Shown piece after piece: positions 1 to 64,000 of a DNA stretch of 64,000 bases. The stretch is taken from the IMG/VR virus record IMGVR_UViG_3300025679_000005; one strand, given 5' to 3'. Both the position numbers and the translations under genes were made by a program. Numbering within the stretch: position 1 is the stretch's first letter; every line of letters starts with the position of its first letter. A model generated the notes under the pieces. The model saw nothing but the letters and a program-made list of their open reading frames with translations. It did no database searches and had not been told where the DNA came from. This stretch comes from a virus. Taxonomy: Duplodnaviria > Caudoviricetes.

Positions 1-23
1 CGGCTCAAGCCGTCCCTGGAAAG

Positions 24-563
24 GTGTGCTGGTGTGGTAGGCTCATTGATCAGGGAACTTCTAGTACTTGCGCGACTTGTCGAAGTATCGGCCGCAAAGC
101 CGATAAGATTAGGTATGCCAAGTCTTTAGAGCGTCATGCCAAGGAAGGGATTTGCGTCAAACGCTGTGATAACCTGGCAATGCCTGATCGGACAGAATGC
201 GAGGAGTGCTGGTGGAAGGTAATGGCACAGCACCATCTTCTGTCGGCCTCAAGGGCGACAGACCTTCAGAGCCTGTTGAAATCTCAGGAGGGCCGCTGTG
301 CCCTAACAGGGTTTCCTTTGGAGCCCCCATTCATAGAGTTGGATCACATCGTGCCCTTGGGTCAAGGAGGGAGCACGGAGCTGGAAAACATGCAGCTAAT
401 GTTACCCATAGTGAATCGAATAAAAGCGCATTTGCGTCAAGACGAGCTGTTTGCTTTTTGCCGATTGGTGGTAGCTCACAACGAGGGCAAAGTGAGTGAA
501 GAGGCTGCTCTCAGAGGGGCCGCTAAACAACCTAATGTAGGTTGTAAGACAGGTCGAAAATGA
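24..563 (+). CDS. HNH endonuclease with N-terminal CxxC motifs
   Basis: RCALTG...ELDHIVPLGQGGSTELENMQ HNH-type motif; several CxxC pairs. Confidence 0.8.
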   Translation: MCWCGRLIDQGTSSTCATCRSIGRKADKIRYAKSLERHAKEGICVKRCDNLAMPDRTECEECWWKVMAQHHLLSASRATDLQSLLKSQEGRCALTGFPLEPPFIELDHIVPLGQGGSTELENMQLMLPIVNRIKAHLRQDELFAFCRLVVAHNEGKVSEEAALRGAAKQPNVGCKTGRK

Positions 564-1045
564 GATGCGATCGATGCCCTAACGAGGCCGCCCCTGAACG
601 CTCTATGTGCATACTCTGCCTAGCGAGGACTAACGAGAGAGTGAAGGAAAGGTACAGGCTGAATCGAGAGGCCAGAGCCGCTAACCCTGATGCTGAACAT
701 CCCTGTGCGAGATGCTTCAAACAGATGGCCGTACAGGGTCGGATTGAGTGTCTTGATTGTTGGTGGAAAGCAACTGCCAACAGGTACTTCCAATCAGTCA
801 AGTTTGCGCCTGGCCTACGAGAAATATGGGAATCTCAAGACTGTCGCTGTGCCCTTACTGGAGTGTCAATTGAGCCACCGAACATGGAACTGGATCACAT
901 CGTTGCCCTAGCCATTGGTGGCTCCAACACCCTCGATAATATGCAGTGGGTGCTGCCTGTGATCAACTCGATGAAGCACACCCTCATGACAGACGAGTTC
1001 GTATCGCTGTGTGCTGTCATCTTGAAGCACAGCCAGAAGTGTTAG
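560..1045 (+). CDS. HNH endonuclease, paralog of upstream gene
   Basis: RCALTG...ELDHIVALAIGGSNTLDNMQ; ATGA overlap with upstream ORF. Confidence 0.8.
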   Translation: MRCDRCPNEAAPERSMCILCLARTNERVKERYRLNREARAANPDAEHPCARCFKQMAVQGRIECLDCWWKATANRYFQSVKFAPGLREIWESQDCRCALTGVSIEPPNMELDHIVALAIGGSNTLDNMQWVLPVINSMKHTLMTDEFVSLCAVILKHSQKC

Positions 1046-1059
1046 GCTCATGGACGGTG

Positions 1060-1653
1060 TTACGCAAGAGTGTGCCTAGAGGTGTTGAACGTGGCTTCTC
1101 GTGAACAGCCCCGGCTCTTCAGGCACGTAAAGGCTAGATCCGAACCCTGTGCGGTTATGTAGTCCGAGAATCTCTCTACCCTATGCCAGAGGAAGTGTCT
1201 GAGGCGGACCTCCTCTGCGGGCATGTCGTGAGGTAGGTCCGTCACCACGAGTACCGGCACATTGTGATGTATTGCAAGGAATTTCGCCTCCATGTAGACG
1301 ACTGGAAATTGGTGCAAGTTACTGAAACGTAGCTCAAGAACCACCAGCTTGAAATCCGGCTGTACTTCGAGTCCTCGAATATTTTCCGCAGCCTGCAATT
1401 CCGACCCCGCATTCTCTGGGAAGTAGCGAAGGGTGGGGGTAAGTACCCCCACCCCGTAAGGCTTGCCCACCCCGTAAGGCTTGCGTAACCCCGGGGATGC
1501 GCCATGCACCCACAGGTCTCCAGGACGAATCCTCCTTCCGAGGACCTCGTCGAAGGACTTGGGACTCTTTGACGAGGCCAGTGCAACCTCGGGCATTACA
1601 GCCAAGGTCAGTGGGATTGAAGCGAGGGCGGTGACGAAGGTTCGACGATCCAT
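1060..1653 (-). CDS. Hypothetical protein, Tat-like N-terminus and degenerate DnaB C-terminal-like region
   Basis: MDRRTFV + hydrophobic stretch + ALA; FLAIHHNVPVLVV...FTCLKSR resembles the DnaB C-terminus. Confidence 0.5.
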   Translation of the reverse strand: MDRRTFVTALASIPLTLAVMPEVALASSKSPKSFDEVLGRRIRPGDLWVHGASPGLRKPYGVGKPYGVGVLTPTLRYFPENAGSELQAAENIRGLEVQPDFKLVVLELRFSNLHQFPVVYMEAKFLAIHHNVPVLVVTDLPHDMPAEEVRLRHFLWHRVERFSDYITAQGSDLAFTCLKSRGCSREATFNTSRHTLA

Positions 1654-1799
1654 GCGTGGTCCTTACACCAAAAGGAGGGCCTCGGAGGAGTTTACGCCGA
1701 AACCTACGATATCCCTTAACTTTGAGCAGGAAATGGACGTACCGATGGTGTATTCCATGACACGGCTTGCGAGAGGTTCGGTGCCAGCAAAAAGGCCGG

Positions 1800-1958
1800 G
1801 ACCGCTCGCAGTAACCGCAAGCTCTCTGAAAACCTAACGATTTTTACCGACACTGGCCCGAGGTGCGTTCTCTGTGTAGACTCTCACTGAGTTGAAACCG
1901 GAGGCTCTCGCAAAACCAGTGCCAGGTATTCGTATTCATACGACCAATCTGAATACGT
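1800..1958 (+). promoter_or_regulatory. Leader of type I array
   Basis: Non-coding; TGTG-TAGACT promoter-like motif ~1873-1882; CTCTCGCAAAA at 1905-1915 and CGCTCGCAG at 1803. Confidence 0.6.
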
Positions 1959-4900
1959 CCTCAGAGGCTATTGGCTTCTGAGGTGAATTGAAACGTCTGC
2001 GTAGGTGCTCGTGGCGAGCGTGACCGATTCCGCCTCAGAGGCTATTGGCTTCTGAGGTGAATTGAAACGGGTTGTTCGCAAAACACAGCTAGACCGGCTC
2101 CGCCCCTCAGAGGCTATTGGCTTCTGAGGTGAATTGAAACAAGGAAGTTGAGCGGGACGCGGCCGATACCATGAAGCCTCAGAGGCTATTGGCTTCTGAG
2201 GTGAATTGAAACGTGTCAATCGCATCCAATTGCAGTTGGGCCTTGCTCCCTCAGAGGCTATTGGCTTCTGAGGTGAATTGAAACCGGCTGGATATCGGCC
2301 AATGCCTCGATGTCTCCAATCCTCAGAGGCTATTGGCTTCTGAGGTGAATTGAAACCAGAGCGGGGACACTGTCGCCTCGATTGCTACGGGGCCTCAGAG
2401 GCTATTGGCTTCTGAGGTGAATTGAAACGCCAGCACTACCGATCCAACCGCTTTGACGGTTAGGGCCCTCAGAGGCTATTGGCTTCTGAGGTGAATTGAA
2501 ACTACTGGGTGCGCGATCTTGAGCGCCTCCTAATCCAGCCTCAGAGGCTATTGGCTTCTGAGGTGAATTGAAACCTGGACGGCTATCAGCTCGCTCAAGC
2601 AGACCGAGCCAACCTCAGAGGCTATTGGCTTCTGAGGTGAATTGAAACTCCATGGACACGGCAATGTGTACTTGCCAGCCGTTGCCCCTCAGAGGCTATT
2701 GGCTTCTGAGGTGAATTGAAACCAAACCTATAGCGAGATCACAGCCGCTGTCAGGGCCCCTCAGAGGCTATTGGCTTCTGAGGTGAATTGAAACATCATG
2801 ACCTCTACATCGGGGCCTACAAATCCGTTGCCCCTCAGAGGCTATTGGCTTCTGAGGTGAATTGAAACGTTAGCCGGGGCTTGATTTGGGACGCAATGTC
2901 GGAGCCTCAGAGGCTATTGGCTTCTGAGGTGAATTGAAACAGCGTGAGCTTGTCGGGATGATCTAAGGCCCAACGCCTCAGAGGCTATTGGCTTCTGAGG
3001 TGAATTGAAACGAGACGGAAAGCCGTTTAACGATTTGATCCCCGCTCAGCCTCAGAGGCTATTGGCTTCTGAGGTGAATTGAAACCTACAGTCAGGACTG
3101 ACGTATAGGCGGGCTACCTCGACCTCAGAGGCTATTGGCTTCTGAGGTGAATTGAAACACCATCGAGAGGTTGACCCAGCGGTTTGGCTTGAGCCTCAGA
3201 GGCTATTGGCTTCTGAGGTGAATTGAAACAGGGTGGGGCAGGCGCACACCAGCTGCGTGCGCAGCCTCAGAGGCTATTGGCTTCTGAGGTGAATTGAAAC
3301 CAAAGCCCAAGAAAGCCAAGAGGAAGTAGTGGATTAGCCTCAGAGGCTATTGGCTTCTGAGGTGAATTGAAACGTCTGCAGCTCCTCGATTTTCTCTGAT
3401 GCGATCGATCCTCAGAGGCTATTGGCTTCTGAGGTGAATTGAAACAGGCGGGGAATGCCAAGTTGATCGCGCGGATCCAACCCCCTCAGAGGCTATTGGC
3501 TTCTGAGGTGAATTGAAACCATGGTGGGTTGCTTCGCCGGCCGTATGCTGGGGAGCCTCAGAGGCTATTGGCTTCTGAGGTGAATTGAAACGGGGCGTCA
3601 ACAGGGGACGGAACGAGAGTGAACGATTCCTCAGAGGCTATTGGCTTCTGAGGTGAATTGAAACTTGGTAACGTCGGTCGGCAGCTAGGCCGAACACACG
3701 GAGCCTCAGAGGCTATTGGCTTCTGAGGTGAATTGAAACTTGGCCTTTGAGGTCTTGGCCCTGTGCCTATCTTTGCCTCAGAGGCTATTGGCTTCTGAGG
3801 TGAATTGAAACAGCTACTATTTCCCGCTCTACATCCCAGCGGGCTCGACAGCCTCAGAGGCTATTGGCTTCTGAGGTGAATTGAAACTGGGGGATGCGTT
3901 TGGTCTTGGGCTTGCCCTTGGCATCCTCAGAGGCTATTGGCTTCTGAGGTGAATTGAAACCAAGAAGCGTTTGAACTTGATCGGATCCGCACTGTGCCTC
4001 AGAGGCTATTGGCTTCTGAGGTGAATTGAAACACTTACAACACGTTGCCGGAGACCTGGGAGAGCACCCTCAGAGGCTATTGGCTTCTGAGGTGAATTGA
4101 AACGCGGGGTTTGCGGGGGGCATACCCTCAGCGGCTGACCTCAGAGGCTATTGGCTTCTGAGGTGAATTGAAACCAAGAGCGTCGGGTCATGAATCTGCT
4201 CAAGAAGACATCCTCAGAGGCTATTGGCTTCTGAGGTGAATTGAAACGGCCAGCTTCGGAGCCGCTCTTGGATGTCCTCCGACCAAGCCTCAGAGGCTAT
4301 TGGCTTCTGAGGTGAATTGAAACGCTACGAGGATCCAGGCTAGCTGGCGAATGAACCACCTCAGAGGCTATTGGCTTCTGAGGTGAATTGAAACTAGGGC
4401 AGCCCCTGAGGGGACGGAGCATCCCGTGAGGCCTCAGAGGCTATTGGCTTCTGAGGTGAATTGAAACGCGAACTGCTTGGCCAAGGGAGCGACAGCCTGA
4501 GCGACCCTCAGAGGCTATTGGCTTCTGAGGTGAATTGAAACGAGCTGCAACTGAGCTGCCTGGGATGGCCCAGTAGAGCCTCAGAGGCTATTGGCTTCTG
4601 AGGTGAATTGAAACGACCAACGACCCTCGCCGAAGTGTCGGGACTTCCCGGCCTCAGAGGCTATTGGCTTCTGAGGTGAATTGAAACAGTCCTTGGCGTT
4701 GCCATTCGAGGCAGCCATCGACCCCTCAGAGGCTATTGGCTTCTGAGGTGAATTGAAACATGTAATATAATACGGTATGGAACCTACACACTTAACCTCA
4801 GAGGCTATTTGGCTTCTGATGTGAATTGAAACAAAGACCTCGACACTGGTGGTCGTCGTCGACCCTCAGAGGTCTCTGATCTCTGAGGTGCGTTGAAACG

Positions 4901-7599
4901 ATCGAAAGCGTGAGGTGCTATCAGAGGGTCTATGATCTCTGATCTCTGAGGTGGATTGAAACACACGGATTCGGACCTCATGCTCCGTGTTGACTTCCCT
5001 CAGGGTCATTGATCTCTGAGGTGAATTGAAACCTCCGAATGCTCACGCCGGCAGAGCGTCGTCATGGGGAGCCTCAGAGGTCTCTGATCTCTGAGGTGAA
5101 TTGAAACGAGACGATCCAGGTCGTGGTCGCCACGTGCGGACAAGCCCTCAGAGGTCTCTGATCTCTGAGGTGAATTGAAACGCTCACCTAGTGACCGAGG
5201 AAAAGAAGGTCGATGGCCTCAGAGGTCTCTGATCTCTGAGGTGAATTGAAACGATTCTGCCGCTCCCCCTAAGCGCTCATGTCGAGCGCCTCAGAAGGCT
5301 CTGATCTCTGAGGTGAGTTGAAACGATTCCCGTGTGCCCCGCTACGTCCAATCACGGACGCACCTCAGAGGTCTATGATCTCTGAGGTGAATTGAAACTG
5401 GTAAGAGCCGGTGGCGTATACCTCGAAGTCCGCACTCCTCTGATCTCTGAGGTGAATTGAAACAGGCAGGGGTCACAGAGCTTGCGACCGACCTTGACCT
5501 CAGAGGTCTATGATCTCTGAGGTGAATTGAAACACTTGCTTCGTGGTCATGCCAGGTCGGGGGACACTCAACCTCAGAGGTCTAGGATCTATGATCTCTG
5601 AGGTGAATTGAAACGAATGGGCACGTTGGAATGCACTAAGATGGTTGGCGGCCTCAGAGGCCTATGATCTCTGAAGGTGTATTGAAACAAGGCACTGCGA
5701 GTCTTTGACGCTTCCGCGAAGGCTGTCTCAGAGGTCTATGATCTCTGAGGTGAATTGAAACCTCACGAGCAACAAGAGGCCACGGGCGCAGCCCCGGCCT
5801 CTTTGGTCACTGATCCCGGAGGTGAGTTGAAACTTCAGGAGAACTCAGAGGCTATTGGCTTCTGAGTTGAGTTGAAATTCCTGCTGAATCGTGATGCCTG
5901 TAGCCTAAGTGAGTTGAAACAGCCGTAGCGAATAGCCATGTGAGTAGAGAGGCTACCTGAGGTCAATGATCTCAGAGTGAGTTGAAACGTCGTGATGGAG
6001 CGTGTGCACTCGACGGTCAGAGCCATCCTCTGAGGTCTTTAATCCCCGGAGGTGAATTGAAACGCCAGCGCGACCGTTACGAACGATGCCCGGAGGTCCC
6101 TCTGGGGTCTTTGATCCCGGAGGTGAGTTGAAACACAGACACTCTTGGGCTTTAACATCGTTCCTCAGAGGTCTATGATCTCTGAGGTGAATTGAAACAC
6201 TTCGGAGGCGGCCTTTGGAGGTCACATGTCTACTACCCTCAGAGGTCTATGATCTCTGAGGTGAGTTGAAACAGGGCGGCGCTTCGACAGATGCTCCAAG
6301 ACAACGCACCTCAGAGGTCGTTGATCTCAGAGGTGAATTGAAACGGAGTCTGCTGAAGCAGATCGTCAATAGCGATCTTGGTGCCTCAGAGGTCTCTGAT
6401 CTCTGAGGTGAGTTGAAACACGTGGAGCGGCAGGCCAGCTAGGCTTCTCCGGATCCCTCAGAGGTCTCTGATCCCTGAGGTGAATTGAAACCAGGTACGG
6501 CCAACGTACCCCTTGGCGTGGGACTTCTGAGGTCTCTGATCTTAGAAGTGAATTGAAACATGAAGCCCAGCTCGTCCAGCGCCTTGATGTGCGGGGCCTC
6601 AGAGGTTCTGAGGTGAGTTGAAACGACTCCATCAGTGGACGCTGCGTCCACGCCGGATCCTCTGTGGTGTCATTGATCTCAGAGGTGGATTGAAACCAGG
6701 CCGCTCAGCGGTGTACCTATAGAGGTCTGAGGTCGGGGATCTCGTGAATTGAAACCTGAGCCAACCTCGTTGGACTGCTGGGTATCGAAGGCTTCTGAGA
6801 TCAATGATCTCAGAAGTGAGTTGAAACGCGAGCTGCTCTCACCGTGTCTGACAACCCCGCGGATCCTCTGGCTCACAGAGGTGAGTTGAAACATCAGAAC
6901 TGGCCTGCGAAGGTCGAAGGTCGTCTAGTCCTCTGGGGTCATTGATCCTGGAGGTGAGTTGAAACGTCTGGTCGGAACCCTATAGTGATCGTCAGAATTG
7001 GCCTCCAGGGTCTTTGGATCCTGGAGGTGAGTTGAAACATCGACGACGGCCCGGGAATGCTACCAGATGGCAACCTCAGAGGTCTCTGATCTCTGAGGTG
7101 AATTGAAACGCCGTGGTGGGCGCGTAGTCGCCAGCCTTGATCAAACCTCAGTGGTCTCTGATCTCTGAGGTGGATTGAAACGTTGGGGTGCGATGGGCTG
7201 CATCGGTCCTCAGAGGTCTATGATCTCTGAGGTGAATTGAAACCTCTGAGCTGAGCCGTACGGGTGCAAACCGATCCACTCCTCAGAGGTCTATGATCTC
7301 TGAGGTGAATTGAAACGCGGGTCAGGAATCCGTAGAACAAGCGCTCCAGGAGCGGCCTCAGAGGTCTCTGAGGTGAATTGAAACAACGGTCTGGTGTGGG
7401 ACTGCAAACCGCGGGTGGCTGCCTCAGAGGTCTCTGATCTCTGAGGTGAATTGAAACGTGAGCGAACACAAAGTGCTCTCAACCGCGACCGAACACCTCA
7501 GAGGTCTAGGATCTCTGAGGTGAATTGAAACAGAGGTAGTCGGCAGAGAAGATAGAATTCGGCTTCAGGGCCGACTTTCTTCCTGAAGTGTATTGAAAT
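1959..7599 (+). CRISPR. Type I-C-like CRISPR array, about 80 repeats of 36 nt in two repeat variants
   Basis: CCTCAGAGGCTATTGGCTTCTGAGGTGAATTGAAAC (about 40 copies, 1959-4833), then CCTCAGAGGTCT(C/A)TGATCTCTGAGGTGAATTGAAAC and degenerate variants to ~7599; ~33-40 nt spacers; ATTGAAAC end; adjacent to cas5. Confidence 0.98.
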
Positions 7600-7620
7600 A
7601 TTCTTGGAGTTTGACCAAAA

Positions 7621-7646
7621 GTACCGGGAGGGCCTCCTCCCGGTAC
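7621..7646 (+). terminator. GC-rich hairpin between array and cas5
   Basis: GTACCGGGAGG-GCCT-CCTCCCGGTAC, 11-bp stem; no strong U-tract. Confidence 0.45.
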
Positions 7647-7710
7647 TCCCAGAATGAACTTTCGGTGTATGGGGCCTTAAGCAGTTCGCGCCCCAGCCGT
7701 TAGGAAGAGC

Positions 7711-8352
7711 ATGGTCGAAATCAAAAGCAAAATGTACAACATCGAGATGCGAGGCCGCTTGGCCTGCTTCACAGCCGTCGAATCGAAGATCGAGCGGGTC
7801 TCGTACCCCATCCCCACCCCCTCAGCAGTAGAGGGCGCCTTGAGTGGCGTCATGGGGAAGCACGAGATCCAATGGCACTTGTCCCAGTGCCGCGTGCTCT
7901 CCAAGATCAGGCATACGCCCGTTCGTCGCAATGAGCTGAAGGAGTTCGGCAACAATCCTGTCTACATTGAGAACAACCGCGCCCAACGCACCACCCTGTA
8001 CCTGAAGGACGTGCACTACGTGTTCTCGGTCTTCATGACGATTCGGCCCGATGCCTTCACCAGGGACATCGTCAAGTACGAGTCCATGTTCGAACGTCGC
8101 ATGGAAGGCGGGCAGTTCGAATACTACCCGTATTTCGGCTTACGGGAACTCGCGGTCAGTCGTTACGCTTTGGTGGACGACCTGAGCCAGTTCACGCCTA
8201 TCCCGTTCTCACAGAACTTCGGTCGGATGTTCTACGGCCACCAGTATCGTGATCGTCGAGTCGTTTCCAGTAAGTTCTGGGAAGCCAAAATCGTCAGAGG
8301 CATCGTCAACTACCCATCGCGAGATGAGATCTTCGGAGAAATTGAAACATGA
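7711..8352 (+). CDS. cas5: Type I-C Cas5 (Cas5d)
   Basis: GRLACFT..ESKIERVSYPIPTPSAVEG, VRRNE, LYLKDVHY, PYFGLRE motifs typical of Cas5d. Confidence 0.93.
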   Translation: MVEIKSKMYNIEMRGRLACFTAVESKIERVSYPIPTPSAVEGALSGVMGKHEIQWHLSQCRVLSKIRHTPVRRNELKEFGNNPVYIENNRAQRTTLYLKDVHYVFSVFMTIRPDAFTRDIVKYESMFERRMEGGQFEYYPYFGLRELAVSRYALVDDLSQFTPIPFSQNFGRMFYGHQYRDRRVVSSKFWEAKIVRGIVNYPSRDEIFGEIET

Positions 8353-10154
8353 GCCAGTTACTCAGCAGCCTATACAGTTACGCGGTGGCCCACTCTCTAG
8401 AGGCTCCGTCAGAAGAGCGCGACTTCCCGCTCAAGTTGGTCTTGAACGAGAGCGGCTTCGTTGGCCTGGAGATCCTGAACCAGGCACTATGCGTTCCACC
8501 ACAAGTCATGATGAGAGGTAACAAGACGAAGCCAAATTTGGGCTACGACAATATCAGCTACGTTTTGGGCATTGGCCTCGTAGAACGAGCAGAGCGCTTC
8601 CCAGCGTTCTGGAAGCACACAATCGAGCAGTTGACCCGGGCCGGGGCACCGGAAGGAGTCCTCACCGCTGTCAAAGCTTTCCAAGACACGCGGGAATCGT
8701 GGAGGGAAGCGGCCCTGGCCTGCACCAGAGCATTTACCGAGGCGGACCCGAAGTTGGTGTTCGAGGGCGGGGAGTGGGTTGTCATTGAAGTTCAAGGCCA
8801 CGGCTATCTGCACAATACTCCAGGTCTTAGGCAAGACATCGAAAATATTGATGTCTTCGAGACAACGGGGATTTGTGCCGTATCGGGAGTTGCCTGTAAC
8901 CCCACACGATTGCATCCCGCCATCAAAGGGGTGCTAAAGGATGCAGTACCACTGGTCTCTTACAACGGCACTGCATACGAATTTGAAGGTCTCGAACAAG
9001 GGGCTAACTTTCCCACCAGTGCGACCGTAGCCCAAGGGTACACGAACGCCCTGAACGACTTGCTGTTCTATGTCCCCGATCGCCCGGGGCGTCGCAAGAA
9101 CGGGATCAATCTTCCCAGTGGTGCCGTTCTGGTGCTGTGGTCCAACGACCCAGAGGTGGATGTACAGCCTCTCATTGATGTCCTGTACGCCTCCAACAAC
9201 AAGGAGGACCGCGAGGTCGTGTCCAGGACTTGGGCCGCTTTTGAAGCCCTCAAGGAGTCTGAGGCAGAGGTCCACGTCTTGCTACTAGTCGGATACAGGG
9301 GTCGGATCTCCATCAATCGTTGGACGACTGTCTCCCTCACGGAGCTGCTGGTCAACCTGCGTAGCTATCGTCAAGCCTTCGCCAAGTTCTCGGAGTTCCC
9401 CAGCATGTACGAGCTGCTGGAGAACCTCAGCTCGGAAAAGCCTCAGATGGAGAATCCGAAGAAATACCTGCCGAAGCAAATTCTGTCGGAGACCCTTAAG
9501 AGTTCCCTCTACGAGGCCGTACTGTTCGGGGAACCCATTCCAAAGTCTGTCTACCAGTACGCTGTCAACCGCATGGTGCGGAGCAACCCCAACTCATACC
9601 CCTCCGAGCACGGATGGTTCCGCCAAATGGCGATCCTAAATGCTTGGATCAGCTTGAATCAACAACAAAAGGACACAATGACTGAGCCCACAAATTCTGA
9701 CGGCCCCCAGGGCCCGCAACGTTGCAACTACATTCCGAAGGACGCCTCCCCTGCTTTTCATGAGGGGCGCTTCCTGGCATGCGCCGAAGAGTATCAGTAC
9801 ATCTATGCCGGCCAAAAACCTGGCACCACAGCAAAAGTCGGCACGCCATTTGGCAGCAAGCTGAGTGAATTCTCGACAAATACTACCCGTTCAAAAGTGG
9901 CCATCCAAAGTGTACTCGTGATTTTCCAGAGAGGGTGCTCTGGACCCAGCGCCAATGTGGTCAGGGAAGAGCTGGATGATGTGACGTTTCACCTGGCTCT
10001 GCATCAGACCCCTGGCCGGGCCACCCCCAAACAACGCCAGGACATCTGTCAAGGCTACTTCAGCGAAAAACTCTACCTTAAGGATCGCAAGGGGTACCGT
10101 GCCCCGCTTCCCCCCACAACTGATGGAGACGAGAACACCTCGTCATCCGTTTGA
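8349..10154 (+). CDS. cas8c: Type I-C large subunit Cas8c (Csd1)
   Basis: GICAVSG...RLHPAIKG...LVSYN...QGANFPTS...YTNALNDLL Csd1 signature; position between cas5 and cas7. Confidence 0.9.
   Translation: MSQLLSSLYSYAVAHSLEAPSEERDFPLKLVLNESGFVGLEILNQALCVPPQVMMRGNKTKPNLGYDNISYVLGIGLVERAERFPAFWKHTIEQLTRAGAPEGVLTAVKAFQDTRESWREAALACTRAFTEADPKLVFEGGEWVVIEVQGHGYLHNTPGLRQDIENIDVFETTGICAVSGVACNPTRLHPAIKGVLKDAVPLVSYNGTAYEFEGLEQGANFPTSATVAQGYTNALNDLLFYVPDRPGRRKNGINLPSGAVLVLWSNDPEVDVQPLIDVLYASNNKEDREVVSRTWAAFEALKESEAEVHVLLLVGYRGRISINRWTTVSLTELLVNLRSYRQAFAKFSEFPSMYELLENLSSEKPQMENPKKYLPKQILSETLKSSLYEAVLFGEPIPKSVYQYAVNRMVRSNPNSYPSEHGWFRQMAILNAWISLNQQQKDTMTEPTNSDGPQGPQRCNYIPKDASPAFHEGRFLACAEEYQYIYAGQKPGTTAKVGTPFGSKLSEFSTNTTRSKVAIQSVLVIFQRGCSGPSANVVREELDDVTFHLALHQTPGRATPKQRQDICQGYFSEKLYLKDRKGYRAPLPPTTDGDENTSSSV
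9678..10154 (+). CDS. cas11: Probable Cas11 from an internal in-frame start in cas8c
   Basis: AAGGA-CACA-ATG at 9669-9680 followed by AFHEGRFLACAEEYQ; internal Cas11 translation is established for type I-C. Confidence 0.6.
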   Translation: MTEPTNSDGPQGPQRCNYIPKDASPAFHEGRFLACAEEYQYIYAGQKPGTTAKVGTPFGSKLSEFSTNTTRSKVAIQSVLVIFQRGCSGPSANVVREELDDVTFHLALHQTPGRATPKQRQDICQGYFSEKLYLKDRKGYRAPLPPTTDGDENTSSSV

Positions 10155-11131
10155 TCGACTCTCAAAACACAAATAGGAACAAAATGGCACCGAAAAAAGC
10201 TACTGCTGCTGCAATTCTCGAAACCCCGTCCAACACAGCTGTCGAGAAATCCCACTCCGACACCGTGGTCGATCGTCGCATCGACATCTTCATCGTGTGG
10301 GACATCACCGCAGGGTCTCCTCAAGGGGATCCTGCTCAACTCAACAACCGTCCTCGTGAGGACATCGACACCGGCAACGGCATGTTCACGGATGCTGGCT
10401 GGAAACGCCACATCCGTGACTACATCATGATGGCCTACGAGGGCAAGGAAGGTCTGGACATCCACATCCGTCAGAAAGCGATCTTGTCAGAGGGCGTTCT
10501 CGATGCCCAAACCAAGCTCGGGATCAAGCCCGCGGATGCCCAGAAAGACGCAAATCAAACTCGTGTCCGCGACGCCATGTGCAAAAGCTACTTCGATGTC
10601 CGAGCATTCGGCGAAGTTGTAGCCCACAGCACCGCCACCAACTCCGGCAAGATCACTGGCCCTGTCCAGTTCACGCACTTCTGGAGCCAAGATCCCTTGG
10701 ACACCATGGAGATCAAGGGGACCCGCGTGGCGGTCGCCAACCAAGAGCGCTCGGACAGCATGGCCGGGTTCAACCAGGACTTCAGCATCAAGTACGTGGT
10801 CCCGTACGCCCTGTTCCACGGAAACGGCTTCGTGTCCCCCTTCTGGGCCAAGAAGACGGGATTCACCTGGGGCGACTACGAAGTGCTGATCGAAGCCATG
10901 AAGAACCTGTTCGAGAATCGTCGAACATCTTCGAGCGGGCTTCGGACTACCCGAAAGATCATCGCTTTCGAGCACAGCACCCACTTGGGCTGCGCTCCGG
11001 CGGCCGATCTCTTCGATCTGGTCAAGATCGTCAAGAAGAACCCCGACAAGCCGGCTCGTGCCTACTCGGATTACGAGATCACGATCGACGAGGCGAATCT
11101 GCCTGCCGGTGTAACCGTCAAGGTGTACTGA
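10151..11131 (+). CDS. cas7: Type I-C Cas7 (Csd2); probable start ATG 10184
   Basis: GSPQGDP...NRPR..D...G.FTD..WKRHIRDY, FDVRAFG, ITGPVQF, KYVVPYALF motifs. Confidence 0.95.
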   Translation: MIDSQNTNRNKMAPKKATAAAILETPSNTAVEKSHSDTVVDRRIDIFIVWDITAGSPQGDPAQLNNRPREDIDTGNGMFTDAGWKRHIRDYIMMAYEGKEGLDIHIRQKAILSEGVLDAQTKLGIKPADAQKDANQTRVRDAMCKSYFDVRAFGEVVAHSTATNSGKITGPVQFTHFWSQDPLDTMEIKGTRVAVANQERSDSMAGFNQDFSIKYVVPYALFHGNGFVSPFWAKKTGFTWGDYEVLIEAMKNLFENRRTSSSGLRTTRKIIAFEHSTHLGCAPAADLFDLVKIVKKNPDKPARAYSDYEITIDEANLPAGVTVKVY

Positions 11132-11147
11132 TCCCCTGACGGCTCTT

Positions 11148-11191
11148 GCAGGGGGAGGGTATGACACCTTCCCCCTGCTTCCTTCTATTTT
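11148..11191 (+). terminator. Intrinsic terminator-like hairpin between cas7 and helicase
   Basis: GCAGGGGGAGGGT-ATGAC-ACCTTCCCCCTGC followed by a T-rich tract. Confidence 0.6.
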
Positions 11192-11209
11192 CACACACGA
11201 AAGATTTAA

Positions 11210-13588
11210 ATGACTCGCTGTCTACCGTCTCGACACCAGCCCTCCGTGGGTGCGGTGCCTTTTTGTCTGCATACTCGATACTATCAGCCAGATGTCTTCA
11301 AGGAGCTGACAGAGCTAGTGCCCTCAGAGCCACAGGTGGCATTGCTGTTGCCTACAGGCAGCGGTAAGACAACGCTGATTCTGTCTTTCATCGCCTGGGT
11401 GTTCGAGCAGCCAAAGCCACCTTTCTCCGAAGTCTACGTCATCGCCCCTCAGAAGACCGTCCGCGATGGCTTCAAAGGCAATAAGGGGGAGAACCGTCAA
11501 TTCCAAGTCAATCCAGGAGAGGCCTGCTATGAGCTTGTGTCCGCAGAGGATCTGGATTCGAGGACTTCTCTGGACGAAACGGGGGATCTCGATACCAAGC
11601 TTTTAGAAGTGCCCAAACCTGGAACAAAAGTGTGGTTCGCAGAGACTCATGCCAAATTCGCACTTGAGAAGCTGCTCTGCAACTTGCAGAACCACTGCTG
11701 TACTGCTGACTTCCACGGCAAGCTATTGGTGGTGGATGAGGGGCACCACGCCAAGCTGGGCAACAACATCCGAGCCTTCATCGACTATTGGGTGGCCAAT
11801 GGTGGGCACGTACTGTACGCCACTGCCACTCCGGGAGACGGTATCCCTGAGACCGCCAAACTGATCCAACGCACTCTCACTGAGCTAATGGCGCCGCCAT
11901 ACGACCTCCCGCCGTGTGCCCCCACAAGGATCCTATCTAATTTCATCGATACGGGGTTGGCGGAGGACTCCGAGCAAGACGCTGATGGGACTCATTGTGC
12001 TCCTATCGGGACTGAGGCCGAGTTGCGCAATGTCTTCGAGGACATGGCCACTCGCTGGAATGACGCTGGTCGTCCCAAGACTATTGTCCGGATCAAGCCT
12101 AAGCAAGACACTCAGCACAACATCAAAATGCTTCTTATGGCCAAAAAAGCCTTTGAGGACGTAGGTGCGAGAGCTTTTGCCGTCAGAGCTGATGTCAACT
12201 TGAAAACAGGATCCGAAATCAAACGCATTGACGGCTTGATTTCCTCCGAGGACCTCTCAGAAAAGCTGGCTAAGGAGCGCCGTCGGTCGTATTCAGAATC
12301 CGAGTGCGACGTGATCATCACGCTCAACACAATGATTGAAGGTGCCGATTGGCCCCTTTGCAGTCATGTCTACTTGTGGGGCGTGCCCGGCAACTGTCAG
12401 ACCACTGTTCAGGTACTGGGGCGAGCCACTCGTCTAAGGACCGGTATCTCAGACTACCCGCAGCAATGGTGCGAGACCACTCAGATCGTGTTCTTTGTGG
12501 GTGGTGTCTCTGATCTTCGTAATACCCACGGCACTACCATGCTTTTGGTAGGGTGCTCACTAGCTAACTACACTCTAGGTGCTCAATGGTCTACGTTCCG
12601 AGAGCATTTGAAGCTGGTCAAGGAACACCCACAGATCTTGGAACCAGCTCGTGAAGAGGCAACGGCGGTCCCCGCGGAACGTGAGAGAGAGATCAGACTG
12701 GGTATTTCGGGGCTGTCAAAAACCATTGAAAAGTTCCAAAATACCAAGGAAAGGGTGGAGAACTCCGAAGTTCACGAGAGGCGCAAACGGATAATCGAGA
12801 AGCATCTGTCCACTCTTCCAGACGGACCCGAGCGCCGATTTGGCATAAGCTTTGCCCTAGGGGAGTATCCTGGGTATCAAGAGAAATACCGCAAAGCATT
12901 GAGGGGACGCCTTCAAACGGAGAGCTTCAGCGAGGCCCATAAGGCTGTCCTGGATGAACTCCTGGAGCACTTCCTGAACTCAACTGAGGTGCTCCCTAGA
13001 GCGGGGTCCCTAATGGACCTGGAGGATATGGGACTACTCCAGTTGACTGCCCCTGTTCTTGAGGGATTGAAGGACAAGATGCTTAAGGAGTGTCCTCCTA
13101 GGTTGTACCGGAGTAAAGTCATTAACAACACTCAGAGCTTCGTTATCTCGAATCCACACCTGTCCATTTCAGAATTGCTGGATCAACCGGACCCCGCAAG
13201 CCCTGACGGGTACACCTTCAGGGCATACGACGAGGCCATTCGAGCTGGCTCACGTGGCCTGGAGAGGCACGATGACGGCCTAGGCGGTATGGTCTGTGAG
13301 CGAAGCTCGTGGTCCAAGGAATGGGTGACATCAGCTCATCTGGACCAGCTAAAGGGTGGGACTAGTCAAAAGAGGTTCGCTTCAGAGTTTAAGAAACACC
13401 CTTTGGGGTTCTTTTTCGGGCCTCCTATCACCAATCTCCTGAAGGGTCTACCCTTGGATGTCTGTGCCCGTCTGACTGTCGGCGAAGCGGTCCGCATTGG
13501 TCGTTCAGAATGGACTAAGGAGCAATACGCCTCCTTTAAGGGCCGTCTTCAGCACATGACTGTGCAGGAGGCGCTAGATGGCGTCTAA
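11210..13588 (+). CDS. SF2 helicase associated with type I Cascade genes; no HD nuclease domain
   Basis: Motifs I LPTGSGKT, Ia APQK, II DEGHH, III ATATP, V EGADWP, VI QVLGRATR; motif I at about residue 46 leaves no room for an N-terminal HD domain. Confidence 0.85.
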   Translation: MTRCLPSRHQPSVGAVPFCLHTRYYQPDVFKELTELVPSEPQVALLLPTGSGKTTLILSFIAWVFEQPKPPFSEVYVIAPQKTVRDGFKGNKGENRQFQVNPGEACYELVSAEDLDSRTSLDETGDLDTKLLEVPKPGTKVWFAETHAKFALEKLLCNLQNHCCTADFHGKLLVVDEGHHAKLGNNIRAFIDYWVANGGHVLYATATPGDGIPETAKLIQRTLTELMAPPYDLPPCAPTRILSNFIDTGLAEDSEQDADGTHCAPIGTEAELRNVFEDMATRWNDAGRPKTIVRIKPKQDTQHNIKMLLMAKKAFEDVGARAFAVRADVNLKTGSEIKRIDGLISSEDLSEKLAKERRRSYSESECDVIITLNTMIEGADWPLCSHVYLWGVPGNCQTTVQVLGRATRLRTGISDYPQQWCETTQIVFFVGGVSDLRNTHGTTMLLVGCSLANYTLGAQWSTFREHLKLVKEHPQILEPAREEATAVPAEREREIRLGISGLSKTIEKFQNTKERVENSEVHERRKRIIEKHLSTLPDGPERRFGISFALGEYPGYQEKYRKALRGRLQTESFSEAHKAVLDELLEHFLNSTEVLPRAGSLMDLEDMGLLQLTAPVLEGLKDKMLKECPPRLYRSKVINNTQSFVISNPHLSISELLDQPDPASPDGYTFRAYDEAIRAGSRGLERHDDGLGGMVCERSSWSKEWVTSAHLDQLKGGTSQKRFASEFKKHPLGFFFGPPITNLLKGLPLDVCARLTVGEAVRIGRSEWTKEQYASFKGRLQHMTVQEALDGV

Positions 13589-14360
13589 CAATAGGGCTTC
13601 CAAGACAACTGCAAAGAGGCAGGATGACATCTCGGAGCACGACAACCCTGAGAAGCAGAAGTCCAGACAACGGAATTTGGATTTCTTGATCAAGTACGGT
13701 CAGGCTATCTGGGAAGACCACCCAGGCGGTATCCTCAAGCCCCATGTCATTGAATTGATCGGCAAATCCGGTCATCTGTCCTACGAAACCTTCAAGGGAC
13801 ATCTAGCGAATCCTGACCTCGATTTCATTGGTGTTGAGTGGGCTCGCGAGGTTTTCTATCATGCGTGGGACAAACTCGACACATCAGGCCAACCATACAA
13901 ATTTCCATTGGAGCGCGGTGAGATCAGTAAGTACCTTGTGTCCAATTGGAGCAAGAAACCGGCCAGCGTGATCATATGGGACTCTACAAATTCTATGGGC
14001 AACCGTAGATGGTGGTCCAGTCAGGGACGCCGGCTCCAAGAAGCTCTTAAGGGGCACTCCAAAGCTTTTGGGGAAGTCGCTCTCCTACTGACAATGAGCT
14101 TGAGAGGCCGCCTAGACACTCATCAAAAGCACGTTGAAAACCTAAAGATATTTCGGCAGAAGCTGATGGACATTTTCAGAGTGCCCGAAGGGGCCATCAT
14201 CAAAGACCACACAGTAGTAGAGGCCTCCAACCCACTGGGCGAATTCGAGAGTCTCGAATTCTACAAGGCCAAAAGTACCTCAATGGTGACTTTCAGAGCT
14301 ATCTACAGCGCAGACGGGCACCACCGTATGCGAGGCCTACCTTCAACGGAGATCAAATGA
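13578..14360 (+). CDS. Hypothetical protein, possible degenerate SAM-methyltransferase fold
   Basis: HVIELIGKSG, DFIGVEW, RGEISKYL, VIIWDS follow the Rossmann MTase motif order; overlaps helicase stop. Confidence 0.5.
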   Translation: MASNNRASKTTAKRQDDISEHDNPEKQKSRQRNLDFLIKYGQAIWEDHPGGILKPHVIELIGKSGHLSYETFKGHLANPDLDFIGVEWAREVFYHAWDKLDTSGQPYKFPLERGEISKYLVSNWSKKPASVIIWDSTNSMGNRRWWSSQGRRLQEALKGHSKAFGEVALLLTMSLRGRLDTHQKHVENLKIFRQKLMDIFRVPEGAIIKDHTVVEASNPLGEFESLEFYKAKSTSMVTFRAIYSADGHHRMRGLPSTEIK

Positions 14361-14776
14361 GCACAATCCAAACAAAAATGGCTCGTGAAGCCATCAAAGC
14401 CTGCGTCTACAGTCAGGCCACCACCTCAGAGACCATTCGAACTCTCATCGAGGTGATCCGTCACGAGTATCCTGGTAAGACCGACACCGAGATCTTGACG
14501 ATTCTCGCTGAGGAGACCGACTCTGCTCCCATCGTCACGGCTTCGATCAAAGTCGAGAAACACCTGAAGAAGTCAGGGGGCTCCACTCCCGAGGCGGTCC
14601 TTGCTTTCGCCAAGGCCAAGACGACCTTCAGCTCGAAAGAGGCCCAGAACTACTTCAAGGTGACTGCCCAGAAGTTGGCGGGCTCCTTGGCCGTCCTGAC
14701 CAAACGAGGGGTGATCCGTAAAGCTCCCAAGATGAGCGAAGATGAAACTTCACTCTACAACCTAACGCACCCTTAA
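14357..14776 (+). CDS. Small protein with probable C-terminal winged HTH
   Basis: FSSKEAQNYFKVTAQKLAGSLAVLTKRGVI; ATGA-coupled; paralog of next gene. Confidence 0.6.
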   Translation: MSTIQTKMAREAIKACVYSQATTSETIRTLIEVIRHEYPGKTDTEILTILAEETDSAPIVTASIKVEKHLKKSGGSTPEAVLAFAKAKTTFSSKEAQNYFKVTAQKLAGSLAVLTKRGVIRKAPKMSEDETSLYNLTHP

Positions 14777-14844
14777 CTCCCCAGCTACCTAGGCCGTAAC
14801 AACACCCACATCCGGAACACTTCCCTCCGGTGTATAAGGAACCA

Positions 14845-15249
14845 ATGCCCACTCTCAATAGCTCGATTCTCAAGTCCGAGGCCGCTCGCATCAAGCGGTC
14901 CATCATCAACCTCCAACCCTTGTTTCCCGGCAAGAACGAAATCGAGATCCTATCGAACGTACTCGCTGAGATCAAGATGAGCCCCATCGATGCGTCCCTT
15001 TCCAAGATCAGCCGTGCCGTCAAAGGCTGGGCAGGTAAGAACGGTGAGTCCACCCCCGAGGACGTTCTCGCCTACGCCAAGGAAGAGAAGACCTTCAGCT
15101 CGAAGGAAGCTCAAGATCGCTTCAAGGTGAGTCCCCAGAAGATGGCCGGCTCATTGGCCGTTCTAACTCGCCAAGGACTTCTACGCAAGCTAGACGATGC
15201 TGCTGAGGACGGGACATCCGCCTGGCGCTACGGCAAGCGCAAGAACTGA
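14845..15249 (+). CDS. Paralog of upstream winged-HTH protein
   Basis: FSSKEAQDRFKVSPQKMAGSLAVLTRQGLL; GGTGTA promoter motif 10 nt before ATG 14845. Confidence 0.6.
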   Translation: MPTLNSSILKSEAARIKRSIINLQPLFPGKNEIEILSNVLAEIKMSPIDASLSKISRAVKGWAGKNGESTPEDVLAYAKEEKTFSSKEAQDRFKVSPQKMAGSLAVLTRQGLLRKLDDAAEDGTSAWRYGKRKN

Positions 15250-15268
15250 CCTCACAGACAGGCACCAC

Positions 15269-15319
15269 GGAAAAAGAAAAGGCCGGATCCTCAAAAGGGA
15301 TCCGGCCTTTTCTTTTTCC
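15269..15319. terminator. Bidirectional intrinsic terminator
   Basis: Perfect 22-bp inverted repeat GGAAAAAGAAAAGGCCGGATCC with 7-nt loop. Confidence 0.85.
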
Positions 15320-15336
15320 GGTGTAATTGTAGACCA

Positions 15337-15600
15337 ATGAAGATCACGCACCTCATAGCGGACGCATTCGCTCTAGTAGAAGCCGGAGGTTTCATGGTCG
15401 GCACCATTCGAGTGAACCCCTCAGATTTGGCTTTGATTCAAGGCTCGGACCAGTTCTCACAGGAAAATGGCCGCCTCTGGACGGCTGCTGTGATCGCTGA
15501 CCAAACCGTCGAAGCAGGTACGTTCGTGACCGGCGAGATGAACCCGAAAACTCTGAAAGTGGAGAAGGAATCCACCCATTCTCTGTGTCTTCCAAATTGA
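15337..15600 (+). CDS. Hypothetical protein
   Basis: 87-aa ORF preceded by GGTGTA motif at 15320. Confidence 0.65.
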   Translation: MKITHLIADAFALVEAGGFMVGTIRVNPSDLALIQGSDQFSQENGRLWTAAVIADQTVEAGTFVTGEMNPKTLKVEKESTHSLCLPN

Positions 15601-15842
15601 TTCTTTTTCCGGTGTATGATCAGGGCAGAGGCCGAACCCTAGTCAAGTGCACTTGACTGAACCCGGTTATCTCCCTGGGCGCCCTGCTTCGAAACTGGGG
15701 GCCCAGGACTTTTTTGATCTTCGCCCTTATGTCCCACCGTCGGTCGACCGTATAGATAGGTGTTCGGCTTCTGTTGGCTGGGCCCCTTGGTGGTTCTTGG
15801 GTGATTTCGGTTGCTTGTTTCTTGGTGTTTCTGGTTAGGTTA

Positions 15843-15885
15843 GAAAGCCCCGTAGGTTGAAAGACTTACGGGGCTTTCGCCTTTT
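15843..15885 (+). terminator. Intrinsic terminator
   Basis: GAAAGCCCCGTA(G)G...CTTACGGGGCTTTC stem followed by CTTTT. Confidence 0.75.
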
Positions 15886-15925
15886 GTGCTTAACTTCCGC
15901 CCCGGAGTGGGCGTAGATAGGCTGC

Positions 15926-16513
15926 ATGACCCAAAATTTGTTTGAGATGCTGCAAGAAGTCCCCGACGACAACTGGCGTGACCCGAATTTCTTCGACACT
16001 TTCGTCGGGCACCTTGAAAGTGATTACTTCAAATTCGAAACGACCACTGAAGTGCTCAGTGAAGACATAGCTGAGGTAACAGACATCCCGAGCCTTCCAC
16101 GCGAGTATGATTTAAGTTTTGAGGCGTTGGACGAACTCCTATTCGTTGCTTTTCTTCATCGGAAGGTTCCTGATTCTTTGTGGATGAGCTACGATCGTTA
16201 CAACGAGCTGACTGACGCACCTCCCTTGGATGCAGACGGCAAGCCTACCTTGATTGTCCTCGAAGATGCCCAAGTTAAGCCTGGGTCCAACGCAGTCCTT
16301 GCAAGGTATAGGGGCTTAGATGTGTTCGTGTGCAGCGTCAATACAGACGATTATCCAGAAGGGGCGGACATTCTTGTAGCCGATAGCAGAGGGAATCTGG
16401 TGGCCTTCACCGAGAAAATCGATCCTACACCACCACAAGAAAAGCCGGTGATTCGACGTTCCCAATGGGACATCCTCAAGACAGAGGACATCCTCAAGGC
16501 CAGCCAAGAGTAA
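15926..16513 (+). CDS. Hypothetical protein
   Basis: 195-aa ORF, promoter-like GGCGTAGAT upstream. Confidence 0.7.
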   Translation: MTQNLFEMLQEVPDDNWRDPNFFDTFVGHLESDYFKFETTTEVLSEDIAEVTDIPSLPREYDLSFEALDELLFVAFLHRKVPDSLWMSYDRYNELTDAPPLDADGKPTLIVLEDAQVKPGSNAVLARYRGLDVFVCSVNTDDYPEGADILVADSRGNLVAFTEKIDPTPPQEKPVIRRSQWDILKTEDILKASQE

Positions 16514-16660
16514 CCCTGGGACCAAGAGGACAAAATTGCGGCTCTGAGCCCTATGGGCCTCACCCTCTCGCTATGGGCGGGGAGCGATGAACTGTCCCAC
16601 CTCAAGAGACGGATTGGCTTGAAGCTGGGTAAAGAAGACTAGCCTTCCCACACTTTGCAG

Positions 16661-16703
16661 GCGAAAGCCCCTCCGAGGAAACACTCCTTCGAGGGGCTTT
16701 CGC
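16661..16703. terminator. Terminator-like hairpin
   Basis: GCGAAAGCCCCTC...GAGGGGCTTTCGC inverted repeat, similar to the 15843 hairpin. Confidence 0.65.
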
Positions 16704-16801
16704 CTTCCATCGGTGTAGTAGAGGCATACGTGCGGGCCCCTCGCCTGCGGTCACACCCTACGCGGTCTGCCTAAATCCTGGGGCCTGCACGTCCTCCACC
16801 C

Positions 16802-17080
16802 TCAAGGGCGCACTAGCAAAGCTTCGAGGTCGCTTAGCGTCAGCGTCGTGGCTCTGAGATACTGTTCTGTGTCCGTGTGTGGCTCCCCTCTGTTCCAGCC
16901 CTCAAAGTAATGGCTGATGTGCACGGCCTGGAGAATCTTGCGAGCGGTCTCCTCATCACGAACAAGGAGGACGGTCTCATGCTTCTGGGTTGGTTCGTTG
17001 AAGTCCGGCATCTGGAAGAACAATGTGTAGAGTGTGCCCTCTGATTTGCCCCACTCTCTCACCGCCCACCTATTGTTCAC
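16802..17080 (-). CDS. Hypothetical protein
   Basis: 92-aa ORF, no competing ORF. Confidence 0.55.
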   Translation of the reverse strand: MNNRWAVREWGKSEGTLYTLFFQMPDFNEPTQKHETVLLVRDEETARKILQAVHISHYFEGWNRGEPHTDTEQYLRATTLTLSDLEALLVRP

Positions 17081-17112
17081 CCTTCGATTAGCCCAGAAAG
17101 CAATGCGTTCCT

Positions 17113-17685
17113 TTGCCTCAAGGACAGTCAGGCCAATGTCTTGATCGACCCAATAAAGCGCAGAATCCCGATAAATCCACAGACTTTCGCTATGAAACTG
17201 CGGGACAAGAACCTAGGAGCCACCGCATGCTAGAAGTATCGCAAACTGACAAAGACGGCTTCACTATCACGATAAAGGCTCCCGATCAGGCAACGGAAAA
17301 AACGGGAGGGGTACTGGGCCGTCGAGGTCGAATATACCTCACCTCTCCGTCTGGAGAAACTGTGGAAGGGGGTTACTGGATGGACTTCCCGGAAGAAGGC
17401 TGGACCTTCGAGGGAGTGGACCTCTATGCTGACTACACTCGCAACGGAAGATCTAGAAAGACAGTCTACTACGGCATCCCGCAAGAACAGCGAATGATGA
17501 TGGAGGCTGTAGAGCAAGCGACCACATACCAGCTGAGAGAGACGTTCGAATTTCATAAGTTGCACCCAGAAGAGCCCGAGGACAGGCGTCTAGCACGGGT
17601 ATTACAGGCCAAACTCATGGATAGCGCTGCTATCGCTGTCGGCCTCACGGCTCGCCAACGGTTCGTTCTAGGGACGTTAGTCTAG
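17113..17685 (+). CDS. Hypothetical protein (start possibly ATG 17228)
   Basis: ORF track; AGGAG upstream of ATG 17228. Confidence 0.6.
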   Translation: MPQGQSGQCLDRPNKAQNPDKSTDFRYETAGQEPRSHRMLEVSQTDKDGFTITIKAPDQATEKTGGVLGRRGRIYLTSPSGETVEGGYWMDFPEEGWTFEGVDLYADYTRNGRSRKTVYYGIPQEQRMMMEAVEQATTYQLRETFEFHKLHPEEPEDRRLARVLQAKLMDSAAIAVGLTARQRFVLGTLV

Positions 17686-17811
17686 TGCCCTCATCAGGTA
17701 GCGGACATTGCTGGGATCCTAGCTGAGGAATACCCCTCAGAACCCGACGGCTTAACAGAGGCTTACTTCGAAAAATTCCTGCGCCCGTCATCGGTGTAGG
17801 ATCCGGCCTCG

Positions 17812-18417
17812 ATGAGTAAGCTTCCGAAAGAAGTCCGCGCCTTCTGTAAGCATCCGAAGCGTCTGGTGGGGACCTATTGGGCCCACAGTACCGTGGTGAA
17901 GGTCCTTCACGTCACCAAAGGGAAAGTGATTTGCGTGACGATCCCGGCATTACAATCGTTCCTAACGGACACCCATACCCTTACCCATCAGTTCTCGTAT
18001 GTGGGTACGAAAGTACCAACCAGAACAGATTATGTCGTGGACAAGATGAGCGGCACTGTGGCGGAGGTCACTAACATTGACGAAGCCCAGGTAAGCCTGT
18101 CAATAGTCAAGGGAGACATGTCCGGGTGGGACACGACAGATCTGTGGCGTCCTATCATATCTTGTGCAGTGGTCGATTTCTTTAAGACGTATCGTCCCGC
18201 TACCCCAGACGAAGCAGAAGAGGCGGCGGGCATTTACGCTAGATGGACAGCATGGTCAAGACTGTGCCTATTAGAGTCGGAAGCCACTGTCCGCCAGATC
18301 TGTGACACCTCTTGGGTAGAACCCGCTTCCGAGGGTCCCAAGCTACCTCCAGCTCCCACATCTGCTCCAGAGCCCATCCGAATCTCCTCCTGGGAACGCC
18401 TTGACGGTAACCTATGA
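17812..18417 (+). CDS. Hypothetical protein with C-terminal SSWERL tag
   Basis: GGTG-TAGGAT promoter motif upstream; related N-terminus to next gene (F.K.PKRL...YW). Confidence 0.7.
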   Translation: MSKLPKEVRAFCKHPKRLVGTYWAHSTVVKVLHVTKGKVICVTIPALQSFLTDTHTLTHQFSYVGTKVPTRTDYVVDKMSGTVAEVTNIDEAQVSLSIVKGDMSGWDTTDLWRPIISCAVVDFFKTYRPATPDEAEEAAGIYARWTAWSRLCLLESEATVRQICDTSWVEPASEGPKLPPAPTSAPEPIRISSWERLDGNL

Positions 18418-19106
18418 GGGTCCGGCCCAACAACTCGATGGAGGCCAAGCTTTACAAGAGGTTCACCAAGAACCCGAAGCGCTTGATCAACAGCTATTGG
18501 CTCATTGACACGGCCAAAGACGGGGCCAAAGACGGGCGATTGAAGTATCCAAAAAGGATGGGCTACGCTATCTCCGGGAAAGCCCTCTGTCGAGTCTCCC
18601 ATGTAACCAAAAAGTTCGCCATTTTCAACGATGCTGACTGGGAGACCTACCGAATCCCTCTGGAGTTCCTGCTCCTTGGAGACTCCTGCACATACTTGGG
18701 GGACGAATTCCTGCACTCCACCTACGTAGAGGACACGCGCAATGGATGGCTGTACTCGATAGAACGCATCAGCTCACAGCACATCTACCTAGAGCTGATC
18801 AGAGCCAACCTCACGCAGCCCCTTGGGGAATGGATCGAGTACCCCGATTTTAACGCAGTTCTGCTAAATGACTACATTCGGTACTTCAGAGCCGCTCCCA
18901 TGAGCAATGCCGATAGCCTTCAAGGGAACCTCCGGAGTCGCATCCGAGACATCGTCGGCCAGGAAGCGCTGCATCGACTGCTTCTAGGCACCTACGACGC
19001 CCCTAATCCAGAGCCCATTCAGCTAGGGGAGGTTGCCGTGAATCGAGTGGCGGAGCCGGAGCCCGTTCGTACATCCTCCTGGGAGCGCCTGACCGCCGAT
19101 GACTGA
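18414..19106 (+). CDS. Hypothetical protein with C-terminal SSWERL tag
   Basis: ATGA-coupled; paralogous N-terminus. Confidence 0.7.
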   Translation: MRVRPNNSMEAKLYKRFTKNPKRLINSYWLIDTAKDGAKDGRLKYPKRMGYAISGKALCRVSHVTKKFAIFNDADWETYRIPLEFLLLGDSCTYLGDEFLHSTYVEDTRNGWLYSIERISSQHIYLELIRANLTQPLGEWIEYPDFNAVLLNDYIRYFRAAPMSNADSLQGNLRSRIRDIVGQEALHRLLLGTYDAPNPEPIQLGEVAVNRVAEPEPVRTSSWERLTADD

Positions 19107-19689
19107 ACAATACGTACCCACCTACATCAAGCGTCTGGACGAATTCCTAGGAGGCGGGTTCCCACGTAAGGCGATCTCTCTTGTCAGTGGCAATCTCGAC
19201 ATTGTCAAGCAATGCGTGGACATCTCCGGACGAGCCGGCAAAGTCGTCGTCTGGCTCAAGTCCAGTGCGGGAGTCCCCAATCTCATGACCCTCCTGGAAC
19301 AGGCGGACCTCGTACTCATCTCAGACATCGGCAGGTTCTTACCCCCGCCTCCCCCTGACAGCGGCCCCGCTGCTGGGACACTTGCTGTGTCCCGTCTAGG
19401 CAGGGAGATTCAGCGCAATCTGTACGACTCTCCCGAAGGTCCGGCGGTCATCCTCGTGAACCCTCCTCAGACCTTGGAGCTGAGCTACCTGTCTTCCCTG
19501 ACCTTGGACATCCTCCCCAATAGATCGGCCCCAAGCGTGCTCGATGTCGTAGTCAAAAAGAACCGTGACGGGAACCAAGGCGCTATCATCCTCGGGCCCG
19601 ACGAATACAAGCTGAACATCGCCTTCCCACCGGATCCCACGCCGTTGAAGTCCGCCTGGGAACGGCTCGTTGATGGAATTGGGCTATAA
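19099..19689 (+). CDS. Degenerate RecA/DnaB-like protein lacking Walker A, with SAWERL tag
   Basis: LDEFLGGGFPRKAISLVSG and VVKKNRDG resemble DnaB/RadA motifs; no GxGKT. Confidence 0.55.
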   Translation: MTEQYVPTYIKRLDEFLGGGFPRKAISLVSGNLDIVKQCVDISGRAGKVVVWLKSSAGVPNLMTLLEQADLVLISDIGRFLPPPPPDSGPAAGTLAVSRLGREIQRNLYDSPEGPAVILVNPPQTLELSYLSSLTLDILPNRSAPSVLDVVVKKNRDGNQGAIILGPDEYKLNIAFPPDPTPLKSAWERLVDGIGL

Positions 19690-19726
19690 GTCCGGTCGAA
19701 GGCATCGGGCTACGGCCTGATACAAC

Positions 19727-21148
19727 TCAGGGAGTCGTATCTTCGGCGTTTGAGGCTGTGCCAGTACTCTTTGCAGAGATTGCCCTGGTAGTAAGCCTAC
19801 GGCTAGAAGCTGCTAGCTCGGTAGTAGACCTTCCTGAGGAACTGTCCCCGGCCCGAAGGGCTAGGTATCGCTGACTCAGGAGGGTTTTCACTTCGGAGGG
19901 ATGATCATAGATCCCAATCTCTTTGTCCTCGGAACGTCCGAGCAGATTGCGACCTCCTACCACATCCGCATGAGAAATCCTGCCGCACCCACGGCATTGA
20001 AACTTGATCCCACTTCTGTTGGATCGTGAAACGTAGCCACAGGATGGGCACATCTGAGAAGTGTATGCCGGATTCACAACAATGACCGGAGCCTTGGTGG
20101 CTAACGACTTGTGCAGAGCCTTATAAGCGAATCGCTTTTGCCCCTTACAACCCCTGAGATCCAAGTCCTCGATGACGAACGCATGTCCTGGGTAGTCTCT
20201 AACGAGCGAGTTGGCAACGAACCCTGTGCTTGTTTTGATGAGACCGCTGAGGTGCTCTTCCAAGCGATCTAGGCGAGGAGAATTGATCCTCAATCCCTGA
20301 CGTTGCCTATTGGCTCTGAGGGTTTTGACCTTGGCATAAAGGGTATCGAACTTGGGCTTCAGATCAGCTCCGTAGATTCGACCGGCCGACGTAGCCGCGA
20401 TCACGTTGAGGCCGACATCCACTCCTACGCGAGGTGCTGACAGGTCAAGCTTAGGCTCCTCAATTAGCTTCTTCTCAAGGACTTCGACTCGCCATCGGCC
20501 CCGGCGGTCTTTGCGGATCATACAGCCATTGACGATCTCGTCAGGGGATTTGACGTGAGGGTTGGCGACGATCGGGACTTGGATCCTACGACCCTTCTTG
20601 AGATTGGAGAAGCCCAGCCACCAGGCACTGATTTTGGTATCATCGATCTTGCGGATGGCACTAGTATGCACCGAAAGGCGTATTCCAATTCGATCAGAGA
20701 TCGTGGGGGTCTTACCTACTAGGTCCTTGTCAAGAAGGAACGACCAGTACTGATCGAGAACTTCCTGAGAGATCAGGTCAGTGGCATGGTCGTAACTGTA
20801 TTTTCCGATAGTGAGAAGGGCGATTTTGGTCGATTCGGTGATCAAGCCCTCCTTAGCCAATCCCTTGATGTGTCGCTTGAGCTTCCTGACGTAGGTGGTT
20901 GTAACCCAAGCTGAAACAATCTCGATGGCATGCTGCTGGCAAGCCATTACAATGTTAGTGGAAAGAACCCTCTCCCTGGGAAAGAACCTGAGAAGTTCTC
21001 CTCTAGGAATCCCCATCCTCATGGACGAGATCATAGCTTCGACGCAAGCCTGGAGATACAGAAGGTATTCTACGTGAAGGGCTTCGAGCGCACGGATCTT
21101 CCCTGGGTTTGCTTGGGGGTGAAAGAAAAGGACTCGTGAGCGTTTCAC
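19727..21148 (-). mobile_element. tnpB: TnpB (RNA-guided RuvC nuclease), no tnpA
   Basis: VGVDVG (RuvC I), FVIEDL (II), VNPAYTSQMCPSCG...CRGCG...ADVVGGRNL (Zn finger + III); right-end hairpin GATACGACTC/GAGTTGTATC at the 3' end. Confidence 0.9.
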
Positions 21149-21218
21149 ACTTAAGTGTAGACAATAAAGGAATTATTGGACTGCACCAGGAAACCTCTGT
21201 TCGGTGTATGAACACTAG

Positions 21219-21905
21219 GTGATCAACTGGTCTGACCTCTCTCCCAAAGAGCTGGCCTCTGCCATGAGGGCACTCAAGCAGAAGATCCTGTACGCTTGGA
21301 GCCAGAACGAGAACGGTTCCTGGTGTCGCCGTTCTGCCTGGGAGTATGACACCGACCGCTACCCTATCCTCACCGTCAATGACGCTGGCTTGTTCAGAGG
21401 GAAGACAGCCAAAGGTGTCGATGAGCCGTACCCTACCTTAGAAGAAGCTAAGGCCTCTTGGGACAAGTACTACCTAGCCGCCGGCTGGCTGCTACTAGCC
21501 GCCGACGATGGCTCAGGAACGCCTCTGCCCCCGCCCCACACTGACTGGCCTTCCTTGACCGGAAGCGAGTTTGCAGGGGCCATTAGGACGATTCCCAAGC
21601 TGATAGCCTACGCCTGGACGATCGAGTACTACCCCTACTCTGATTCACCTGAAACGCCGTCGTGGGTTCGCCATGACTGCGAAGAATACGGCTATGCTCA
21701 AGCCGCCCACATCAATCTCAATGAAGATGGTCTCTACCGTGGGCCTAGCTACGATCCCGCCACGGGATCCGCACATCCGAATTTCGCTGACTTGGATGAC
21801 TGCAAAGCCGCCCACGATCGCTATTTGATCCAAAACGGCTGGATTTTGAACGACGCTGAAGTAAGGCCCGCGTTAGCCCGCCTCATAGAAGGGATCGGTA
21901 TCTGA
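21219..21905 (+). CDS. Hypothetical protein with internal duplication
   Basis: Two copies of W..L...E.A.A.R.....I.YAW...A...D.Y....GW.L; GGTGTA motif upstream. Confidence 0.7.
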   Translation: MINWSDLSPKELASAMRALKQKILYAWSQNENGSWCRRSAWEYDTDRYPILTVNDAGLFRGKTAKGVDEPYPTLEEAKASWDKYYLAAGWLLLAADDGSGTPLPPPHTDWPSLTGSEFAGAIRTIPKLIAYAWTIEYYPYSDSPETPSWVRHDCEEYGYAQAAHINLNEDGLYRGPSYDPATGSAHPNFADLDDCKAAHDRYLIQNGWILNDAEVRPALARLIEGIGI

Positions 21906-22216
21906 TGAACATTGACTGGAATAGCATCGCCGGGCTCATCAAAATAGCCAGGATCTCGCAAATACCTAAGGCCGCTGTCTTCAGTCGCATGAAGGAAGTG
22001 GCCGACCGACGAAAAGGCCTCGACGAAGACCCCGAGGACGCCGATACCAGGCTCCACGGCATCATCGAAGAAGTCTACGCCATCCCCGTGGCGGAACTAT
22101 CCGCGGTCAAGGAGTGGTTCCTCAGGGAGGCCCAGAAGCTGGACCCCGAAAGTGATGACGAAGACGAGGAAGCTGAGACGCTTCTGAATGAACTAGGACG
22201 CCGAGGGGCGAACTAA
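21905..22216 (+). CDS. Hypothetical acidic protein
   Basis: TGATG-coupled ORF. Confidence 0.65.
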   Translation: MNIDWNSIAGLIKIARISQIPKAAVFSRMKEVADRRKGLDEDPEDADTRLHGIIEEVYAIPVAELSAVKEWFLREAQKLDPESDDEDEEAETLLNELGRRGAN

Positions 22217-22240
22217 ATTCTCCGGCCTGGTGTATATGAC

Positions 22241-22276
22241 CCAGCAACACCCGCTCAGGGGTTCCAATACTGTGAC
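22241..22276 (+). CRISPR. Solitary copy of the array-3 repeat behind a phage promoter
   Basis: CCAGCAACACCCGCTCAGGGGTTCCAATACTGTGAC, 33/36 identical to the array-3 repeat; GGTGTATATG at 22229. Confidence 0.85.
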
Positions 22277-22307
22277 CAGATCCCAGAGCTATTGCTCTGC
22301 AAGTTCC

Positions 22308-25300
22308 TCAGTCATCATCATTGATCAGAGCCCACAGCTGCCGACCAATGCTCATCCCCGACAGATGTTGGCTCCCCACACCCGCCGAGGCCAGCATGCT
22401 CTCATTGTCGAGCCCGTCAGTCGATATCGAGATCTCGACTTTACGCATGAGCAACTCGTACATCTGCTCTTGTAGGGTGTCCTTGAAGACAGCGAAGTGG
22501 ATGCGGGTGTCCTTCTTCTGACCAATACGGTCTACTCGACCGACTGCCTGCCGGAACATGATCGGGCTACACATCGGGTTCTCCATCCACAATTCTGTGG
22601 AGAAGTGGACCAACGAATTCAAACCCGTGCTCACGGAGGCGGGGTTGACAATCAATACCCGGGAATTCTTCTTGACTACGTGCTGCTCTATCCACGTTTG
22701 GCGCTTACTCGTGGGGACGCGGTCAGCATAAAGGATCGGGGCCTTCACCCCTAGGCGCTCCTCAATGAGGCGGGCAATCCTAGGAAGCAACGTCGTGTGC
22801 CAAGCAAAGACCATGGCATTGCGACCCTCGGCCAGTTCCGCCTTGAGGGTGTCGAGCATCCACTGCTCCTTGGCAGAGACCTCGGAAGCTGAGAACTGCT
22901 TACCAGTCGCCACGATCCCAGCGCCCACGGACTCGGGATACCGGATCTCGTAGGTCCCGTCATCGTTATTGCCAGTGTCCGCCGTTGATCGATCCAAGTA
23001 GCTGGGCAGCTCTGACAGCTGGCCGAACAGCTTCCCCGACAGGTCCGGATCGAAGCGATCCTTCTTGATCTGATCCCTCAATGAGGCCAGAAGGGATTTG
23101 TAGCTGCCCAGTAGCTCGGAATCAGCTTCCACCACATGCTTCGTGACAGTGCAGGGCGGGATGTCAATGGCTAGGTCTGCCTTGTGCAAGGTCACAGACA
23201 CGGGCAGGAGGTGCCGGAACAAGAACAGGGGGAGAATGCCAGGGGCATCTCCGGCTGTGCGTTCGCTTCGCTGCACACGATCGGACATGGCCCCGAAGGC
23301 TACGACCTCCCCAGACTCCTTATCCTTGTCAGAAATGATTCGCTTCCGGTAGCCGTAGCGGTCAATGAACCGTTGGGCATCTTCCCTGGCGAACTCATGC
23401 CGGAAGTCCGGAGACAGCGCCCACATGTTCGTGTACAAGGACTTCGCGTAGCCGTTCATGACAGAGCCGGTCATGAACAGGGTGGGGATACCAAGGCCGG
23501 TTAGAGAATGGTAGGCTTGCGATTGAGCTGAGTCCGCATTAGCTGCCTCATGGCTTTCGTCTAAGCATATGAAGTCAAACAGATTCGGAGAGTATTTGGC
23601 GATGTGCTTCGCCAACGCCACTCGACGGGGTTCGGGTACCGCCTGGAACAAAGCCTCTCCGCATTCTGGGGTCAAGTAGATCTTACCACAAGCAATAAGC
23701 CCCGTAAGGATGGCCTCAGCAAGGTCTAGACTGTTGGCCTCCTTGGCATCTAGGGTCAAAACCCCGTCAGTCCACTTGAGCATCCCCAAATGGGTGTTGT
23801 GACCGTAGGACCTGGCCGCCTTGTAGTACATGTCCCAGCTCTGCCAATTGCTGGTCTCAAATAGTCCGGTCAGCTCCTTTTGGAGTTCCGTTCCCTCTTC
23901 AAGCAGGTAAACCAGGTTCTTCGCCATGTCCTTGATGTAGTATTCCTGGTGTTGGGACAGGATCCGAACATAGCGAGCAATTCGAGCAGGGTCGTAGGCG
24001 GCCATCAACAGCTTGGCGAACAGCTTGGGCAGCTCACCTTCGTTGGTCGAGTTGAGCATCATCTTGGCGAACACGAGATCGGTCATGTGCTCGACGTTGG
24101 CTGGCTGGAACACCCACTCGGGGCGTTCGTCTTTCGGAACCAGTGCGTTCTTGTCGAGGATCCTGTTCAAGTGCACCGTCCTCAGAATGCCCCGAAGGCG
24201 ATGACTCTCAGGGAGGTGCTCTAGAAGCTGCAAGCCGAACGAGTAGGCGGCTAGGCCCAGATCATCCTTGATCGAAATGTCTCTGTTCTCGCAACGAAGG
24301 CGCTTCTTGACGGCATCTTCCTTGGGCAGCTCACCGCCACACTTCGGGCAGCTCTTGGTAACGGCTTCCCAGCCATGGCCTAGCTTGGCCGTTTCCCGGG
24401 ACAGAATCGCCACCAGAAAGCGTTCCGCTGGAATGTCAGCCAATGCCTCGATGTCTCCAATGTCCTTCAAGACCCGCACCTCAGCGTCAGGAAACGTGGC
24501 CGAGGTCTCATTGGTCCAAGAGGTCAGAAGATGAGGCGGGCAAAGGACAAGCATTCTCTTGGCGATTGTCCTAGCGACCGTTAGTGCCAGGCAGCTCTTA
24601 CCACTGCCGATTTCGCCCAAAAGCTGGGCAGATCGATACTTTCTGTCCTTGGCCTTGTTCCCACCCAAAAGCATCACCAACGCCTTGGCTGAGTGCTCCT
24701 GAGCTTTGAAGAGTTTTCTCGCCGTTGGGGCCAAGGTCACCGAGTCCGCATCCCGCTTGGGATCGTACATGACAGGGCACTGTTGCTGCATAACCCCCAT
24801 GAGGCTAGGCCCGTAGTGCTTGAGCAAGTCCTCAATGGTCATTTTCTCGACATCGAGGACTTTCGACTCCCCACCGGATCCCAGGGTCGTGTACTTTTTG
24901 GTACTCAAGTCCAAGATCGTCGTAATCAGCTTCGGCTGCTGAACCTGAACAACCGAGGTCACATCCCCGTCCTTGTTTTTCTTCTCCTCGACGGTGACGA
25001 ACTCCCGATCGAACACTCCCTTGACCAAGAGGTCGGGGAGGCCTTCGGTTTCTGAAGATACCCGGCGACCATTGAACAGCCCTGAGGCGATCCCCGCGGC
25101 AATGTGGGCGGGCCTAGGGGGCGTAGCCAACTTGTACGTCCGGAACATCAGCTCTTCTACGGGAAGCTCAGGGATGATGTGAGGCACCGGGACGTAAGAG
25201 CCCAGGCGATTGCTTTGGGTCCAAGGACGAACCTTCTTCAATAGCCCAATGCGGTCGAAGGCCCGCATGCCCCAATCGGTCGTGTAGACGTTGCTCTGCG

Positions 25301-25988
25301 GCGGTGTGAAGACGATCTCAGTGGGTTCCCCCAAGATCGGCATGTCCTCAACCGACTCCGCCCAGGCTTCTACTTGGGCGATGATAGCGGGGTCTGGACT
25401 CAGCTGGTCAGTGGTTTTGACCGCGAAGAGAACCACCTGCTTGTAGGCGCCAAAATCCGGATCCGGGAATCGAAAGCAGGCAAGGTCGGTAAAGCCCATG
25501 GCAAGGGCCCTGGCTGACGCCCTGAGAGCGTAGTGAGGCACTACGAAGGCCAGAACCCCTCCGTCGGTCAAAGCTCCTTGGAAGCGGTCTAGGAAGCGTT
25601 GTTCGAGACGGCCGTGGACGTGGTCTAGGTCGTAGGGTGGGTTCAAATACAGGAAGTCGATCCCTGGCTTGTTCCAGACGACCTGGAAGGCGTCCCCTCT
25701 CAGGGCTGACTCGTGACTACGCCAGTGTACTTTCGAGGCCTGGATGTTGACCTTCAACGTGGCGTGACGGGTCTTCTCTAGCTCGCAAGTGTAGAGGGTG
25801 AGAAGGCCCAAGGAGGTGCCGAAAGCGGCATTGACAATCCCTAGGACGGCTTCGCCCTCACCCGCACAGGGATCGGCGACCGTGTAGTTGGTGTGCTCGG
25901 CCGTATCCAGTAACGCGGCAATGGCCGGTATCAGGTGCGGAGGAGTTGGGTAAAATCCGGCTAACGCCTGTGCCTCATTTCTCGCCAT
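22308..25988 (-). CDS. N6-adenine methyltransferase-SNF2-type helicase fusion (1226 aa)
   Basis: DPCAGEG and LYLNPPY MTase motifs; GEIGSGKS, LDESHE, MTGS, QAVGRVDRIGQ helicase motifs. Confidence 0.85.
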   Translation of the reverse strand: MARNEAQALAGFYPTPPHLIPAIAALLDTAEHTNYTVADPCAGEGEAVLGIVNAAFGTSLGLLTLYTCELEKTRHATLKVNIQASKVHWRSHESALRGDAFQVVWNKPGIDFLYLNPPYDLDHVHGRLEQRFLDRFQGALTDGGVLAFVVPHYALRASARALAMGFTDLACFRFPDPDFGAYKQVVLFAVKTTDQLSPDPAIIAQVEAWAESVEDMPILGEPTEIVFTPPQSNVYTTDWGMRAFDRIGLLKKVRPWTQSNRLGSYVPVPHIIPELPVEELMFRTYKLATPPRPAHIAAGIASGLFNGRRVSSETEGLPDLLVKGVFDREFVTVEEKKNKDGDVTSVVQVQQPKLITTILDLSTKKYTTLGSGGESKVLDVEKMTIEDLLKHYGPSLMGVMQQQCPVMYDPKRDADSVTLAPTARKLFKAQEHSAKALVMLLGGNKAKDRKYRSAQLLGEIGSGKSCLALTVARTIAKRMLVLCPPHLLTSWTNETSATFPDAEVRVLKDIGDIEALADIPAERFLVAILSRETAKLGHGWEAVTKSCPKCGGELPKEDAVKKRLRCENRDISIKDDLGLAAYSFGLQLLEHLPESHRLRGILRTVHLNRILDKNALVPKDERPEWVFQPANVEHMTDLVFAKMMLNSTNEGELPKLFAKLLMAAYDPARIARYVRILSQHQEYYIKDMAKNLVYLLEEGTELQKELTGLFETSNWQSWDMYYKAARSYGHNTHLGMLKWTDGVLTLDAKEANSLDLAEAILTGLIACGKIYLTPECGEALFQAVPEPRRVALAKHIAKYSPNLFDFICLDESHEAANADSAQSQAYHSLTGLGIPTLFMTGSVMNGYAKSLYTNMWALSPDFRHEFAREDAQRFIDRYGYRKRIISDKDKESGEVVAFGAMSDRVQRSERTAGDAPGILPLFLFRHLLPVSVTLHKADLAIDIPPCTVTKHVVEADSELLGSYKSLLASLRDQIKKDRFDPDLSGKLFGQLSELPSYLDRSTADTGNNDDGTYEIRYPESVGAGIVATGKQFSASEVSAKEQWMLDTLKAELAEGRNAMVFAWHTTLLPRIARLIEERLGVKAPILYADRVPTSKRQTWIEQHVVKKNSRVLIVNPASVSTGLNSLVHFSTELWMENPMCSPIMFRQAVGRVDRIGQKKDTRIHFAVFKDTLQEQMYELLMRKVEISISTDGLDNESMLASAGVGSQHLSGMSIGRQLWALINDDD

Positions 25989-26006
25989 TTGATGTACCTA
26001 ACGGAT

Positions 26007-26843
26007 TCAGGCCGCGAAAGTTAAGCCCTTACGAACGAGCTTGGGTTTTGCCTCAGTGACTTCGAAGAACAACGCCACTTGTTCGGCCAGGAATGCCTCG
26101 AAGTCCGTGTGGTCTGCCCGAAAGGACAGTGCTGTGTGGATCCCGGCATCCTTCAAGCCAACCGCATGGAATCCGTGGCCGGGGTTGTAGCCGAACTTCC
26201 GGTCCCGCTCAGGGTAGCTCATCCTCTCATCGGCGATACTCGCCATGTGCATTTGCAATGCCGCCACCAAAAGCTGCATGTAAAATCGGCCATCGGCTGG
26301 GAGAGGGCAGCGGGTTCGGCGATCAATGTAGGCTGCAAAGAGGCAGGAAACCGCTACTAAATCGGCCAAGCCCTCATCCGTAAGCGGTTGATCAAAGCGC
26401 TTCATGTGGCGAACAGCCGATTCTACGTCGACCTCTTGCTTGGCCACCCAGTGGTTGGGGACGAGCATGACGAACTTGATACCCTCGGGGTCCACCATCC
26501 CCGGATCCAATCGGAACAGCTCAGGATGGTAGATAGTGGCGAAGCTGCCTTCAGCTTCCCGTTGCCAGGAAACGTAGGAGCCAGCCGACTTCAGGAACTC
26601 TAGGCGTTCACCCGCATTCGAGCGACGGTAGCCGCCCTTTGCCGGTTCGGCTTTGCGGCCTAGGCGAAGGTTCATGATGAATGGGCGAAGTTCGTTGTCG
26701 GAGCCGCAGAACATTGCCCAGACGGGCCGGATCTCGGTAGAGCCGCTGGACTCCCAAAGGCCATCGGCCACTACCAAGGCCACGTTGGAGGCCTGGAAGC
26801 TGCGGCCCTTTTTGCCCTTCTGGGGTTCGATTATGTAATCCAC
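26007..26843 (-). CDS. Hypothetical protein co-oriented with the MTase-helicase
   Basis: 278-aa ORF, 18 bp upstream of the fusion gene. Confidence 0.75.
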   Translation of the reverse strand: MDYIIEPQKGKKGRSFQASNVALVVADGLWESSGSTEIRPVWAMFCGSDNELRPFIMNLRLGRKAEPAKGGYRRSNAGERLEFLKSAGSYVSWQREAEGSFATIYHPELFRLDPGMVDPEGIKFVMLVPNHWVAKQEVDVESAVRHMKRFDQPLTDEGLADLVAVSCLFAAYIDRRTRCPLPADGRFYMQLLVAALQMHMASIADERMSYPERDRKFGYNPGHGFHAVGLKDAGIHTALSFRADHTDFEAFLAEQVALFFEVTEAKPKLVRKGLTFAA

Positions 26844-26874
26844 TGAGCACCATAACGGCTAGAGAATCGAAGAC

Positions 26875-27063
26875 TTAAGGGATGTAGGCAGGATCTTTCG
26901 GGTCGTCCGCAGCGATTTTGCCCGTTAGAGGGTTCTTGCGATAGGGGTTGCCGTTGGCGGCTTCGTCTAGACTGCACCCTCCACGAAGGGCTGCCCCTGC
27001 AAAGTCAAGACCATCGTCCCAAGCTCGTTCAAGTAGGCGTATTTTCTCTTCTCGACTCTCCAT
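26875..27063 (-). CDS. Small hypothetical protein
   Basis: GGTGTA motif 9 nt before ATG 27063. Confidence 0.55.
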   Translation of the reverse strand: MESREEKIRLLERAWDDGLDFAGAALRGGCSLDEAANGNPYRKNPLTGKIAADDPKDPAYIP

Positions 27064-27114
27064 GATTTTACTTACACCGGTCCCGGCTACGAATGGTGTA
27101 GAGCCAAGAGCAAA

Positions 27115-27585
27115 ATGAGACAAGCAATCGCGACGCTCCGTGAAGAAGCTAGGCTAATTTACAAGGCCCTGCCCGCTGACGGCTGGGCGGATACTGCGGA
27201 AATGCGGGCGAAGATGATCGCCTCTATCAGCGAGCACTATGAGGCGATTGAGATCCTGGAGCGTCATGCTAGCACACACGAACTAAAGCAAAGAATTCTA
27301 GCCAATGCTCCCGTAGAAGCTCAGAAAGCTAGGGCTATCCGCCTACAGGCTCAGATCGACCGTGTGACAGGGGCGGAACCGGTCGAACCTACAAGTTTTC
27401 GAGGTCTTACTGACCAAGCCGCTGCCGCTCAACGGGCCTCAACCTTCAGGCCGACTTTCAACGAGAGGTTCGAGCGCACTCCTGAAGGGACCATCAACAA
27501 TTGCGCCCTAGTTGTGTGGGAGTCCATAGATTCATGCCAAATCTGCAACGGCAACTGTCCTGACAAGGAAAAGTTCGGAAAATGA
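27115..27585 (+). CDS. Hypothetical protein with C-terminal CxxC..CP
   Basis: ORF with GGTGTA motif at 27095. Confidence 0.65.
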   Translation: MRQAIATLREEARLIYKALPADGWADTAEMRAKMIASISEHYEAIEILERHASTHELKQRILANAPVEAQKARAIRLQAQIDRVTGAEPVEPTSFRGLTDQAAAAQRASTFRPTFNERFERTPEGTINNCALVVWESIDSCQICNGNCPDKEKFGK

Positions 27586-27611
27586 ATTGGAAGGCGTGAG
27601 GTCTTAATTTT

Positions 27612-28088
27612 TTGAACCGAAGGACCGTTAGGAATCACATGAAATCAGTGACTCTACTCAAAAGCTTGACAAATTCCTCTGAGACGTTAGATTCAGGCCA
27701 AAGTGCTCGGTTTGAGCGTGGTCAGGCAAAGTGCCCGGCCGAAGTCCAAAGAGGCTGTCTAAAAACAGACTCAATGAGCAAAACCCTCAAAGAGATGTCT
27801 GCGGACATCAAAAACCTGCGCTTCGCCTTCCCAGTAGAGACTCAGGTCTCGACCTTCGAGGGCGGAATGCTTAAGGCCAATTTCCGAATGGCCCATAAGA
27901 CCGTGGCCGAAGTCACTGTTCGACAGGGTCAAAAGAACGGGCTCCGCCTCTTCGTCGAGATCAACAGCCATGCCAAAGTCATGTCTGTGATCGAAGCTCG
28001 CATCCAGCATCACATCATGGGGGAAGTACTGGCTCTGGCCGGCTTCTTCGAGGTTCAACTCCACGACCGCACCTTCGAAGAGCCCTAG
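27612..28088 (+). CDS. Hypothetical protein
   Basis: 158-aa ORF; start uncertain. Confidence 0.55.
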   Translation: MNRRTVRNHMKSVTLLKSLTNSSETLDSGQSARFERGQAKCPAEVQRGCLKTDSMSKTLKEMSADIKNLRFAFPVETQVSTFEGGMLKANFRMAHKTVAEVTVRQGQKNGLRLFVEINSHAKVMSVIEARIQHHIMGEVLALAGFFEVQLHDRTFEEP

Positions 28089-28480
28089 GCTTCGGGGTCA
28101 AAGACCTCGATGTGGTCGATCCAATGGGAGCCAGCCCCCTTAAGAGCTGCGACGAAGAGGGTTGATGGCCCCGACGTTCCCAAGGCCAAAGCCGGAACCT
28201 TCGTCAGATACGTCAGCACCAGCGGAGCCGATCGCAGGATCGAGATCTCAATCAGTGGTGAGCGTCGCCAAGCCTATGAATCCTACATCGTCCCGGACAT
28301 GGAGTTCTGAGTCAGGGATCCAGCTCAATCTTCTTGAGGCGTCTGCGAGCTAGCTTCGACCGCTCACGCTTGCTAGGCGGGTCCGTAGTGACGACGACCT
28401 CACAGCTCCTCTGTCCGTGAACATGGCAGAATCCGGCCCCGTGGAGTTTCCTCGAAGCTTTGCGGTAGATGTCAGCCATT

Positions 28481-29014
28481 TCAAGTATGAATGATGTGGA
28501 AGGGCTTACGGACGATGCTGGTGTGGTGCTCAGCCGCTTTGAGGGCTCGCAGGAGCCGCTTCCCCGGGGCATCGACCTTCTTCTGAAGGCTGCTCTCGTA
28601 AAGAGACCCTCTGGCTGGAGGCGCTCCCGTGCCGATCGCGTAGTACTTGTTCCGGACTCGCCAAGGGCAGCCATCCCCTTCGACGGAGTAGAGGTTCCCC
28701 TTGATCCCGATGATGCTTTCGCAGTCAGCGAGGAAGCCGTCCTTGGTTAGCTCCTTGAGCGCCTTCCTCAGGGCATCGGTCAGGTGGGTGCTGACCCATT
28801 GGGTGATGTCAGTCTCTGGCACGTCCCCTATTTTCACCCGCTGCCAGATGGACTCCCACTGAGCATCGCCGCAGCAGCCGACGATGATCTGACCTATGCG
28901 AAAGACCTTGGGATCAGCCTGGAGGTCTATGCTGTCATCGGTATTGTCATTGACAGCACTGTCCCCGCCCATCCAGACCCGACCTGATTCAACGATGGCG
29001 GCAATGCATGTCAT
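28481..29014 (-). CDS. HslV/proteasome-like Ntn protease
   Basis: MTCIAAI (catalytic Thr after Met removal), MGGDSA, KVF, GCCGD, AIGTG, ALKAAE motifs. Confidence 0.8.
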   Translation of the reverse strand: MTCIAAIVESGRVWMGGDSAVNDNTDDSIDLQADPKVFRIGQIIVGCCGDAQWESIWQRVKIGDVPETDITQWVSTHLTDALRKALKELTKDGFLADCESIIGIKGNLYSVEGDGCPWRVRNKYYAIGTGAPPARGSLYESSLQKKVDAPGKRLLRALKAAEHHTSIVRKPFHIIHT

Positions 29015-29079
29015 GGGACCTCCACTTTGGCACGTCACAAGAGCAATAGCATTCCCTGTTTTTCCGGTGTATTAGCCTG

Positions 29080-29550
29080 ATGATGGATAGGCCGACCCGA
29101 AATTGCTACCGAGTCTGCATTCAAGTGGCAGTGGAACTTTTAGAGCCACTGAAAGAATGCTTCGACAAAGACGAGGAAATGGATTTCCTCGATAATCTGG
29201 CCGAGGGTTTAGCCAAGTCTGACGACGCCTTCGAAATTGGTGTGGTCATGCATAATTGTGGCTCCTACATCAGTGAGTTCTTCGTAATCGACCTCGTAAA
29301 GGCCGATGTCTACAAAGTCAGGAAGCGGGTTCACGAGGAGCTGCTCCAATGGTGGCTCTTAACCCAAAAGCCGTGCCATAAGATCGGAGACATCTTCCAA
29401 AAGCCCTTCTTTGGAAGCTACAATCGCTACAATGTACTGACCAATCGCCACGTCGTTCGAGAGATCAACTACCAACAGGGCAAGTACGTGTTCGAAGACA
29501 AGACCCAAGTTGATTGGGAGTTAGCGAATACCTGGACGATGGTGCTCTAA
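29080..29550 (+). CDS. Hypothetical protein
   Basis: ORF with GGTGTA motif at 29066. Confidence 0.65.
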   Translation: MMDRPTRNCYRVCIQVAVELLEPLKECFDKDEEMDFLDNLAEGLAKSDDAFEIGVVMHNCGSYISEFFVIDLVKADVYKVRKRVHEELLQWWLLTQKPCHKIGDIFQKPFFGSYNRYNVLTNRHVVREINYQQGKYVFEDKTQVDWELANTWTMVL

Positions 29551-29663
29551 TAGCCTCTTCCTCACCAAGCGATCCAGAGGAGCGCGGACCAGTTCGACAG
29601 TGTCCGCACAGACATCGAGGACGAGCAATACCCCTAAGAGGCCGAAGCTCAAGGCTAAGGACT

Positions 29664-30005
29664 TCACAGTATTTGGTCCTCCATCAGCCGGTCCCAGACG
29701 GAGCGGCCTTCTTCGAGGATGGTCACTACTGGGGTCGAAGGCAGTTGGAAGCTAGGAGGAGGTGCGTAGGGGTACCATGTATTGGCTGTTGCAAAACCCA
29801 AAGGATCCATCGTCGCATTCCTGCGCTGCAACACCGGCACTAATCGATTCAGACCGCTCCAAACAGCGGTATCCACCGCTGTTTGAGCAGCGTAGGATCC
29901 ATCACTAGCAAGTAGCATCAACCCCGCGGTCAACTGGGTGACGCTATTGGTTAGTTCAGAGACCTGAGCCTCCAGCTCTCGTATGCGCTCGTTTTCGTAG
30001 GCCAT
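29664..30005 (-). CDS. Hypothetical protein with RSVWDRL tag
   Basis: Promoter motif 11 nt before ATG; coiled-coil N-terminus. Confidence 0.65.
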   Translation of the reverse strand: MAYENERIRELEAQVSELTNSVTQLTAGLMLLASDGSYAAQTAVDTAVWSGLNRLVPVLQRRNATMDPLGFATANTWYPYAPPPSFQLPSTPVVTILEEGRSVWDRLMEDQIL

Positions 30006-30462
30006 ATCACTGGCTTTACACCGGGAAGTCAGTCCTCAGGAAGGAATCCTGACAAGACTCTTTCGAGAAGACTTGGCCGACGTTCGTGACGCCGCCGCTC
30101 GTTCTTCTCTTTCTTTTCGGCTTTGGCTTCAGCCCGCTTGGCTATCTCTGGGTCCTTGTTCTCCAAGACTCTGTACAGGACCCACTTGCCCTCAACTAGG
30201 GCAATCACAACGGACTTCGCCGGAAACCGCCCCAGCTTCTGAGCGTGCTTTGGACCTTACACCAAAGGCTCTGAGACTCACTCGCCCTATTTCCAAGCCA
30301 ATGGCGATTGTTGCCATCACGAAGAAGGCCGTGGCTTTGATCCAGTTGGGCGGATTGCTCAGATCCATGCTAACATCGGCGCACAATGTCGAGCAAATCC
30401 AGGTGCCGTATTCGGTCTGGGCGTGGAAGAAGGTGCGGTTTTGCCCAAAAAGTCTTGGCGGC

Positions 30463-31677
30463 TCATAAAGACACCCATTCTTCTCTGGACTTCGGCTGAG
30501 AACCTACCTGCCGTAAGGCCTGTAGGTTCTCGTTGACCGCGCTCAAACCGAGCGCTTTAATGTTACACCCCGCATTCTGGTCACGATCCATGACGAGACC
30601 ACACTCGGGGCAATTGTGGATGCGGAACCGTAGTCCCTTGGGGACGACGGTTCCGCACGCATGACACCTCTGTGTAGTTCCTCGTGGATCAACTCCTACC
30701 GCTAACTTACCAGCTTCTTCCGCTTTGCATTTTAGGCAGTGGATTGTAATTGACCAGGACGCATCCGAGATTGATTTCGCTAGATTGATCTTCGGCTTCC
30801 CATCTCTGGAAGGACCTCTGGAAGGACCTGAGATCATCTCCTGAATCGAGAGGTCCTCGTAACAGACGATGTCATTCGTTTCAAAGAGGGACTTAGCCAG
30901 CTTCCTAGCGTGATCTAGCCTCTGATTCTTGATGTGAGCGTGAGCCCGCTGGACTAGGGTCTTGGCCCGTCTCCTAGAGGAGCTGCCACGGCGCTTGCGT
31001 TGCATAGCGCGTTGGCGTTGGGCCAAAAGGTCTTGCCCCGCCTTGAAATAACGAGGATTCTCGATCGTTGTTCCGTCATCAAGGGTACCGAAGTGGGTGA
31101 GTCCTAGGTCAATGCCGACGGACTTCGTGGGGTCGATCACGACCTCAGGGGCTACTCCCAAATCGCACTGGAAGATCACAAACCATTTACCGGCTTCTCT
31201 TCTAACTGAGACATCAAGGATCTCTCCTTTATGGGGCCGATATTGGTTGAATTTGACTAGGCCTAGCTTGGGGATCTTGACTCTGGCAGAGGAAACCCTC
31301 TTGATCTTAGGCTCAATTTTCGTAGTAGTCTGAAGAGCAAACGAGTCGTAGCGCTTGTAGCTACGGAACCGCGGGAAGCCAGGGGCTTCGCCCGTCTTCA
31401 CGCGGCGGAAGAATGCCTTGAAGGCATCGTCTAATCGCTTGAGCGGAGATCGAAGGATCGTGGCTGGGATCGCTTCGAAGTCAGGGTCTTGAGATCGAAT
31501 GATGGTCAGGGACTTCTGTTGATCATAGAGAGTCAGACTCTTTTTGAACTTTAGGTAGTGACTTTTCCGCTCTTCCAGGGCGCCGTTGTAGAGGCTATTG
31601 CACATGAAGAGCCAGTTGGCCATTCTGGCCTCCTGGTCCTTCGTGGGATACAGCGGATAACGAAAAGAGCGAATCAT
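30463..31677 (-). mobile_element. tnpB: IS200/IS605-family TnpB, no tnpA
   Basis: N-terminal FRYPLYPTKDQ HTH, SVGIDLGL, CYEDLSI, VDPRGTTQRCHACG...CPECG...DRDQNAG; hairpin TTTCATGGGC/GCCCATGAAA (31703-31735) upstream. Confidence 0.93.
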
Positions 31678-31788
31678 TCGGTTATTCTAACACAAAAAAT
31701 GGTTTCATGGGCAAAGCCGAGGCTGGCCCATGAAATTCGGTGAGGGTCATGCCTAAACCTCTACACCAAAGTGGTGTAGACTAAGCCG

Positions 31789-32085
31789 ATGAACTTACGC
31801 CTGGCCACTGAATTGCAGCTGTATAAGGCCGGCCTCATAAGCTTGGCCGTCTTGTACGACGTTGCCCACAAGGTCATGGCTGACGATGCTGAAACTGACT
31901 CATTTCAGTGTGATCCCGCGGCCGTCCGCATCTGTTACCTGGCGAGCGACCACTACAGGGGTCTGATCACCGAAGCCCAGCTGATCATGCAGCTTCCTGC
32001 AACCCCTGAGATTGAGGTCGAAAGGGACACCGAGGTCAGCAACAGGAAACCTACACCGCCACCGTCAAAGCCACCTGAGGCGTAG
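31789..32085 (+). CDS. Hypothetical protein
   Basis: GGTG-TAGACT motif 10 nt before ATG. Confidence 0.6.
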   Translation: MNLRLATELQLYKAGLISLAVLYDVAHKVMADDAETDSFQCDPAAVRICYLASDHYRGLITEAQLIMQLPATPEIEVERDTEVSNRKPTPPPSKPPEA

Positions 32086-32420
32086 TGCCACATGCGGCTT
32101 CTTGGCCGGTTTCAGTAAGTACCTCTGAGCCGACCCTTATTGTAGCCAGACGTTTCACCCTGAGGAGGCCGCCCATGTCCGATAACGCCGATGCCAAAGC
32201 CTTGAAGAACCTCGACATTGCCCTGGAACTACTGACCGCGGAACTCGCCTACAACAAAGAACGCCTAGCTGACAAGCGCATCTCCGAGGCCAAGGCCAAG
32301 TTCATCACCTTGAGCCTGGCCCGAATCGAGCGTGAAATAGAGGGCATCTCGAAGATGCGTGCTGAGGTCCTCTCCCGGCTTGACTGGGAGACACGCATCG
32401 CCGATAACATGGCGCATTGA
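32085..32420 (+). CDS. Hypothetical coiled-coil protein (start may be downstream ATG)
   Basis: ORF track. Confidence 0.55.
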   Translation: MPHAASWPVSVSTSEPTLIVARRFTLRRPPMSDNADAKALKNLDIALELLTAELAYNKERLADKRISEAKAKFITLSLARIEREIEGISKMRAEVLSRLDWETRIADNMAH

Positions 32421-32423
32421 CCC

Positions 32424-32618
32424 ATGGACCACTCACACTGCCCATTCGGTTGTGATCACCCACAGCCGATCGTAGCCGAGGACAATCCCCATTTACCCCC
32501 GGGAGCGATTGGGGGTCACTCCTACTGTGGGAAGTGTTGGGTACAAGACGACACCTTATCGGAGATGGTAGTCTGCACACCCGAAACATGTCCTGGGGAT
32601 TTCCCAGACGGTGTATAA
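32424..32618 (+). CDS. Small Cys/His-rich protein
   Basis: CPFGCDHP...YCGKCW...C...C. Confidence 0.6.
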   Translation: MDHSHCPFGCDHPQPIVAEDNPHLPPGAIGGHSYCGKCWVQDDTLSEMVVCTPETCPGDFPDGV

Positions 32619-32624
32619 TCGGAC

Positions 32625-32870
32625 ATGGCATTCGTACGTGAGTTCAAAGACACTTTCACCTGTGACAACCCACAGTGAGGCGGTGACAACGGCCGTTTCT
32701 CTGAGGTGGTCGTTCAAAAGACTGAGGACATACTTGACGCCAACGAATCCGTAGGGATTCAAGGACCTCAGCTGCCTAAAGATTGGGGCATCTTCCACTA
32801 TGCCAATGTTCAAGTATATTGGTGCCCCAGCTGTTCTAGGACTCTCGTAGGCAAAGGGAAAACCCCTTGA
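32625..32870 (+). pseudogene. Small Zn-ribbon gene with in-frame TGA at an expected Cys
   Basis: GGTG-TATAAT 9 nt before ATG; MAFVREFKDTFTCDNPQ*GG...LPKDWG...WCPSC; TGA at 32676-32678; true stop overlaps next start. Confidence 0.65.
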
Positions 32871-33289
32871 AAAAACGTAAGCGTCGATTCTATCCGGGGA
32901 TGCTCGTTCGCATTGCCAAGGACTGCCGCCCAGTCTCAGTATTGGAGCCCCTGAGCGGGCATCCCCTGTCTATACACCGTCCAGAAGGGGCTGCTACAGG
33001 GGCTGAAGCCGTTTACGAAGGGCGGTTCAATTCCAAGACCGGACGACGCTACAAGGGGCCTAGAGGCCTTGGAATGCCCAGACTACGCCTGGAGGATGGT
33101 TCGCACATTTGGGGGTATGAGTGCTACTGGCTGCCCCTGAAAGAAGCCCAGGCCGTCGAAGCCAGTTTGGGCATACACATACCCTCCAGAGAGGCGAAAG
33201 AGTGGGATCGCCTGGTCGACGACCTCCAACGTAGGACTCAGATAGGGGAAACTCCTGAGGCATCCCCTACGGCCACCCTTACGGAGTAG
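32867..33289 (+). CDS. Hypothetical protein containing a degenerate array-3 repeat
   Basis: TTGA-coupled ORF. Confidence 0.6.
   Translation: MKKRKRRFYPGMLVRIAKDCRPVSVLEPLSGHPLSIHRPEGAATGAEAVYEGRFNSKTGRRYKGPRGLGMPRLRLEDGSHIWGYECYWLPLKEAQAVEASLGIHIPSREAKEWDRLVDDLQRRTQIGETPEASPTATLTE
32933..32959 (-). CRISPR. Degenerate solitary array-3 repeat inside a CDS
   Basis: GTCTCAGTATTGGAGCCCCTGAGCGGG, 25/27 identical to array-3 repeat. Confidence 0.7.
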
Positions 33290-33533
33290 GGGACGGTCCC
33301 AACACAGGCGATGAGTTGGTATTGCCAATGGGCGTAGCAGCAGTCCTTGCCGGCCTGCTTGTGAGCACCCCAGGACTTGCCGAATCGCTTCCAGGCCCAT
33401 CCCTCAGCCAAGGGCGTAGTCGGAGGCGGGTCCTCAACGGGCTTTACAGGCTCGGGGGCGATGTCAGCCGCTACCCAGGCAGGAAGCCCCAGGCGTTGAT
33501 CACAGAGAGAGCAATGGCCTGCTTGGCCTTCGG

Positions 33534-33862
33534 GTCTCAGTACTGGAACCCCTGAGCGGGTGTTGTTGGAAGGGCTATGGACCAAGTACGTGCTCACAAA
33601 GGTCTCGTCTCAGTACTGGAACCCCTGAGCGGGTGTTGTTGGGGGTTCGCGTGCGGTAAATCCCCTAATGTCCGAGAAGTCTCAGTACTGGAACCCCTGA
33701 GCGGGTGTTGTTGGCCCTGTTACGTCGAGCAGCTCCACCTCGTCGAACAGCAGTCTCAGTACTGGAACCCCTGAGCGGGTGTTGTTGGCAAGGACCGACA
33801 CGCAAACGAGATCGATTCCGTACCCAGTCTCAGTACTGGAACCCCTGAGCGGGTGTTGTTGG
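33534..33862 (-). CRISPR. CRISPR array 3, 5 repeats and 4 spacers, type V-like
   Basis: Repeat CCAACAACACCCGCTCAGGGGTTCCAGTACTGAGAC (minus), CTCAG/CTGAG stem, GAGAC 3' end; spacers 36-38 nt. Confidence 0.97.
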
Positions 33863-33865
33863 AGG

Positions 33866-34423
33866 TCATTGAGCGGCCTCATCACATCCAGTAGTTACAC
33901 CGGACTTTGCGAGCGCCTCGCCAGTCCGTCGACAAATCTCCTTCGAGGCTCCAAAATCCCGATCGTAAGTGCGCCCACAATTAGGACAAGCAAGGATCAG
34001 ACCGTCAAGCTTTCCAGTGGGTTTTATGCAATGGGGGCACACCTGCGACGTTTTGCGAGCGGATACCGCAAAAACCTTGGCACCCGACCGCTCGCAGATC
34101 TGTTTGAGCAGGTAGGGGGCAGAAACATCTCGGTTCTGACGTTTACGCCTAGAACTCTCCGAGGCCGTATCAAGAGCACGCATCTGTGTGCTCTTGAGGT
34201 CCTCTAGGCCGATAGCCACATACATGGCCGCCAGTTTTTTGGCGGCCTTACTGAGAATGTCCAAACGAATATTCTCAATCCGTCGGCGAGCCTTGGCGAT
34301 TTGTTTTTCGGTCAGGTGCTCGTAAGCCACCCAAGAGGCTTCCTCTGTAGTGAGTACTCCCAGTTCGGCCAGATGCCTTCGGTATTGATGCCGATTTCTC
34401 ACAGGAAGGTTGGCGTTTTTCTT
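33866..34423 (-). pseudogene. 5'-truncated TnpB/Cas12-like effector
   Basis: Retains AIGLEDL (RuvC II), SARKTSQVCPHC...CPNCG...DRDFGAS (Zn + RuvC III); no RuvC I or recognition lobe; frame runs into a repeat. Confidence 0.8.
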
Positions 34424-34453
34424 GTCACAGTATTGGAACCCCTGAGCGGGTGT
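34424..34453 (-). CRISPR. Partial array-3 repeat at the truncation point
   Basis: GTCACAGTATTGGAACCCCTGAGCGGGTGT, same variant as the 22241 copy. Confidence 0.85.
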
Positions 34454-34498
34454 AGATCACATAATGTACGTTATCAAGCGTCCAGTCAACCCCATTGA

Positions 34499-34951
34499 TC
34501 ATGCCACGGCGCCACGTTTTTTATTGCGATTGCGCTCGGTCTTGCCAGTGACCTTGGTCACGGTCTTGCCGAAGTTGGCGTTCTTCTGCTCCTTCTCGAT
34601 GCGATTGTCGATGTCCGTGTCATGGCGCTGGGCCATGTCCGTGACGATCCACTCCTCGGCGTTCTCCAGGAGAGTGGAGATGATCAAGGCGAACGGGGTC
34701 TCCAGACCCACATGTACCATCGAGGTGCGGTCCTTGTTGGCCCGAATATGGGGAATGAACTTCTCGATCGGCGTCGGGGAGTTGCGGTCCGTGATGATGC
34801 GGCCGATGCGGAACGAGTACAGGACTTCGGAGCCGCGGGCGGGAGCCGTGCTGATTTCGACTGCGTAGCCCGACTTCTGCTCCTTACAGGTGTGGGTGAC
34901 ATTCCAGACTGGTTTGGCGTGGGTATTGGCTTGGTACGTGTTGTTGGTCAT
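34499..34951 (-). CDS. Hypothetical protein with basic C-terminus
   Basis: 150-aa ORF. Confidence 0.7.
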   Translation of the reverse strand: MTNNTYQANTHAKPVWNVTHTCKEQKSGYAVEISTAPARGSEVLYSFRIGRIITDRNSPTPIEKFIPHIRANKDRTSMVHVGLETPFALIISTLLENAEEWIVTDMAQRHDTDIDNRIEKEQKNANFGKTVTKVTGKTERNRNKKRGAVA

Positions 34952-35051
34952 GCATTCCTCTAACGGCTGGGTTTCGGATAGCTTTAGGGCTATGGGACAA
35001 ATACACCAAAGCGACGGTCCTTGCCCAGGTTATGTTGGTGTAGACCCTTAG

Positions 35052-35333
35052 ATGACCGACAGAGAGATTCACCAAACCATAATGAAGGTAGTCGCCCCGA
35101 ACGCCATCGATTGCAGTGACTTCAATAAGGTCTATGACGAGGCAACCGCCCTAAGGGACTCCGGAGCGGAAGAAGCCGCGATCCTGGCTTTCATCTCGGA
35201 ACAGCTCCCCTCCGCCATCATCAGCCCGCTCGAAATCGAGAGAATGAAGGGGCGGGGGAGGCTTCATGTGATAAGCGCAGGCCCCATGTCGAATAACGAC
35301 GGGGATGTCAGCCCGTCCAGGAAGCCGAACTGA
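35052..35333 (+). CDS. Hypothetical protein
   Basis: GGTGTA motif 9 nt before ATG. Confidence 0.6.
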   Translation: MTDREIHQTIMKVVAPNAIDCSDFNKVYDEATALRDSGAEEAAILAFISEQLPSAIISPLEIERMKGRGRLHVISAGPMSNNDGDVSPSRKPN

Positions 35334-35382
35334 CCAGTAAAGTTGCCCGACAATTCTTCTGTCCGGTGTATAGGCCGTGACC

Positions 35383-35673
35383 ATGTCGAAAACTGCTTTG
35401 ATCAACGACCTGACCACAAAAACCGGCCTCTCCAAGGGCCAAGTCTCCGAAGTGCTGGACGCACTCGCTGCTGTTGGAATCGACGCCCTCAAGGCTGGAG
35501 ACGAGTTTACTATCCCCGGGCTCGTCAAGATCTCAACCAAAGCCAAGCCCGCTACGGAAGAGCGTATGGGGATCAACCCGTTCACAAAGGCAACCATCAC
35601 CATCGCCGCCAAGCCCGCCTCCAAGACCATCAAGGCCAAGCCCCTTCCGGCCCTCAAGAAGGCTGTCGGCTGA
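35383..35673 (+). CDS. hup: HU-like histone-like DNA-binding protein
   Basis: MSKTALINDL...GDEFTIPGLVKI...ERMGINPFTKATITIAAK HU signature. Confidence 0.93.
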   Translation: MSKTALINDLTTKTGLSKGQVSEVLDALAAVGIDALKAGDEFTIPGLVKISTKAKPATEERMGINPFTKATITIAAKPASKTIKAKPLPALKKAVG

Positions 35674-35676
35674 GCC

Positions 35677-35958
35677 ATGCCTGAGAAGGTTCCGGCCAAT
35701 CGTCCAGAGACAGGGGCGATGCGTTTCGGCAACGATTGGCGCGGAGCCTTCATTCGTGGCGATGACGCCTTTGGGTACGCCCAGGCTCTTGAGATTCTCC
35801 TCAAGGGGAAGCCTGACGACTTCTCACTGACCATCTCCCGAGCGGTTTTGGAAGGTCTTTTGGGGGTCCTCAAGTCCTCCAACGAGCACGAGAAGCTTGC
35901 AGAGGACCCTCAACAGCTCAAACCGTTTCCGGAGTGCTTGCCTGATGGACCGCAATAA
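35677..35958 (+). CDS. Hypothetical protein
   Basis: ORF following HU. Confidence 0.6.
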   Translation: MPEKVPANRPETGAMRFGNDWRGAFIRGDDAFGYAQALEILLKGKPDDFSLTISRAVLEGLLGVLKSSNEHEKLAEDPQQLKPFPECLPDGPQ

Positions 35959-36250
35959 ACGCCCCATTGATCACTGTCATTGGACGAAGGACTGTCCTGG
36001 CGAACTAGATTACCGATCCGGTGGTAGTTACTGCCATACCTGCAAGATCGGTGGGGATTTCGACACCACGTTGGAAGACCGCATCACCTGCCCATTCTGC
36101 GGCGATCAAGACGTGGACTTCACAGACTATCCTCGGGAACTAGAACACGACGGAGACAGCACCACCTACGAATGTGGATCCTGTGAGAAGAACTTCACAG
36201 TGACCCTGAGTGTCTCCTACTCCTATAGTTCAAAGAAAATCCCCGAATGA
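35897..36250 (+). CDS. Zn-finger hypothetical protein
   Basis: YCHTC, ITCPFCG, YECGSCE motifs. Confidence 0.6.
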   Translation: MQRTLNSSNRFRSACLMDRNKRPIDHCHWTKDCPGELDYRSGGSYCHTCKIGGDFDTTLEDRITCPFCGDQDVDFTDYPRELEHDGDSTTYECGSCEKNFTVTLSVSYSYSSKKIPE

Positions 36251-36933
36251 CCGACACTCATAAGTACAAGCCTTGCTATCGTTGTACCGAATACCGTGCC
36301 AACGGAGACTGGGATTCTGCCCTCAAGTGTAGCAACTGTGACGGCAAAGGTGTCGTCCGAACGGCTGCCTCATACGCCTGCAACAACTGTGGCGGGACCA
36401 TGAGCGACGGGGAGGGCGAACAAGGATGGCCGATGGGACTCGTTGAAGAGACTGTAGGTGGAGGCTACAACTCCTTTCATCTCCTCGACTGCACCACGTA
36501 CACGTTCTCCATCTGTGAGAAGTGCCTCAGGGCCATGTTCACAGCCTTCAAGATCCCGCCGACCACGTATAGCCGCCTAGGGGATTCTGGCGGGGGCTAT
36601 GAAGAAGACTTGGACTACTTCCATCAACGCCTCTGGGAGGCGGCTGGCGGAGACGTGGAGCGGCTACTAGCCGGCGGCTGCAACTGGCGAGAGCGTTGTC
36701 AGGAACCGGCGGTCTGGCGATGTCTTTCTTTCGGCAAACTGAGAAGCGAGTGTCGCTGTGATACCCACAAGTGGCATGGAGTCGGCTACGGCGGGGAACG
36801 CCTGGCCAGATTCTCAGATGTTCCCTTTCTCAAGGCTGAAACAGAGGATCAGATAGCTCGCGTAGATTTTGCCTGGAAGACAGGCGCTGAACACCCAATC
36901 GAAGAGGTCGTAAATGAAAACCCAGGCCGATAG
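36247..36933 (+). CDS. Cys-rich protein with DnaJ-like Zn motifs
   Basis: CYRC, CSNCDGKG, CNNCGG, ICEKC. Confidence 0.65.
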   Translation: MTDTHKYKPCYRCTEYRANGDWDSALKCSNCDGKGVVRTAASYACNNCGGTMSDGEGEQGWPMGLVEETVGGGYNSFHLLDCTTYTFSICEKCLRAMFTAFKIPPTTYSRLGDSGGGYEEDLDYFHQRLWEAAGGDVERLLAGGCNWRERCQEPAVWRCLSFGKLRSECRCDTHKWHGVGYGGERLARFSDVPFLKAETEDQIARVDFAWKTGAEHPIEEVVNENPGR

Positions 36934-37216
36934 CATCCTTTCTGAAATAGAGTACCTGAAGCCCCAAGAGGGAGTTTCAGTGATCACCAACTACGGGACG
37001 GAAGAGCTTCGGAAGTTCGCCCGTGGCCTTATTGCCTGCCGTTGTCCCGAGTGTGAGTCCACTGAGGCTATGACAGTGGACAGCAACATCGAGCGCCGGC
37101 TCTGCGGTGGCTGTGGTGCTTGGTACCGCCCTGAGGACATGCTAGTGGTGGCCCTCATCCGAGCTTTCCAAGTGGGGGAAAGCGCCTCAGATGTGGTCCC
37201 AATCGCAAGCCACTAG
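36914..37216 (+). CDS. Small Zn-ribbon protein
   Basis: CPECES...LCGGCG. Confidence 0.6.
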   Translation: MKTQADSILSEIEYLKPQEGVSVITNYGTEELRKFARGLIACRCPECESTEAMTVDSNIERRLCGGCGAWYRPEDMLVVALIRAFQVGESASDVVPIASH

Positions 37217-37843
37217 GATTTCACTGGTAGCTTCAGTGAATAGAACCACATGTGCAAAAGTTTCTTGTGTGGTATTGTCGTACATGTGCAGTCCCAAATG
37301 GATTGCGGTTTTTGAGCAAACCGGGCAGGATACCAATGGCATGTCCTCGTAAGTGCTCCCGGGCTCTAGTTCTCGCAGGTCCATGCTCCGACCCTAGCAC
37401 ATTCCAATGAAGTATCGTATTCGAATCAGTTGAAAGACTTACGACACTACTTCACGTATAGACGCTACCTGAGCTTTCTGGGCTATCCCCGTCCGTTTTT
37501 ACGTTTACAGCCTCAGACAATCACATCAATGATAGAAAAGGGCTTCATGTCCAAGGACTGCAAGGGCTTGGGCTCGGCCGACATCTTCGAGATGACCTGC
37601 TACATGAGCCAGCAACTGGGCTGGGACAAGGTCTCTGCGGCTATTTTCCCCAAGGACAGCCCGTGCCAAATCGCCTAAGGTATCTCCAAACCGATCAGCG
37701 ACACCTCACCCGTAACTTCCTCGGGTTCGGATTCTTCCTAGCCGGCCTAAGTTTATGGGTCCCTCAGCTATCGGCAATGCTGGCCTACGTCGTCGGGCTA
37801 TGGGCTTACTTCTGGACGGGAAACCGCTCAGAAATGCAGCGCC

Positions 37844-38137
37844 TCAAATCCTGAGGTCAATCCCCGTCTTAGCGATCTTGGACGTGTACGTCTCGATCGT
37901 GGAAGTTGTCCAGATCCAGTCGACTACTCCTGCCAACGGGACCAGTAAGGCTAGCAACGGGGGTATGGCGGTCTTGGCCCAAGGCAAGTTCGCTGCCACG
38001 CTGGCTACGAAAAACAGGAATGCAAAAACCAAAGTAGCTATTCCGTAGTGCTTGGGCAAGTTCTTGCGACGAATCGTGTAGGCCGCCCGTTGCGTGTGCA
38101 TTTCAGAGATCTCAAGCCATTCGGGGAGTTTGGTCAT
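37844..38137 (-). CDS. Small membrane protein (two TM segments), start 4 nt after a CasPhi repeat
   Basis: MTKLPEW...; hydrophobic ATLVFAFLFFVASV and PPLLALLVPLAGVV. Confidence 0.65.
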   Translation of the reverse strand: MTKLPEWLEISEMHTQRAAYTIRRKNLPKHYGIATLVFAFLFFVASVAANLPWAKTAIPPLLALLVPLAGVVDWIWTTSTIETYTSKIAKTGIDLRI

Positions 38138-38141
38138 TTCA

Positions 38142-38161
38142 GTCTCAGCGTACTGAGCAAT
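38142..38161 (-). CRISPR. Minimal CasPhi repeat (20-nt hairpin core)
   Basis: ATTGCTCAGTACGCTGAGAC, identical to the 3' 20 nt of the CasPhi repeat. Confidence 0.85.
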
Positions 38162-38184
38162 AAAAAAGCTTTGTGGGCTCGCGG

Positions 38185-39024
38185 TCATTTCACGAGCCTG
38201 AGGAAGCGGCTGCTCCCGTCATTAGGCCTAGCGTGCAAATATCTGGAAGTTGTGGCGATGTTCCGGTGGCCAAGCGAATTTGAAATTAGGGTCAGCGGGC
38301 AACCTGCGTCAAGTGAATGGGACGCATGAGCGTGCCTCAAGAGATGGGGCCAAAGCTTCAACCCAGCCTTTTTGCCAGTGTCCGTGACAATCCGTCGGGC
38401 ATCCCTGGCCGTGAGCTGCTTCCCACGGTAGGATTTGAAGACAGGTGCCTCATCGACTTCGTTATTGCGACGAAGTGTCCTCAGCTCGTCAGCGATCGTG
38501 CTCGGAAGCATGAGGGTTCGAGTTCGGGTGCCCTTCCCCTGTAGGGTGACACGGAAGTCATTGAGGTCTTTGAACCTGATTCTGACGGCCTCGGCGATTC
38601 GTGCCCCGGAGGCGTATAGGAACCGGATGAGGATCTTGTCTCGACCTAGGTCGGCGATTCCAATGAGGCCTCCCACAGCATCTTCCTCCAAGATCTTCTC
38701 ATTCAAGTTATCCGGGATTTTCGGAGTCCTGAGGATTCGGCCGACGTTGAAGACGAGGTACCCCGTCCGGTATCCAAAACTGAGGAGGCTTTTGATCGTG
38801 CTGATCTTCCTAGCGATCGTGGCCGGCTTCCCGTTGAGGGTCTCTGCCCAGGCCATTACCTGGGCCACAGTCGCCCCCTGGAGGCCGTCGGGCAGCTCCA
38901 TGAGGAAAGCCATGGCCACTGGCTTGTAAGCGATTACGGACGATAGGGGACGGCCGCTGAGCCACAGCTTCATCAGCTGTTCATCGGAGGTGGCTCCGGA
39001 GTGGTTTTCCGGTAGATGGTTCAT
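38185..39024 (-). CDS. XerC/D-like tyrosine recombinase
   Basis: Catalytic R (GARIAE), K (GKG), HxxR (HLLRH), H (LGH), Y (TSRY); SAM-like N-domain. Confidence 0.93.
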   Translation of the reverse strand: MNHLPENHSGATSDEQLMKLWLSGRPLSSVIAYKPVAMAFLMELPDGLQGATVAQVMAWAETLNGKPATIARKISTIKSLLSFGYRTGYLVFNVGRILRTPKIPDNLNEKILEEDAVGGLIGIADLGRDKILIRFLYASGARIAEAVRIRFKDLNDFRVTLQGKGTRTRTLMLPSTIADELRTLRRNNEVDEAPVFKSYRGKQLTARDARRIVTDTGKKAGLKLWPHLLRHAHASHSLDAGCPLTLISNSLGHRNIATTSRYLHARPNDGSSRFLRLVK

Positions 39025-39030
39025 TGGACT

Positions 39031-39057
39031 GTCTCAGCGTACTGAGCAATCAAAAGG
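39031..39057 (-). CRISPR. Solitary CasPhi repeat (27 nt) 6 nt upstream of the recombinase ATG
   Basis: CCTTTTGATTGCTCAGTACGCTGAGAC then AGTCCA-ATG. Confidence 0.9.
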
Positions 39058-39327
39058 CTTAGGCTGGTTTACCCCCGGAACGGTGACTTCGATGGGGGTG
39101 ATGCCGTTGTGTGGGACAACGAGGCAGCTCCACGGGTAGGTCTCTTTGTCGACACCTAAGGCCGTAGTGACTTTCACGATCCACATGTCGAGAAGGTGGC
39201 GGGAAGCCAGACCGCAGATGACGCCTGTCCCAGAGACCGGACCCATGGTGAACATCACTGGTTGGCCGTCTACGTAACAGGGTTTGACTTTGCCTTGGAG
39301 GTCGGTTTGCAGTTCGAAGTTGTACAT
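39034..39327 (-). CDS. Hypothetical protein lying between two CasPhi repeats
   Basis: 97-aa ORF with SH3-like composition; stop codon lies inside the repeat. Confidence 0.6.
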   Translation of the reverse strand: MYNFELQTDLQGKVKPCYVDGQPVMFTMGPVSGTGVICGLASRHLLDMWIVKVTTALGVDKETYPWSCLVVPHNGITPIEVTVPGVNQPKPFDCSVR

Positions 39328-39377
39328 GATGAACCTAACGGCAGGGGGCGGCGGGACTTAAGCCCCTGAGGTGGAGG

Positions 39378-40148
39378 GTCTCAGCGTACTGAGCAATCAA
39401 AAGGCTTCGCAGGCTGGGTCTGTCGCGAGCTGGACCAATACGGTGACGTGCTTGTCTCAGCGAACTGAGCAATCAAAAGGTTTCGCAGGATCCAGAGCTA
39501 CCAGGCGCTACAACGGAAGTGGCATCAGTCTCAGCGTACTGAGCAATCAAAAGGTTTCGCAGGAGGCGGTAGTCCTTGATGCTATCGTCGGCAAAGTCTC
39601 GTCTCAGCGTACTGAGCAATCAAAAGGTTTCGCAGGGTCGGGGCGGCGGGGGCAGATTCATCAGACCAAGTACGTCTCAGCGTACTGAGCAATCAAAAGG
39701 TTTCGCAGGAGTGGCCCATAGACCTGGTTCCCTTGGGCGTCCCTCTTGTCTCAGCGTACTGAGCAATCAAAAGGTTTCGCAGGGCCAGGGGCCGGCGGGC
39801 CGTTGTACTGGCCCGGACGAGTCTCAGCGTACTGAGCAATCAAAAGGTTTCGCAGGTTCCTTAGTGGGACTCTTAGAGGATCCTATAAGTAAGAGTCTCA
39901 GCGTACTGAGCAATCAAAAGGTTTCGCAGGGTCGGGTGTTGGAGTCGATGAGGTTGGCTTAGCGTACGTCTCAGCGTACTGAGCAATCAAAAGGTTTCGC
40001 AGGCCCCGACTCCACGGGATCATGTTGGGGATCGATCCTGTCTCAGCGTACTGAGCAATCAAAAGGTTTCGCAGGGCGTCGTGTTCATCGATCACAACTA
40101 CAGGGATCCCCTGTCTCAGCGTACTGAGCAATCAAAAGGTTTCGCAGG
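39378..40148 (-). CRISPR. CasPhi array, 11 repeats and 10 spacers
   Basis: Repeat CCTGCGAAACCTTTTGATTGCTCAGTACGCTGAGAC; 3' end matches the CasPhi repeat family; directly downstream of casPhi. Confidence 0.98.
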
Positions 40149-40239
40149 TCGCACGTCAGAAACAGTGAATTTTCAAAGACCTACCGAATGCTTTGCGAGC
40201 GGTTCGGTAAATTAGAGATCAGCAGGGGGTATTACACCG

Positions 40240-42570
40240 TCATTCAGCGGCTTCAGCATCTTCTTCTGGCTTAAAAGCAGCTTTGCGAGCGCCTACGCTC
40301 TTTTTGGCATCACCGGACCGCTCGCTTTCTGGCTTAGGCATAGGCTTGCCGGTCAGAGCGACTCGTTCAATGTTGTCCGTCGCGATCTCAAGGTCAGCAT
40401 GAGCTACAAAGCCGCACTTCTGGCATGCGAACCGTTCTCCGTCCCGATTGGCCTTGTCACAGTGCCCACATTTGGTACAGGTGATGCTGGTCCGGTGGGG
40501 GGTTACTTCAATGGTTGGGACCCCCTTGTGGGCCCCCAATTCGGTCAAGGACTTGTGGAAGGCTTGCATGAACCAACGATTCTCCCTCTTCTTGATGAAG
40601 AAAGCGTCCCATCCGCCATCAGCCCATTTTCCGTTCCCATGCATCATCTTGATATTGAGGTCTTCGAAGGCCATAACGACGACCTCACATTGAGAGGATT
40701 TTGCTGCCTTGTGTCGCAATTGATTGAGAATGCGCTTCGTCAGTTCTTGTTTCCAGGTTGAGAGTCGGAGGTACTCGGGAGAAGTCCTCTGAAGGTCCCA
40801 TTGTGCCTCCCGATATGCTTCGGCAGCCTCCGGACTCACTTCTATTCGAACACCCTCAGTTCCCTTGAATTTGATGTCTCGTCGCAACATCTCGGGCCTA
40901 TTTTTGGGTTTGAGGGTAGCTACTTTCCGGTCGCCGCCCTTCTCAAGATAGGCCGTAGCAAGGAATTCTGTGTATGGAGTCATCTTGTCCCAAGCGATCA
41001 TCTCCGGATTGAGCCCTAGTGCGGCGCACACCCTAGCCTTACAGAGAGCTGGGGTGTCGTTTTTAGCCCTTAGGATCTCTGACTTATGCTCTGGAGATAG
41101 TCGCTCAACAGCCAAATTGGCCAACTTGTCCCGTAGACGATCACTGGCCACTCGATATCTAGCGATCTCTTTCCCATCGCTGCTGTCATTCGACAGTAGC
41201 TCTCGCAATAATGTCTCGTGGGATAGCTGGCCGTCGCTCAATTGGGTTACCCTAGAGACTTTGGCGGCAATAGGATTGGTTTGACCCAGGTCAATTGATA
41301 CTAGAACCACAGGCCCCGATTTTGTCAACTCGGACAGGATTTCAGGAGCGTTCTTTGTCTTCACCATTTTGGCAGAGCAAGCTTGACCCGCCTTGTAGAT
41401 AAAAGTGCAGACGCCCTGCCGCATGTCGATAGAGGGGTCCCCCGTGAACAGGCTTAGCAAGTCAGGGATCGTGGACTTTTCCTTCAGCAATTTCCGATAG
41501 CGAGCATTTCGCAGCAACCCTCGAATATCGATGATGACCCATTCGTCTTGGAAGCGCATCAATACAGGGATCGCACCTTTGAAGCGCCCCGATTGGATCT
41601 GATCTGTTCTCGAATTCTTCCGGTTTGGTGTTCCGGACCGTTTGGAGCACGTAGCCTTAGGCTTGTTAAGACTTGCCGAGTACCAATCTCGACGGCGCCT
41701 GTTCTTGCGACGATTGAGCAGAGGATGCTGCCACTCGGGCACATACCCCGGCTGTCCCTTTGGAATGGTCATGCGATCGTGAGGCAAGTAGTCCGTGAGG
41801 GCCTCAGCGGACTCTTTGGCAAGGCATCCGCTAGGTAACCCAATAAAGTCACTAGGGCAGGATTTGATCACTACTGCCTGATAGCCTGGAATCGTTTGGT
41901 TCACTCCCGGAGGATGAATCAAGTATCCTCGTTCATCATGGGCTTTCTCCTCCACGAAGGTAGCCTCTTCTCCTGCTTCCTTCCGGCGCTTCGTCTTCGA
42001 CAGATTCTTCTCGTTGCGGTTCTCAACCTTTTTGAGTACGCCCTCTCGAATGCTGATAGCCGATTTGATGAGGGCGTTCTGTGCCTGAGCGTGGAGGCTA
42101 GGGGCGTCCAGTCCCAACACTTCATAGAAGGCAGCTCGGGTTTCCTCATTGAGCTTGGATTTGCCATCAACTTCTAGGGAGGCTACCGCTTCGTTGAAGG
42201 CCGTCTCTGACAGACCATCTTGTTTGGGACGACCCTTGGTAGCGGGGATCCCGAAGATCTTCTCCTGGATTTGACGAGAAACTCGAACGAGGTCCCATTC
42301 GATAAAGGGCCTGCTTTGAGCAATTACGAAGGCTTTGGCGGGCGGTTTAACGTCCTTGAGCTTTGCCTGACCCTTGCCAGTCAGGTAGCTGATGACGGCT
42401 TCGGGTCCGCCATCTCTCAGCTTCTTGCCAGCAATCTTGTAATCCTGGGACTCAAATTTCAAGCCTGGGAAATGCGCCCGCAAAAGCAAAGACAATGGAG
42501 AAGGGGGTGTGGTTTTATTGCTCATGTGCTCTCTGGTCGAAACGGCCGTATTTGACATTTCTATTTGCAA
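40240..42570 (-). CDS. cas12j: CasPhi (Cas12j) type V effector; start probably ATG 42558 or the next Met
   Basis: HFPG, IDIRGLLRNARYR, FTGDP, VSIDLGQTNPI (RuvC I), AFEDLN (II), KKRENRWF, HRTSITCTKCGHC...CQKCG...ADLEIA (III): recognisable CasPhi signatures. Confidence 0.96.
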   Translation of the reverse strand: MQIEMSNTAVSTREHMSNKTTPPSPLSLLLRAHFPGLKFESQDYKIAGKKLRDGGPEAVISYLTGKGQAKLKDVKPPAKAFVIAQSRPFIEWDLVRVSRQIQEKIFGIPATKGRPKQDGLSETAFNEAVASLEVDGKSKLNEETRAAFYEVLGLDAPSLHAQAQNALIKSAISIREGVLKKVENRNEKNLSKTKRRKEAGEEATFVEEKAHDERGYLIHPPGVNQTIPGYQAVVIKSCPSDFIGLPSGCLAKESAEALTDYLPHDRMTIPKGQPGYVPEWQHPLLNRRKNRRRRDWYSASLNKPKATCSKRSGTPNRKNSRTDQIQSGRFKGAIPVLMRFQDEWVIIDIRGLLRNARYRKLLKEKSTIPDLLSLFTGDPSIDMRQGVCTFIYKAGQACSAKMVKTKNAPEILSELTKSGPVVLVSIDLGQTNPIAAKVSRVTQLSDGQLSHETLLRELLSNDSSDGKEIARYRVASDRLRDKLANLAVERLSPEHKSEILRAKNDTPALCKARVCAALGLNPEMIAWDKMTPYTEFLATAYLEKGGDRKVATLKPKNRPEMLRRDIKFKGTEGVRIEVSPEAAEAYREAQWDLQRTSPEYLRLSTWKQELTKRILNQLRHKAAKSSQCEVVVMAFEDLNIKMMHGNGKWADGGWDAFFIKKRENRWFMQAFHKSLTELGAHKGVPTIEVTPHRTSITCTKCGHCDKANRDGERFACQKCGFVAHADLEIATDNIERVALTGKPMPKPESERSGDAKKSVGARKAAFKPEEDAEAAE

Positions 42571-42604
42571 GTGGCTTAAATCGGTGTATCTACTTACACC
42601 GATT

Positions 42605-42666
42605 TCTCGATTGCTCAGTACGCTGAGACTGTGAGCCGCCCTTTTGATTGCTCAGTACGCTGAGAC
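42605..42666 (+). CRISPR. Two-repeat CasPhi mini-array divergent from casPhi, ~12-nt spacer
   Basis: TCTCG-ATTGCTCAGTACGCTGAGAC, TGTGAGCCGCCC, TTTTG-ATTGCTCAGTACGCTGAGAC. Confidence 0.88.
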
Positions 42667-42840
42667 AGCATTGGCAATGGCCTGAGCAACTCTGCGGATG
42701 TCTTCCCTGAGCTTGTCGGTAGGAGTTTCGTCGTAGACTCCTTCCCTGACCCATTTCACCTTTTCAGGCGGGATGTCGTCGAATTCAGGGAAGCAACGAA
42801 AGGTAGCTAGGCGGTGACGATAGCAGACAACAGCGTTCAT
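42652..42840 (-). CDS. Small hypothetical protein ending inside the mini-array repeat
   Basis: 62-aa ORF, ATGA-coupled to the upstream gene. Confidence 0.5.
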   Translation of the reverse strand: MNAVVCYRHRLATFRCFPEFDDIPPEKVKWVREGVYDETPTDKLREDIRRVAQAIANAVSAY

Positions 42841-43715
42841 TGTGCCGGCTGATAGACTGAGAAGTTTCCGCCGACGTACGACTCTTTCTTGTCGTCCAAA
42901 ATATCTGACAAGGACATGATGAAGTCGCCGTTCTTGGTCCGGGCGCCGTCATTGACGAAACCGCCTCGAATTCCTGAGGTGAACATCCACTGGTGTTCCT
43001 TTGGCACACTGTAGTTGATGTCATTGCGAATACCCCCACCCTGGCGAATACCCTCCGCTCGCTTCGAGCCGAAAATCAGGGTGTGGTCTCGCCGAACAAG
43101 CTGATCCATCCTCGGCGGGCTCCCATCGTGAGCGTCAACAGCGGGGGCGAACAAGGTGTTTTCGAAACCAGCTCGGGGCTTGTACCACCAGAAGATGGGC
43201 TCAGCCTCCCTGAGAGTGCTCATATCGAAGCAGCAGATGGCGATCGGCCATTCAGGGTAGAGCTTGGCCATTACCGTCAGGAACGGCATCCGGATGTTTG
43301 GGCGTTTACTCTCCGGCACCTCCTTGAGGGCCGAGTTCAACCCCGCGGCTGAAGATGCCAGGGCGATCGTGTAGGACCCCGACTCGATGATCTGATAACT
43401 CAAAGAATCAGAGTCATTCAGCATAACGCCCTTGATCATCCCAAGGGATCTTCTTGTTCTGGGCTTCAGCGCCTTCACAGCCTTGTGGTAATCCTTGAGG
43501 ATGCCTTTGAAGGCCGTGGCGTCGATCACGTTCTCAGGACCTAGCGGACCCAATGCCGGAATCGGCAGAATCATGGCGTTGGGTCCGTGGCCGAAGGAGG
43601 TCACGCTGTTCTGGTAGCCTAGAACGTGAACGAGGCCGTCCCCAGGTTTCTCGACCTCAGCCGAGTAGATGATTGTATCAGAGAGACTGACTCCGGCTTC
43701 GATGGTACAGCACAT
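42837..43715 (-). CDS. Hypothetical protein
   Basis: 292-aa ORF; promoter motif 11 nt before ATG. Confidence 0.75.
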   Translation of the reverse strand: MCCTIEAGVSLSDTIIYSAEVEKPGDGLVHVLGYQNSVTSFGHGPNAMILPIPALGPLGPENVIDATAFKGILKDYHKAVKALKPRTRRSLGMIKGVMLNDSDSLSYQIIESGSYTIALASSAAGLNSALKEVPESKRPNIRMPFLTVMAKLYPEWPIAICCFDMSTLREAEPIFWWYKPRAGFENTLFAPAVDAHDGSPPRMDQLVRRDHTLIFGSKRAEGIRQGGGIRNDINYSVPKEHQWMFTSGIRGGFVNDGARTKNGDFIMSLSDILDDKKESYVGGNFSVYQPAQ

Positions 43716-43736
43716 GGTGGAGCCTATACACCAGTT

Positions 43737-44513
43737 CTAAGCAATGTGCGAATGCGGATGGGCCTCGCATCGTTCACAAAGTACTATCGAGTCGGGCCAG
43801 CCTTCGAGCATGTATTCTCCAGCGGGTGTGCGTCCGCATCTGCCCTGCTCAGCGAGAAAGCACTCACATGTGAGATTCGGTGACTTGAAAGCACGGATGG
43901 ATACTACTCCCTGCTTGGCAACGGGAAAACAAATCTCACACGAAGCGTTTGGCCCGATCCCACCGTGGTCCGTGCAACGAATGGACATAGCCGTAATGTG
44001 ATCCTTGTGGGACACAGAGTCCTGCGCAAGGGACAGGGGGACCTTGGTGAGCATAATGTCCGCCCAGATAGAGGGCCAGTGATCCAACATCCCCTTGAGG
44101 CAGCGATCCATGTGCTCGATGATCGCTAACGGAGCCCCGTGGGTGTTCCTGGCATAGCTTAGCGACACGGGGCACTCAAGGTACACAAGCTCTGGGACGT
44201 GCCCAAATGCTCTGGCCACATTGATGTACGGGGCCAGGTCGTAGACCATGGCATTGGTGTTGTCGACGATGACCGTGACTTCTTTACCTAGTGGCCGTGG
44301 GTCTCCCATGTAAGGCGAAGCCGTCACCAACTTCACGAACTTGCGAAGACAAGCATGGTGGGCATTCGGGCGCTCTTCGATCTTGAACTCGTACCCGTTC
44401 GGACCTTCATGCCAGTGATCCGCAGAGCAGATCGAGACATCGCCCCAGGTGTTCTCCTTGATCCAGGTGCTTTTGCCGGCGCCCGGGAGGCCTATGAGGA
44501 TGATGACTCGCAT
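43737..44513 (-). CDS. P-loop kinase (AAA_33/polynucleotide kinase-like)
   Basis: GLPGAGKST Walker A, ICSADH, VIVDNTN, SYARNTHG. Confidence 0.85.
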   Translation of the reverse strand: MRVIILIGLPGAGKSTWIKENTWGDVSICSADHWHEGPNGYEFKIEERPNAHHACLRKFVKLVTASPYMGDPRPLGKEVTVIVDNTNAMVYDLAPYINVARAFGHVPELVYLECPVSLSYARNTHGAPLAIIEHMDRCLKGMLDHWPSIWADIMLTKVPLSLAQDSVSHKDHITAMSIRCTDHGGIGPNASCEICFPVAKQGVVSIRAFKSPNLTCECFLAEQGRCGRTPAGEYMLEGWPDSIVLCERCEAHPHSHIA

Positions 44514-44516
44514 GGA

Positions 44517-45116
44517 TCAGCTCTCCCAGGTGGGGGTCGACCAGTGTTCTTGCCAAACATGGACGACAGCAGGCTTTGCCTTCGGCTCGGGTCGGAAATA
44601 AGGCTTCCTGTGATTGGGGTGAGCGCCCATCTTCATCGCGATCTCAGAATCCAGCTCTAGGTTGGAGCCGTTGTACACAGGCTCAGCCGGCCTCTCAGCA
44701 TTGACTTGGGGCTCTGCTGGCTTCTCATAAATCTGCTCTGGCCACATGTCGGTCCATAAAATCTGCTCGGCCCACATATACCCAGGGGCGTTGGCCCTAC
44801 CTTCGCACTTCCACTTACCGGAGTAGGCGTTACAGGCACCTTTACGGACAAGCTCAGACATCGCGACGAAGATGCCCCCTAAGAAAGCCGCTCTTGTACC
44901 AACAGGGAGAGTTTCTGGAAGGATCTTGGGCAACCTGCGAGCCCTGATGCGTTTCCCCATTTCAATGATATCCACAGGGAGAACCGAGGCATGTGGAAAG
45001 CACTCATAGGAGATCACGGCTTCTTTCAGGTCAGACACCCCATATATTGGATCATCAGCCCACTCCAAGATAGCAGCCGTCGCTTCTTTAGCACCGCAGC
45101 ATTCGCACTTTGCCAT
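44517..45116 (-). CDS. Hypothetical protein with N-terminal CxxC
   Basis: GGTG-TAGGAT 10 nt before ATG. Confidence 0.65.
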   Translation of the reverse strand: MAKCECCGAKEATAAILEWADDPIYGVSDLKEAVISYECFPHASVLPVDIIEMGKRIRARRLPKILPETLPVGTRAAFLGGIFVAMSELVRKGACNAYSGKWKCEGRANAPGYMWAEQILWTDMWPEQIYEKPAEPQVNAERPAEPVYNGSNLELDSEIAMKMGAHPNHRKPYFRPEPKAKPAVVHVWQEHWSTPTWES

Positions 45117-45136
45117 GGATCGATCCTACACCGATT

Positions 45137-45397
45137 TCAATGGGGAAGCCCTGAGCCCAAAGTGACAACTCGGTCAATGCTCACGAACATCACCGAACGA
45201 TTGGCGGGGTAGGAGAAGTCGAAGCTATGACAACGCCCGCACTTTGGACAGGTATGCTGATAGATGTCGGCTATTACGTAGACCGAGTCCTGACCCTCGT
45301 CATTGAGGACTTCGCCGCAACCACATAGGAGAACGCACCTTCGCCTGGCCATAGCGGCCCTGGCTTTGAGCCAGTTACGTATTTTATAGATCATCAT
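45137..45397 (-). CDS. Small Zn-ribbon protein
   Basis: LCGCGE...TCPKCG; ATGA-coupled. Confidence 0.55.
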   Translation of the reverse strand: MMIYKIRNWLKARAAMARRRCVLLCGCGEVLNDEGQDSVYVIADIYQHTCPKCGRCHSFDFSYPANRSVMFVSIDRVVTLGSGLPH

Positions 45398-45765
45398 GGG
45401 ATTTCCTCTGTCGAGCTGAGGCGTTCCCACGAGGTGGGCACGACCTCGGCGGTAGTCCGGGGGATGTTCCCCAGAGCCCAATCACAAGCCACGCCAAGCA
45501 CTACCATTACTGAAAAGTAGCTGATTTTATGTTCTTCGAGGACGCTCATCACAGCCTTTTTGACCGCATTGACGTTGGTGTCTCCACCAACGGACTCGAC
45601 CAGGAAGCATACGCCCTCCCCCAAAGTGCCGTTGGTCTCGATCGTAAGCAGGCCGTCATTAGCCATGACCACTGGAGATACCCTGTAACCTTTGTGGACC
45701 ATACTCGCAATAATGGCGTCCGCAAAGGCAGAGGTGAGAATGGTGATGACGACGGTACAGACCAT
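45394..45765 (-). CDS. Hypothetical protein, paralog family with PTSWERL tag
   Basis: Similar to 45770 and 47931 ORFs. Confidence 0.7.
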   Translation of the reverse strand: MVCTVVITILTSAFADAIIASMVHKGYRVSPVVMANDGLLTIETNGTLGEGVCFLVESVGGDTNVNAVKKAVMSVLEEHKISYFSVMVVLGVACDWALGNIPRTTAEVVPTSWERLSSTEEIP

Positions 45766-45769
45766 GACC

Positions 45770-46135
45770 CTATTCCGACTGAGCTAGGCGTTGCCAAGCG
45801 GTGGGTCTGTCCCCTGTTTGGTCGACTACATGGCTCCCACAATGCCAGACACAATCCTTGTCGTCTAGGGACTCACAGACAAGTATCGAGTAGTATACCG
45901 TATGTAATTCCTGTAGTAACCCTCGAAGCTCCTCAGAAACAGCTTCTATGTCTAACTCTTCGTCGCCGTTGTCCATATGAACTGCTAGCGTTGCGCCTAC
46001 TCGGCCCTCCTCTACTTCAACGGCTCGATTGCTTATTGAGATAGGGGATACCGTCCAACCCGTGTTTAGGAATGCGGCGAGGAGGGCATCCGATTGCTGG
46101 GTGGACGGCAGAGTGATTAGTACGAAGTATCTCAC
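45770..46135 (-). CDS. Hypothetical protein, paralog family with PTAWQRL tag
   Basis: As above. Confidence 0.7.
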   Translation of the reverse strand: MRYFVLITLPSTQQSDALLAAFLNTGWTVSPISISNRAVEVEEGRVGATLAVHMDNGDEELDIEAVSEELRGLLQELHTVYYSILVCESLDDKDCVWHCGSHVVDQTGDRPTAWQRLAQSE

Positions 46136-46392
46136 GGAACGTTCTCGAAGGCCTCATTGACCATGGCCGCGTGGCGCTCGTCCTTGAGCGCTTGCTTGGC
46201 GTTCTCTCGGACCTTGGCCTGCTCAGCGACGATAGCATCAAATTCAGCCATCTCATCCTGAGCCTTCGTCCAAGCCTCTTGGGCAGCCTCCCAACGCTTC
46301 AACGTGTCCGCTGGGACATCGTACGAACCCTTTGGATCTACGGAGAAGTTGTAGTCGTAGGCAGTGTCTCGGTCCAGTTTGATCTTGGGCAT
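46132..46392 (-). CDS. Hypothetical protein
   Basis: GGTG-TAGGAT 10 nt before ATG. Confidence 0.65.
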   Translation of the reverse strand: MPKIKLDRDTAYDYNFSVDPKGSYDVPADTLKRWEAAQEAWTKAQDEMAEFDAIVAEQAKVRENAKQALKDERHAAMVNEAFENVP

Positions 46393-46434
46393 GGCCCGAT
46401 CCTACACCGGTTCGCTAGGCTCCAGCTTCTCCTC

Positions 46435-46499
46435 GTCTCAGCGTACTGAGCAATCGAGAGCCTCACTCTACACCGTCTCAGCGTACTGAGCAATCAGCA
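46435..46499 (-). CRISPR. Two-repeat CasPhi mini-array with a 15-nt spacer and own promoter
   Basis: TGCTG-ATTGCTCAGTACGCTGAGAC, GGTGTAGAGTGAGGC, TCTCG-ATTGCTCAGTACGCTGAGAC; TCGGTG-TACTAT immediately upstream. Confidence 0.9.
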
Positions 46500-46533
46500 A
46501 TCACCCATAGTACACCGATAATTTATCTCTTGG

Positions 46534-47088
46534 GTGACATCTCGACGTGATGCAGATATTCGTCCTAGATTGAAGGAATTGCTCAAAGCCACGTCGTTTT
46601 TGATTGACGAACTGGGGATAGGCCATGGCCGAGTCAGGATTGACGTAGCCGCCATCGACACCGACTTCCATGGGTTCGAGATCAAGGCCGAAGCCGATAC
46701 CTTGAAGAGGCTTCCCCGGCAAGTCAGGTACTACAGCAAGGTCTGCGACTTCGCCTCCCTAGTGGTGCCGGCCAAACACTTGGAGAAGGCCACCCCGTTG
46801 ATTCCGGCCTGGTGGGGACTGTACGACGCTGAGACCTTGGCTGTCTTGAGAATGCCACAGAGGAACCCTACGTTGACCCCTAGAGCGATTGCCGAGGTCT
46901 TGTGGAAGGATGAGTCCTTGGCCTTCCTCGCCTCAGCTAAAGCCGGTAAGGGGATGTCCTCTCAGAGAGTGGCCAAGGTCTGGGACCGTGTGGCGAGAAC
47001 CTTTCCCTTGGACGAGATCAGAGCCGAGGTTCGGAGACGGTTAGTAGCCCGTCGGAATGAAGACGGAACCTACAAGCTGAGAGCCTAG
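46534..47088 (+). CDS. sce7726-family PD-(D/E)xK-like protein
   Basis: RVRIDVAAI...FHGFEIKAEADTLKRLPRQVRYYSKVCD family pattern. Confidence 0.8.
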   Translation: MTSRRDADIRPRLKELLKATSFLIDELGIGHGRVRIDVAAIDTDFHGFEIKAEADTLKRLPRQVRYYSKVCDFASLVVPAKHLEKATPLIPAWWGLYDAETLAVLRMPQRNPTLTPRAIAEVLWKDESLAFLASAKAGKGMSSQRVAKVWDRVARTFPLDEIRAEVRRRLVARRNEDGTYKLRA

Positions 47089-47591
47089 ACCTTCTTGGGG
47101 AAGGTCGCCCTTAAAGAGGCAGCCAAGTCATCATAATTGTAGTTGGTTGCTACCTGCTCTGAAGGTTCAGGCCAAGGCTCGACCTCCCACCCACCTAGCT
47201 CACTATACTTCGCGGAGTCGTACTTCACGGCTTCGTCGAAGGCAGCCCTATCAGCGATGTTGACACTCCTGTGACCTGGAGGGTTCAGCACACGGCCGAC
47301 AATGTAGCCGTACTCCGGCTCGACTTCAACATCGACTGGCACGGCCATCATCGGGTTGCTCAGGTCCCAACGCTTGATTGTCGTGGGGCCTAGGGCAACT
47401 TTCTCGAACTCTTCTACGGGAGTGATTACTCGCTCCGCATACCTGGTCTCAACGAAATACCGCTGAACCTTCTTCGGGACTTCGAGGATCTGCTTGGGGA
47501 GGGCGATGACCCTCTCTATTTTGGGTGCACCCCAAGTGAGGAGTCCGGCGAAGGTCGCTGTGAGTGCTTGGAGGAAGGTACGGCGTCGCAT
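47085..47591 (-). CDS. Hypothetical protein with Tat-like signal
   Basis: MRRRTFLQALTATFAGLL. Confidence 0.6.
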   Translation of the reverse strand: MRRRTFLQALTATFAGLLTWGAPKIERVIALPKQILEVPKKVQRYFVETRYAERVITPVEEFEKVALGPTTIKRWDLSNPMMAVPVDVEVEPEYGYIVGRVLNPPGHRSVNIADRAAFDEAVKYDSAKYSELGGWEVEPWPEPSEQVATNYNYDDLAASLRATFPKKV

Positions 47592-47613
47592 AGTCGCCGA
47601 TGTTAGCACACTT

Positions 47614-47934
47614 TCAGGAGCCGAAGCCATCGATCTCGCACTTCCTACAGCCTGCGTTCGTCCAGTTGAAGTGCAGAAATCCTAGTGAGAAGCCGCAGTG
47701 GGAACCGTCATAGTAGATGTGGTAGGATCCCCATCCCCAATCGGTGCTGAGGTATACGGATCGGTAGTCGTAGCCTAGATGCCATTCCGAGGCCTCGTCC
47801 TTGACTTGCACGTTCAGCTCAAAGCCGAAGCCCGTCCAGTGTATACGGTTGACCACGGCTTCTAGCACCCAACGGTACTTGGTGACCTGAGGAACTCTTG
47901 CCAGGATACTCTCTCTGAACTTGAAAATGATCAC
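47614..47934 (-). CDS. Trp/Gly-rich hypothetical protein
   Basis: GTG start overlapping upstream TGA. Confidence 0.55.
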   Translation of the reverse strand: MIIFKFRESILARVPQVTKYRWVLEAVVNRIHWTGFGFELNVQVKDEASEWHLGYDYRSVYLSTDWGWGSYHIYYDGSHCGFSLGFLHFNWTNAGCRKCEIDGFGS

Positions 47935-48341
47935 AGCTCTGGATTCTCCAGGCGTTGCCAAGCGGTGGGTCTGTCCCCTTCCTTTTCTGGGAGAGCCTTG
48001 GACAGAGGGACATTGCCGCAGACCCAACCAGCCCCACCAGCGGGGCCTATGAACAAGGAGAAGTAACCGATTTCAGCCTCATTAAGCAGAATCCTGACTC
48101 TGTCTCGTATCGGACCCGTCTCGGTGATGTCCTTGGCCTCGACTTCAAATACTGAAATCCCTCCAATGAACTCCTCGTTAGCTTCTACAAGATGGGAACC
48201 GCATCTTCGAACAGCCCACCCTTCGGATATCAGCAGAGAAGGCAGCTTTGAAGCCGATTCCGGGATCAAGAACGTGATGACGACGTAGGCTTTCACTTGT
48301 GATGCTCGATCCATTTGAAGGACACTTGAAAGTTGTCCCAA
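47931..48341 (-). CDS. Hypothetical protein, paralog family with PTAWQRL tag
   Basis: 28 nt identical to the 45770 gene 3' end. Confidence 0.65.
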   Translation of the reverse strand: MGQLSSVLQMDRASQVKAYVVITFLIPESASKLPSLLISEGWAVRRCGSHLVEANEEFIGGISVFEVEAKDITETGPIRDRVRILLNEAEIGYFSLFIGPAGGAGWVCGNVPLSKALPEKEGDRPTAWQRLENPEL

Positions 48342-48706
48342 TAGCCCACGGAAGCGACCCTCCAGCCAGGCGAGTTGGAACCGTCATGGTCCGGCTGCTC
48401 AGGACGTTGTTGAACCGGCAATTGCCGTAGCCAGTTCTCGGTCAGTTGGATAACCCCGATCACGTCCAAGGGAAATGGCAATAGCGTGAAGGTGTTCAGG
48501 CTGTCTTCGTAACCTTGGGAGAAGGTCAGGACCGACCCCTCTGTTTTGACGTGAGAAACGTGAATGCACCTGGCCATGAGCATGGCGATAGCTGCCTGGA
48601 GATGAGCGATACTTCGACCGCAGACCACGAACTCCAAGCCACCGTGGATGGGGTTGTTGTCTCGATGGGCCAGAATCTCCAGAGCTTCTTGGGGTAGAGT
48701 CTTCAT
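48293..48706 (-). CDS. Hypothetical protein
   Basis: Promoter motif 12 nt before ATG. Confidence 0.65.
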   Translation of the reverse strand: MKTLPQEALEILAHRDNNPIHGGLEFVVCGRSIAHLQAAIAMLMARCIHVSHVKTEGSVLTFSQGYEDSLNTFTLLPFPLDVIGVIQLTENWLRQLPVQQRPEQPDHDGSNSPGWRVASVGYWDNFQVSFKWIEHHK

Positions 48707-48744
48707 GCTCTAGGGCTTTACACCGGATCGGTGTACCTACCAAG

Positions 48745-49008
48745 GTGGAATTAAAATCCGTCGAAGACCGGGGAGATTCTAGGTACCGTCTTACCATCGA
48801 CGATATCGTGTTTGACGTGGTTTATACGTTGAATGGGGTGATTGAAGGGATTTCCGGATCCTCGGAGTTCTTCACCAAGCTGGACTCCGAGGACTTGGCT
48901 GAGGCCCCAAAGTCGAGTGGGAGACTACGTACCAGACCAACGGCACTCGCCATTGGCGGGGCATCCACGAGTGCTGCAAGGCTAAGGTCCTTCAACGGAA
49001 CTCTGTGA
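48745..49008 (+). CDS. Hypothetical protein
   Basis: Divergent GGTGTA motif 9 nt before GTG. Confidence 0.55.
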   Translation: MELKSVEDRGDSRYRLTIDDIVFDVVYTLNGVIEGISGSSEFFTKLDSEDLAEAPKSSGRLRTRPTALAIGGASTSAARLRSFNGTL

Positions 49009-49319
49009 AGCCGGTGAATGAGCTGGAAGAGATGGTCACAGAATTAGAAGTCCGGGTCAACGAGCAGAACTTAGTAATTCAGGCGTTTCAAGCCAAGGTA
49101 GCTAAGGCTGAGAGCATCCTCAAACTGGCCTTGGATTCGTACTACGAATCCGATTGGACCGACCTAGCCTACGATGTACTGGGTCAAAAGCGTCGGAAGT
49201 CAGTAGCCGAGATAGAGATCGAGAACGTTGCCTTGAAGGCTGAGGTCACACGCCTAAAAGGACTCGATGGCTTGCCTGATCTAGCCTACGTCCTCACCGA
49301 TGACGAGTGCACCCTCTGA
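49005..49319 (+). CDS. Coiled-coil hypothetical protein
   Basis: GTGA-coupled ORF. Confidence 0.55.
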   Translation: MKPVNELEEMVTELEVRVNEQNLVIQAFQAKVAKAESILKLALDSYYESDWTDLAYDVLGQKRRKSVAEIEIENVALKAEVTRLKGLDGLPDLAYVLTDDECTL

Positions 49320-50054
49320 GAGGTCCATCCCGCCGGCTGCAATGATTGCCCGCCTGGAGGGACGGAGGGCGTCATCAAAGGGCTTCTCTGGCTTGATCTT
49401 GGAAAAGCCAGCCAGCTCTCTCTGAAAAAATGACCCTGGTTCTTCGATGGTTCGGCCAGTTTCGCTCCGAATGTAATCAAGTGTCATCCTGTATTCATCA
49501 GGAAGTCTCTCAGAGAACCCCTGAAGCATCGCAGCTGCACTGGCCATGGTCATTCCACCACGGCGGCCGACACGGTAGCCCACACGACGGTCCTCAGTGG
49601 GTTCGTGTGTATCCCCGTGCATGAAGTCTCCGCCAAGGTGGAATTCACCCATAATTTGTTGCTCGTAAAGGGATCTAGGCTCAGCAGGCCTCTCTGGCAT
49701 GTACACAGTAGCCCAAGAATCCAGCCCTGGGTCTATGCCCACGTTTATCGTCCCTACAGAGGCCGCATCGGGGTCAGGCGGAGTCGTCGTCACCAAGCCA
49801 CTGGGAAACTGCCAGACAACCTGAGAAGTGTGCCTGAGGATGTCCTGAACAGCGTCGACACTGATCCGTCTCTCGTCGTGAACGAGGTAGGGCTCTATGC
49901 GGATCGGTACCTCGATAGCTCTCTGGATAGCCGTGTGTGCAGCGGTCCCTACTGCTAAATTGGCCCTGGCCCTGGCCTCGATCCCACTGAAGTCAGTGTT
50001 GAGAAAGATTGGGCGATCAGGGGGTGGCAACGAATCGCTTTCGGTAAGCCTCAC
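49281..50054 (-). CDS. Hypothetical protein
   Basis: 257-aa ORF. Confidence 0.55.
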   Translation of the reverse strand: MRLTESDSLPPPDRPIFLNTDFSGIEARARANLAVGTAAHTAIQRAIEVPIRIEPYLVHDERRISVDAVQDILRHTSQVVWQFPSGLVTTTPPDPDAASVGTINVGIDPGLDSWATVYMPERPAEPRSLYEQQIMGEFHLGGDFMHGDTHEPTEDRRVGYRVGRRGGMTMASAAAMLQGFSERLPDEYRMTLDYIRSETGRTIEEPGSFFQRELAGFSKIKPEKPFDDALRPSRRAIIAAGGMDLSEGALVIGEDVG

Positions 50055-50400
50055 CTAGGGCGACCCATTTGGGAAAGCGGCCCCTTGCTTGAAAGACGGA
50101 CAATTCGTCGAATTTGTACACGCCTTCGAAGCCGATGATGAAGGCACAGGCTTCAGCTTCTTCGCAGTTTAGGAGGTCTGCCGCCTCTGGGGGCGTTGGA
50201 TAGTAGTTGGCCGTTCGACCTGAGAGCATGCTTTCAACTGCCCCAAGGGGACAGCACGTGTGCCCCTTCTTTTTGAAGATAGCGCCGATGGCGTCCTGGA
50301 CCCCCATCTTCTGGACGTTGATTGCGTAAGTCACCGAATCCGCGATCTTGGAGGCCGCTCGGCGGTAGCGTTGTTCAGGGGTCTCAATTGTCATGTTCAT
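50017..50400 (-). CDS. Hypothetical protein, paralog of 53650-53967
   Basis: CCPLGAV...EAEACAFIIGFEG...LGEAYRKRF. Confidence 0.7.
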   Translation of the reverse strand: MNMTIETPEQRYRRAASKIADSVTYAINVQKMGVQDAIGAIFKKKGHTCCPLGAVESMLSGRTANYYPTPPEAADLLNCEEAEACAFIIGFEGVYKFDELSVFQARGRFPKWVALGEAYRKRFVATP

Positions 50401-50825
50401 TGTCCAGGGTTAGAGGCCACTGGCTTCGACTTGTAGGGGTTTGCGATACCGGACGTGTCTTCCTCTAGTTCGATGTGATCAGGCGTCACAGCGTGGCTAG
50501 TGGGGGTAACCACTGGTTTTACACCAGCGACAGGTCGTTGCTGAACCACCACCGGCTTGACGCCCGCGTCAAGGAGAGTCTCGACGGCTACGACCTTAGG
50601 GGCGTCATTGACTTGAGCCGCCTGCCAGCGCTTCACCACTGCCATCGCCTCGGCATCAACCGTCGGTACCGGCATTACAATGACAGTGGACGAGGCCGTT
50701 GGCGCCGTTACGGCTACAGGTTTCGGCTGGCTAGAGCTGCCGAACATGTAGCCACCCACGAAAATGGCGATGGCGAACACGAAGGTGAGAACGATATAGG
50801 GGGCGTCTTGGCGAGTCATGATCAA
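50397..50825 (-). CDS. Membrane-anchored Pro/Thr/Val-rich protein (target of a self spacer)
   Basis: N-terminal TM helix IVLTFVFAIAIFVGG; low-complexity stalk. Confidence 0.7.
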   Translation of the reverse strand: MIMTRQDAPYIVLTFVFAIAIFVGGYMFGSSSQPKPVAVTAPTASSTVIVMPVPTVDAEAMAVVKRWQAAQVNDAPKVVAVETLLDAGVKPVVVQQRPVAGVKPVVTPTSHAVTPDHIELEEDTSGIANPYKSKPVASNPGQ

Positions 50826-50874
50826 TAGAACGGATCCATAACCCAGAAGTTAAGGGCTACCTGGTTTCCGGCCC

Positions 50875-51351
50875 GTGACCACTTGAAAGGGTTTCGTCTC
50901 CCTCTCTGACCTCAGCGCCCTCCCACGAGTCACGTTCCGCGTGGAGTGACCACTTGAAAGGGTTTCGTCTCCCTCTCTGACCAAAGCTAAGTCCACCAAG
51001 GACCCCAAGAACATGTTCGTGACCACTTGAAAGGGTTTCGTCTCCCTCTCTGACGAGCGAATGCGTCCCCCTGCCTCTCGTGAGCAATTCACGTGACCAC
51101 TTGAAAGGGTTTCGTCTCCCTCTCTGACTCTCTTAGGGATTTGATCCCTGATTCGCGATTTTGCGTGACCACTTGAAAGGGTTTCGTCTCCCTCTCTGAC
51201 CTCGGCATCAACCGTCGGTACCGGCATTACAATGACAGTAGTGACCACTTGAAAGGGTTTCGTCTCCCTCTCTGACACCAAGGTTTCGGTTCTCAGCTAC
51301 CCACCTGGAGCCCTCGTGACCACTTGAAAGGGTTTCGTCTCCCTCTCTGAC
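50875..51351 (-). CRISPR. Orphan CRISPR array 4, 7 repeats and 6 spacers
   Basis: Repeat GTCAGAGAGGGAGACGAAACCCTTTCAAGTGGTCAC (minus); spacers 35-40 nt; GAGAGGG/CCCUUUC stem (G-U wobble) and promoter at 51467 favour minus orientation; no adjacent cas. Confidence 0.95.
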
Positions 51352-51460
51352 GCGGTCCGTCAGGTTAGCGGCAATGAGGGTGTGGGAGGCTACGTAGTAT
51401 ACAGCCCCGTTGGTGGCTTTGACTTCGAAGGCTCTGAGGGCGGGGACGGTCGGCATGGTC

Positions 51461-52267
51461 TCAGTCTACACCAAAAACCTGGTAGTTCAGGTAGAACCCC
51501 TCGTAGGTGTAGAACTTCAGCAACCGCTCGACACGGATCGTCCGGTCATTGTCCGTGAGTACGTAGCAATCGTCTTCGTGGACTGCCACGATGACTACGG
51601 CACTGCTCCGACGCCTGTCCTTGGTCCGCCAGCGCTGGCCCTTCGCTGGCCCTGGGATCTGACCGCCAATAGGAGCGGATATGAAAATGATCTCGGGATC
51701 ACAATCGACTTTTGGTTCAGGCGGCTTGGGGTCCGGAACGATCCTTGATCCCGAGGTCGGTTCAGATCCCCCAGCACTCTTAGGGTATGCCTCATGGTAC
51801 AGTTCACCTAGGCCGATCGTCAAACGATCCATCAGGTGAGAAGCTTTGAGTTTCGCGCTATCTACGAGGATTTGCAGTATCGCGCTATCTACGAGGATTT
51901 GCAGTATCATACGTGCTCCAACGGTCAATTTCTGATGGGTCTTAAGGGTCGGCCAACGTCTTTCGACGCAGTACCGGCAGAGGCAGCAGCTGCCGTCGCA
52001 TTCGACCTTCCCACAAGTCTCACAGGGGTCAGGCGGGATCGGACAGTCTTCGCAAAAGACAATGCAGCCAGCCAATGTCGAGGCTGTTCTTGATGCCCAA
52101 GCATTCGGGACAGGATTCGTTTTCGTTGTCGAAGGTGTATAGGCCGCCGTCACAGCGATAAACGCCGTCTGGGAGGGGCACAGGCTCGGTGTAACCCCAT
52201 CCGACGTAGTGAGCAGCCCCAGTGCACCGAAGGGTAACGTAGGGCTGGGAGCTGTAGTCACAGCCAT
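51461..52267 (-). CDS. Hypothetical protein (frame and start uncertain)
   Basis: ORF track; overlapped by an alternative ORF 52029-52289; contains a 27-nt tandem duplication. Confidence 0.45.
   Translation of the reverse strand: MAVTTAPSPTLPFGALGLLTTSDGVTPSLCPSQTAFIAVTAAYTPSTTKTNPVPNAWASRTASTLAGCIVFCEDCPIPPDPCETCGKVECDGSCCLCRYCVERRWPTLKTHQKLTVGARMILQILVDSAILQILVDSAKLKASHLMDRLTIGLGELYHEAYPKSAGGSEPTSGSRIVPDPKPPEPKVDCDPEIIFISAPIGGQIPGPAKGQRWRTKDRRRSSAVVIVAVHEDDCYVLTDNDRTIRVERLLKFYTYEGFYLNYQVFGVD
51854..51907. repeat. 27-nt tandem duplication
   Basis: CGCGCTATCTACGAGGATTTGCAGTAT x2, in frame. Confidence 0.9.
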
Positions 52268-52290
52268 GAACGGGGTCGAGTTCGGCCATG

Positions 52291-52530
52291 TCAGTTCATG
52301 CTCTCTGGAGTGAGGATCTCAGTGACGTAGGAAGTAACCGTGCATTCGGCTCCGAACCATATGATGAGAACGGGCATACCCACCCTAATCTCCGTCAAGG
52401 ATTCGTAGGTCTTCCAGATGCCATCAGACCCTGTCCTAGATGTAGGTTCCAGGGCGCCGTGAAGCCGGCGAACACACTTACCCCCGGGGTCCACTTCGTA
52501 GGCTGACCCAGACTCAGTTTTGAAAACCAT
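52291..52530 (-). CDS. Hypothetical protein
   Basis: FKTESGSAYEVD...TSYVTEI. Confidence 0.6.
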   Translation of the reverse strand: MVFKTESGSAYEVDPGGKCVRRLHGALEPTSRTGSDGIWKTYESLTEIRVGMPVLIIWFGAECTVTSYVTEILTPESMN

Positions 52531-52671
52531 TAGACGATGGGCTCCGATAGATAATCCAAACGAGACTTTGACTCAAACGTATACCAAGTTGGAGGGATTG
52601 CGTCGAAGCCCCTCAGGGCTCAGGATACTGGGTGGGGTCGATGACAGTGCCAGTAGAAGTGTTGATGAACA

Positions 52672-53079
52672 TCAGAGCTGGCTAGGTTTCATGACCACAT
52701 CTACACCCTTGATGTTACTGGGCATTGCCTTGGCGGCAGAGAGCAGACCTTCTGTCGGCTTTCCCATAACTTTGATGAGGACGTAGTAACTACCAGCTTC
52801 GTTTCTCTCAATGAGGACCGGGCCCCAAATTGAGGGTTCCCACAACTTTACAACCTCGATCTTGGCATCGTTCGCTTGCTGCCAAGAAGCCGGTTGGCCC
52901 TGGGCCATGAACTTCTCGAACTTCTCGATATCGAAGAAGAACTTGGGCCATCGGAGGATGTACTTCCAGGAGACATTAGACTTCTGGAAGGCTAGGACGA
53001 GAACGCCTAGGAGGTATCCGGCAATCACCAGGTACAGGGCGTGGTGCCAAAGAGCTGTGTACAGAGGGGAAGAGTGCAT
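52672..53079 (-). CDS. Hypothetical membrane protein
   Basis: TM segment LYLVIAGYLLGVLVLAF. Confidence 0.55.
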   Translation of the reverse strand: MHSSPLYTALWHHALYLVIAGYLLGVLVLAFQKSNVSWKYILRWPKFFFDIEKFEKFMAQGQPASWQQANDAKIEVVKLWEPSIWGPVLIERNEAGSYYVLIKVMGKPTEGLLSAAKAMPSNIKGVDVVMKPSQL

Positions 53080-53083
53080 GGGT

Positions 53084-53359
53084 CTAGAAGGATACCGCAG
53101 TGAGGGCCGCTACCACCTTATTCAGGAAATACCGGAACACTGCCGGCTGAATGGCTGGATGTGGGGCGCTTCGACCGCCGATCCAACGTTCGAAGCTGGG
53201 GCGGGACAAGCAGAAGTACTCGCACACTTCTGCCACGTCGAGACCTAGGAGGATGATGGACCTGGGGACCAACGCCTCGAAACGACCTTCACAGGCGTCG
53301 TCCTCCTCAAGGGCCGAGGCCAAGTCGTCCTTGAGCTTGGTCAGTGCTTCACGGTTCAT
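53084..53359 (-). CDS. Possible HTH DNA-binding protein
   Basis: LDVAEVCEYFCLSRPSFERWIGGRSAP. Confidence 0.6.
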   Translation of the reverse strand: MNREALTKLKDDLASALEEDDACEGRFEALVPRSIILLGLDVAEVCEYFCLSRPSFERWIGGRSAPHPAIQPAVFRYFLNKVVAALTAVSF

Positions 53360-53392
53360 GGTCGATCCTGTTCTGGAATTCTGGGCTGATCA

Positions 53393-53653
53393 TTAGTTCT
53401 GAACGACCTTGCTGATGTCCACCACGAACGGATGGGACACTCGACGGCCATCCCTGTATTCGGTCACGATTACCGGTAAGAACCCCTGTGTCCATTTCTT
53501 CTGGAAGACTAACTGTGAGACACAGAAGTTGGCAGCCTCTTGAGGTGAAGCAATACCCCCCAGCTCTTCTTTCGGGACCCTAATGGATACAGGATCACCA
53601 CTTTGAGAATCCTTCATGGTGATCTCTACGTTATCTATGCCTGGTGTGTTCAC
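53393..53653 (-). CDS. Hypothetical protein
   Basis: GTGA-coupled ORF. Confidence 0.55.
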   Translation of the reverse strand: MNTPGIDNVEITMKDSQSGDPVSIRVPKEELGGIASPQEAANFCVSQLVFQKKWTQGFLPVIVTEYRDGRRVSHPFVVDISKVVQN

Positions 53654-53967
53654 GGGAAGCGCTTTCGGTATGCCAGGCCTAGACGATAATAGGCGGACAA
53701 GCCTCGTATATTGAATGTGACGGGTTTGCCGTCAAAGCCTAAGATGAACGCATCCGCCTCGTGCCAGCTCATCAAGCCTCTGACCTCAACGGCAAGGGGT
53801 GTGGGGCGAAAGGAGGCTACGGCACAGCCTAATGGGCAATGACATCCAGAGTCCTTGGCGCTGACTTGAACTCCCTTGAAGAGGCCAAGAGTGGTCTTGT
53901 CAGCGATCTTTGAGGCAATCTTGCGAAAGCGCTCGTTCTTTGGCCAGGCCATCACATACTGAGACAT
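53650..53967 (-). CDS. Hypothetical protein, paralog of 50017-50400
   Basis: HCPLGCAV...EADAFILGFDG...LGLAYRKRF; promoter motif 9 nt before ATG. Confidence 0.7.
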   Translation of the reverse strand: MSQYVMAWPKNERFRKIASKIADKTTLGLFKGVQVSAKDSGCHCPLGCAVASFRPTPLAVEVRGLMSWHEADAFILGFDGKPVTFNIRGLSAYYRLGLAYRKRFP

Positions 53968-53986
53968 GGTCGATCCTACACCGAAA

Positions 53987-54232
53987 CTAGATCGTCACGA
54001 GGCGGGCCAGCAGCTGCATCCACGTTGGGTAGCCGGATCGGTTACGCCCGTCTCCGTACACAGCCCAGGTCATCTCGTCAAGTAGGGTCTTGCCCAGGAT
54101 CAGACGAAGCAGGAACAGCTTCAGTACCTTGAAGCGTATCTCGCCAGGGTCCCGTCGAAGCCGGTTAGCTTCGCTGATGGGAATGGCTACTTTGGGCTCG
54201 TCCCAGTTAGGGTCAATGCTCATGTGAACCAC
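53987..54232 (-). CDS. Hypothetical protein
   Basis: ORF in coupled minus-strand run. Confidence 0.5.
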   Translation of the reverse strand: MVHMSIDPNWDEPKVAIPISEANRLRRDPGEIRFKVLKLFLLRLILGKTLLDEMTWAVYGDGRNRSGYPTWMQLLARLVTI

Positions 54233-54465
54233 TCCCGTAGACGCTGTCCGATGTCAGTCATCTCACTGAGGACGTTGCTGACCACAGAGACCACAATATT
54301 GTAAGCGGCCCCTACCGGCCAGAACACTGTGACCACGAAAACAGCGAAGTTGTCGAGGCCGTCACTGACATCGGGCATCATACAGAAAGAGGGCTGTACG
54401 AACCCTATGACAATGGGAGTGATCACAAGCCCGATCACATAGAGGATTACCAGGAAGATTATCAT
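54220..54465 (-). CDS. Small membrane protein
   Basis: Two hydrophobic segments. Confidence 0.6.
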   Translation of the reverse strand: MIIFLVILYVIGLVITPIVIGFVQPSFCMMPDVSDGLDNFAVFVVTVFWPVGAAYNIVVSVVSNVLSEMTDIGQRLREWFT

Positions 54466-54797
54466 GGGTCGACTTTCTTCGCGAACTTCTCAGTCAGATC
54501 AAAGCTGAGGAGCCGGCCAGTGTCATCATCAAAGCAACCAACGATGTAGCCCCAGCCGTCCTCACGAATGCCAACAATGCCATTGACAACGCCTAATAGC
54601 CCTAGCTCGTAGTGCCCGCTGGGAGTTGGAATCACCTGAGCTGTAGGGTGATTAGTCAAATCCTCATTGACGACGACACGAGACTCCACTAACGTGTGCA
54701 TAGCCTCGGGGTCAGCGGCTACCAGCTCGTTCAGATAGGCAATCACATCGACTGCCAATGCCTTCTTCTCGTCTTCAGTGCGGGTCATGTGCTTCAT
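54462..54797 (-). CDS. Hypothetical protein
   Basis: ATGA-coupled ORF. Confidence 0.65.
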   Translation of the reverse strand: MKHMTRTEDEKKALAVDVIAYLNELVAADPEAMHTLVESRVVVNEDLTNHPTAQVIPTPSGHYELGLLGVVNGIVGIREDGWGYIVGCFDDDTGRLLSFDLTEKFAKKVDP

Positions 54798-55372
54798 GAT
54801 GCCTGCTCGTTCTTGTCTTCCGAGGAAGAGCCCACGTTGTCATTCTTGAGTATCCGCCCCTTGTGGCAGTAGTCTGCACTGTAGTCCTCGGAGCGAGTGG
54901 CAGCGTTGATGAGCATTTCTCCGATGGCTTTCATCGATTCACGATCTGTGAGTAGTTTGAAGCTAGTTTGGAGATTACCGAAGCTAGCAGACGTTACCAG
55001 GATCGTCGGGCCAAAGCCGTCGTCAATCACTGAGAACGTCGCGCCGCTGTTTCCTACGTGACAGTACACTTCGCCTATTTTCTTCACGGTACTTTCCTCT
55101 TTGGTCATATGAGACCTTGATCTCGACACATCTTCCGATAGGCAATAGAAGGCTTCGCACTTGGCTCGCAGCTCTCTGCCAACCGCCACCAAACCCCATA
55201 GGCCTCTGTCCGCTATGACTGCGAAGATGTACCAAACTACCAACGCTGGCCAAAACAGCGTCTTCACGGACAAGCCAAAGGTATCCGGAACGTTCTCAGG
55301 CGGGACCAAGATCCCATACGCTATCGGAAAACAGACAAGGCCTAGCCCGTAGAGGAACCCTAGAAGGAGCAT
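54794..55372 (-). CDS. Hypothetical membrane protein
   Basis: GGTG-TAAGAT 11 nt before ATG 55372; TM segments similar to the 54220 gene. Confidence 0.55.
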   Translation of the reverse strand: MLLLGFLYGLGLVCFPIAYGILVPPENVPDTFGLSVKTLFWPALVVWYIFAVIADRGLWGLVAVGRELRAKCEAFYCLSEDVSRSRSHMTKEESTVKKIGEVYCHVGNSGATFSVIDDGFGPTILVTSASFGNLQTSFKLLTDRESMKAIGEMLINAATRSEDYSADYCHKGRILKNDNVGSSSEDKNEQAS

Positions 55373-55382
55373 AGCCCCGATC

Positions 55383-56651
55383 TTACACCGATCGACGACA
55401 GAATACGTCCACATGCTTGGCGGCTGTGATCGCCCAGCTGTTTTCGTCGATGTAGACATTCTGGAGGTCGACTTGCTTCTTCGCTTCCACTCGGTCAAAG
55501 AGCTTGGCTATCTCGATTGCCATCGCCTCTGGGCCATCGGCTTTGACTGTAGGCAGGTCCGAGAAGTGATTGACAGTCGAGGTCACTACAGGGATCTCAC
55601 GACTCATAGCCAGCCTCGCTGCCCCGCTAGCACCAAAGACCTCGTGCTCTGGATGCGAGATATACGGGAACAAGGCCACTCTGTTGATTCGCAGGAAGGT
55701 GTCAATAACCGTATCGGTCTGAAATCCTCGGATTAAACCCACATGGTTCTCAATCCCAAGCTCCTCAATGAGAGCTATCAGCTCAGCGTAGTACCGATGG
55801 TGCTCAAGCTTGTTCTGAGGACTCTCCGAGAACAACCCTGTGAAGAACACATCGGGGTAGGTCTGCTTCAAAATTGAAACGGTTCTCAAAGCCGCCTCCC
55901 AATTTTTGTAGCGGAAACCGAATCCTTGCATGAGGATCGTATGCTCTGAGCCGTAGCGATTCCAATACTTGGTTCCAGAGCGGGCGTAGCAGCCATGGGG
56001 GATCATGTGGACTTTGCCTAGTACGCCTTTAGTCTCTTTGAGGCACTGTCGTGCCCCTTCAAGATGCACGATCATCTCAGGACCCACTTCGCACAGGGTT
56101 TTATCCTTGTGGTGCGGGAATACGCTATGATGTGAGCTGATGACTCTGTACCCAGATAGCTGAGTCATCATTGAAAGCCAATGCCTTGCGTTGGGCCAAA
56201 GCCCGAATTCGTGTTGAATCCACACAATGTCTGGGGCGTAGGCCTTAATTGCCCTCACAAGCTCGTCTGTAGGCTTCCCGCGCTTCCAACAGGTGACTAC
56301 CTGGTGAGGTTCCAGGGTCGTGTCCCCTAGCTGTAGGGGGTTTCCTGTGGGCTCGGCGTTCTCTTCAGCGAAGATACGAACGTCCCCTACCAGCTTGGCC
56401 ACTTCTGGCCAAAGGTTCTCGGAATAGGTAGAGATCCCACAAGGGCTCTTCCAGTTACCTACAAGTGCGATGCGAAGACTTTTGGGATCCTGGGTGTCGA
56501 CAATCGCCCCATCCCGTATCTTCAGGTCACTAAGTATTTCAGCGTAGGAGAGTGCGTCATCTTCAACCTTGAGCATTGTCATCCCCTCGTTGATGAACGG
56601 GGTGTCGGATACAACAGCTATCTTCCCGTCTGTCAGACCAATGTAGCGCAT
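55383..56651 (-). CDS. GT-B (GT4-like) glycosyltransferase
   Basis: SPCGISTYSENL, VWIQHEFG, GFGFRYKN, LFPY...ASGAARLAMSREIPVVTS. Confidence 0.85.
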   Translation of the reverse strand: MRYIGLTDGKIAVVSDTPFINEGMTMLKVEDDALSYAEILSDLKIRDGAIVDTQDPKSLRIALVGNWKSPCGISTYSENLWPEVAKLVGDVRIFAEENAEPTGNPLQLGDTTLEPHQVVTCWKRGKPTDELVRAIKAYAPDIVWIQHEFGLWPNARHWLSMMTQLSGYRVISSHHSVFPHHKDKTLCEVGPEMIVHLEGARQCLKETKGVLGKVHMIPHGCYARSGTKYWNRYGSEHTILMQGFGFRYKNWEAALRTVSILKQTYPDVFFTGLFSESPQNKLEHHRYYAELIALIEELGIENHVGLIRGFQTDTVIDTFLRINRVALFPYISHPEHEVFGASGAARLAMSREIPVVTSTVNHFSDLPTVKADGPEAMAIEIAKLFDRVEAKKQVDLQNVYIDENSWAITAAKHVDVFCRRSV

Positions 56652-57562
56652 GCTCTCTCGACCGCCGCTTTGAATTTTGTGAAATCTGAGTCCACAGGGT
56701 TGGCTCTCGCCGCATCCAATTGTACCAGCAAATCGTGCTTTGTCGCACCGTAGTAGGGGACTAGGCTAGAATTTGCTTTGAGCTTGTCGTGATGCCAGAC
56801 GGACACCACAGGTCGGTTAGCCAGATTGCTGAGAACGATACCGTGATACCTCTGTGTTACCACGTGCGAAAACTGTCCAAAGAAGTGGATTGCTTGGCCA
56901 AAGGAGCGTGCCTGATACGTGGAGACACTGACGGCGGGCTTCGCCACCACCATGTTGTGGATCTCGGCCGCAGCATGTAGGTCATTCGTGGATTCGTTAC
57001 GACACATAGCATACAAGGTAACCTGATAGCCTAAGTCATTTACAGCCAGGTCGAGGAATTGGCTAACTTCTGATTTGAAGAATTCCCAAGCCTTGTGCTT
57101 CCAGTGAGGATCATTGTGACTAGGCACCACATGAGCATTTGGCAAGAACAGAAGCTTCTTGGTCGGCGGAGGGCCGACGTTGGCCTTCAGCGCGTACACT
57201 AGGTCCGGACAGTGGATTAGCTTGGGGTGTGTGAACGTCGTGCCCTTCGTCCTAGTAGCCACCAGCAAAGCCTTACCCAGCATGTGTTGGTGATCGGGGT
57301 GGACTGCCGTCTCTGTGCCGACACCAAGATACAGCACAGGTAGGGGGCGGTATTGGGACCCTGCCTCGGATTCGATGGCCCCGTCCAAAAGGGAGCCGCC
57401 CCCAACGAACAGCACATCTGCATTCGCCGCCTGCTCGACAGTGATGTAGTCCGTGAACGTGAACTGGTACTGGGGGAACAAGACCTGAAAAGCTGTCTCA
57501 AATAAGTCATCCCCAATATTGGACTTTCCAACGAATCCGAATACAAGAACCCTGAGTGTCAT
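56633..57562 (-). CDS. Polysaccharide pyruvyltransferase-like protein
   Basis: NIGDDL, FVGGGSLL, PDLVYAL, VVTQRYHGIVLS. Confidence 0.85.
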   Translation of the reverse strand: MTLRVLVFGFVGKSNIGDDLFETAFQVLFPQYQFTFTDYITVEQAANADVLFVGGGSLLDGAIESEAGSQYRPLPVLYLGVGTETAVHPDHQHMLGKALLVATRTKGTTFTHPKLIHCPDLVYALKANVGPPPTKKLLFLPNAHVVPSHNDPHWKHKAWEFFKSEVSQFLDLAVNDLGYQVTLYAMCRNESTNDLHAAAEIHNMVVAKPAVSVSTYQARSFGQAIHFFGQFSHVVTQRYHGIVLSNLANRPVVSVWHHDKLKANSSLVPYYGATKHDLLVQLDAARANPVDSDFTKFKAAVERACATLV

Positions 57563-58992
57563 GTCGCTTCGAAGTCCGATTCCCAGATGGTAACCAAGTT
57601 ATACCCGGCGTCCTTGATACGGCCCTCGCGCTGCATCGTACGATCATAGAGTTCTCCAAAGGAACACCCTGTCGACTTATTCAGATCTTCTCTAGGCCTG
57701 TGTGTAGGATGCCCGTGCCAATAATCGCCATAGAACTCATATACAGTACTCGTGACTGGGTCAAACCCGTCAACACGAACCCGTCGACCATTGCCCAGAT
57801 AGAGCTTGACCTGTCTATTCTCCTCGGAGATCCTTAGACTGTCTAACCATTGTATTTCTGGCTTAGATACTTGGCTTCGGATGCACCCCTGACAGCCGAA
57901 GCCACTGAGGTGTCTATGTGCGATTGTCTCAAATACACCATGCGTAGGGCACCCTATTTTGACTGGCTCCAGAATATGGGTATATTCGACCAAAGAATAG
58001 TCATAATCGACTCTGTGGATGGCTTTTGATCTGGTGATGAATTCTTCAGTCGTTATCCGGGTGTCATCCCTGCCACACCAATAACAGCCCTTACCTTCTG
58101 AGGTATGCGAACGAGGCCTCTGTTTGAATGGCCCGTGTTTACGACATACAATTGTGACTCGCGTGTCGTTGTTCATATATGTTACCTTTGAGTAATCATA
58201 TTTGTCACCGTGAACCGCTCTGGCGTCCGCAATGAACTCCTCTAACGGTTTGAATGCTTTGACAGCAGAGCAGGCAGGGCAACCAATTCCCAACCTGACA
58301 TGGCTATTAGCATTTTGACTGAACGTACCGTGTTCAGGGCATACTATCAAAACGTGGTTGTTGCTCCCTGTGTACACCACCTTTGAGTAGTCATATCTAC
58401 TACCGTGAGACTTACGAGCCTGAGTAAGGAACTGCTCCAGCGGCTTAGTTCGATCTGCGACAGCACAAGAGGGGCAGCCAACGGGTCTTATATGGCTCGC
58501 GGGCGTTTGCCGAAATGGGCCGTGCTCTCGGCACACAAGGGTCACATGGACAGCGTTGTCTACGAACTCTACTCTTGAGTAGTCGTACCTGTCGCCATGG
58601 ACAGCTCTAGCTTTTGACAGGAATCGATCAATCGAGGGCGCACGGCGTTCTTTAGAGCACTTCCCACAACCGTAACCCTTTACATGGCTCGCAGGAAGCT
58701 GCCGAAATGGGCCGTGCGTAGGACAGACTATATCGACGTGAGACTTTGCATTAACCCAAGATAGGTCTGAGTAGTCGTACGATCTGCCGTGGACTGCCTT
58801 GGCTTGAGCAATGAATTGGTCAACCGTTTTAGAGCGGTTGACGTTCAGCGATATATCGCTCGCCACGATACAACCCTGGTTTCCGATGAAGAAATGTCCC
58901 AGCAGATCAGGAGTCGATATTGTCCACCATGAACCACTAGCTTCCAGAGGAGGGTGTCCTCTTCCAGACTGTGGTGATGGTGAGGGTCGCAC
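57559..58992 (-). CDS. Homing-endonuclease-like protein: five Zn-binding repeats plus C-terminal PD-(D/E)xK-like domain
   Basis: Five F...A..VHG..YDYS......V.I.C..HG.F.Q....H....GC..C units; SKPEIQWL...VDGFDP...YEFYGDYWHG. Confidence 0.8.
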   Translation of the reverse strand: MRPSPSPQSGRGHPPLEASGSWWTISTPDLLGHFFIGNQGCIVASDISLNVNRSKTVDQFIAQAKAVHGRSYDYSDLSWVNAKSHVDIVCPTHGPFRQLPASHVKGYGCGKCSKERRAPSIDRFLSKARAVHGDRYDYSRVEFVDNAVHVTLVCREHGPFRQTPASHIRPVGCPSCAVADRTKPLEQFLTQARKSHGSRYDYSKVVYTGSNNHVLIVCPEHGTFSQNANSHVRLGIGCPACSAVKAFKPLEEFIADARAVHGDKYDYSKVTYMNNDTRVTIVCRKHGPFKQRPRSHTSEGKGCYWCGRDDTRITTEEFITRSKAIHRVDYDYSLVEYTHILEPVKIGCPTHGVFETIAHRHLSGFGCQGCIRSQVSKPEIQWLDSLRISEENRQVKLYLGNGRRVRVDGFDPVTSTVYEFYGDYWHGHPTHRPREDLNKSTGCSFGELYDRTMQREGRIKDAGYNLVTIWESDFEAT

Positions 58993-59262
58993 GGGGGAGG
59001 ACCTAGGTGCAGGAATTTGACATCTGCTTCTGAAGGTTGGCCTTCCTCGATCGGCAAAACTATGGTTAGCTCGTTCCGGCCACGGACAACCGTGAATTCA
59101 CCCTCGGCAACTTCGTATCGGGGGTGCAGGGGGTGGCGGTGTGGGTAGTGCTTGGGCATTTCGGGCTCCTATGGGGGAGCCCGAATAAGAAGAAACCCTA
59201 TTCGTTGCTAGGGCAGGTTCAGGGGTGGGCGACTGCCACCAAGATCCACCCTAGAACCTGCC

Positions 59263-62200
59263 TCATAAGTCACGCACCCAATTGGTTGGCACGCCACCGG
59301 CTCCAGCACTAGCCCCAGCAGGGCCACCAGCATTATATGTGCCTGGTCCTAATTCCATTGCCAAATTAGAGCCCATGTCTACCAAAATAACTCTACCTCC
59401 ACCACCGGCAGACCCACCACCACCACTCTGACTGATTAGTCCGTTGCCGCCCGCGCCGGCCGCGCCACCAGTGACATCGAAGGCCCCCGTAATGGTAGCA
59501 CCAGACTTGACAAAATAACTAAAGAACCACCAGCCGCCACCACCCCCAGAGCCGCCACCACCCCCACCAACAAAAGTTGAAAGTTGGCCATTTGGTGCAA
59601 AACCGCCAACTCCACCAGCGCCACCTTTAGCTTGGAAAATAGCTGATGTACGTGCAGTTCCGGTAACTACCCGATAACAAGAGATGTAACCAAAGCCGCC
59701 ACCGGCTCCACCACCACCGGCAGCACCAGCTGTTGACGTATTACCCGTGTCATTACCACCGGTCCCACCAGAAGAACCGGGAGCGCCGGCTGTTAGAAAG
59801 CCGTATCCGCTAGCGTTAGAGGGTGCAACACGTATTGCACCAAAAAAGTCACAAGCCCATCTATGATAGCTTACTGTGAGGTCTGTAGTTGTCCCAATAC
59901 CGCCACTGCCACCTACATTATCACCAGCTCCGCCATCCCCACCCGGGCCACTAGGACCACCTTGACAAACTTTGATAGCAACTATTGAAGTTCCTGGCTC
60001 ACCACCCAGTGCTGGGAACCCTCCAAAAGCATTTGGACCATCATAACCTACTAGAGATCCAGCTATTGTTCCGTCGCTGCTTCCAGCTCCACCCCCACCA
60101 CCTACAGAACCGGATGCGTTGGCGCCTGCATTAGCAACAACAAAGAAGGCTTCTGGTTCAGCATTCGATATGTCAAGAGTGCCTTGAACGAAGATGCGAT
60201 AACCGTTTGGTTTTATGTAACCGTTAACGCCCATCGTAAGATTACGATAATACATATCACTAGTTAGCGTCACTATGGTATTCGTAACGGTTAGATCCCC
60301 ATCAAAGCCATAACCGCAACACATTGAACGCAATGGATTTACGTGTTCAGCGTCGTTATCCACAATTCGCCAAACATCAGTTACTATCTGTTCTATCACC
60401 AATTTTGAATTAGTACCAGCTAAGCCAACAGTGCTAGCACTAGTGGTAATACCAGCGCTGGTGATCAACGTTACGGTCGACAATGGCTGAATAAGTACTG
60501 GATGGTCGTCGTCCGTCTGAACGATCTCAATTCGAGCAGGTACAGGAAAATTCACAGCAGAGTTAAGTGGAATCTGAATGACAGTGTCTGGACTCCAAGT
60601 ACACAGTATGATTCCGTTAGCATCACTTAGCTGTAGTGTGTAGTTAGGGCTACCCGTGGGGACAGTCCTAATGCCACTTACGCCACCTGCTGGGCCTGGG
60701 GGGCCGGCAGGACCCGTTCCGCCAGCAGCATCAAGCACCGTGACGAGACCGGATTGCTCTCGGATCTTGGCCTTGTGATCAGCTGGGTCCACATAGAGGA
60801 TCGTTCCGCCACTAGGGTTAGCGCTCGGAATAGTCCCCGCTTCGGCGATGTAGATGACGCCGTTGCCGGTGTTTGGCGGCATCTGAGTGGTCGAGAGAGA
60901 GGCGTTGTAACAGAGGGCAAGAACTGCTGCAGGAGAGGCAGAGGTGTTGAGGTTCGCTAGCTCGACTAGGCGTGCTGGCGTTCCGGAAACGATACCAGTA
61001 CTGAGACCACCCATCTGGAGATAGACGCGCCCTTGAGGCCCCGTAGTCCCACTGTTGCCGCTCACTACCCCGACATCACCACCAGTGACATTGGCGTTTT
61101 GACCGTTCAGAAAAAGGGGCGCCCCAGTACTGTTTCCGGTAGCTCCAATCCAAAATGACATCGACCGAAGATTCGATGTTCCTAGTGCACCGATCACAGT
61201 TCGTTGGTTTGCGACCACTTCGTTGAATACCAGATTCCCAATCGTTCCTGAGATGTTACAGGTAATAATATCAGAGGCACCCCCGCCGAGGGCAAAACCA
61301 CCAACTATGGTTTCCCCACGCAGCTGAATCCCCCCTGTTCCATTTATAGCCACACCCGTAAAATCACCAGTGTTGGCCGCGTTTCTAAAATTGATCGTCG
61401 ATGCATTTCCAAGGCGGAGTGTTCCCGTTGCCGATGGGTTGGTTCCTAGAGACAGCGAACCGGTCGTCACCAAGTTCTGAGCAGCGAAATTGTCCCCTGG
61501 TGCGTACGTTGTCCCGTTCCAGATCAGCGCTTGCCCAAGAGTGCCCGCTGCGTAGGGCGCACCTGCGAGGTCTAGGATCGTAACCAGACCCGATTGCTCT
61601 CGGATCTTGGCCTTGTGATCCGCGGGGTCTACGTAGAGGATAGTGCCACCACTTGGGTTAGCGCTAGGGATCGTTCCAGCTTCACGGAGGTAGATGACGC
61701 CGTCGCCCGTGTTCGTGGGCATCTGCGTGGTAGAGAGCACACCGTTGAAGCAGAGAGACAACACGCCAGCCGGTGACGCAGTTGTGTTCAGATTCGCCAG
61801 CTCGATCATCTGGTAACCGACACCAGACACCTGGCCGTTGACGAACCCACCCATTTGGATGGCGACCCGCCCTTGCGTCAACCCAAGCCCTGAGGCGAGA
61901 TAAAGGGCGCCACCCGTCGTGATTGCGCCCTGGGCGACGATACTCAGCGCTCTGCCCGTCGCTGACGACGTTGCGTGAATCTGCAATGTGCAATTACCTG
62001 CGCTGGAAGCGTCTGCGAATTGCATGATGCTCTGCGCACCAGTTGCCGACACCAACGCCATCACAACCTGTGTTCCGCTATTTCCAACGCTGAAAACTGG
62101 TGCACCCCCACCCCACAGTTGGACACCGTTGTTCGCAACTTCGGAGTTGAGGATGACGCTTCCTCCACCCACAAATAGCGTCGGAACATCCCCAGTGTTG

Positions 62201-63957
62201 GCTACGTTCCGGAAGACGACCGTCGCAGCGTTCCCAAGGCGGAGCGAACCGACTCTGGCTGGCGTTGCTCCTAGCGACAACGCTCCTGTAGTTACTAGAT
62301 TCTGAGGAGAGAAGTTGTCGCCCGGCTGCCACGACGTGCCGTCCCAGATGAGCGCTTGTCCTAGTGTGGCTCCGTCCTGAAGTAGGCCTCCTAGTGGAAT
62401 TTGACCATAGACCAGAGAGGACGTGTCAGAGAGGAGGACGAAAGAACAGTTGGAATTAGGATACGAGATAGGTACTTGGGAATAGTTTACGTTATTCCCT
62501 GCCATCACAATCTGCTGAGTCGCAGGGATCGCTAGATGGGCTTCCGTATCGGTAACGGCGTTCGCTCCACCGCTGAGGGCGAAGCCTACTGCATAGCTGG
62601 TGCCGAAGCCATATTGCTGGCCAGAGACCTTTATATAACAATCGGGAGCTACAGATACAGCGGTTCCAGACCCGTTGGTCCATTCACAGGCCGCAAAGTC
62701 TATACTCCCCGCAAATTCACTGCCACCGCCCGCGGCTCCCCCACTAAGAGCGTTTCCACCATTGGCAAAGCAATTGCCAATGAACATCTGTATTGGTATA
62801 CCTGCGATCAGGGAAGCCCCGTCAACGAGGCAGCCCATGATCACGGACTCAATCGATCCTAGAAACGCCGTGGTTCCGGCGCCAATGATCCTGCAATTTC
62901 GGAGCTGGGTGCTGCCAGCGAAGCGAGAGACGTTGACGCCTCCCACCAAACATCCTGTTATGTAGTTGCTGTCGGATCCGGCAACGGTATTTAAGAACTC
63001 GGCCCCGTTTGGTAAAATCGCATCCCGAAGAACGAAGTTATCTCCAGACGGACCGCCGTTGGGATGGCCCGGCAGCCTTATTTGGACTCGTGCAATCGTC
63101 ACTCCCAAGGTGTCGACCACTACGGTAGTCCCTGAGGCTATGTTGACGACGTTGACCGTGGCCCCCGAGTCCAAAAACCAGGTCTTAACGTAAGCGTCCG
63201 TTGACCCGCCATTGAGGGCAGTGACGTAGGTGATCGCCCCGACGTTGGCACCGGAGGTAGACCTAATACGGTTACCGGCTGCAAAAGTTCCGGAAACCGT
63301 CGTGATCTCACCCCTCGTAGGAGTCGCCGACTCAACGGTGTTGACCACCGTTGCCAAAGGGATCGGGCTCGAACTCGTGAAGGCGCAAAAGATGTCAAAC
63401 CCCAAGTTACTGCCCACCGGAGCGGATATGCTTAGTTCAATGGCGCCATAGGACCCAGCCGCAATGTGGACGGCTGTGCTCTGATGGATAGTGAGGGTTG
63501 TCCCCAGCGGGCAAAGAGTTTGAGATAGCTTCTCAGTCGTCGCAAACGCTGTCCCCGAAGTATGGCCATCGTTGGCATCGGAACCGGTCGAAGCATTAAC
63601 ATACCAGTTGGGGACCTTTGCTACGGCCTCGCTGAACATCAGCGTATAGGGATCGATATTGTAGAAGCCAGGGGTGTTATCGAGAGCAAAGGAAGTCCCG
63701 GAATTCGGAAGATTGAACGGGATCGCTGAGTACGGAAACCTATGTCCGTCGGCAACAATTTGAACGGTTGCCGGTATGTTTTGGAGGGACGAGACTAGTC
63801 CGTACATCGTGGCATTGCTGCCGGCCTCAAGCTCGATTCCAATCCCGTACGGAGTCGACAACCCCCAGATATTAGAGAGCAGGTACAGAGCACAGGTTGG
63901 GGCGACTTCAATAGCAGTTAGTCCTGAACTGCCATTCTCGATCTCAAGGACCCCCAA
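59263..63957 (-). CDS. Large Gly-rich virion fibre/structural-like protein (1564 aa)
   Basis: G/S/T/A-rich; duplicated module (LANLNT...GTILYVDPADHKAKIREQSGLVT); short collagen-like GPAGPPGPAG; Gly-rich C-terminus. Confidence 0.7.
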   Translation of the reverse strand: MGVLEIENGSSGLTAIEVAPTCALYLLSNIWGLSTPYGIGIELEAGSNATMYGLVSSLQNIPATVQIVADGHRFPYSAIPFNLPNSGTSFALDNTPGFYNIDPYTLMFSEAVAKVPNWYVNASTGSDANDGHTSGTAFATTEKLSQTLCPLGTTLTIHQSTAVHIAAGSYGAIELSISAPVGSNLGFDIFCAFTSSSPIPLATVVNTVESATPTRGEITTVSGTFAAGNRIRSTSGANVGAITYVTALNGGSTDAYVKTWFLDSGATVNVVNIASGTTVVVDTLGVTIARVQIRLPGHPNGGPSGDNFVLRDAILPNGAEFLNTVAGSDSNYITGCLVGGVNVSRFAGSTQLRNCRIIGAGTTAFLGSIESVIMGCLVDGASLIAGIPIQMFIGNCFANGGNALSGGAAGGGSEFAGSIDFAACEWTNGSGTAVSVAPDCYIKVSGQQYGFGTSYAVGFALSGGANAVTDTEAHLAIPATQQIVMAGNNVNYSQVPISYPNSNCSFVLLSDTSSLVYGQIPLGGLLQDGATLGQALIWDGTSWQPGDNFSPQNLVTTGALSLGATPARVGSLRLGNAATVVFRNVANTGDVPTLFVGGGSVILNSEVANNGVQLWGGGAPVFSVGNSGTQVVMALVSATGAQSIMQFADASSAGNCTLQIHATSSATGRALSIVAQGAITTGGALYLASGLGLTQGRVAIQMGGFVNGQVSGVGYQMIELANLNTTASPAGVLSLCFNGVLSTTQMPTNTGDGVIYLREAGTIPSANPSGGTILYVDPADHKAKIREQSGLVTILDLAGAPYAAGTLGQALIWNGTTYAPGDNFAAQNLVTTGSLSLGTNPSATGTLRLGNASTINFRNAANTGDFTGVAINGTGGIQLRGETIVGGFALGGGASDIITCNISGTIGNLVFNEVVANQRTVIGALGTSNLRSMSFWIGATGNSTGAPLFLNGQNANVTGGDVGVVSGNSGTTGPQGRVYLQMGGLSTGIVSGTPARLVELANLNTSASPAAVLALCYNASLSTTQMPPNTGNGVIYIAEAGTIPSANPSGGTILYVDPADHKAKIREQSGLVTVLDAAGGTGPAGPPGPAGGVSGIRTVPTGSPNYTLQLSDANGIILCTWSPDTVIQIPLNSAVNFPVPARIEIVQTDDDHPVLIQPLSTVTLITSAGITTSASTVGLAGTNSKLVIEQIVTDVWRIVDNDAEHVNPLRSMCCGYGFDGDLTVTNTIVTLTSDMYYRNLTMGVNGYIKPNGYRIFVQGTLDISNAEPEAFFVVANAGANASGSVGGGGGAGSSDGTIAGSLVGYDGPNAFGGFPALGGEPGTSIVAIKVCQGGPSGPGGDGGAGDNVGGSGGIGTTTDLTVSYHRWACDFFGAIRVAPSNASGYGFLTAGAPGSSGGTGGNDTGNTSTAGAAGGGGAGGGFGYISCYRVVTGTARTSAIFQAKGGAGGVGGFAPNGQLSTFVGGGGGGSGGGGGWWFFSYFVKSGATITGAFDVTGGAAGAGGNGLISQSGGGGSAGGGGRVILVDMGSNLAMELGPGTYNAGGPAGASAGAGGVPTNWVRDL

Positions 63958-64000
63958 TTCAGCAGTCGTGTCTAGAGCTAGTACAATATTGCCACCATCT

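Follow-up and report, generated by a model that had tools for sequence, protein, structure and literature searches.

Two trimmed CasPhi repeat handles inverted beside casPhi in a huge peat phage: a putative crRNA-like gene

The locus lies in a huge peat phage with a genome of 465 kb, of which one stretch of 64 kb, hereafter the window, was analysed. It encodes a 761-aa CasPhi (Cas12j) at 40240–42525 on the minus strand (PDB 7lys CasPhi-2, E 2e-135), an apparently intact gene with RuvC residues D412, E621 and D711 that are invariant in the alignment; a single-query search of IMG/VR with the protein returned no relatives. Directly past the casPhi stop, and headed by its own copy of the heptamer CGGTGTA at 40239–40233, follows the main array on the same strand (39376–40171), with 11 repeats of 36 nt at a spacing of 72–76 nt. 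Among self-sufficient CRISPR nucleases CasPhi is the smallest, and it serves as a genome editor; it reportedly works without a tracrRNA (Pausch 2020).

Upstream of casPhi, 80 nt from its ATG, the 3' part of the repeat, which CasPhi binds, occurs twice at 42604–42666 on the plus strand, inverted relative to both casPhi and the array. This orientation had been proposed in the original prediction and is borne out by the 21-nt repeat core, which has 17 matches in the 64 kb (0 expected in shuffles): two exact copies on the plus strand, at 42609–42629 and 42646–42666, and all 11 array repeats plus four further extra copies on the minus strand. Handle 1 (42604–42629, plus strand) is a 26-nt, 5'-truncated repeat copy of a TCTC variant and, with its TCTC prefix, is identical at 25/25 positions to a copy at 46435–46459, in line with the 5' variant earlier said to be shared by these two places. 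Handle 2 (42641–42666, plus strand), also of 26 nt, is identical to the 3' part of the array repeat. The spacer between them, TGTGAGCCGCC (42630–42640, plus strand; guide 1), is indeed short, and the length of about 12 nt first given for it becomes 10–12 nt depending on the start chosen for copy 2, compared with 36–40 nt for array spacers. With repeats that lack their first 9–11 nt and such a spacer, the mini-unit is not a canonical CRISPR array. The position of guide 2 (42667–42686, plus strand) is occupied by ordinary genome sequence that matched only itself in the window, and its site on the phage's own DNA has GAC as 5' flank, with no T-rich PAM.

Structurally, 17 different CasPhi handles (17 loci) gave a covariance model with a 5-bp stem, 100% paired, in which 3/5 pairs covary. 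Scanning the 64 kb with this model recovered exactly the 17 known sites, and the two mini-unit handles scored 34.4 and 36.7 bits versus 36.7 for the array repeats. Both carry the 3' hairpin with a 4-nt loop, the GAC end and the preceding GATTG-like bases of type V-J handles, and the mature Cas12j handle comprises 26 of 36 nt (bioRxiv 10.1101/2025.09.16.676532). No Rfam family was found at 37800–47000, and the plus-strand RNA fold contained no structure besides the two hairpins (z −0.5); a 6-bp leader–spacer pairing seen in that fold was not significant. An independent Logan assembly, probably of the same sample, contains the identical layout within one 10.4-kb contig, and the DNA contigs of that probable source sample hold no alternative joint or inversion. 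The idea that the unit had flipped out of the casPhi leader was rejected, as the segment ends have no inverted repeats and no variant contig was seen.

Towards casPhi, the unit is headed by a palindrome, AAATCGGTGTA-TCTACT-TACACCGATTT at 42578–42605, which contains two copies of CGGTGTA. The rightward copy, AAATCGGTGTA (42578–42588, plus strand), stands 16 nt before handle 1, and the same 11-mer also stands before gene 45116 (minus strand). The leftward copy, TACACCGATTT (42595–42605, minus strand), is the only CGGTGTA upstream of casPhi and lies 69 nt before its ATG, as against 12–19 nt in four related loci (L001, L002, L005 and L018), which by motif position would give casPhi a 5' leader of about 65–69 nt (42526–42594, minus strand). 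Both putative transcripts would begin in or beside the 6-bp dyad centre TCTACT (42589–42594). CGGTGTA occurs 29 times in the window, compared with 9.7 on average for permuted 7-mers, and 13 of these copies are followed 8–13 nt downstream by an ATG-initiated ORF, a pattern likewise found in nine other CasPhi-phage loci. It also stands before units that encode no protein, among them other solo handles and both main arrays, that of the window and that of L009. From its distribution, it behaves as a conserved gene-start signal and putative promoter; a scan for sigma-70 promoters and terminators over 42300–43000 gave nothing. The palindrome and the motif enrichment uphold the earlier description of two overlapping promoter motifs, but the copies are not back-to-back: they face each other, crossed, 6 bp apart, with the rightward copy to the left of the leftward one. 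This geometry is unique among nine close opposite-strand motif pairs, the other eight of which, in related loci, are back-to-back.

On its other side, the unit runs into ORF62 (42652–42840, minus strand), a real gene that ends in the reverse complement of handle 2, from which its final four codons (VSAY) and its stop codon derive. The stop lies within the hairpin of copy 2, and what follows copy 2 is therefore antisense to the final ORF62 codons, as originally noted for guide 2. A homologue of ORF62, P0025 (72 aa, 84% identical), has a different and longer C-terminus, and homology to the related contig L046 ends at 42668, 1–2 nt from the outer 3' edge of handle 2, where ORF62 is short of about 15 native codons. 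Judged from these alignments, synteny breaks off at the outer edge of handle 2, a breakpoint newly found here. We also considered homing, whereby insertion of a handle would yield a guide against the uninserted allele. In this single comparison, the L046 allele is mismatched at guide positions 1, 6 and 7, with CTC as its flank, and these three PAM-proximal mismatches and the flank give the idea no support. Searches found no IMG/VR relative of the neighbouring ORF292, and no Pfam or PHROG family for ORF292, ORF62 or the gene targeted in L011 (below).

The mini-unit has relatives, both within the window and in other CasPhi phages. A sister unit recovered by the covariance model at 46435–46500 (minus strand), 3.8 kb away, comprises a pair of truncated handles at a distance of 40 nt, both with CGGTGTA ahead of them, and has in common with the mini-unit the two-handle plan, a 37–40 nt period and the TCTC variant; its 15-nt spacer agrees at 13/15 positions with a promoter-like site at 51472 (minus strand) that has a TTT flank. 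Together with L005:5437–5481, L009:8144–8182 and the mini-array of L011, it substantiates the proposal of a maintained promoter-plus-handle family. The check proposed for the same unit upstream of other casPhi genes gave a mixed picture. Neither L001 nor about 15 other loci have the inverted layout, and in the closest orthologue, L001 (same repeat, CasPhi 58% identical), an ordinary protein gene, divergently oriented, occupies the unit's position. Handle copies as such are nonetheless enriched there, with extra handles at ≤400 nt upstream of casPhi in 4/22 clusters versus 0.45 expected (P about 9e-4, for a 400-nt zone chosen after the fact), namely in L011, L043, L044 and, as a repeat-like stretch within the opening codons of casPhi, L018. 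Additionally, an inserted repeat in L018 is flanked by an 11-nt duplication, one inverted handle stands 540 nt upstream of casPhi in L009, and handles antisense to flanking genes also occur at L001:16253 and L009:9449. In L011 (IMGVR_UViG_3300048837_000975), a sigma-70-like promoter is followed, directly upstream of casPhi and on its strand, by five 5'-truncated handles with spacers of 22–36 nt and exact self-matches of 11–32 nt. All five guides match the adjacent upstream gene (6824–7573) from guide position 1, with flanks that fit TBN in 4/5, which shows that such units carry real self-directed guides. A strict pattern scan of IMG/VR for two handles 8–28 nt apart found none. The candidates from two further scans were discarded, namely five GTDB matches to a two-handle pattern, all unrelated tandem repeats, and 15 IMG/VR matches to motif plus handle, all unrelated coding sequence without a hairpin.

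Target searches for the short guides covered 64 kb of the 465-kb genome and 534 kb of related loci (45 loci). Guide 1 has no second copy at ≤1 mismatch in the window, neither guide has a match at ≤1 mismatch in the window or the related loci, and neither has a seed match at 42400–42700, near casPhi, in agreement with the original prediction, which saw no match of the spacer to the casPhi promoter. At two mismatches, guide 1 has 10 matches in the window besides the spacer itself (7 expected), and the best of them (38077 and 30467) have their mismatches within the first five, PAM-proximal, guide positions. Promoter-proximal likenesses of the spacer at 38077 and L001:4229 (10–11/12) were set aside as chance level.

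Among known systems, the virus-borne mini-CRISPR arrays that Medvedeva et al. in 2019 and Faure et al. in 2019 reportedly linked to inter-viral conflict resemble the mini-unit in having one or two spacers and in being carried by a virus, but their spacers are full-length and directed against related viruses, whereas spacer 1 here has 10–12 nt and no target identified in the window or related loci. Recombination of phages with CRISPR loci through spacers, reportedly described by Varble et al. in 2019 for staphylococcal host arrays and transduction, would yield a junction exactly at a repeat–spacer border such as the one seen at 42666/42667, in this case without a known donor spacer. The L011 mini-array likewise places a promoter and then 5'-truncated handles upstream of casPhi, with guides aimed at the adjacent upstream gene, but has five units on the strand of casPhi, longer spacers and a sigma-70-like promoter. 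CreR and CreA are crRNA-like regulatory RNAs from degenerate mini-CRISPRs of types I-B, I-E and V-A (bioRxiv 10.1101/2023.03.10.532045), with which the mini-unit has in common two repeat-like elements, a conserved handle, a place by the cas promoter, a separate (here putative) promoter and a guide that, to judge from its length here, would bind and not cut. In contrast to CreR, the handles are perfect and not degenerate, the guide is physically short and not partly matching, and the system is type V-J and phage-borne; in the CreR/CreA literature searched, Cas12j goes unmentioned. CreR spacers pair with a cas or toxin promoter beside a PAM, and no such pairing was found for either guide in the window or the 534 kb, which speaks against a CreR- or antitoxin-like reading of that kind. 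Like Racr, the solitary repeat units that act as RNA anti-CRISPRs (PMC10651486), and Cracr, viral RNAs (bioRxiv 10.1101/2024.10.29.618823), the mini-unit is a viral repeat copy directly downstream of a putative promoter, with the motif 16 nt upstream, and would supply a Cas effector with a guide that is useless or reprogrammed. Those RNAs, however, mimic host repeats against host immunity, whereas the handles here match the phage's own array exactly, and casPhi, the gene of the cognate nuclease, lies 80 nt from them.

Functionally, we posit, tentatively and at somewhat less than an even chance, that the unit is a crRNA-like gene with a promoter of its own, which supplies CasPhi with guides that do not lead to cutting and is in competition with the promoter of casPhi. 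Going by Cas12 enzymes in general, a guide of 10–12 nt would probably be below the cleavage threshold of this protein. Transcribed rightward, the RNA would be bound and cut by CasPhi at both handles, yielding one product with a handle and a 10–12 nt guide, presumably not long enough to permit DNA cutting, and another with a handle and the neighbouring genome sequence as guide, for which the own-DNA site has no PAM; both would occupy CasPhi without cleavage. Since the motifs face each other 6 bp apart, a polymerase would probably use just one at once, and the unit would thus trade casPhi mRNA against CasPhi-occupying RNA, a trade-off that could amount to homeostatic or timing control of the nuclease. 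We know of no such promoter-switch circuit described for a type V-J system. In favour of a crRNA-like gene are handles as good as the array repeats, of which just the mature-handle part is retained, a motif that also heads arrays and solo handles, the crossed geometry and long casPhi leader, the handles enriched upstream of casPhi, the self-directed guides of L011 and the breakpoint at the handle edge. Against it stand the putative nature of the promoter, L001 without the unit, an inverted layout found at no other locus, and the hypothetical benefit of occupying the phage's own nuclease; perfect handles could, moreover, reflect recent origin or gene conversion by the array and not selection. 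It probably arose by recombination at a repeat–spacer junction, through which ORF62 and the CasPhi module became joined.

The main rival, somewhat unlikely in our judgement, is that the handles are a functionless recombination scar, either the remains of an inverted array end or a spacer–protospacer fusion of the module to the 3' end of ORF62, with handles that look intact through a recent event or ongoing conversion by the array. The L046 homology stopping at the handle edge beside a shortened ORF62, the L001 locus and a short spacer with no target in the window or related loci all suit a scar, and the L018 insertion shows that such events happen; casPhi flanks are also non-syntenic between relatives, indicating that the module moves. 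A scar, however, leaves unexplained why the promoter motif is perfect and at its usual distance, why both copies have been cut back to mature-handle length, and why the two handles, period and TCTC variant recur in the sister unit.

The remaining alternatives give the unit or its complement another role. A trans-acting, CreR-like repressor, in which guide 1 would direct CasPhi to bind without cutting, and so silence, a PAM-flanked phage or host site outside the window, is distinctly unlikely: the window has no site at ≤1 mismatch, its two-mismatch sites number about what is expected, the best of these are mismatched next to the PAM, and the 534 kb offer nothing convincing. A 12-mer plus PAM would nevertheless be specific enough for a genome of a few Mb by our estimate, CreR acts through matches of 10–11 nt, as does the Cas9 tracr-L, the L011 guides have PAM-proximal matches of 11–17 nt, and the sister spacer has its site at 51472. 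Measured against the refuting condition set in the original prediction, with L001 lacking the unit and no target found, the regulatory reading is weakened but not refuted, since the search covered 64 kb of the 465-kb genome. Quite improbable is an active minus strand, on which anti-repeats at the 3' end of the ORF62 mRNA would pair with crRNA handles or mini-array RNA and the palindrome would be a hairpin ending that mRNA before casPhi. The ORF62 mRNA must contain handle 2 in reverse complement, and probably handle 1 too, the predicted minus-strand fold has an 11-bp hairpin, and antisense handles recur in L001 and L009; yet the terminator scan was empty, just UUU follows the hairpin, the fold z-score is −1.5, CasPhi reportedly needs no tracrRNA, and where the motif occurs singly it is clearly a gene-start signal and no hairpin. 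Very improbable, finally, is an antisense regulator or insulator whose transcription would enter ORF62 and ORF292, collide or pair with operon transcripts and shield casPhi from read-through. Geometry favours it, as the sequence from guide 2 onward is antisense to the upstream operon, but the handles would be superfluous and neither a terminator nor a conserved structure follows them.

Taken on sequence evidence, the mini-unit probably tunes or occupies CasPhi, with an empty target search in the window and related loci. Trimmed handles are found before genes, in a casPhi leader and in self-directed mini-arrays, and a broader view, unlikely as it is, holds that CasPhi phages use trimmed copies of their own handles for general gene control, with a crossed promoter switch at this locus whose output would be casPhi mRNA in one state and, in the other, a guide RNA for CasPhi that does not cut, an inbuilt feedback or timing circuit for the nuclease. 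The self-directed mini-array of L011 provides a case with known targets that is directly testable. If the crRNA-like reading holds, a second handle can fix a guide at a non-cutting length, CRISPR modules can join phage genomes at repeat–spacer borders, and phages use crRNA-like RNAs to control the nuclease that they encode and perhaps also genes of their own.

The window is DNA of a huge phage, and a peat metagenome contains the same DNA within a contig of 464 kb. Its casPhi (42525-40240, minus strand) encodes a 761-aa protein that matches CasPhi-2 (E 2e-135) and has conserved RuvC residues, and the main array lies 3′ of it (40171-39376, minus strand), with 11 repeats of 36 nt and spacers of 36-40 nt. 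Read as crRNA, the repeat closes with the hairpin CTCAG-TACG-CTGAG followed by AC. The 21-nt repeat core occurs 17 times in the 64-kb window versus never in shuffles: 11 copies in the array, single copies at 39031 and 38142 that each sit just ahead of a start codon, a sister pair at 46435/46475, and the pair under study at 42609/42646, the sole plus-strand copies among the 17. One main-array spacer (39551-39590) shows 70% complementarity across 40 nt, including 15 nt exact, to 46227-46266 in the gene that immediately follows the sister mini-array. Within 10 kb of casPhi, the gene calls of L007 include a TnpB-like gene (30463-31623, minus strand; 386 aa, OrfB_IS605 plus a Cas12f1-like zinc ribbon) and, at 33866-34330 (minus strand), a 154-aa fragment that shares this zinc ribbon. 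A second, far larger repeat family (GTTTCAATTCACCTCAGAGG...; k-mers in 40-55 copies at about 1-7000 and 50000-52000) is evidently another CRISPR array type of the same phage.

Structurally, the pair under study (42604-42666, plus strand) consists of two CasPhi-binding handles. A covariance model built from the last 26 nt of repeats from 17 different CasPhi loci (stem 100% paired, covariation in 3 of 5 pairs), searched with filters off, recovered precisely the 17 repeat-core sites in the window and none besides, with the two copies scoring 34.4 and 36.7 bits versus 36.7 for array repeats. Both copies lack the repeat's first 9-11 nt, the part taken off at crRNA maturation, so that 10-12 nt remain as the guide between them; the mature Cas12j handle comprises 26 of the repeat's 36 nt (bioRxiv 10.1101/2025.09.16.676532). 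The original prediction had correctly placed a palindrome, two repeat copies and a 12-nt interval near casPhi, and gave copy 1 a TCTC variant common to the 46435 unit, with which it is identical at 25 of 25 positions. Copy 2 overlaps the stop codon of ORF 42652-42840 (hereafter ORF62). The sister unit likewise retains only the CasPhi-binding half of the repeat; in it, the 15-nt spacer and the last base of the first handle provide a CGGTGTA motif before the second handle. Outside the window, contig record 4 of run X1, from the same sample and at similar depth, carries a further handle copy preceded by TGGTGTA and 7 nt. In the phage genome as a whole, promoter-handle units probably outnumber those of the window.

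CGGTGTA is present in 29 copies in the window (mean of 9.7 for permuted 7-mers; examples at 14828, 15319, 32609, 45133, 46409 and 53983), 13 of which have, 8-13 nt downstream, the ATG of an ORF ≥40 aa long, versus 8% for permuted 7-mers over a wider range. The pattern recurs at 55 sites in nine more CasPhi-phage loci, where conservation is confined to the motif and the purine-rich stretch that follows; start codons in L001, L002, L005, L008, L010, L013, L017 and L018, phages otherwise only distantly related, likewise have CGGTGTA 8-13 nt upstream, often 3′ of a T-rich run. It stands 12-19 nt ahead of casPhi in L001, L002, L005 and L018. Because it also precedes non-coding units, namely the window's main array (40239-40233, directly 3′ of the casPhi stop), the L009 array, each handle of the 46.4-kb unit, and solitary handles in L005 and L009, its distribution favors a putative function in transcription over one in translation. 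It lacks a conserved −35-like partner, so the motif is likely read by a phage-specific polymerase or factor. Close opposite-strand pairs are back-to-back in 8 of 9 cases, as divergent genes would have them; the palindrome upstream of casPhi (42578-42605) does contain two motif copies as predicted, but these (42582/42595, 6 bp apart) form the only face-to-face pair. Each inferred transcript would begin in or beside the other motif, making simultaneous use unlikely, and the casPhi leader would be 69 nt versus the usual 12-19 nt.

The unit, which the original prediction would seek at orthologous casPhi genes, is missing from the closest locus, L001 (CasPhi 58% identical, repeat identical), where a divergent gene of ordinary type, which has a CGGTGTA of its own, occupies its position. 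Across 17 loci, however, we found 22 extra handle-copy clusters, 4 of them within 400 nt upstream of casPhi versus 0.45 expected (P about 9e-4, for a zone chosen afterwards). Some lie directly ahead of start codons (L005, L008, L012, L043, L044) and others occupy, in sense orientation, the casPhi leader (L043:7929-7945, L044:7965-7981) or, as a repeat-like stretch, its first codons (L018:7968-8002, at 7986). In L044, 19 nt separate the end of the handle from the ATG, so that the guide position spans the ribosome site, which suggests that CasPhi binds its own mRNA. Copies also occur within casPhi itself (L018:9030-9100, L014:9062-9095, L044:9362-9389): the repeat-like stretches of L014 and L044 are in frame, and the near-full repeat of L018, bracketed by an 11-nt direct duplication (ACGGGGGATCC) within the conserved LFTGDPV motif, should shift the frame. 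Antisense to flanking genes are handles at L001:16253 and at L009:9449-9470 (minus strand), the latter a 22-nt exact copy that leaves intact the reading frame of the gene upstream of casPhi, within whose conserved RNase HII domain it lies.

Among these clusters, L011 (IMGVR_UViG_3300048837_000975) is the most telling case. Just upstream of its casPhi lie a sigma-70-like promoter and, after it, five 5′-truncated handles (7617-7873), and all five guides match the adjacent gene (6824-7573; 249 aa, family unknown) from guide position 1, over 11, 17, 32, 27 and 14 exact nt. The match flanks are TCG, TCA, TCA, TTC and CCT, four of which fit the motif TBN; two of the matches span the whole guide and have a plausible PAM, and the main-array guides of L011 match nothing over more than 10 nt. 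Trimmed-handle mini-arrays beside casPhi with self-directed guides therefore exist.

How, then, did the window's unit arise, and what might it do? That it is a recent recombination scar with no function of its own we consider possible, if rather unlikely. ORF62 (42652-42840, minus strand) is a real gene, with a 72-aa, 84% identical homologue on the 1.6-kb contig L046, and DNA homology between the window and that contig runs from 43088 to 42668, ending 1-2 nt short of the 3′ end of copy 2. The ORF62 protein ends ...AQAIANA-VSAY, its last four codons deriving from the reverse complement of the handle, whereas the L046 homologue has 15 other residues in place of VSAY and then genes missing from the window. 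Homology thus stops at the handle edge, and the CasPhi phages compared have casPhi and the array in common but not the flanks, so the unit marks the upstream boundary of a relocated module; a junction precisely at the repeat-spacer border would be the expected product of spacer-target recombination. In L001, a solo handle (16244-16269, plus strand), antisense to its flanking genes, covers the stop codon of gene 16255-16674, which therefore also ends VSAY*, a like arrangement in a protein unrelated to ORF62. A role for the minus-strand anti-repeats in ORF62 mRNA seems to us quite improbable, and we regard an antisense element or insulator as very unlikely.

The layout works like that of CreR mini-CRISPRs (types I and V-A), but the pairing of spacer with cas promoter that defines CreR is lacking: the casPhi promoter region contains no seed match to guide 1, as originally claimed. 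A CreR-like repressor with its target beyond the window is improbable; the window holds no other copy of guide 1 at one mismatch or fewer, its two-mismatch matches there are at chance level, and 534 kb of related loci gave nothing convincing. Racr and Cracr are likewise promoted repeat copies in a virus, but here the handles match the phage's own nuclease. The CreR, Racr and Cracr papers do not mention Cas12j, a literature search for Cas12j together with mini-arrays found no paper, no two-handle short-spacer units turned up elsewhere when IMG/VR and GTDB genomes were strictly scanned, and an Rfam search at the unit returned no family.

We tentatively favor, at somewhat less than even confidence, a promoter-driven crRNA-like gene, whose transcript would yield RNAs that occupy CasPhi without licensing cleavage, guide 1 being too short and guide 2, 3′ of the second handle, lacking a PAM in the phage genome itself. 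The promoter of this gene would compete with that of casPhi, and occupancy and competition together could provide feedback or timing control of the nuclease. A recombination origin and such a present function are compatible, not mutually exclusive.

Follow-up and report, generated by a model that had tools for sequence, protein, structure and literature searches.

CasPhi (Cas12j) is known as a hypercompact phage nuclease directed against competitors and as a genome editor. The question raised by the present locus is what a phage carrying this nuclease and a main array of guides would do with a second, very small element, in which two truncated CasPhi repeats, enclosing the 15-nt spacer GGTGTAGAGTGAGGC, stand behind a promoter-like motif, GGTGTA. 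The element, here called mini-array B (46435-46518, minus strand), occurs in the 64,000-nucleotide stretch analysed (the window), which is part of a 464-kb contig (ENA ERZ27294387, k141_731965) from a peat metagenome. The initial annotation had placed the two repeats and their spacer about 4 kb from casPhi, and the distance was confirmed as 3.9 kb, mini-array B lying upstream of the gene with eight called genes in between. The answer proposed, tentatively, is that mini-array B may be a separately promoted gene for a crRNA-like regulatory RNA, which would hold CasPhi at promoters of the GGTGTAGAG type. The more general proposition, that RNAs loaded into CasPhi arise from the locus, is considered likely.

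Read 5' to 3' on the minus strand, the element consists of TCGGTGTACTAT (46518-46507), GGGTGAT, unit 1, GGTGTAGAGTGAGGC, unit 2, GAGGAGAAGCTGGAGCC, TAGCGAAC, CGGTGTAGGAT, CGGGCC and the ATG (46392) of the following gene; the stretch between unit 2 and the P3 motif CGGTGTAGGAT reads GAGGAGAAGCTGGAGCCTAGCGAAC. Mini-array B fills the 141-nt divergent intergenic gap between the genes at 46534-47088(+) and 46132-46392(-) (Table 1). In the neighbouring genes no informative domains were found and no toxin is evident. Searches of the locus for a terminator after unit 2, for a sigma-70 promoter and for Rfam and tRNA matches returned nothing, and folding of the transcript yields two hairpins only, which are able to pair with each other. 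In an independent Logan assembly made from this sample, 40230-50677 is covered with one difference, and the locus was found in two peat DNA runs (the source metagenome and a second one of low depth), variant-free in both, and in no RNA run. The observation is real in view of the anatomy of the element, the presence of its cognate CasPhi and the independent assembly.

Table 1. Features of mini-array B, its surroundings and the other CRISPR loci of the window.
Feature	Position	Strand	Remarks
P1, promoter-like TCGGTGTACTAT ahead of mini-array B	46507..46518	-	GGTGTA-to-25-nt-handle gap 11 nt
Unit 1 handle, TGCT+GATTGCTCAGTACGCTGAGAC	46475..46499	-	21-nt core = 3' end of array repeat
Spacer/guide B1, GGTGTAGAGTGAGGC, 15 nt	46460..46474	-	also a complete promoter-like motif (P2, TAGAGT)
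Unit 2 handle, TCTC+GATTGCTCAGTACGCTGAGAC	46435..46459	-	25/25 identity to first unit of mini-array A
Candidate guide B2, GAGGAGAAGCTGGAGCC (sequence after unit 2)	46418..46434	-	continues into P3
P3, CGGTGTAGGAT	46399..46409	-	6 nt ahead of ATG (46392)
Downstream gene, 86 aa	46132-46392	-	ATG at 46392
Divergent neighbour gene, 184 aa	46534..47088	+	phrog_984; P4 cII-like (precomputed Pfam hit)
casPhi (Cas12j)	40240..42570	-	likely ATG 42525; ORF 761-776 aa
Main CasPhi array	39378..40148	-	11 repeats of 36 nt, spacers 36-40 nt; directly downstream of casPhi
Mini-array A	42580..42666	+	two truncated repeats around 10-12-nt spacer TGTGAGCCGC(CC)
Second-family array	33534-33870		GGTGTA ahead of array
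Orphan array C	50874-51357		promoter-like motif ~100 nt upstream
Promoter-driven solitary repeats, second repeat family	22229, 32978	+, -	GGTGTA ahead of repeat

Both units share a 21-nt core, GATTGCTCAGTACGCTGAGAC, which is identical to the last 21 nt (3' end) of the main-array repeat CCTGCGAAACCTTTTGATTGCTCAGTACGCTGAGAC, 36 nt long; allowing at most one mismatch, the core is present in 17 copies in the window and in none in shuffles. The 25-nt repeat handles described initially hold for these 21 positions, while the four 5' bases differ from the array, being TGCT in unit 1 and TCTC in unit 2, where the array has TTTT. Unit 2, in its TCTC form, is found again over all 25 nt as the first unit of mini-array A (42605-42629(+)). 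The core retains U-18, G-17, A-2 and C-1, the bases contacted by Cas12j3, whose handle is nearly identical to that of mini-array B. The nuclease itself was recognized by matches of its ORF to CasPhi-2 (7LYS; E 2e-135) and CasPhi-3 (7ODF; 3e-113), and its RuvC D/E/D acidic motifs align with those of the references; the catalytic motifs are intact. Ahead of the main array a GGTGTA motif lies on the casPhi stop codon (40233-40238). Mini-array A stands back-to-back with casPhi, the two sharing a bidirectional promoter, the palindrome ATCGGTGTA..TACACCGAT, with one arm for each; the spacer of mini-array A is free of the promoter motif. In all four handles of mini-arrays A and B the 21-nt core is perfect and the 5' 15 nt of the repeat are replaced.

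The reading of the element depends on GGTGTA. The motif, noted initially as GGTG-TAnnnT ahead of phage genes, occurs in 52 copies in the window compared with 31.7 in shuffles; an ATG follows at 8-14 nt in 24 of these copies, where 2.9 are expected (shuffle maximum 9), with a modal gap of 9-11 nt. A TBN-type trinucleotide, likewise claimed to precede these promoters, is found 5' of 10 of the 24 ATG-linked copies against a background of 19%, and both claims were thus borne out. GGTGTA also stands ahead of all five CRISPR RNA loci of the window (the main array, the second-family array, orphan array C and mini-arrays A and B) and of two solitary repeats of the second family. The spacing to these non-coding loci is the same as that to start codons, which favours reading the motif as a promoter. 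A ribosome-binding site was ruled out, since the motif also occurs ahead of seven non-coding repeat loci; in addition, for GGUG to pair with the 16S tail the gap of 9-11 nt would be too long. GGTGTA occupies the homologous place in the array leader of the window and in that of its closest relative, the phage locus L002, and the motif is in use in further CasPhi phages (L018 and L026). Within the window and these named loci, for which it was verified, GGTGTA would be a promoter that gives rise to near-leaderless transcripts.

Measured from GGTGTA, the 25-nt handle begins after 11 nt in unit 1 and after 9 nt in unit 2, as compared with the modal distance of 9-11 nt between motif and ATG. The motif forms the exact start of the 15-nt spacer, as had been stated at the outset, and neither GGTGTA nor its complement occurs in any of 79 canonical spacers from seven related arrays; this spacer, with the motif at its start, is hence no random protospacer. 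Another explanation, Model B of the initial annotation, sees in the locus two tandem promoter-handle units and in the spacer mainly an internal promoter (P2), from which a second pre-sized RNA would start at unit 2; the likeness of P2 to other promoters would then be one of promoter class, and the working guide would be GAGGAGAAGCTGGAGCC..., or each unit would act through its handle only. P2 fits the consensus, with C ahead of GGTGTA and GA behind, and its distance of 9 nt from the handle is inside the modal gap; GGTGTAGAG is a frequent promoter variant in the clade, and single promoter-repeat units lacking a second repeat are known from the window (22229 and 32978) and from L014, L023 and L026. 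However, the internal promoter would leave unit 1 and its own promoter without a purpose, and the arrangement of repeat, short spacer and repeat is that of known crRNA-like regulators, where the second repeat sets the 3' end. Mini-array A has an equal layout around a spacer without promoter motif, and guide B2 is devoid of a target and runs into P3 and the ORF without a terminator. The tandem-promoter explanation is regarded as unlikely, though as more probable than the other alternatives discussed below.

The design of mini-array B is not restricted to this element. The initial annotation had described a promoter-driven unit in the format of a mature crRNA, and this promoter-to-handle geometry is found four times in the window and again in L014, L018, L023 and L026. 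In L014 and L018 a palindromic promoter like that of mini-array A places one arm ahead of a solitary repeat; in L023 and L026 GGTGTA is located 11-13 nt ahead of the repeat. When the 9-11-nt rule is applied, the predicted start is no more than about 2 nt away from the beginning of the handle (21-25 nt) in five of eight promoter-driven units. At least one extra-array repeat unit within 10 kb was found in 8/10 CasPhi loci analysed; these solitary repeats often lie at promoters or precede a start codon by 3-6 nt. In L027 one such repeat is located 55 nt upstream of casPhi, L012 combines a degenerate, repeat-like hairpin ahead of casPhi with a solitary repeat in the interval between gene and array, and solitary repeats within operons, 3-6 nt ahead of start codons, occur at 39031 and 38142 of the window, in L018 (7466), in L023 and in L028 (8832). 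A tyrosine recombinase gene in the window is flanked by two solitary repeats. No published description of solitary CasPhi repeats at promoters or start codons was found in the literature surveyed.

A search of IMG/VR and JGI metagenomes with the repeat core yielded a small number of informative loci. A megablast search against GenBank phages and a CasPhi protein pattern search of IMG/VR gave no match, and the single match of the core in GTDB genomes, in a Desulfobulbus regulator gene, was attributed to chance. Where known, the CasPhi proteins of the phages sharing the design are 36-58% identical. The CasPhi of L002, the closest relative, is 58% identical, and the relatives share both the GGTGTA motif and an identical handle. 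With regard to conservation in CasPhi phages, the promoter-to-handle design recurs but the exact unit was found in no other genome; no mini-array B was seen at the same place elsewhere, and L002 is without the unit across the 22 kb compared. The anatomy of mini-array B, its intact cognate nuclease and the recurrence in relatives are established, and putative pre-sized, individually promoted CasPhi guide genes are a recurrent design.

Mature CasPhi crRNAs comprise a repeat part of about 25 nt and a spacer part of 14-20 nt. From the observations above we infer how the locus would be transcribed and loaded, what its targets may be and with which outcome. Judging from the geometry, transcription from P1 would start at the 25-nt handle or a few bases from it, and with such a start 5' processing would not be needed. 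CasPhi would bind both hairpin handles and, given its known self-processing, would cut 5' of unit 2, leaving an RNA of about 40 nt (25+15). The guide GGTGTAGAGTGAGGC would then steer CasPhi to promoters of the GGTGTAGAG subclass flanked by a T-rich PAM, described by TTT-GGTGTAGA(G/C)NGAG (candidate PAM). With pairing over 8-13 nt RuvC would not be licensed and CasPhi would act as a promoter roadblock, whereas a perfect 15/15 site would probably be cut.

This last distinction modifies an earlier model (Model A), according to which the short guide as such makes CasPhi bind without cutting. In Cas12j3 the RNA-DNA hybrid stops at 17 bp, a duplex of 12-15 bp activates RuvC, and the non-target strand is cut at positions 13-15; the overhang left is of 9-11 nt (PMC8298400). 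Since activation takes place at 12-15 bp, a perfectly matched 15-nt guide is near to a full guide and probably cuts. Model A conflicts with these data in its short-guide part; its regulatory idea is unweakened but limited to partial matches. Binding without cutting would be expected only at such matches, or with the 10-12-nt guide of mini-array A.

The likeliest sites for guide B1 would be CRISPR-leader promoters, namely that of orphan array C in the phage itself and, in L002, that of the CasPhi array. The best near match in the window is TTT|GGTGTAGAcTGAGaC (51458-51475, minus strand), which agrees with B1 in 13/15 positions and is located about 100 nt upstream of array C; in L002, TTT|GGTGTAGAGaGAGGg at position 12291 agrees in 13/15 positions with a 9-nt seed and lies directly after casPhi, upstream of the array. 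That both 13/15 matches have a TTT flank and a position upstream of an array is suggestive, although they were recognized post hoc and are individually not significant: agreement in at least 7/9 following bases is common to about 0.7% of GGTGTA site pairs, so that about 0.6 would be expected among 82 sites. Moreover, GGTGTAGAG is a common promoter variant, and the likeness to B1 may therefore reflect promoter class and not pairing of guide and target. If leader promoters are the sites, mini-array B would tune or silence the production of guide RNAs, its own or those of a rival.

The exact PAM-flanked target envisaged initially was found neither in the 64-kb window nor in related loci amounting to about 250 kb, nor in any meaningful context in IMG/VR. 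The window contains no second exact copy of GGTGTAGAGTGAGGC and the related loci contain none; its seven exact matches in IMG/VR (five independent contexts) fall without exception in unrelated coding sequence, as would be compatible with chance. The relaxed pattern TTGGTGTAGAGNGAGG gave 73 matches, mostly due to chance, of which the most promoter-like (L033) belongs to a provirus without CasPhi. The casPhi promoter, AAATC|GGTGTAAGTAGAT, offers B1 a 6-nt seed with an ATC flank and is discarded as its target. P1 and P3 match B1 over 6-7 nt only and without a T-rich flank, P3 having no T at -3. The spacer of mini-array A has no match in the casPhi promoter, where a CreR-type target was found for neither mini-array. 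No target was found for the second proposed guide, B2 (GAGGAGAAGCTGGAGCC).

These searches bear directly on the explanation that mini-array B encodes a compact cutting guide, its 15-nt spacer being directed against an exact TBN-GGTGTAGAGTGAGGC site, for instance in a leader or early promoter, of a rival phage that shares the motif. Cas12j3 is activated at 12-15 bp and pairs over at most 17 bp, so that 15 nt are near to a full mature guide, and by simple arithmetic 15 nt plus a PAM would be specific enough for a target space of a few Mb. Relatives possess the motif and an identical handle, the leader promoter of L002 matches in 13/15 positions with a TTT flank, and short spacers of 16-18 nt occur in the array tails of L016 and L018. 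Against a cutting role, no exact match in promoter context was detected in IMG/VR or the related loci, no cross-targeting was seen between the spacers of the window and those of L002 and the other relatives in the sequences compared, and canonical spacers avoid the GGTGTA motif. A dedicated cutting guide is rather improbable, and the preferred reading continues to be that of a regulatory RNA acting on partially matched promoters.

Partial matches next to the units themselves were found in two cases. The first 11 nt of the L023 guide (ATTAGATGATT) recur 58 nt upstream in a site that is flanked by TTC and lies across the start codon of the divergent gene, and the 149-kb record holds only two copies of this 11-mer, the guide and the site. 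By analogy, this is a CreA/CreR-like architecture. At the solitary repeat 38142 of the window, the guide repeats a TCG-flanked 10-mer located 51 nt upstream. Over the approximately 35 units tested, about 0.02-0.08 local matches of such length would be expected. The two matches can also be read as possible target-site duplications around an inserted cassette of 41-47 nt; their lengths, 11 and 10 bp, fall within the 9-11-nt overhang of Cas12j3. At the scale of the genome, seeds of 10-11 nt are noise (about 38 expected, with a similar order observed), and for this reason the 11-nt match of main-array spacer 2 to the promoter at 45127 was given no weight.

A role at the RNA level was also considered. 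The handles might titrate or sense CasPhi, or mark read-through from P1 for processing and in this way control the downstream operon (46392 onwards). Transcripts from P1 would continue into the operon given that no terminator follows unit 2, the solitary repeats 3-6 nt before start codons suggest control of mRNA through CasPhi binding, and the Racr elements (PMC10651486) are a known case of Cas proteins being sequestered by mimics of a repeat. However, P3, only 6 nt from the ATG, would free the operon from P1, and a decoy requires neither a second unit nor a spacer made precisely of the promoter motif and would poison the phage's own nuclease; such a role is improbable.

The last explanation, an improbable one too, is that of a functionless by-product of recombination between dispersed repeats whose identity with the array is kept by gene conversion: adaptation genes are missing from the neighbourhood of the array in CasPhi phages, the tails of their arrays are irregular (short spacers, truncated repeats and, in L028, a spacerless double repeat), a 10-bp direct repeat resembling an insertion scar flanks one solitary repeat of the window and the exact mini-array B unit is present in one genome only, but all four cores are perfect despite replaced flanks, truncation is at the mature-handle boundary, the promoter motif is at the right distance and the design of pre-sized guide genes is shared by at least four further phage lineages, a recurrence that speaks against a chance relic.

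Several families of crRNA-like regulators and decoys provide a framework for the preferred reading, namely that mini-array B specifies a regulatory RNA. CreR mini-CRISPRs have been described in types I-B, I-E and V-A (bioRxiv 10.1101/2023.03.10.532045), and repeat-like regulatory elements are present in cas loci (Shmakov et al. 2023, PMC10120712). Partial pairing, with at least nine PAM-proximal bases, leads to binding without cutting in CreR and Cracr, which are validated regulators of type V-A. Mini-array B resembles CreR in its succession of repeat, short spacer and repeat, its own promoter, a handle equal to that of the cognate crRNA and a single-protein type V effector, as well as in the binding without cutting proposed for partial pairing; mini-array A resembles it further in being directly upstream of the cas gene. 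The differences are that the system is of type V-J and encoded by a phage rather than a cell, that mini-array B is 3.9 kb from casPhi and neither mini-array has a PAM-flanked match in the casPhi promoter, that guide B1 contains the general promoter motif of the phage, and that the repeats are truncated, not degenerate. Because it is distant from the cas promoter and has no partial match there, mini-array B is not classed as CreR; most likely it would work in a CreR-like manner on other promoters.

With CreA (CreTA, PMC9458426) the element shares the location of a crRNA-like RNA in a divergent intergenic region beside the promoter that it would control. This likeness is strongest in L023, where an 11-nt PAM-flanked match covers the start of the divergent gene, whereas in mini-array B the adjacent P1 and P3 match over 6-7 nt without a T-rich flank, and no toxin is evident. 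Cracr RNAs (bioRxiv 10.1101/2024.10.29.618823) are similar in being compact, virus-encoded and crRNA-like, with short guides and sometimes arrayed. They reprogram the Cas12 effector to repress promoters, thereby silencing CRISPR functions, and the work on them covers types I and V-A with no mention of V-J (bioRxiv 10.1101/2024.10.29.618823). In contrast to Cracrs, which hijack host Cas proteins and target host cas or toxin promoters, the nuclease here is the phage's own and the candidate promoters are of phage type.

Racr elements (PMC10651486) are comparable as repeat hairpins outside arrays, of which there are many in this phage and its relatives. Racrs are guide-free decoys against a host system, while mini-array B has its own casPhi, a defined short guide and a second repeat. 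Assignment to the Racr-type decoys was rejected, as the cognate casPhi is in the phage and the unit includes a spacer and a second repeat. Virus-borne mini-CRISPR arrays of one or two spacers, the subject of Medvedeva et al. 2019, reportedly serve in interviral conflict, with targets expected in related viruses; they are said to have full repeats and full-length spacers that match relatives exactly and to use host Cas proteins. Mini-array B was not placed in this class either, its spacer being of 15 nt as opposed to 36-40 nt, its repeats reduced to the handle and an exact match in relatives lacking. In the literature surveyed, no mention of Cas12j/CasPhi in the context of crRNA-like regulators was found. 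An RNA-guided switch of this kind is known from bacteria and, in the same literature, is not described for CasPhi phages.

A wider scheme can be outlined, although it is doubtful: huge phages with CasPhi might possess a dispersed RNA-guided layer in which pre-sized, individually promoted units, among them mini-arrays A and B and the solitary repeats at promoters and ahead of start codons, turn their single nuclease into a programmable repressor of phage-type promoters, B1 being aimed at CRISPR-leader promoters, either that of the own orphan array or, by means of the shared handle, those of CasPhi arrays in rivals. If this leader-targeting layer were true, it would represent anti-CRISPR activity by promoter targeting between phages. 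The regulatory reading of mini-array B, if true, would extend CRISPR-derived regulation, as known from CreR, CreA and Cracr, to type V-J and to virus-encoded systems, and would place some promoters of huge phages under RNA-guided control. It would also reveal a natural, minimal CasPhi guide format of 40 nt that is free of processing and would be of practical interest for compact multiplexed editing or repression.

Among the CasPhi-type repeats compared, the promoter-driven solitary repeat of L023, an IMG/VR contig of 149 kb, is on sequence the clearest case resembling CreA and CreR, the crRNA-like regulatory RNAs whose guide partially pairs with a nearby PAM-flanked promoter. Its guide opens with an 11-nt stretch (ATTAGATGATT) that recurs 58 nt upstream, flanked by TTC and lying over the start of the divergent gene; the L023 record contains no further copy. 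The casPhi gene is absent from this fragment (31% complete).

Location of CasPhi-type repeats, arrays and associated elements in the window and related loci (L0xx)
Feature	Location	Strand	Sequence or remark
Leader element	window 40150-40200; L002 (closest relative) 12320-12370; leaders of L012, L016, L017, L018, L019, L026		CTCGCAAA/TAGGTCTTTGAAAT
Mini-array A	window 42580-42666	+	two truncated repeats around 10-12-nt spacer TGTGAGCCGC(CC)
Palindrome-to-repeat design	L014 ~800-845; L018 ~7430-7481		
Second repeat family	window 33534-34455, 22229-22276, 32932-32983		CCAACAACACCCGCTCAGGGGTTCCAGTACTGAGAC
Orphan array C	window 50874-51357 and 50649-50687		7 repeats GTCAGAGAGGGAGACGAAACCCTTTCAAGTGGTCAC as read on minus strand
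Array C self-matching spacer	window 51201-51240		
Tyrosine recombinase gene	window 38185-39024		
Repeats bracketing the recombinase gene	window 38132-38192, 39031-39065	-	
10-bp direct repeats	window 38192-38183 / 38141-38132		TGAAATGACC
Promoter-driven solitary repeat	L023 890-961		
Repeats near start codons	window 39031, 38142; L018 7466; L023 932; L028 8832; L021 2753		
Repeats at tRNA gene clusters	L011 1163; L013 1624; L027 13716		
Units upstream of or near casPhi	L027 9930; L012 566-600, 3259; L026 9467	- (L026)	
Repeat-like 25-mers in casPhi and spacerless repeat pair of the array tail	L028 92-116, 3556-3604		

In the window, a palindrome (ATCGGTGTA..TACACCGAT) serves casPhi with one promoter arm and the repeats of mini-array A with the other, a design that also occurs in two related loci. 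Beyond unit 2 of mini-array A, the RNA would run antisense across the 3' end of the gene that lies upstream of casPhi; a target for the mini-array A spacer was looked for and not found. Repeat units directly upstream of casPhi are present in distant loci as well: in L027 in the orientation of casPhi and 55 nt ahead of its start, in L012 including a degenerate hairpin about 50 nt ahead of the start, and in L026 some 550 nt upstream, as an inverted copy. A search over 800 nt for matching promoter targets found none. In the 43%-GC CasPhi locus L028, repeat-like 25-mers lie within the casPhi coding sequence itself, and the array tail carries two repeats with no intervening spacer.

The CasPhi arrays of the window and of the loci tabulated with it carry a conserved leader element 25-45 nt ahead of the first repeat, in which CTCGCAAA is followed after 8-10 nt by TAGGTCTTTGAAAT or a variant; the second part is the promoter-like GGTGTA motif in L026. 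This element, common to CasPhi arrays with nucleases only 35-58% identical and GC contents of 42 to 63%, may be an array promoter or leader signal. The second repeat family shares the stem and 3' end of the CasPhi repeat and has a longer loop; it forms a five-repeat array behind a 154-aa ORF, a RuvC/TNB fragment. A further three copies are solitary, and a GGTGTA motif stands immediately before two of those. Orphan array C has no cas gene nearby, its repeat had no match in IMG/VR or Rfam, and one spacer matches over 39 nt a gene of the phage itself, 550 bp away.

Two solitary CasPhi repeats also bracket the tyrosine recombinase gene of the window. The one at its 3' end is a 41-nt insert between 10-bp direct repeats that duplicate the recombinase stop codon and the start of the next gene, the upstream copy bearing a TBN-type TCG flank. 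The length of the duplication equals the 9-11-nt overhang reported for Cas12j3 (PMC8298400). Two readings fit the arrangement: a scar left by an insertion, or a self-match of the CreR kind.

Solitary CasPhi-type repeats are contained in or adjoin clusters of tRNA genes on other contigs from metagenomes, and CasPhi might be involved in processing these transcripts. Within operons or behind promoters, solitary repeats end a mere 3-6 nt ahead of a start codon in the window, L018, L023 and L028, and 15 nt ahead of one in L021. CasPhi sitting on the handle of such a repeat would mask the adjacent start codon, a hint that CasPhi may control translation or process mRNAs.

Follow-up and report, generated by a model that had tools for sequence, protein, structure and literature searches.

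The window analysed here, a 64,000-nt stretch of DNA from a virus of the Caudoviricetes (IMG/VR record IMGVR_UViG_3300025679_000005), contains a CRISPR array (array D; 50875–51351) that is read on the minus strand and consists of seven repeats and six spacers. The repeats are identical 36-nt sequences (starting on the plus strand at 50875, 50946, 51019, 51093, 51165, 51241 and 51316) with a spacing of 71–76 nt—none would be expected in the shuffled window—and the six spacers are all unique and 35–40 nt long. This is the arrangement by which CRISPR arrays are recognized (at least three near-identical direct repeats of 23–55 nt, separated by unique spacers of similar length). The array lies within a string of co-directional genes, which makes read-through transcription plausible, and the start codon of the gene that follows it is found 56 nt after the last repeat. 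A 49-nt trailer (50826–50874, minus strand) separates the last repeat from the longest open frame of that gene, and no terminator-like site was detected between the array and the gene. The upstream flank (51352–51492, minus strand) carries a terminator-like hairpin just before the array (51492–51477) and a 35-codon open frame with an ATG at 51456 that extends into the first repeat; promoter calling gave no sigma-70-like site in this flank. Rfam and tRNA scans of the window were blank. The gene caller of an outside assembly had placed two 'genes' across the repeats (50850–51248 and 51208–51456, minus strand; 132 and 82 aa). Both calls pass through CRISPR repeats and are artefacts; the 35 codons of the 82-aa call that precede the first repeat look real and may be what is left of a gene that the array interrupts. 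A 27-bp tandem duplication in perfect frame (51849–51902; ILQILVDSA twice) was observed in the open frame 51461–52267. In run X3, from another peat study, a contig at 2x depth shows a 72-nt joint that goes back within the array (51092–51163), and this may represent a duplicated repeat–spacer unit in a related population.

The gene downstream of the array (50397–50819, minus strand; ATG at 50819, stop at 50397) has a frame of 140 codons. GC content by codon position (0.65/0.45/0.64) is like that of the annotated genes of the window, residues 9–27 form a strongly hydrophobic segment and the frame was called as a gene in the outside assembly, which together suggest that it is a real gene. Its product is predicted to be a single-pass membrane protein with a Pro/Val/Ala-rich tail. 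No Pfam families were found in this protein or in those of its neighbours, and a search of 5.8 billion protein clusters returned no homologue besides the protein itself.

One spacer of the array matches this gene. As had been noticed from the sequence alone, the spacer at 51201–51240 (minus strand; guide starting at 51240) is identical to 50649–50687 at 39 of 39 nucleotides, and only the terminal base differs (A at 51240 versus G at 50688, plus strand); the chance expectation of a 39-mer match in 64 kb is about 1e-14. Shifted by one position, 51200–51239 and 50648–50687 agree at 40 of 40 nucleotides (the last repeat base and 39 spacer bases). The first base after the repeat varies among spacers and among the arrays of the effector family described below, and the mismatched base therefore belongs to the spacer rather than to the repeat. 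The protospacer (50649–50688, minus strand) covers codons 44–57 of the target gene (STVIVMPVPTVDAE) and starts 187 nt past the last, trailer-side repeat of array D.

The self-match is not an artefact of assembly. In peat metagenome run X1, in which the phage is present at about 93x, one contig leads from unique flanking sequence into the protospacer (50300–50677, depth 93), the junction of repeat and spacer is carried by a unitig of its own (51173–51229, depth 100), and the contigs break exactly where the word graph is expected to break at a 39-nt duplicate. An ENA contig of 464,302 bp (record k141_731965) is identical to the window over 20,423 bases that span both copies, and the target protein is also present on a second contig of 465,854 bp. 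Given that the repeat–spacer junction is found at full depth (100 versus about 93), the self-matching spacer is fixed in the sampled population rather than being a rare variant under purge.

Two X1 contigs (13.5 and 3.7 kb; depth 95 and 88, respectively) end in the array D repeat and lead from it into sequence outside the window, so that a second locus with an identical repeat must exist. We read the 464-kb contig k141_731965 gene by gene, covering 147 kb of the phage, and located this second locus (L033) outside the window. It consists of a gene for a 649-aa TnpB-family nuclease (L033:10366–12315), a 292-nt non-coding stretch and then a mini-array of three repeats on the strand of the effector (12608, 12685 and 12762), which are identical at 36 of 36 positions to the reverse complement of the window repeat. 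Both loose ends of the X1 contigs match the flanks of the mini-array exactly. The X1 depth of the word made of the repeat plus C/CT is 505, which fits 6 + 4 copies at about 95x; array D and the mini-array probably account for all of the repeat-word depth, with no further arrays of this kind. On the coordinates of the record, the mini-array lies at approximately 116.4–116.6 kb and array D at 242.6–243.1 kb, a distance of 126 kb, and both arrays and the effector gene are on one common strand. With six spacers, array D holds three times as many as the effector-linked, primary array. Array D is a satellite array of the 649-aa TnpB-family effector: an orphan array would have no cognate effector in the genome that carries it, and here the effector is found 126 kb away on the same contig. 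Only the spacer described above, one of eight in the two arrays (six in array D and two in the mini-array), matches the phage itself, the other seven having no match in the 147 kb of phage genome read.

The 649-aa protein scores 175 bits against the NCBIfam model guided_TnpB (cut-off 100) and falls far under the cut-offs of the Cas12f2 and c2c8 models. Alignment to ISDra2 TnpB structures places the RuvC motifs GIDLG, VEDL and RDANAAMN in register, and nuclease activity is predicted from this intact triad. Within the non-coding stretch lies an anti-repeat, the duplex of which with nucleotides 1–32 of the repeat has an energy of −41.5 kcal/mol, compared with −25.0 ± 3.0 kcal/mol (best, −34.7 kcal/mol) for 300 shuffles. 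No anti-repeat was found within the window, where the best complement (17 of 19 nt at 62425–62443, E = 0.3) was taken as chance. L033 thus brings together the features that mark tracrRNA-dependent type V systems, namely a RuvC effector, an adjoining array on the same strand and an anti-repeat between the two, and the cognate system is predicted from these features to be of a compact, DNA-targeting type V kind (TnpB-derived, with a tracrRNA-type anti-repeat). Neither cas1 nor cas2 was seen in the 147 kb of phage genome read, and the genes called in these 147 kb of the 464-kb contig include no cas10 or RT-cas1.

An exhaustive profile search with the effector returned a small family of seven proteins at E ≤ 1e-30; no close relatives were found in IMG/VR. 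We inspected the genes around two of these relatives, those closest to the query in sequence identity (48% and 43%). Both have, in this order, the effector, a structured scaffold region, a leader motif (GACC.TCTCGCAAA) and a mini-array of two repeats. The repeats of both relatives are unlike the phage repeat in their 5′ half and have the 3′ end GTCAC in common with it. The strand of the effector-linked mini-array and this shared GTCAC handle indicate that array D is read on the minus strand, and the presence of the effector-family 3′ handle on array D indicates that the guide lies 3′ of each repeat, which is also the arrangement in the tracrRNA-dependent type V nucleases Cas12b, Cas12e and Cas12f. 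The array D repeat ends in AAGTGGTCAC, as opposed to the ...GAAAC-type tag of type III. In three kinds of array, a leader motif (..CTCGCAAAGCAT..) precedes the first repeat by 40–57 nt, with sites at 40188–40200 (beside the putative CasΦ array of the window), L033:12540–12570 (mini-array of the 649-aa effector), and L041:5846–5870 and approximately L042:2565–2590 (mini-arrays of the two distant relatives). This leader element is common to unrelated type V systems and is missing from array D, the upstream flank of which does not contain the motif of the effector-linked mini-array and its relatives (..TCTCGCAAAGCAT..). A BLAST search of 401 Chloroflexota genomes with the leader and repeat of the mini-array gave only chance-level matches.

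Orientation determines what the guide can pair with. The sequence-only reading had favoured transcription of the array from the minus strand, and the effector-linked mini-array and the GTCAC handle bear this out; the opposite reading, in which a plus-strand transcript would be antisense to the target mRNA and could silence it, is contradicted by the same array and by the repeat ends of the two relatives. In the minus-strand reading, the self-matching spacer comes second among the six when counted from the upstream, presumed leader side, which agrees with its earlier designation as the second-newest, and its guide is, as had also been proposed, sense to the target mRNA. A guide of the same sense as the mRNA cannot pair with it, and its pairing partner is the template (plus) DNA strand. 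The sole mismatch falls on guide position 1, the PAM-proximal end (T in the guide, C in the gene), which adjoins the repeat and hence the place where a 5′ PAM or TAM would be expected. This base (50688) occupies the third position of codon 44, where guide and gene differ synonymously (TCT in the guide versus TCC in the gene; both Ser). Immediately before the mismatched base, the 5′ flank of the protospacer on the non-target (minus) strand reads ...CCTCGTC.

Searches for the repeat elsewhere were largely negative. Neither the full array D repeat nor its 22-nt core has a match in IMG/VR or in 185,579 GTDB species genomes. A loop-free repeat pattern found nothing in JGI metagenomes, blastn of array D against phage and plasmid collections found nothing and the 4-kb region around the array has no phage relative in these searches. 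A tandem 11-mer scan with the other end of the repeat gave chance loci only. The first 11 nt of the repeat, GTCAGAGAGGG, are common to arrays in metagenome-assembled genomes (MAGs) of Bryobacteraceae, Caldilineaceae and Bacteroidia (L014:2576–3934, L016:774–951, L010/L020 and L017), the repeats of which are otherwise unrelated to that of the phage; the Caldilineaceae repeat has about 21 nt in common with the start of the phage repeat, and the array in a peat Bryobacteraceae MAG adjoins an RT–Cas1 fusion. Sharing with bacterial arrays is thus confined to the first 11–21 nt, and no candidate-host array with a matching repeat was found. The phage repeat may be a chimaera of a host-like 5′ end and the 3′ handle of the effector family, perhaps one that borrows a host integrase. 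Scans with other spacers found no protospacers in viral contigs (D1, D5, M2 and D6), metagenomes (D5) or genomes (D4); partial matches of M1 in three bacterial genomes fall in unrelated genes and were attributed to chance. These scans yielded no PAM.

The phage carries several further RNA-guided loci. Pfam searches identified Cas5, Cas8c/Csd1 and Cas7 at 7711–11131, followed by a ResIII/helicase protein (11210–13588), and an array of approximately 75–80 repeats that end in ATTGAAAC lies beside these type I-C-like cas genes (about 1959–7555). A 776-aa protein with a Cas12f-like TNB domain (40240–42570), a putative CasΦ, adjoins an array of 11 repeats (39378–40148), and a further array of five repeats is found at 33534–33862. 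The repeats of these three arrays bear no resemblance to that of array D. We considered CasΦ and the type I-C-like system as users of array D and rejected both, given that their repeats and handles differ. The phage therefore carries three CRISPR systems: the type I-C-like system, CasΦ and the 649-aa TnpB-family effector with its two arrays. One spacer of the type I-C-like array (2285–2320) is near-identical to the phage's own sequence at 24426–24461 (30 of 36 nt), within its 1226-aa methyltransferase/helicase gene. The last 23 nt of this match are contiguous, all six mismatches fall in the PAM-proximal 13 nt—possibly as the result of two compensating indels—and the 5′ flank is TTC, the canonical type I-C PAM. 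Besides CasΦ and the 649-aa effector, at least five further TnpB-family genes (372–476 aa) were observed in the 147 kb read (19727–21148 and 30463–31677 in the window; L024:1426–2607, L029:3933–5363 and L031:6964–8082), and the load of RNA-guided nuclease genes is unusually high for a single phage.

These results alter the picture that the sequence-only reading had drawn of array D. The array had been described as an orphan, which is refuted by the phage effector and its identical-repeat mini-array 126 kb away on the same strand. Use of host Cas proteins, then considered probable, finds no support beside a phage-encoded 649-aa nuclease with an anti-repeat and an identical repeat. The window does lack the cognate effector gene, as stated, while containing a type I-C-like operon and a CasΦ gene. 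The proposals of harmlessness to an RNA-targeting system and of RNA-derived acquisition have lost their basis, given a cognate system of a DNA-targeting type V kind; the applicable branch is the one in which the spacer was called potentially lethal or repressive for a DNA-targeting system, and such an effect is for now a prediction.

The explanation that we favour, with about even confidence, is that the spacer is self-derived, was captured beside the array and is tolerated by the phage. Array D is, in this view, a second array at a distance from the compact type V-like system that the phage encodes, and the self-matching spacer would have been copied from phage DNA starting 187 nt past the trailer end of the array. 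DNA adjacent to the array may act as a capture hotspot; phage DNA also dominates in an infected cell and would be the most abundant substrate for whatever integrase fills these arrays, neither cas1 nor cas2 having been seen in the 147 kb read. With this guide, a DNA nuclease would be led to the template strand of the gene for the 140-aa membrane protein, and survival of the phage would imply that the site is not cut efficiently: the flank ..CTCGTC may not be the PAM of the effector, the mismatch at guide position 1 may block R-loop initiation or the leaderless array may be poorly expressed. The route of capture and the reason for tolerance are what we infer, whereas the repeat identity with the effector-linked mini-array, the catalytic residues of the effector, the anti-repeat pairing, the orientation and the position of the mismatch are shown. 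That one of eight spacers matches the phage fits an accident better than a programme, and a 39-nt match in the middle of a gene is unlike known regulatory guides, which supports a tolerated, self-derived spacer. Several observations sit uneasily with tolerance, however. The catalytic residues of the effector appear intact and all seven repeats equal those of the primary array, so the guide should be loadable; a single mismatch at position 1 may not protect fully; and the spacer is present at full depth in the population. Moreover, pure accident would be unlikely to place the target less than 200 nt from the array in a 464-kb genome, or the sole mismatch at the most PAM-proximal base and in a synonymous position.

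Fixation at full depth would also fit programmed self-regulation, an explanation that we regard as unlikely. The guide-loaded effector would bind the template strand and, owing to a poor PAM or the position-1 mismatch, not cut it, forming a roadblock to transcription that runs from the array and the upstream operon into the 140-aa gene and its downstream neighbours. Template-strand pairing is the orientation in which nuclease-dead Cas12a represses best in coding regions (PMC5460296), and the array and the gene run in the same direction, separated by 56 nt in which no terminator-like site was detected. The RuvC triad, however, is intact, the target lies mid-gene rather than in a promoter and the match is 39 nt long, whereas the regulatory guides known so far escape cleavage because they match over a short or partial stretch. 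Alternatively, the array might be a silent relic—displaced, leaderless and neither transcribed nor processed, so that the self-match would be neutral. We think this improbable. The leader motif shared by the primary mini-array, the two relatives and the CasΦ array is missing from array D, promoter calling gave no sigma-70-like site in its flank and a terminator-like hairpin precedes the array closely, all of which speaks for a relic. On the other side, the seven repeats show no decay, being the same throughout array D and in the primary array, array D has three times as many spacers as the primary array, and the co-directional gene string makes read-through transcription likely.

The position and synonymous nature of the mismatch raise the question of whether the guide is aimed at relatives. 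It could be a weapon against sibling phages, acting by allele exclusion or homing on close relatives that have a proper PAM or whose allele has the T of guide position 1 and so matches the spacer perfectly, while the synonymous C would shield the carrier; a cut 190 nt from the array would eliminate the sibling, or its repair would copy the array-linked region. We rate this quite unlikely. The target is tightly linked to the array, as in marker exclusion by homing endonucleases, and the near-self spacer of the type I-C-like array, with its correct TTC and six PAM-proximal mismatches, shows the pattern expected from diverged relatives; phage arrays are known to target competing phages (PMC7162821). 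The T allele, in contrast, was seen in no sequence; a relative in soil run X2 (depth 2, which makes for thin evidence) has the phage's own base at 50688, and the target protein has no homologue and hence there is no sibling genome for comparison. It is a long shot that spacer and synonymous position-1 base together form a guided device for allele exclusion or homing, in which the mini nuclease would cut the gene of the sibling while the carrier is immune. Were this true, recombinational repair would spread the array-linked region in the manner of a homing endonuclease, but guided by RNA from a phage-borne CRISPR array. Least probable of all, and by our estimate highly improbable, is that array D is an orphan used by host Cas proteins, possibly an RNA-targeting system (type III, RT–Cas1), in which an mRNA-derived spacer would be harmless. 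Such use would agree with the 11 nt (in one case 21 nt) at the start of the repeat that recur in bacterial arrays, including one beside an RT–Cas1 fusion, and with the finding of no adaptation genes in the 147 kb of phage genome read. The phage nevertheless has a cognate effector, an anti-repeat and an identical repeat; the 3′ end of the repeat is the GTCAC handle of the effector family and not the ...GAAAC tag of type III or type I; and searches of 185,579 species genomes, IMG/VR and JGI metagenomes did not find the full repeat. The effector locus with its identical repeat largely refutes an RNA-targeting host system as the user of array D.

Here a virus with three CRISPR systems of its own holds a self-spacer, fixed in its sampled population, alongside an apparently intact nuclease. 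The phage carries a guide against itself that it must somehow tolerate or use. The locus offers a test bed—one effector, one tracrRNA, one guide and a native target with a single PAM-proximal mismatch—and can show how miniature phage nucleases discriminate self from non-self and how arrays are filled without adaptation genes. It also affects annotation, in that an array of a huge phage can look 'orphan' while its effector is encoded over 100 kb from it.

Guides against the carrier's own DNA are known from CreR/CreA, the Cas9 tracr-L and scaRNA, which use short or partial matches to promoters and bind without cleavage. The spacer of array D is alike in being a repeat-flanked guide aimed at the DNA of its carrier. 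It differs in that the match is 39 nt long and mid-gene (codons 44–57) and not a short or partial match to a promoter or 5′ region, and in that the array is a regular, multi-spacer array of seven repeats, not a degenerate mini-array. In cells, self-targeting spacers are usually put down to accident or taken to signal an inhibitor or a broken system. They are well known from prokaryotic arrays and have been reviewed; survival is held to imply a defective PAM, target, array or effector, an inhibitor or a non-immune role (PMC6990116). The present spacer resembles these in matching the genome of its own carrier, but the carrier is a phage, the effector is TnpB-derived and encoded 126 kb away and the target is 187 nt from the array.

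Capture of self DNA beside an array also has precedent. In naive adaptation in Pyrococcus furiosus, protospacer hotspots are found around CRISPR arrays and have been ascribed to nicking during integration, and array-proximal hotspots in the type I-E system of Escherichia coli are cited in the same work (PMC5737086; the E. coli case as cited there). In those settings, self spacers are drawn preferentially from DNA around an active array, as is proposed for array D; the cells of that study had their own Cas1–Cas2, whereas here there is a single fixed spacer and no cas1 or cas2 in 147 kb. Miniature tracrRNA-dependent type V systems derived from TnpB include Cas12f, Cas12n/Cas-λ and TranC-type intermediates (PMC10691335). 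The system described here is alike in its single RuvC effector of TnpB ancestry, its anti-repeat, its short array and a guide 3′ of the repeat; it differs in that the effector fits only the general TnpB model and has a distal, leaderless array attached.

The closest setting is that of huge phages, for which Al-Shayeb et al. 2020 describe a variant type I-C system in which a helicase replaces Cas3, together with CasΦ and no cas1 or cas2, and report spacers against hosts and competing phages (PMC7162821). The phage analysed here shares the type of genome, the CRISPR make-up, the compact arrays and, in the parts of its genome read, the lack of acquisition genes. It adds a third system, which is tracrRNA-dependent and has two arrays, and a spacer directed at the gene next to the array, of a kind not described in the passages of that work consulted here. 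What is new here is the link between array D and the effector at L033, and the combination is unusual: a virus as the carrier, an array 126 kb from its effector and a guide directed at a gene 187 nt away, with a synonymous, PAM-proximal mismatch.
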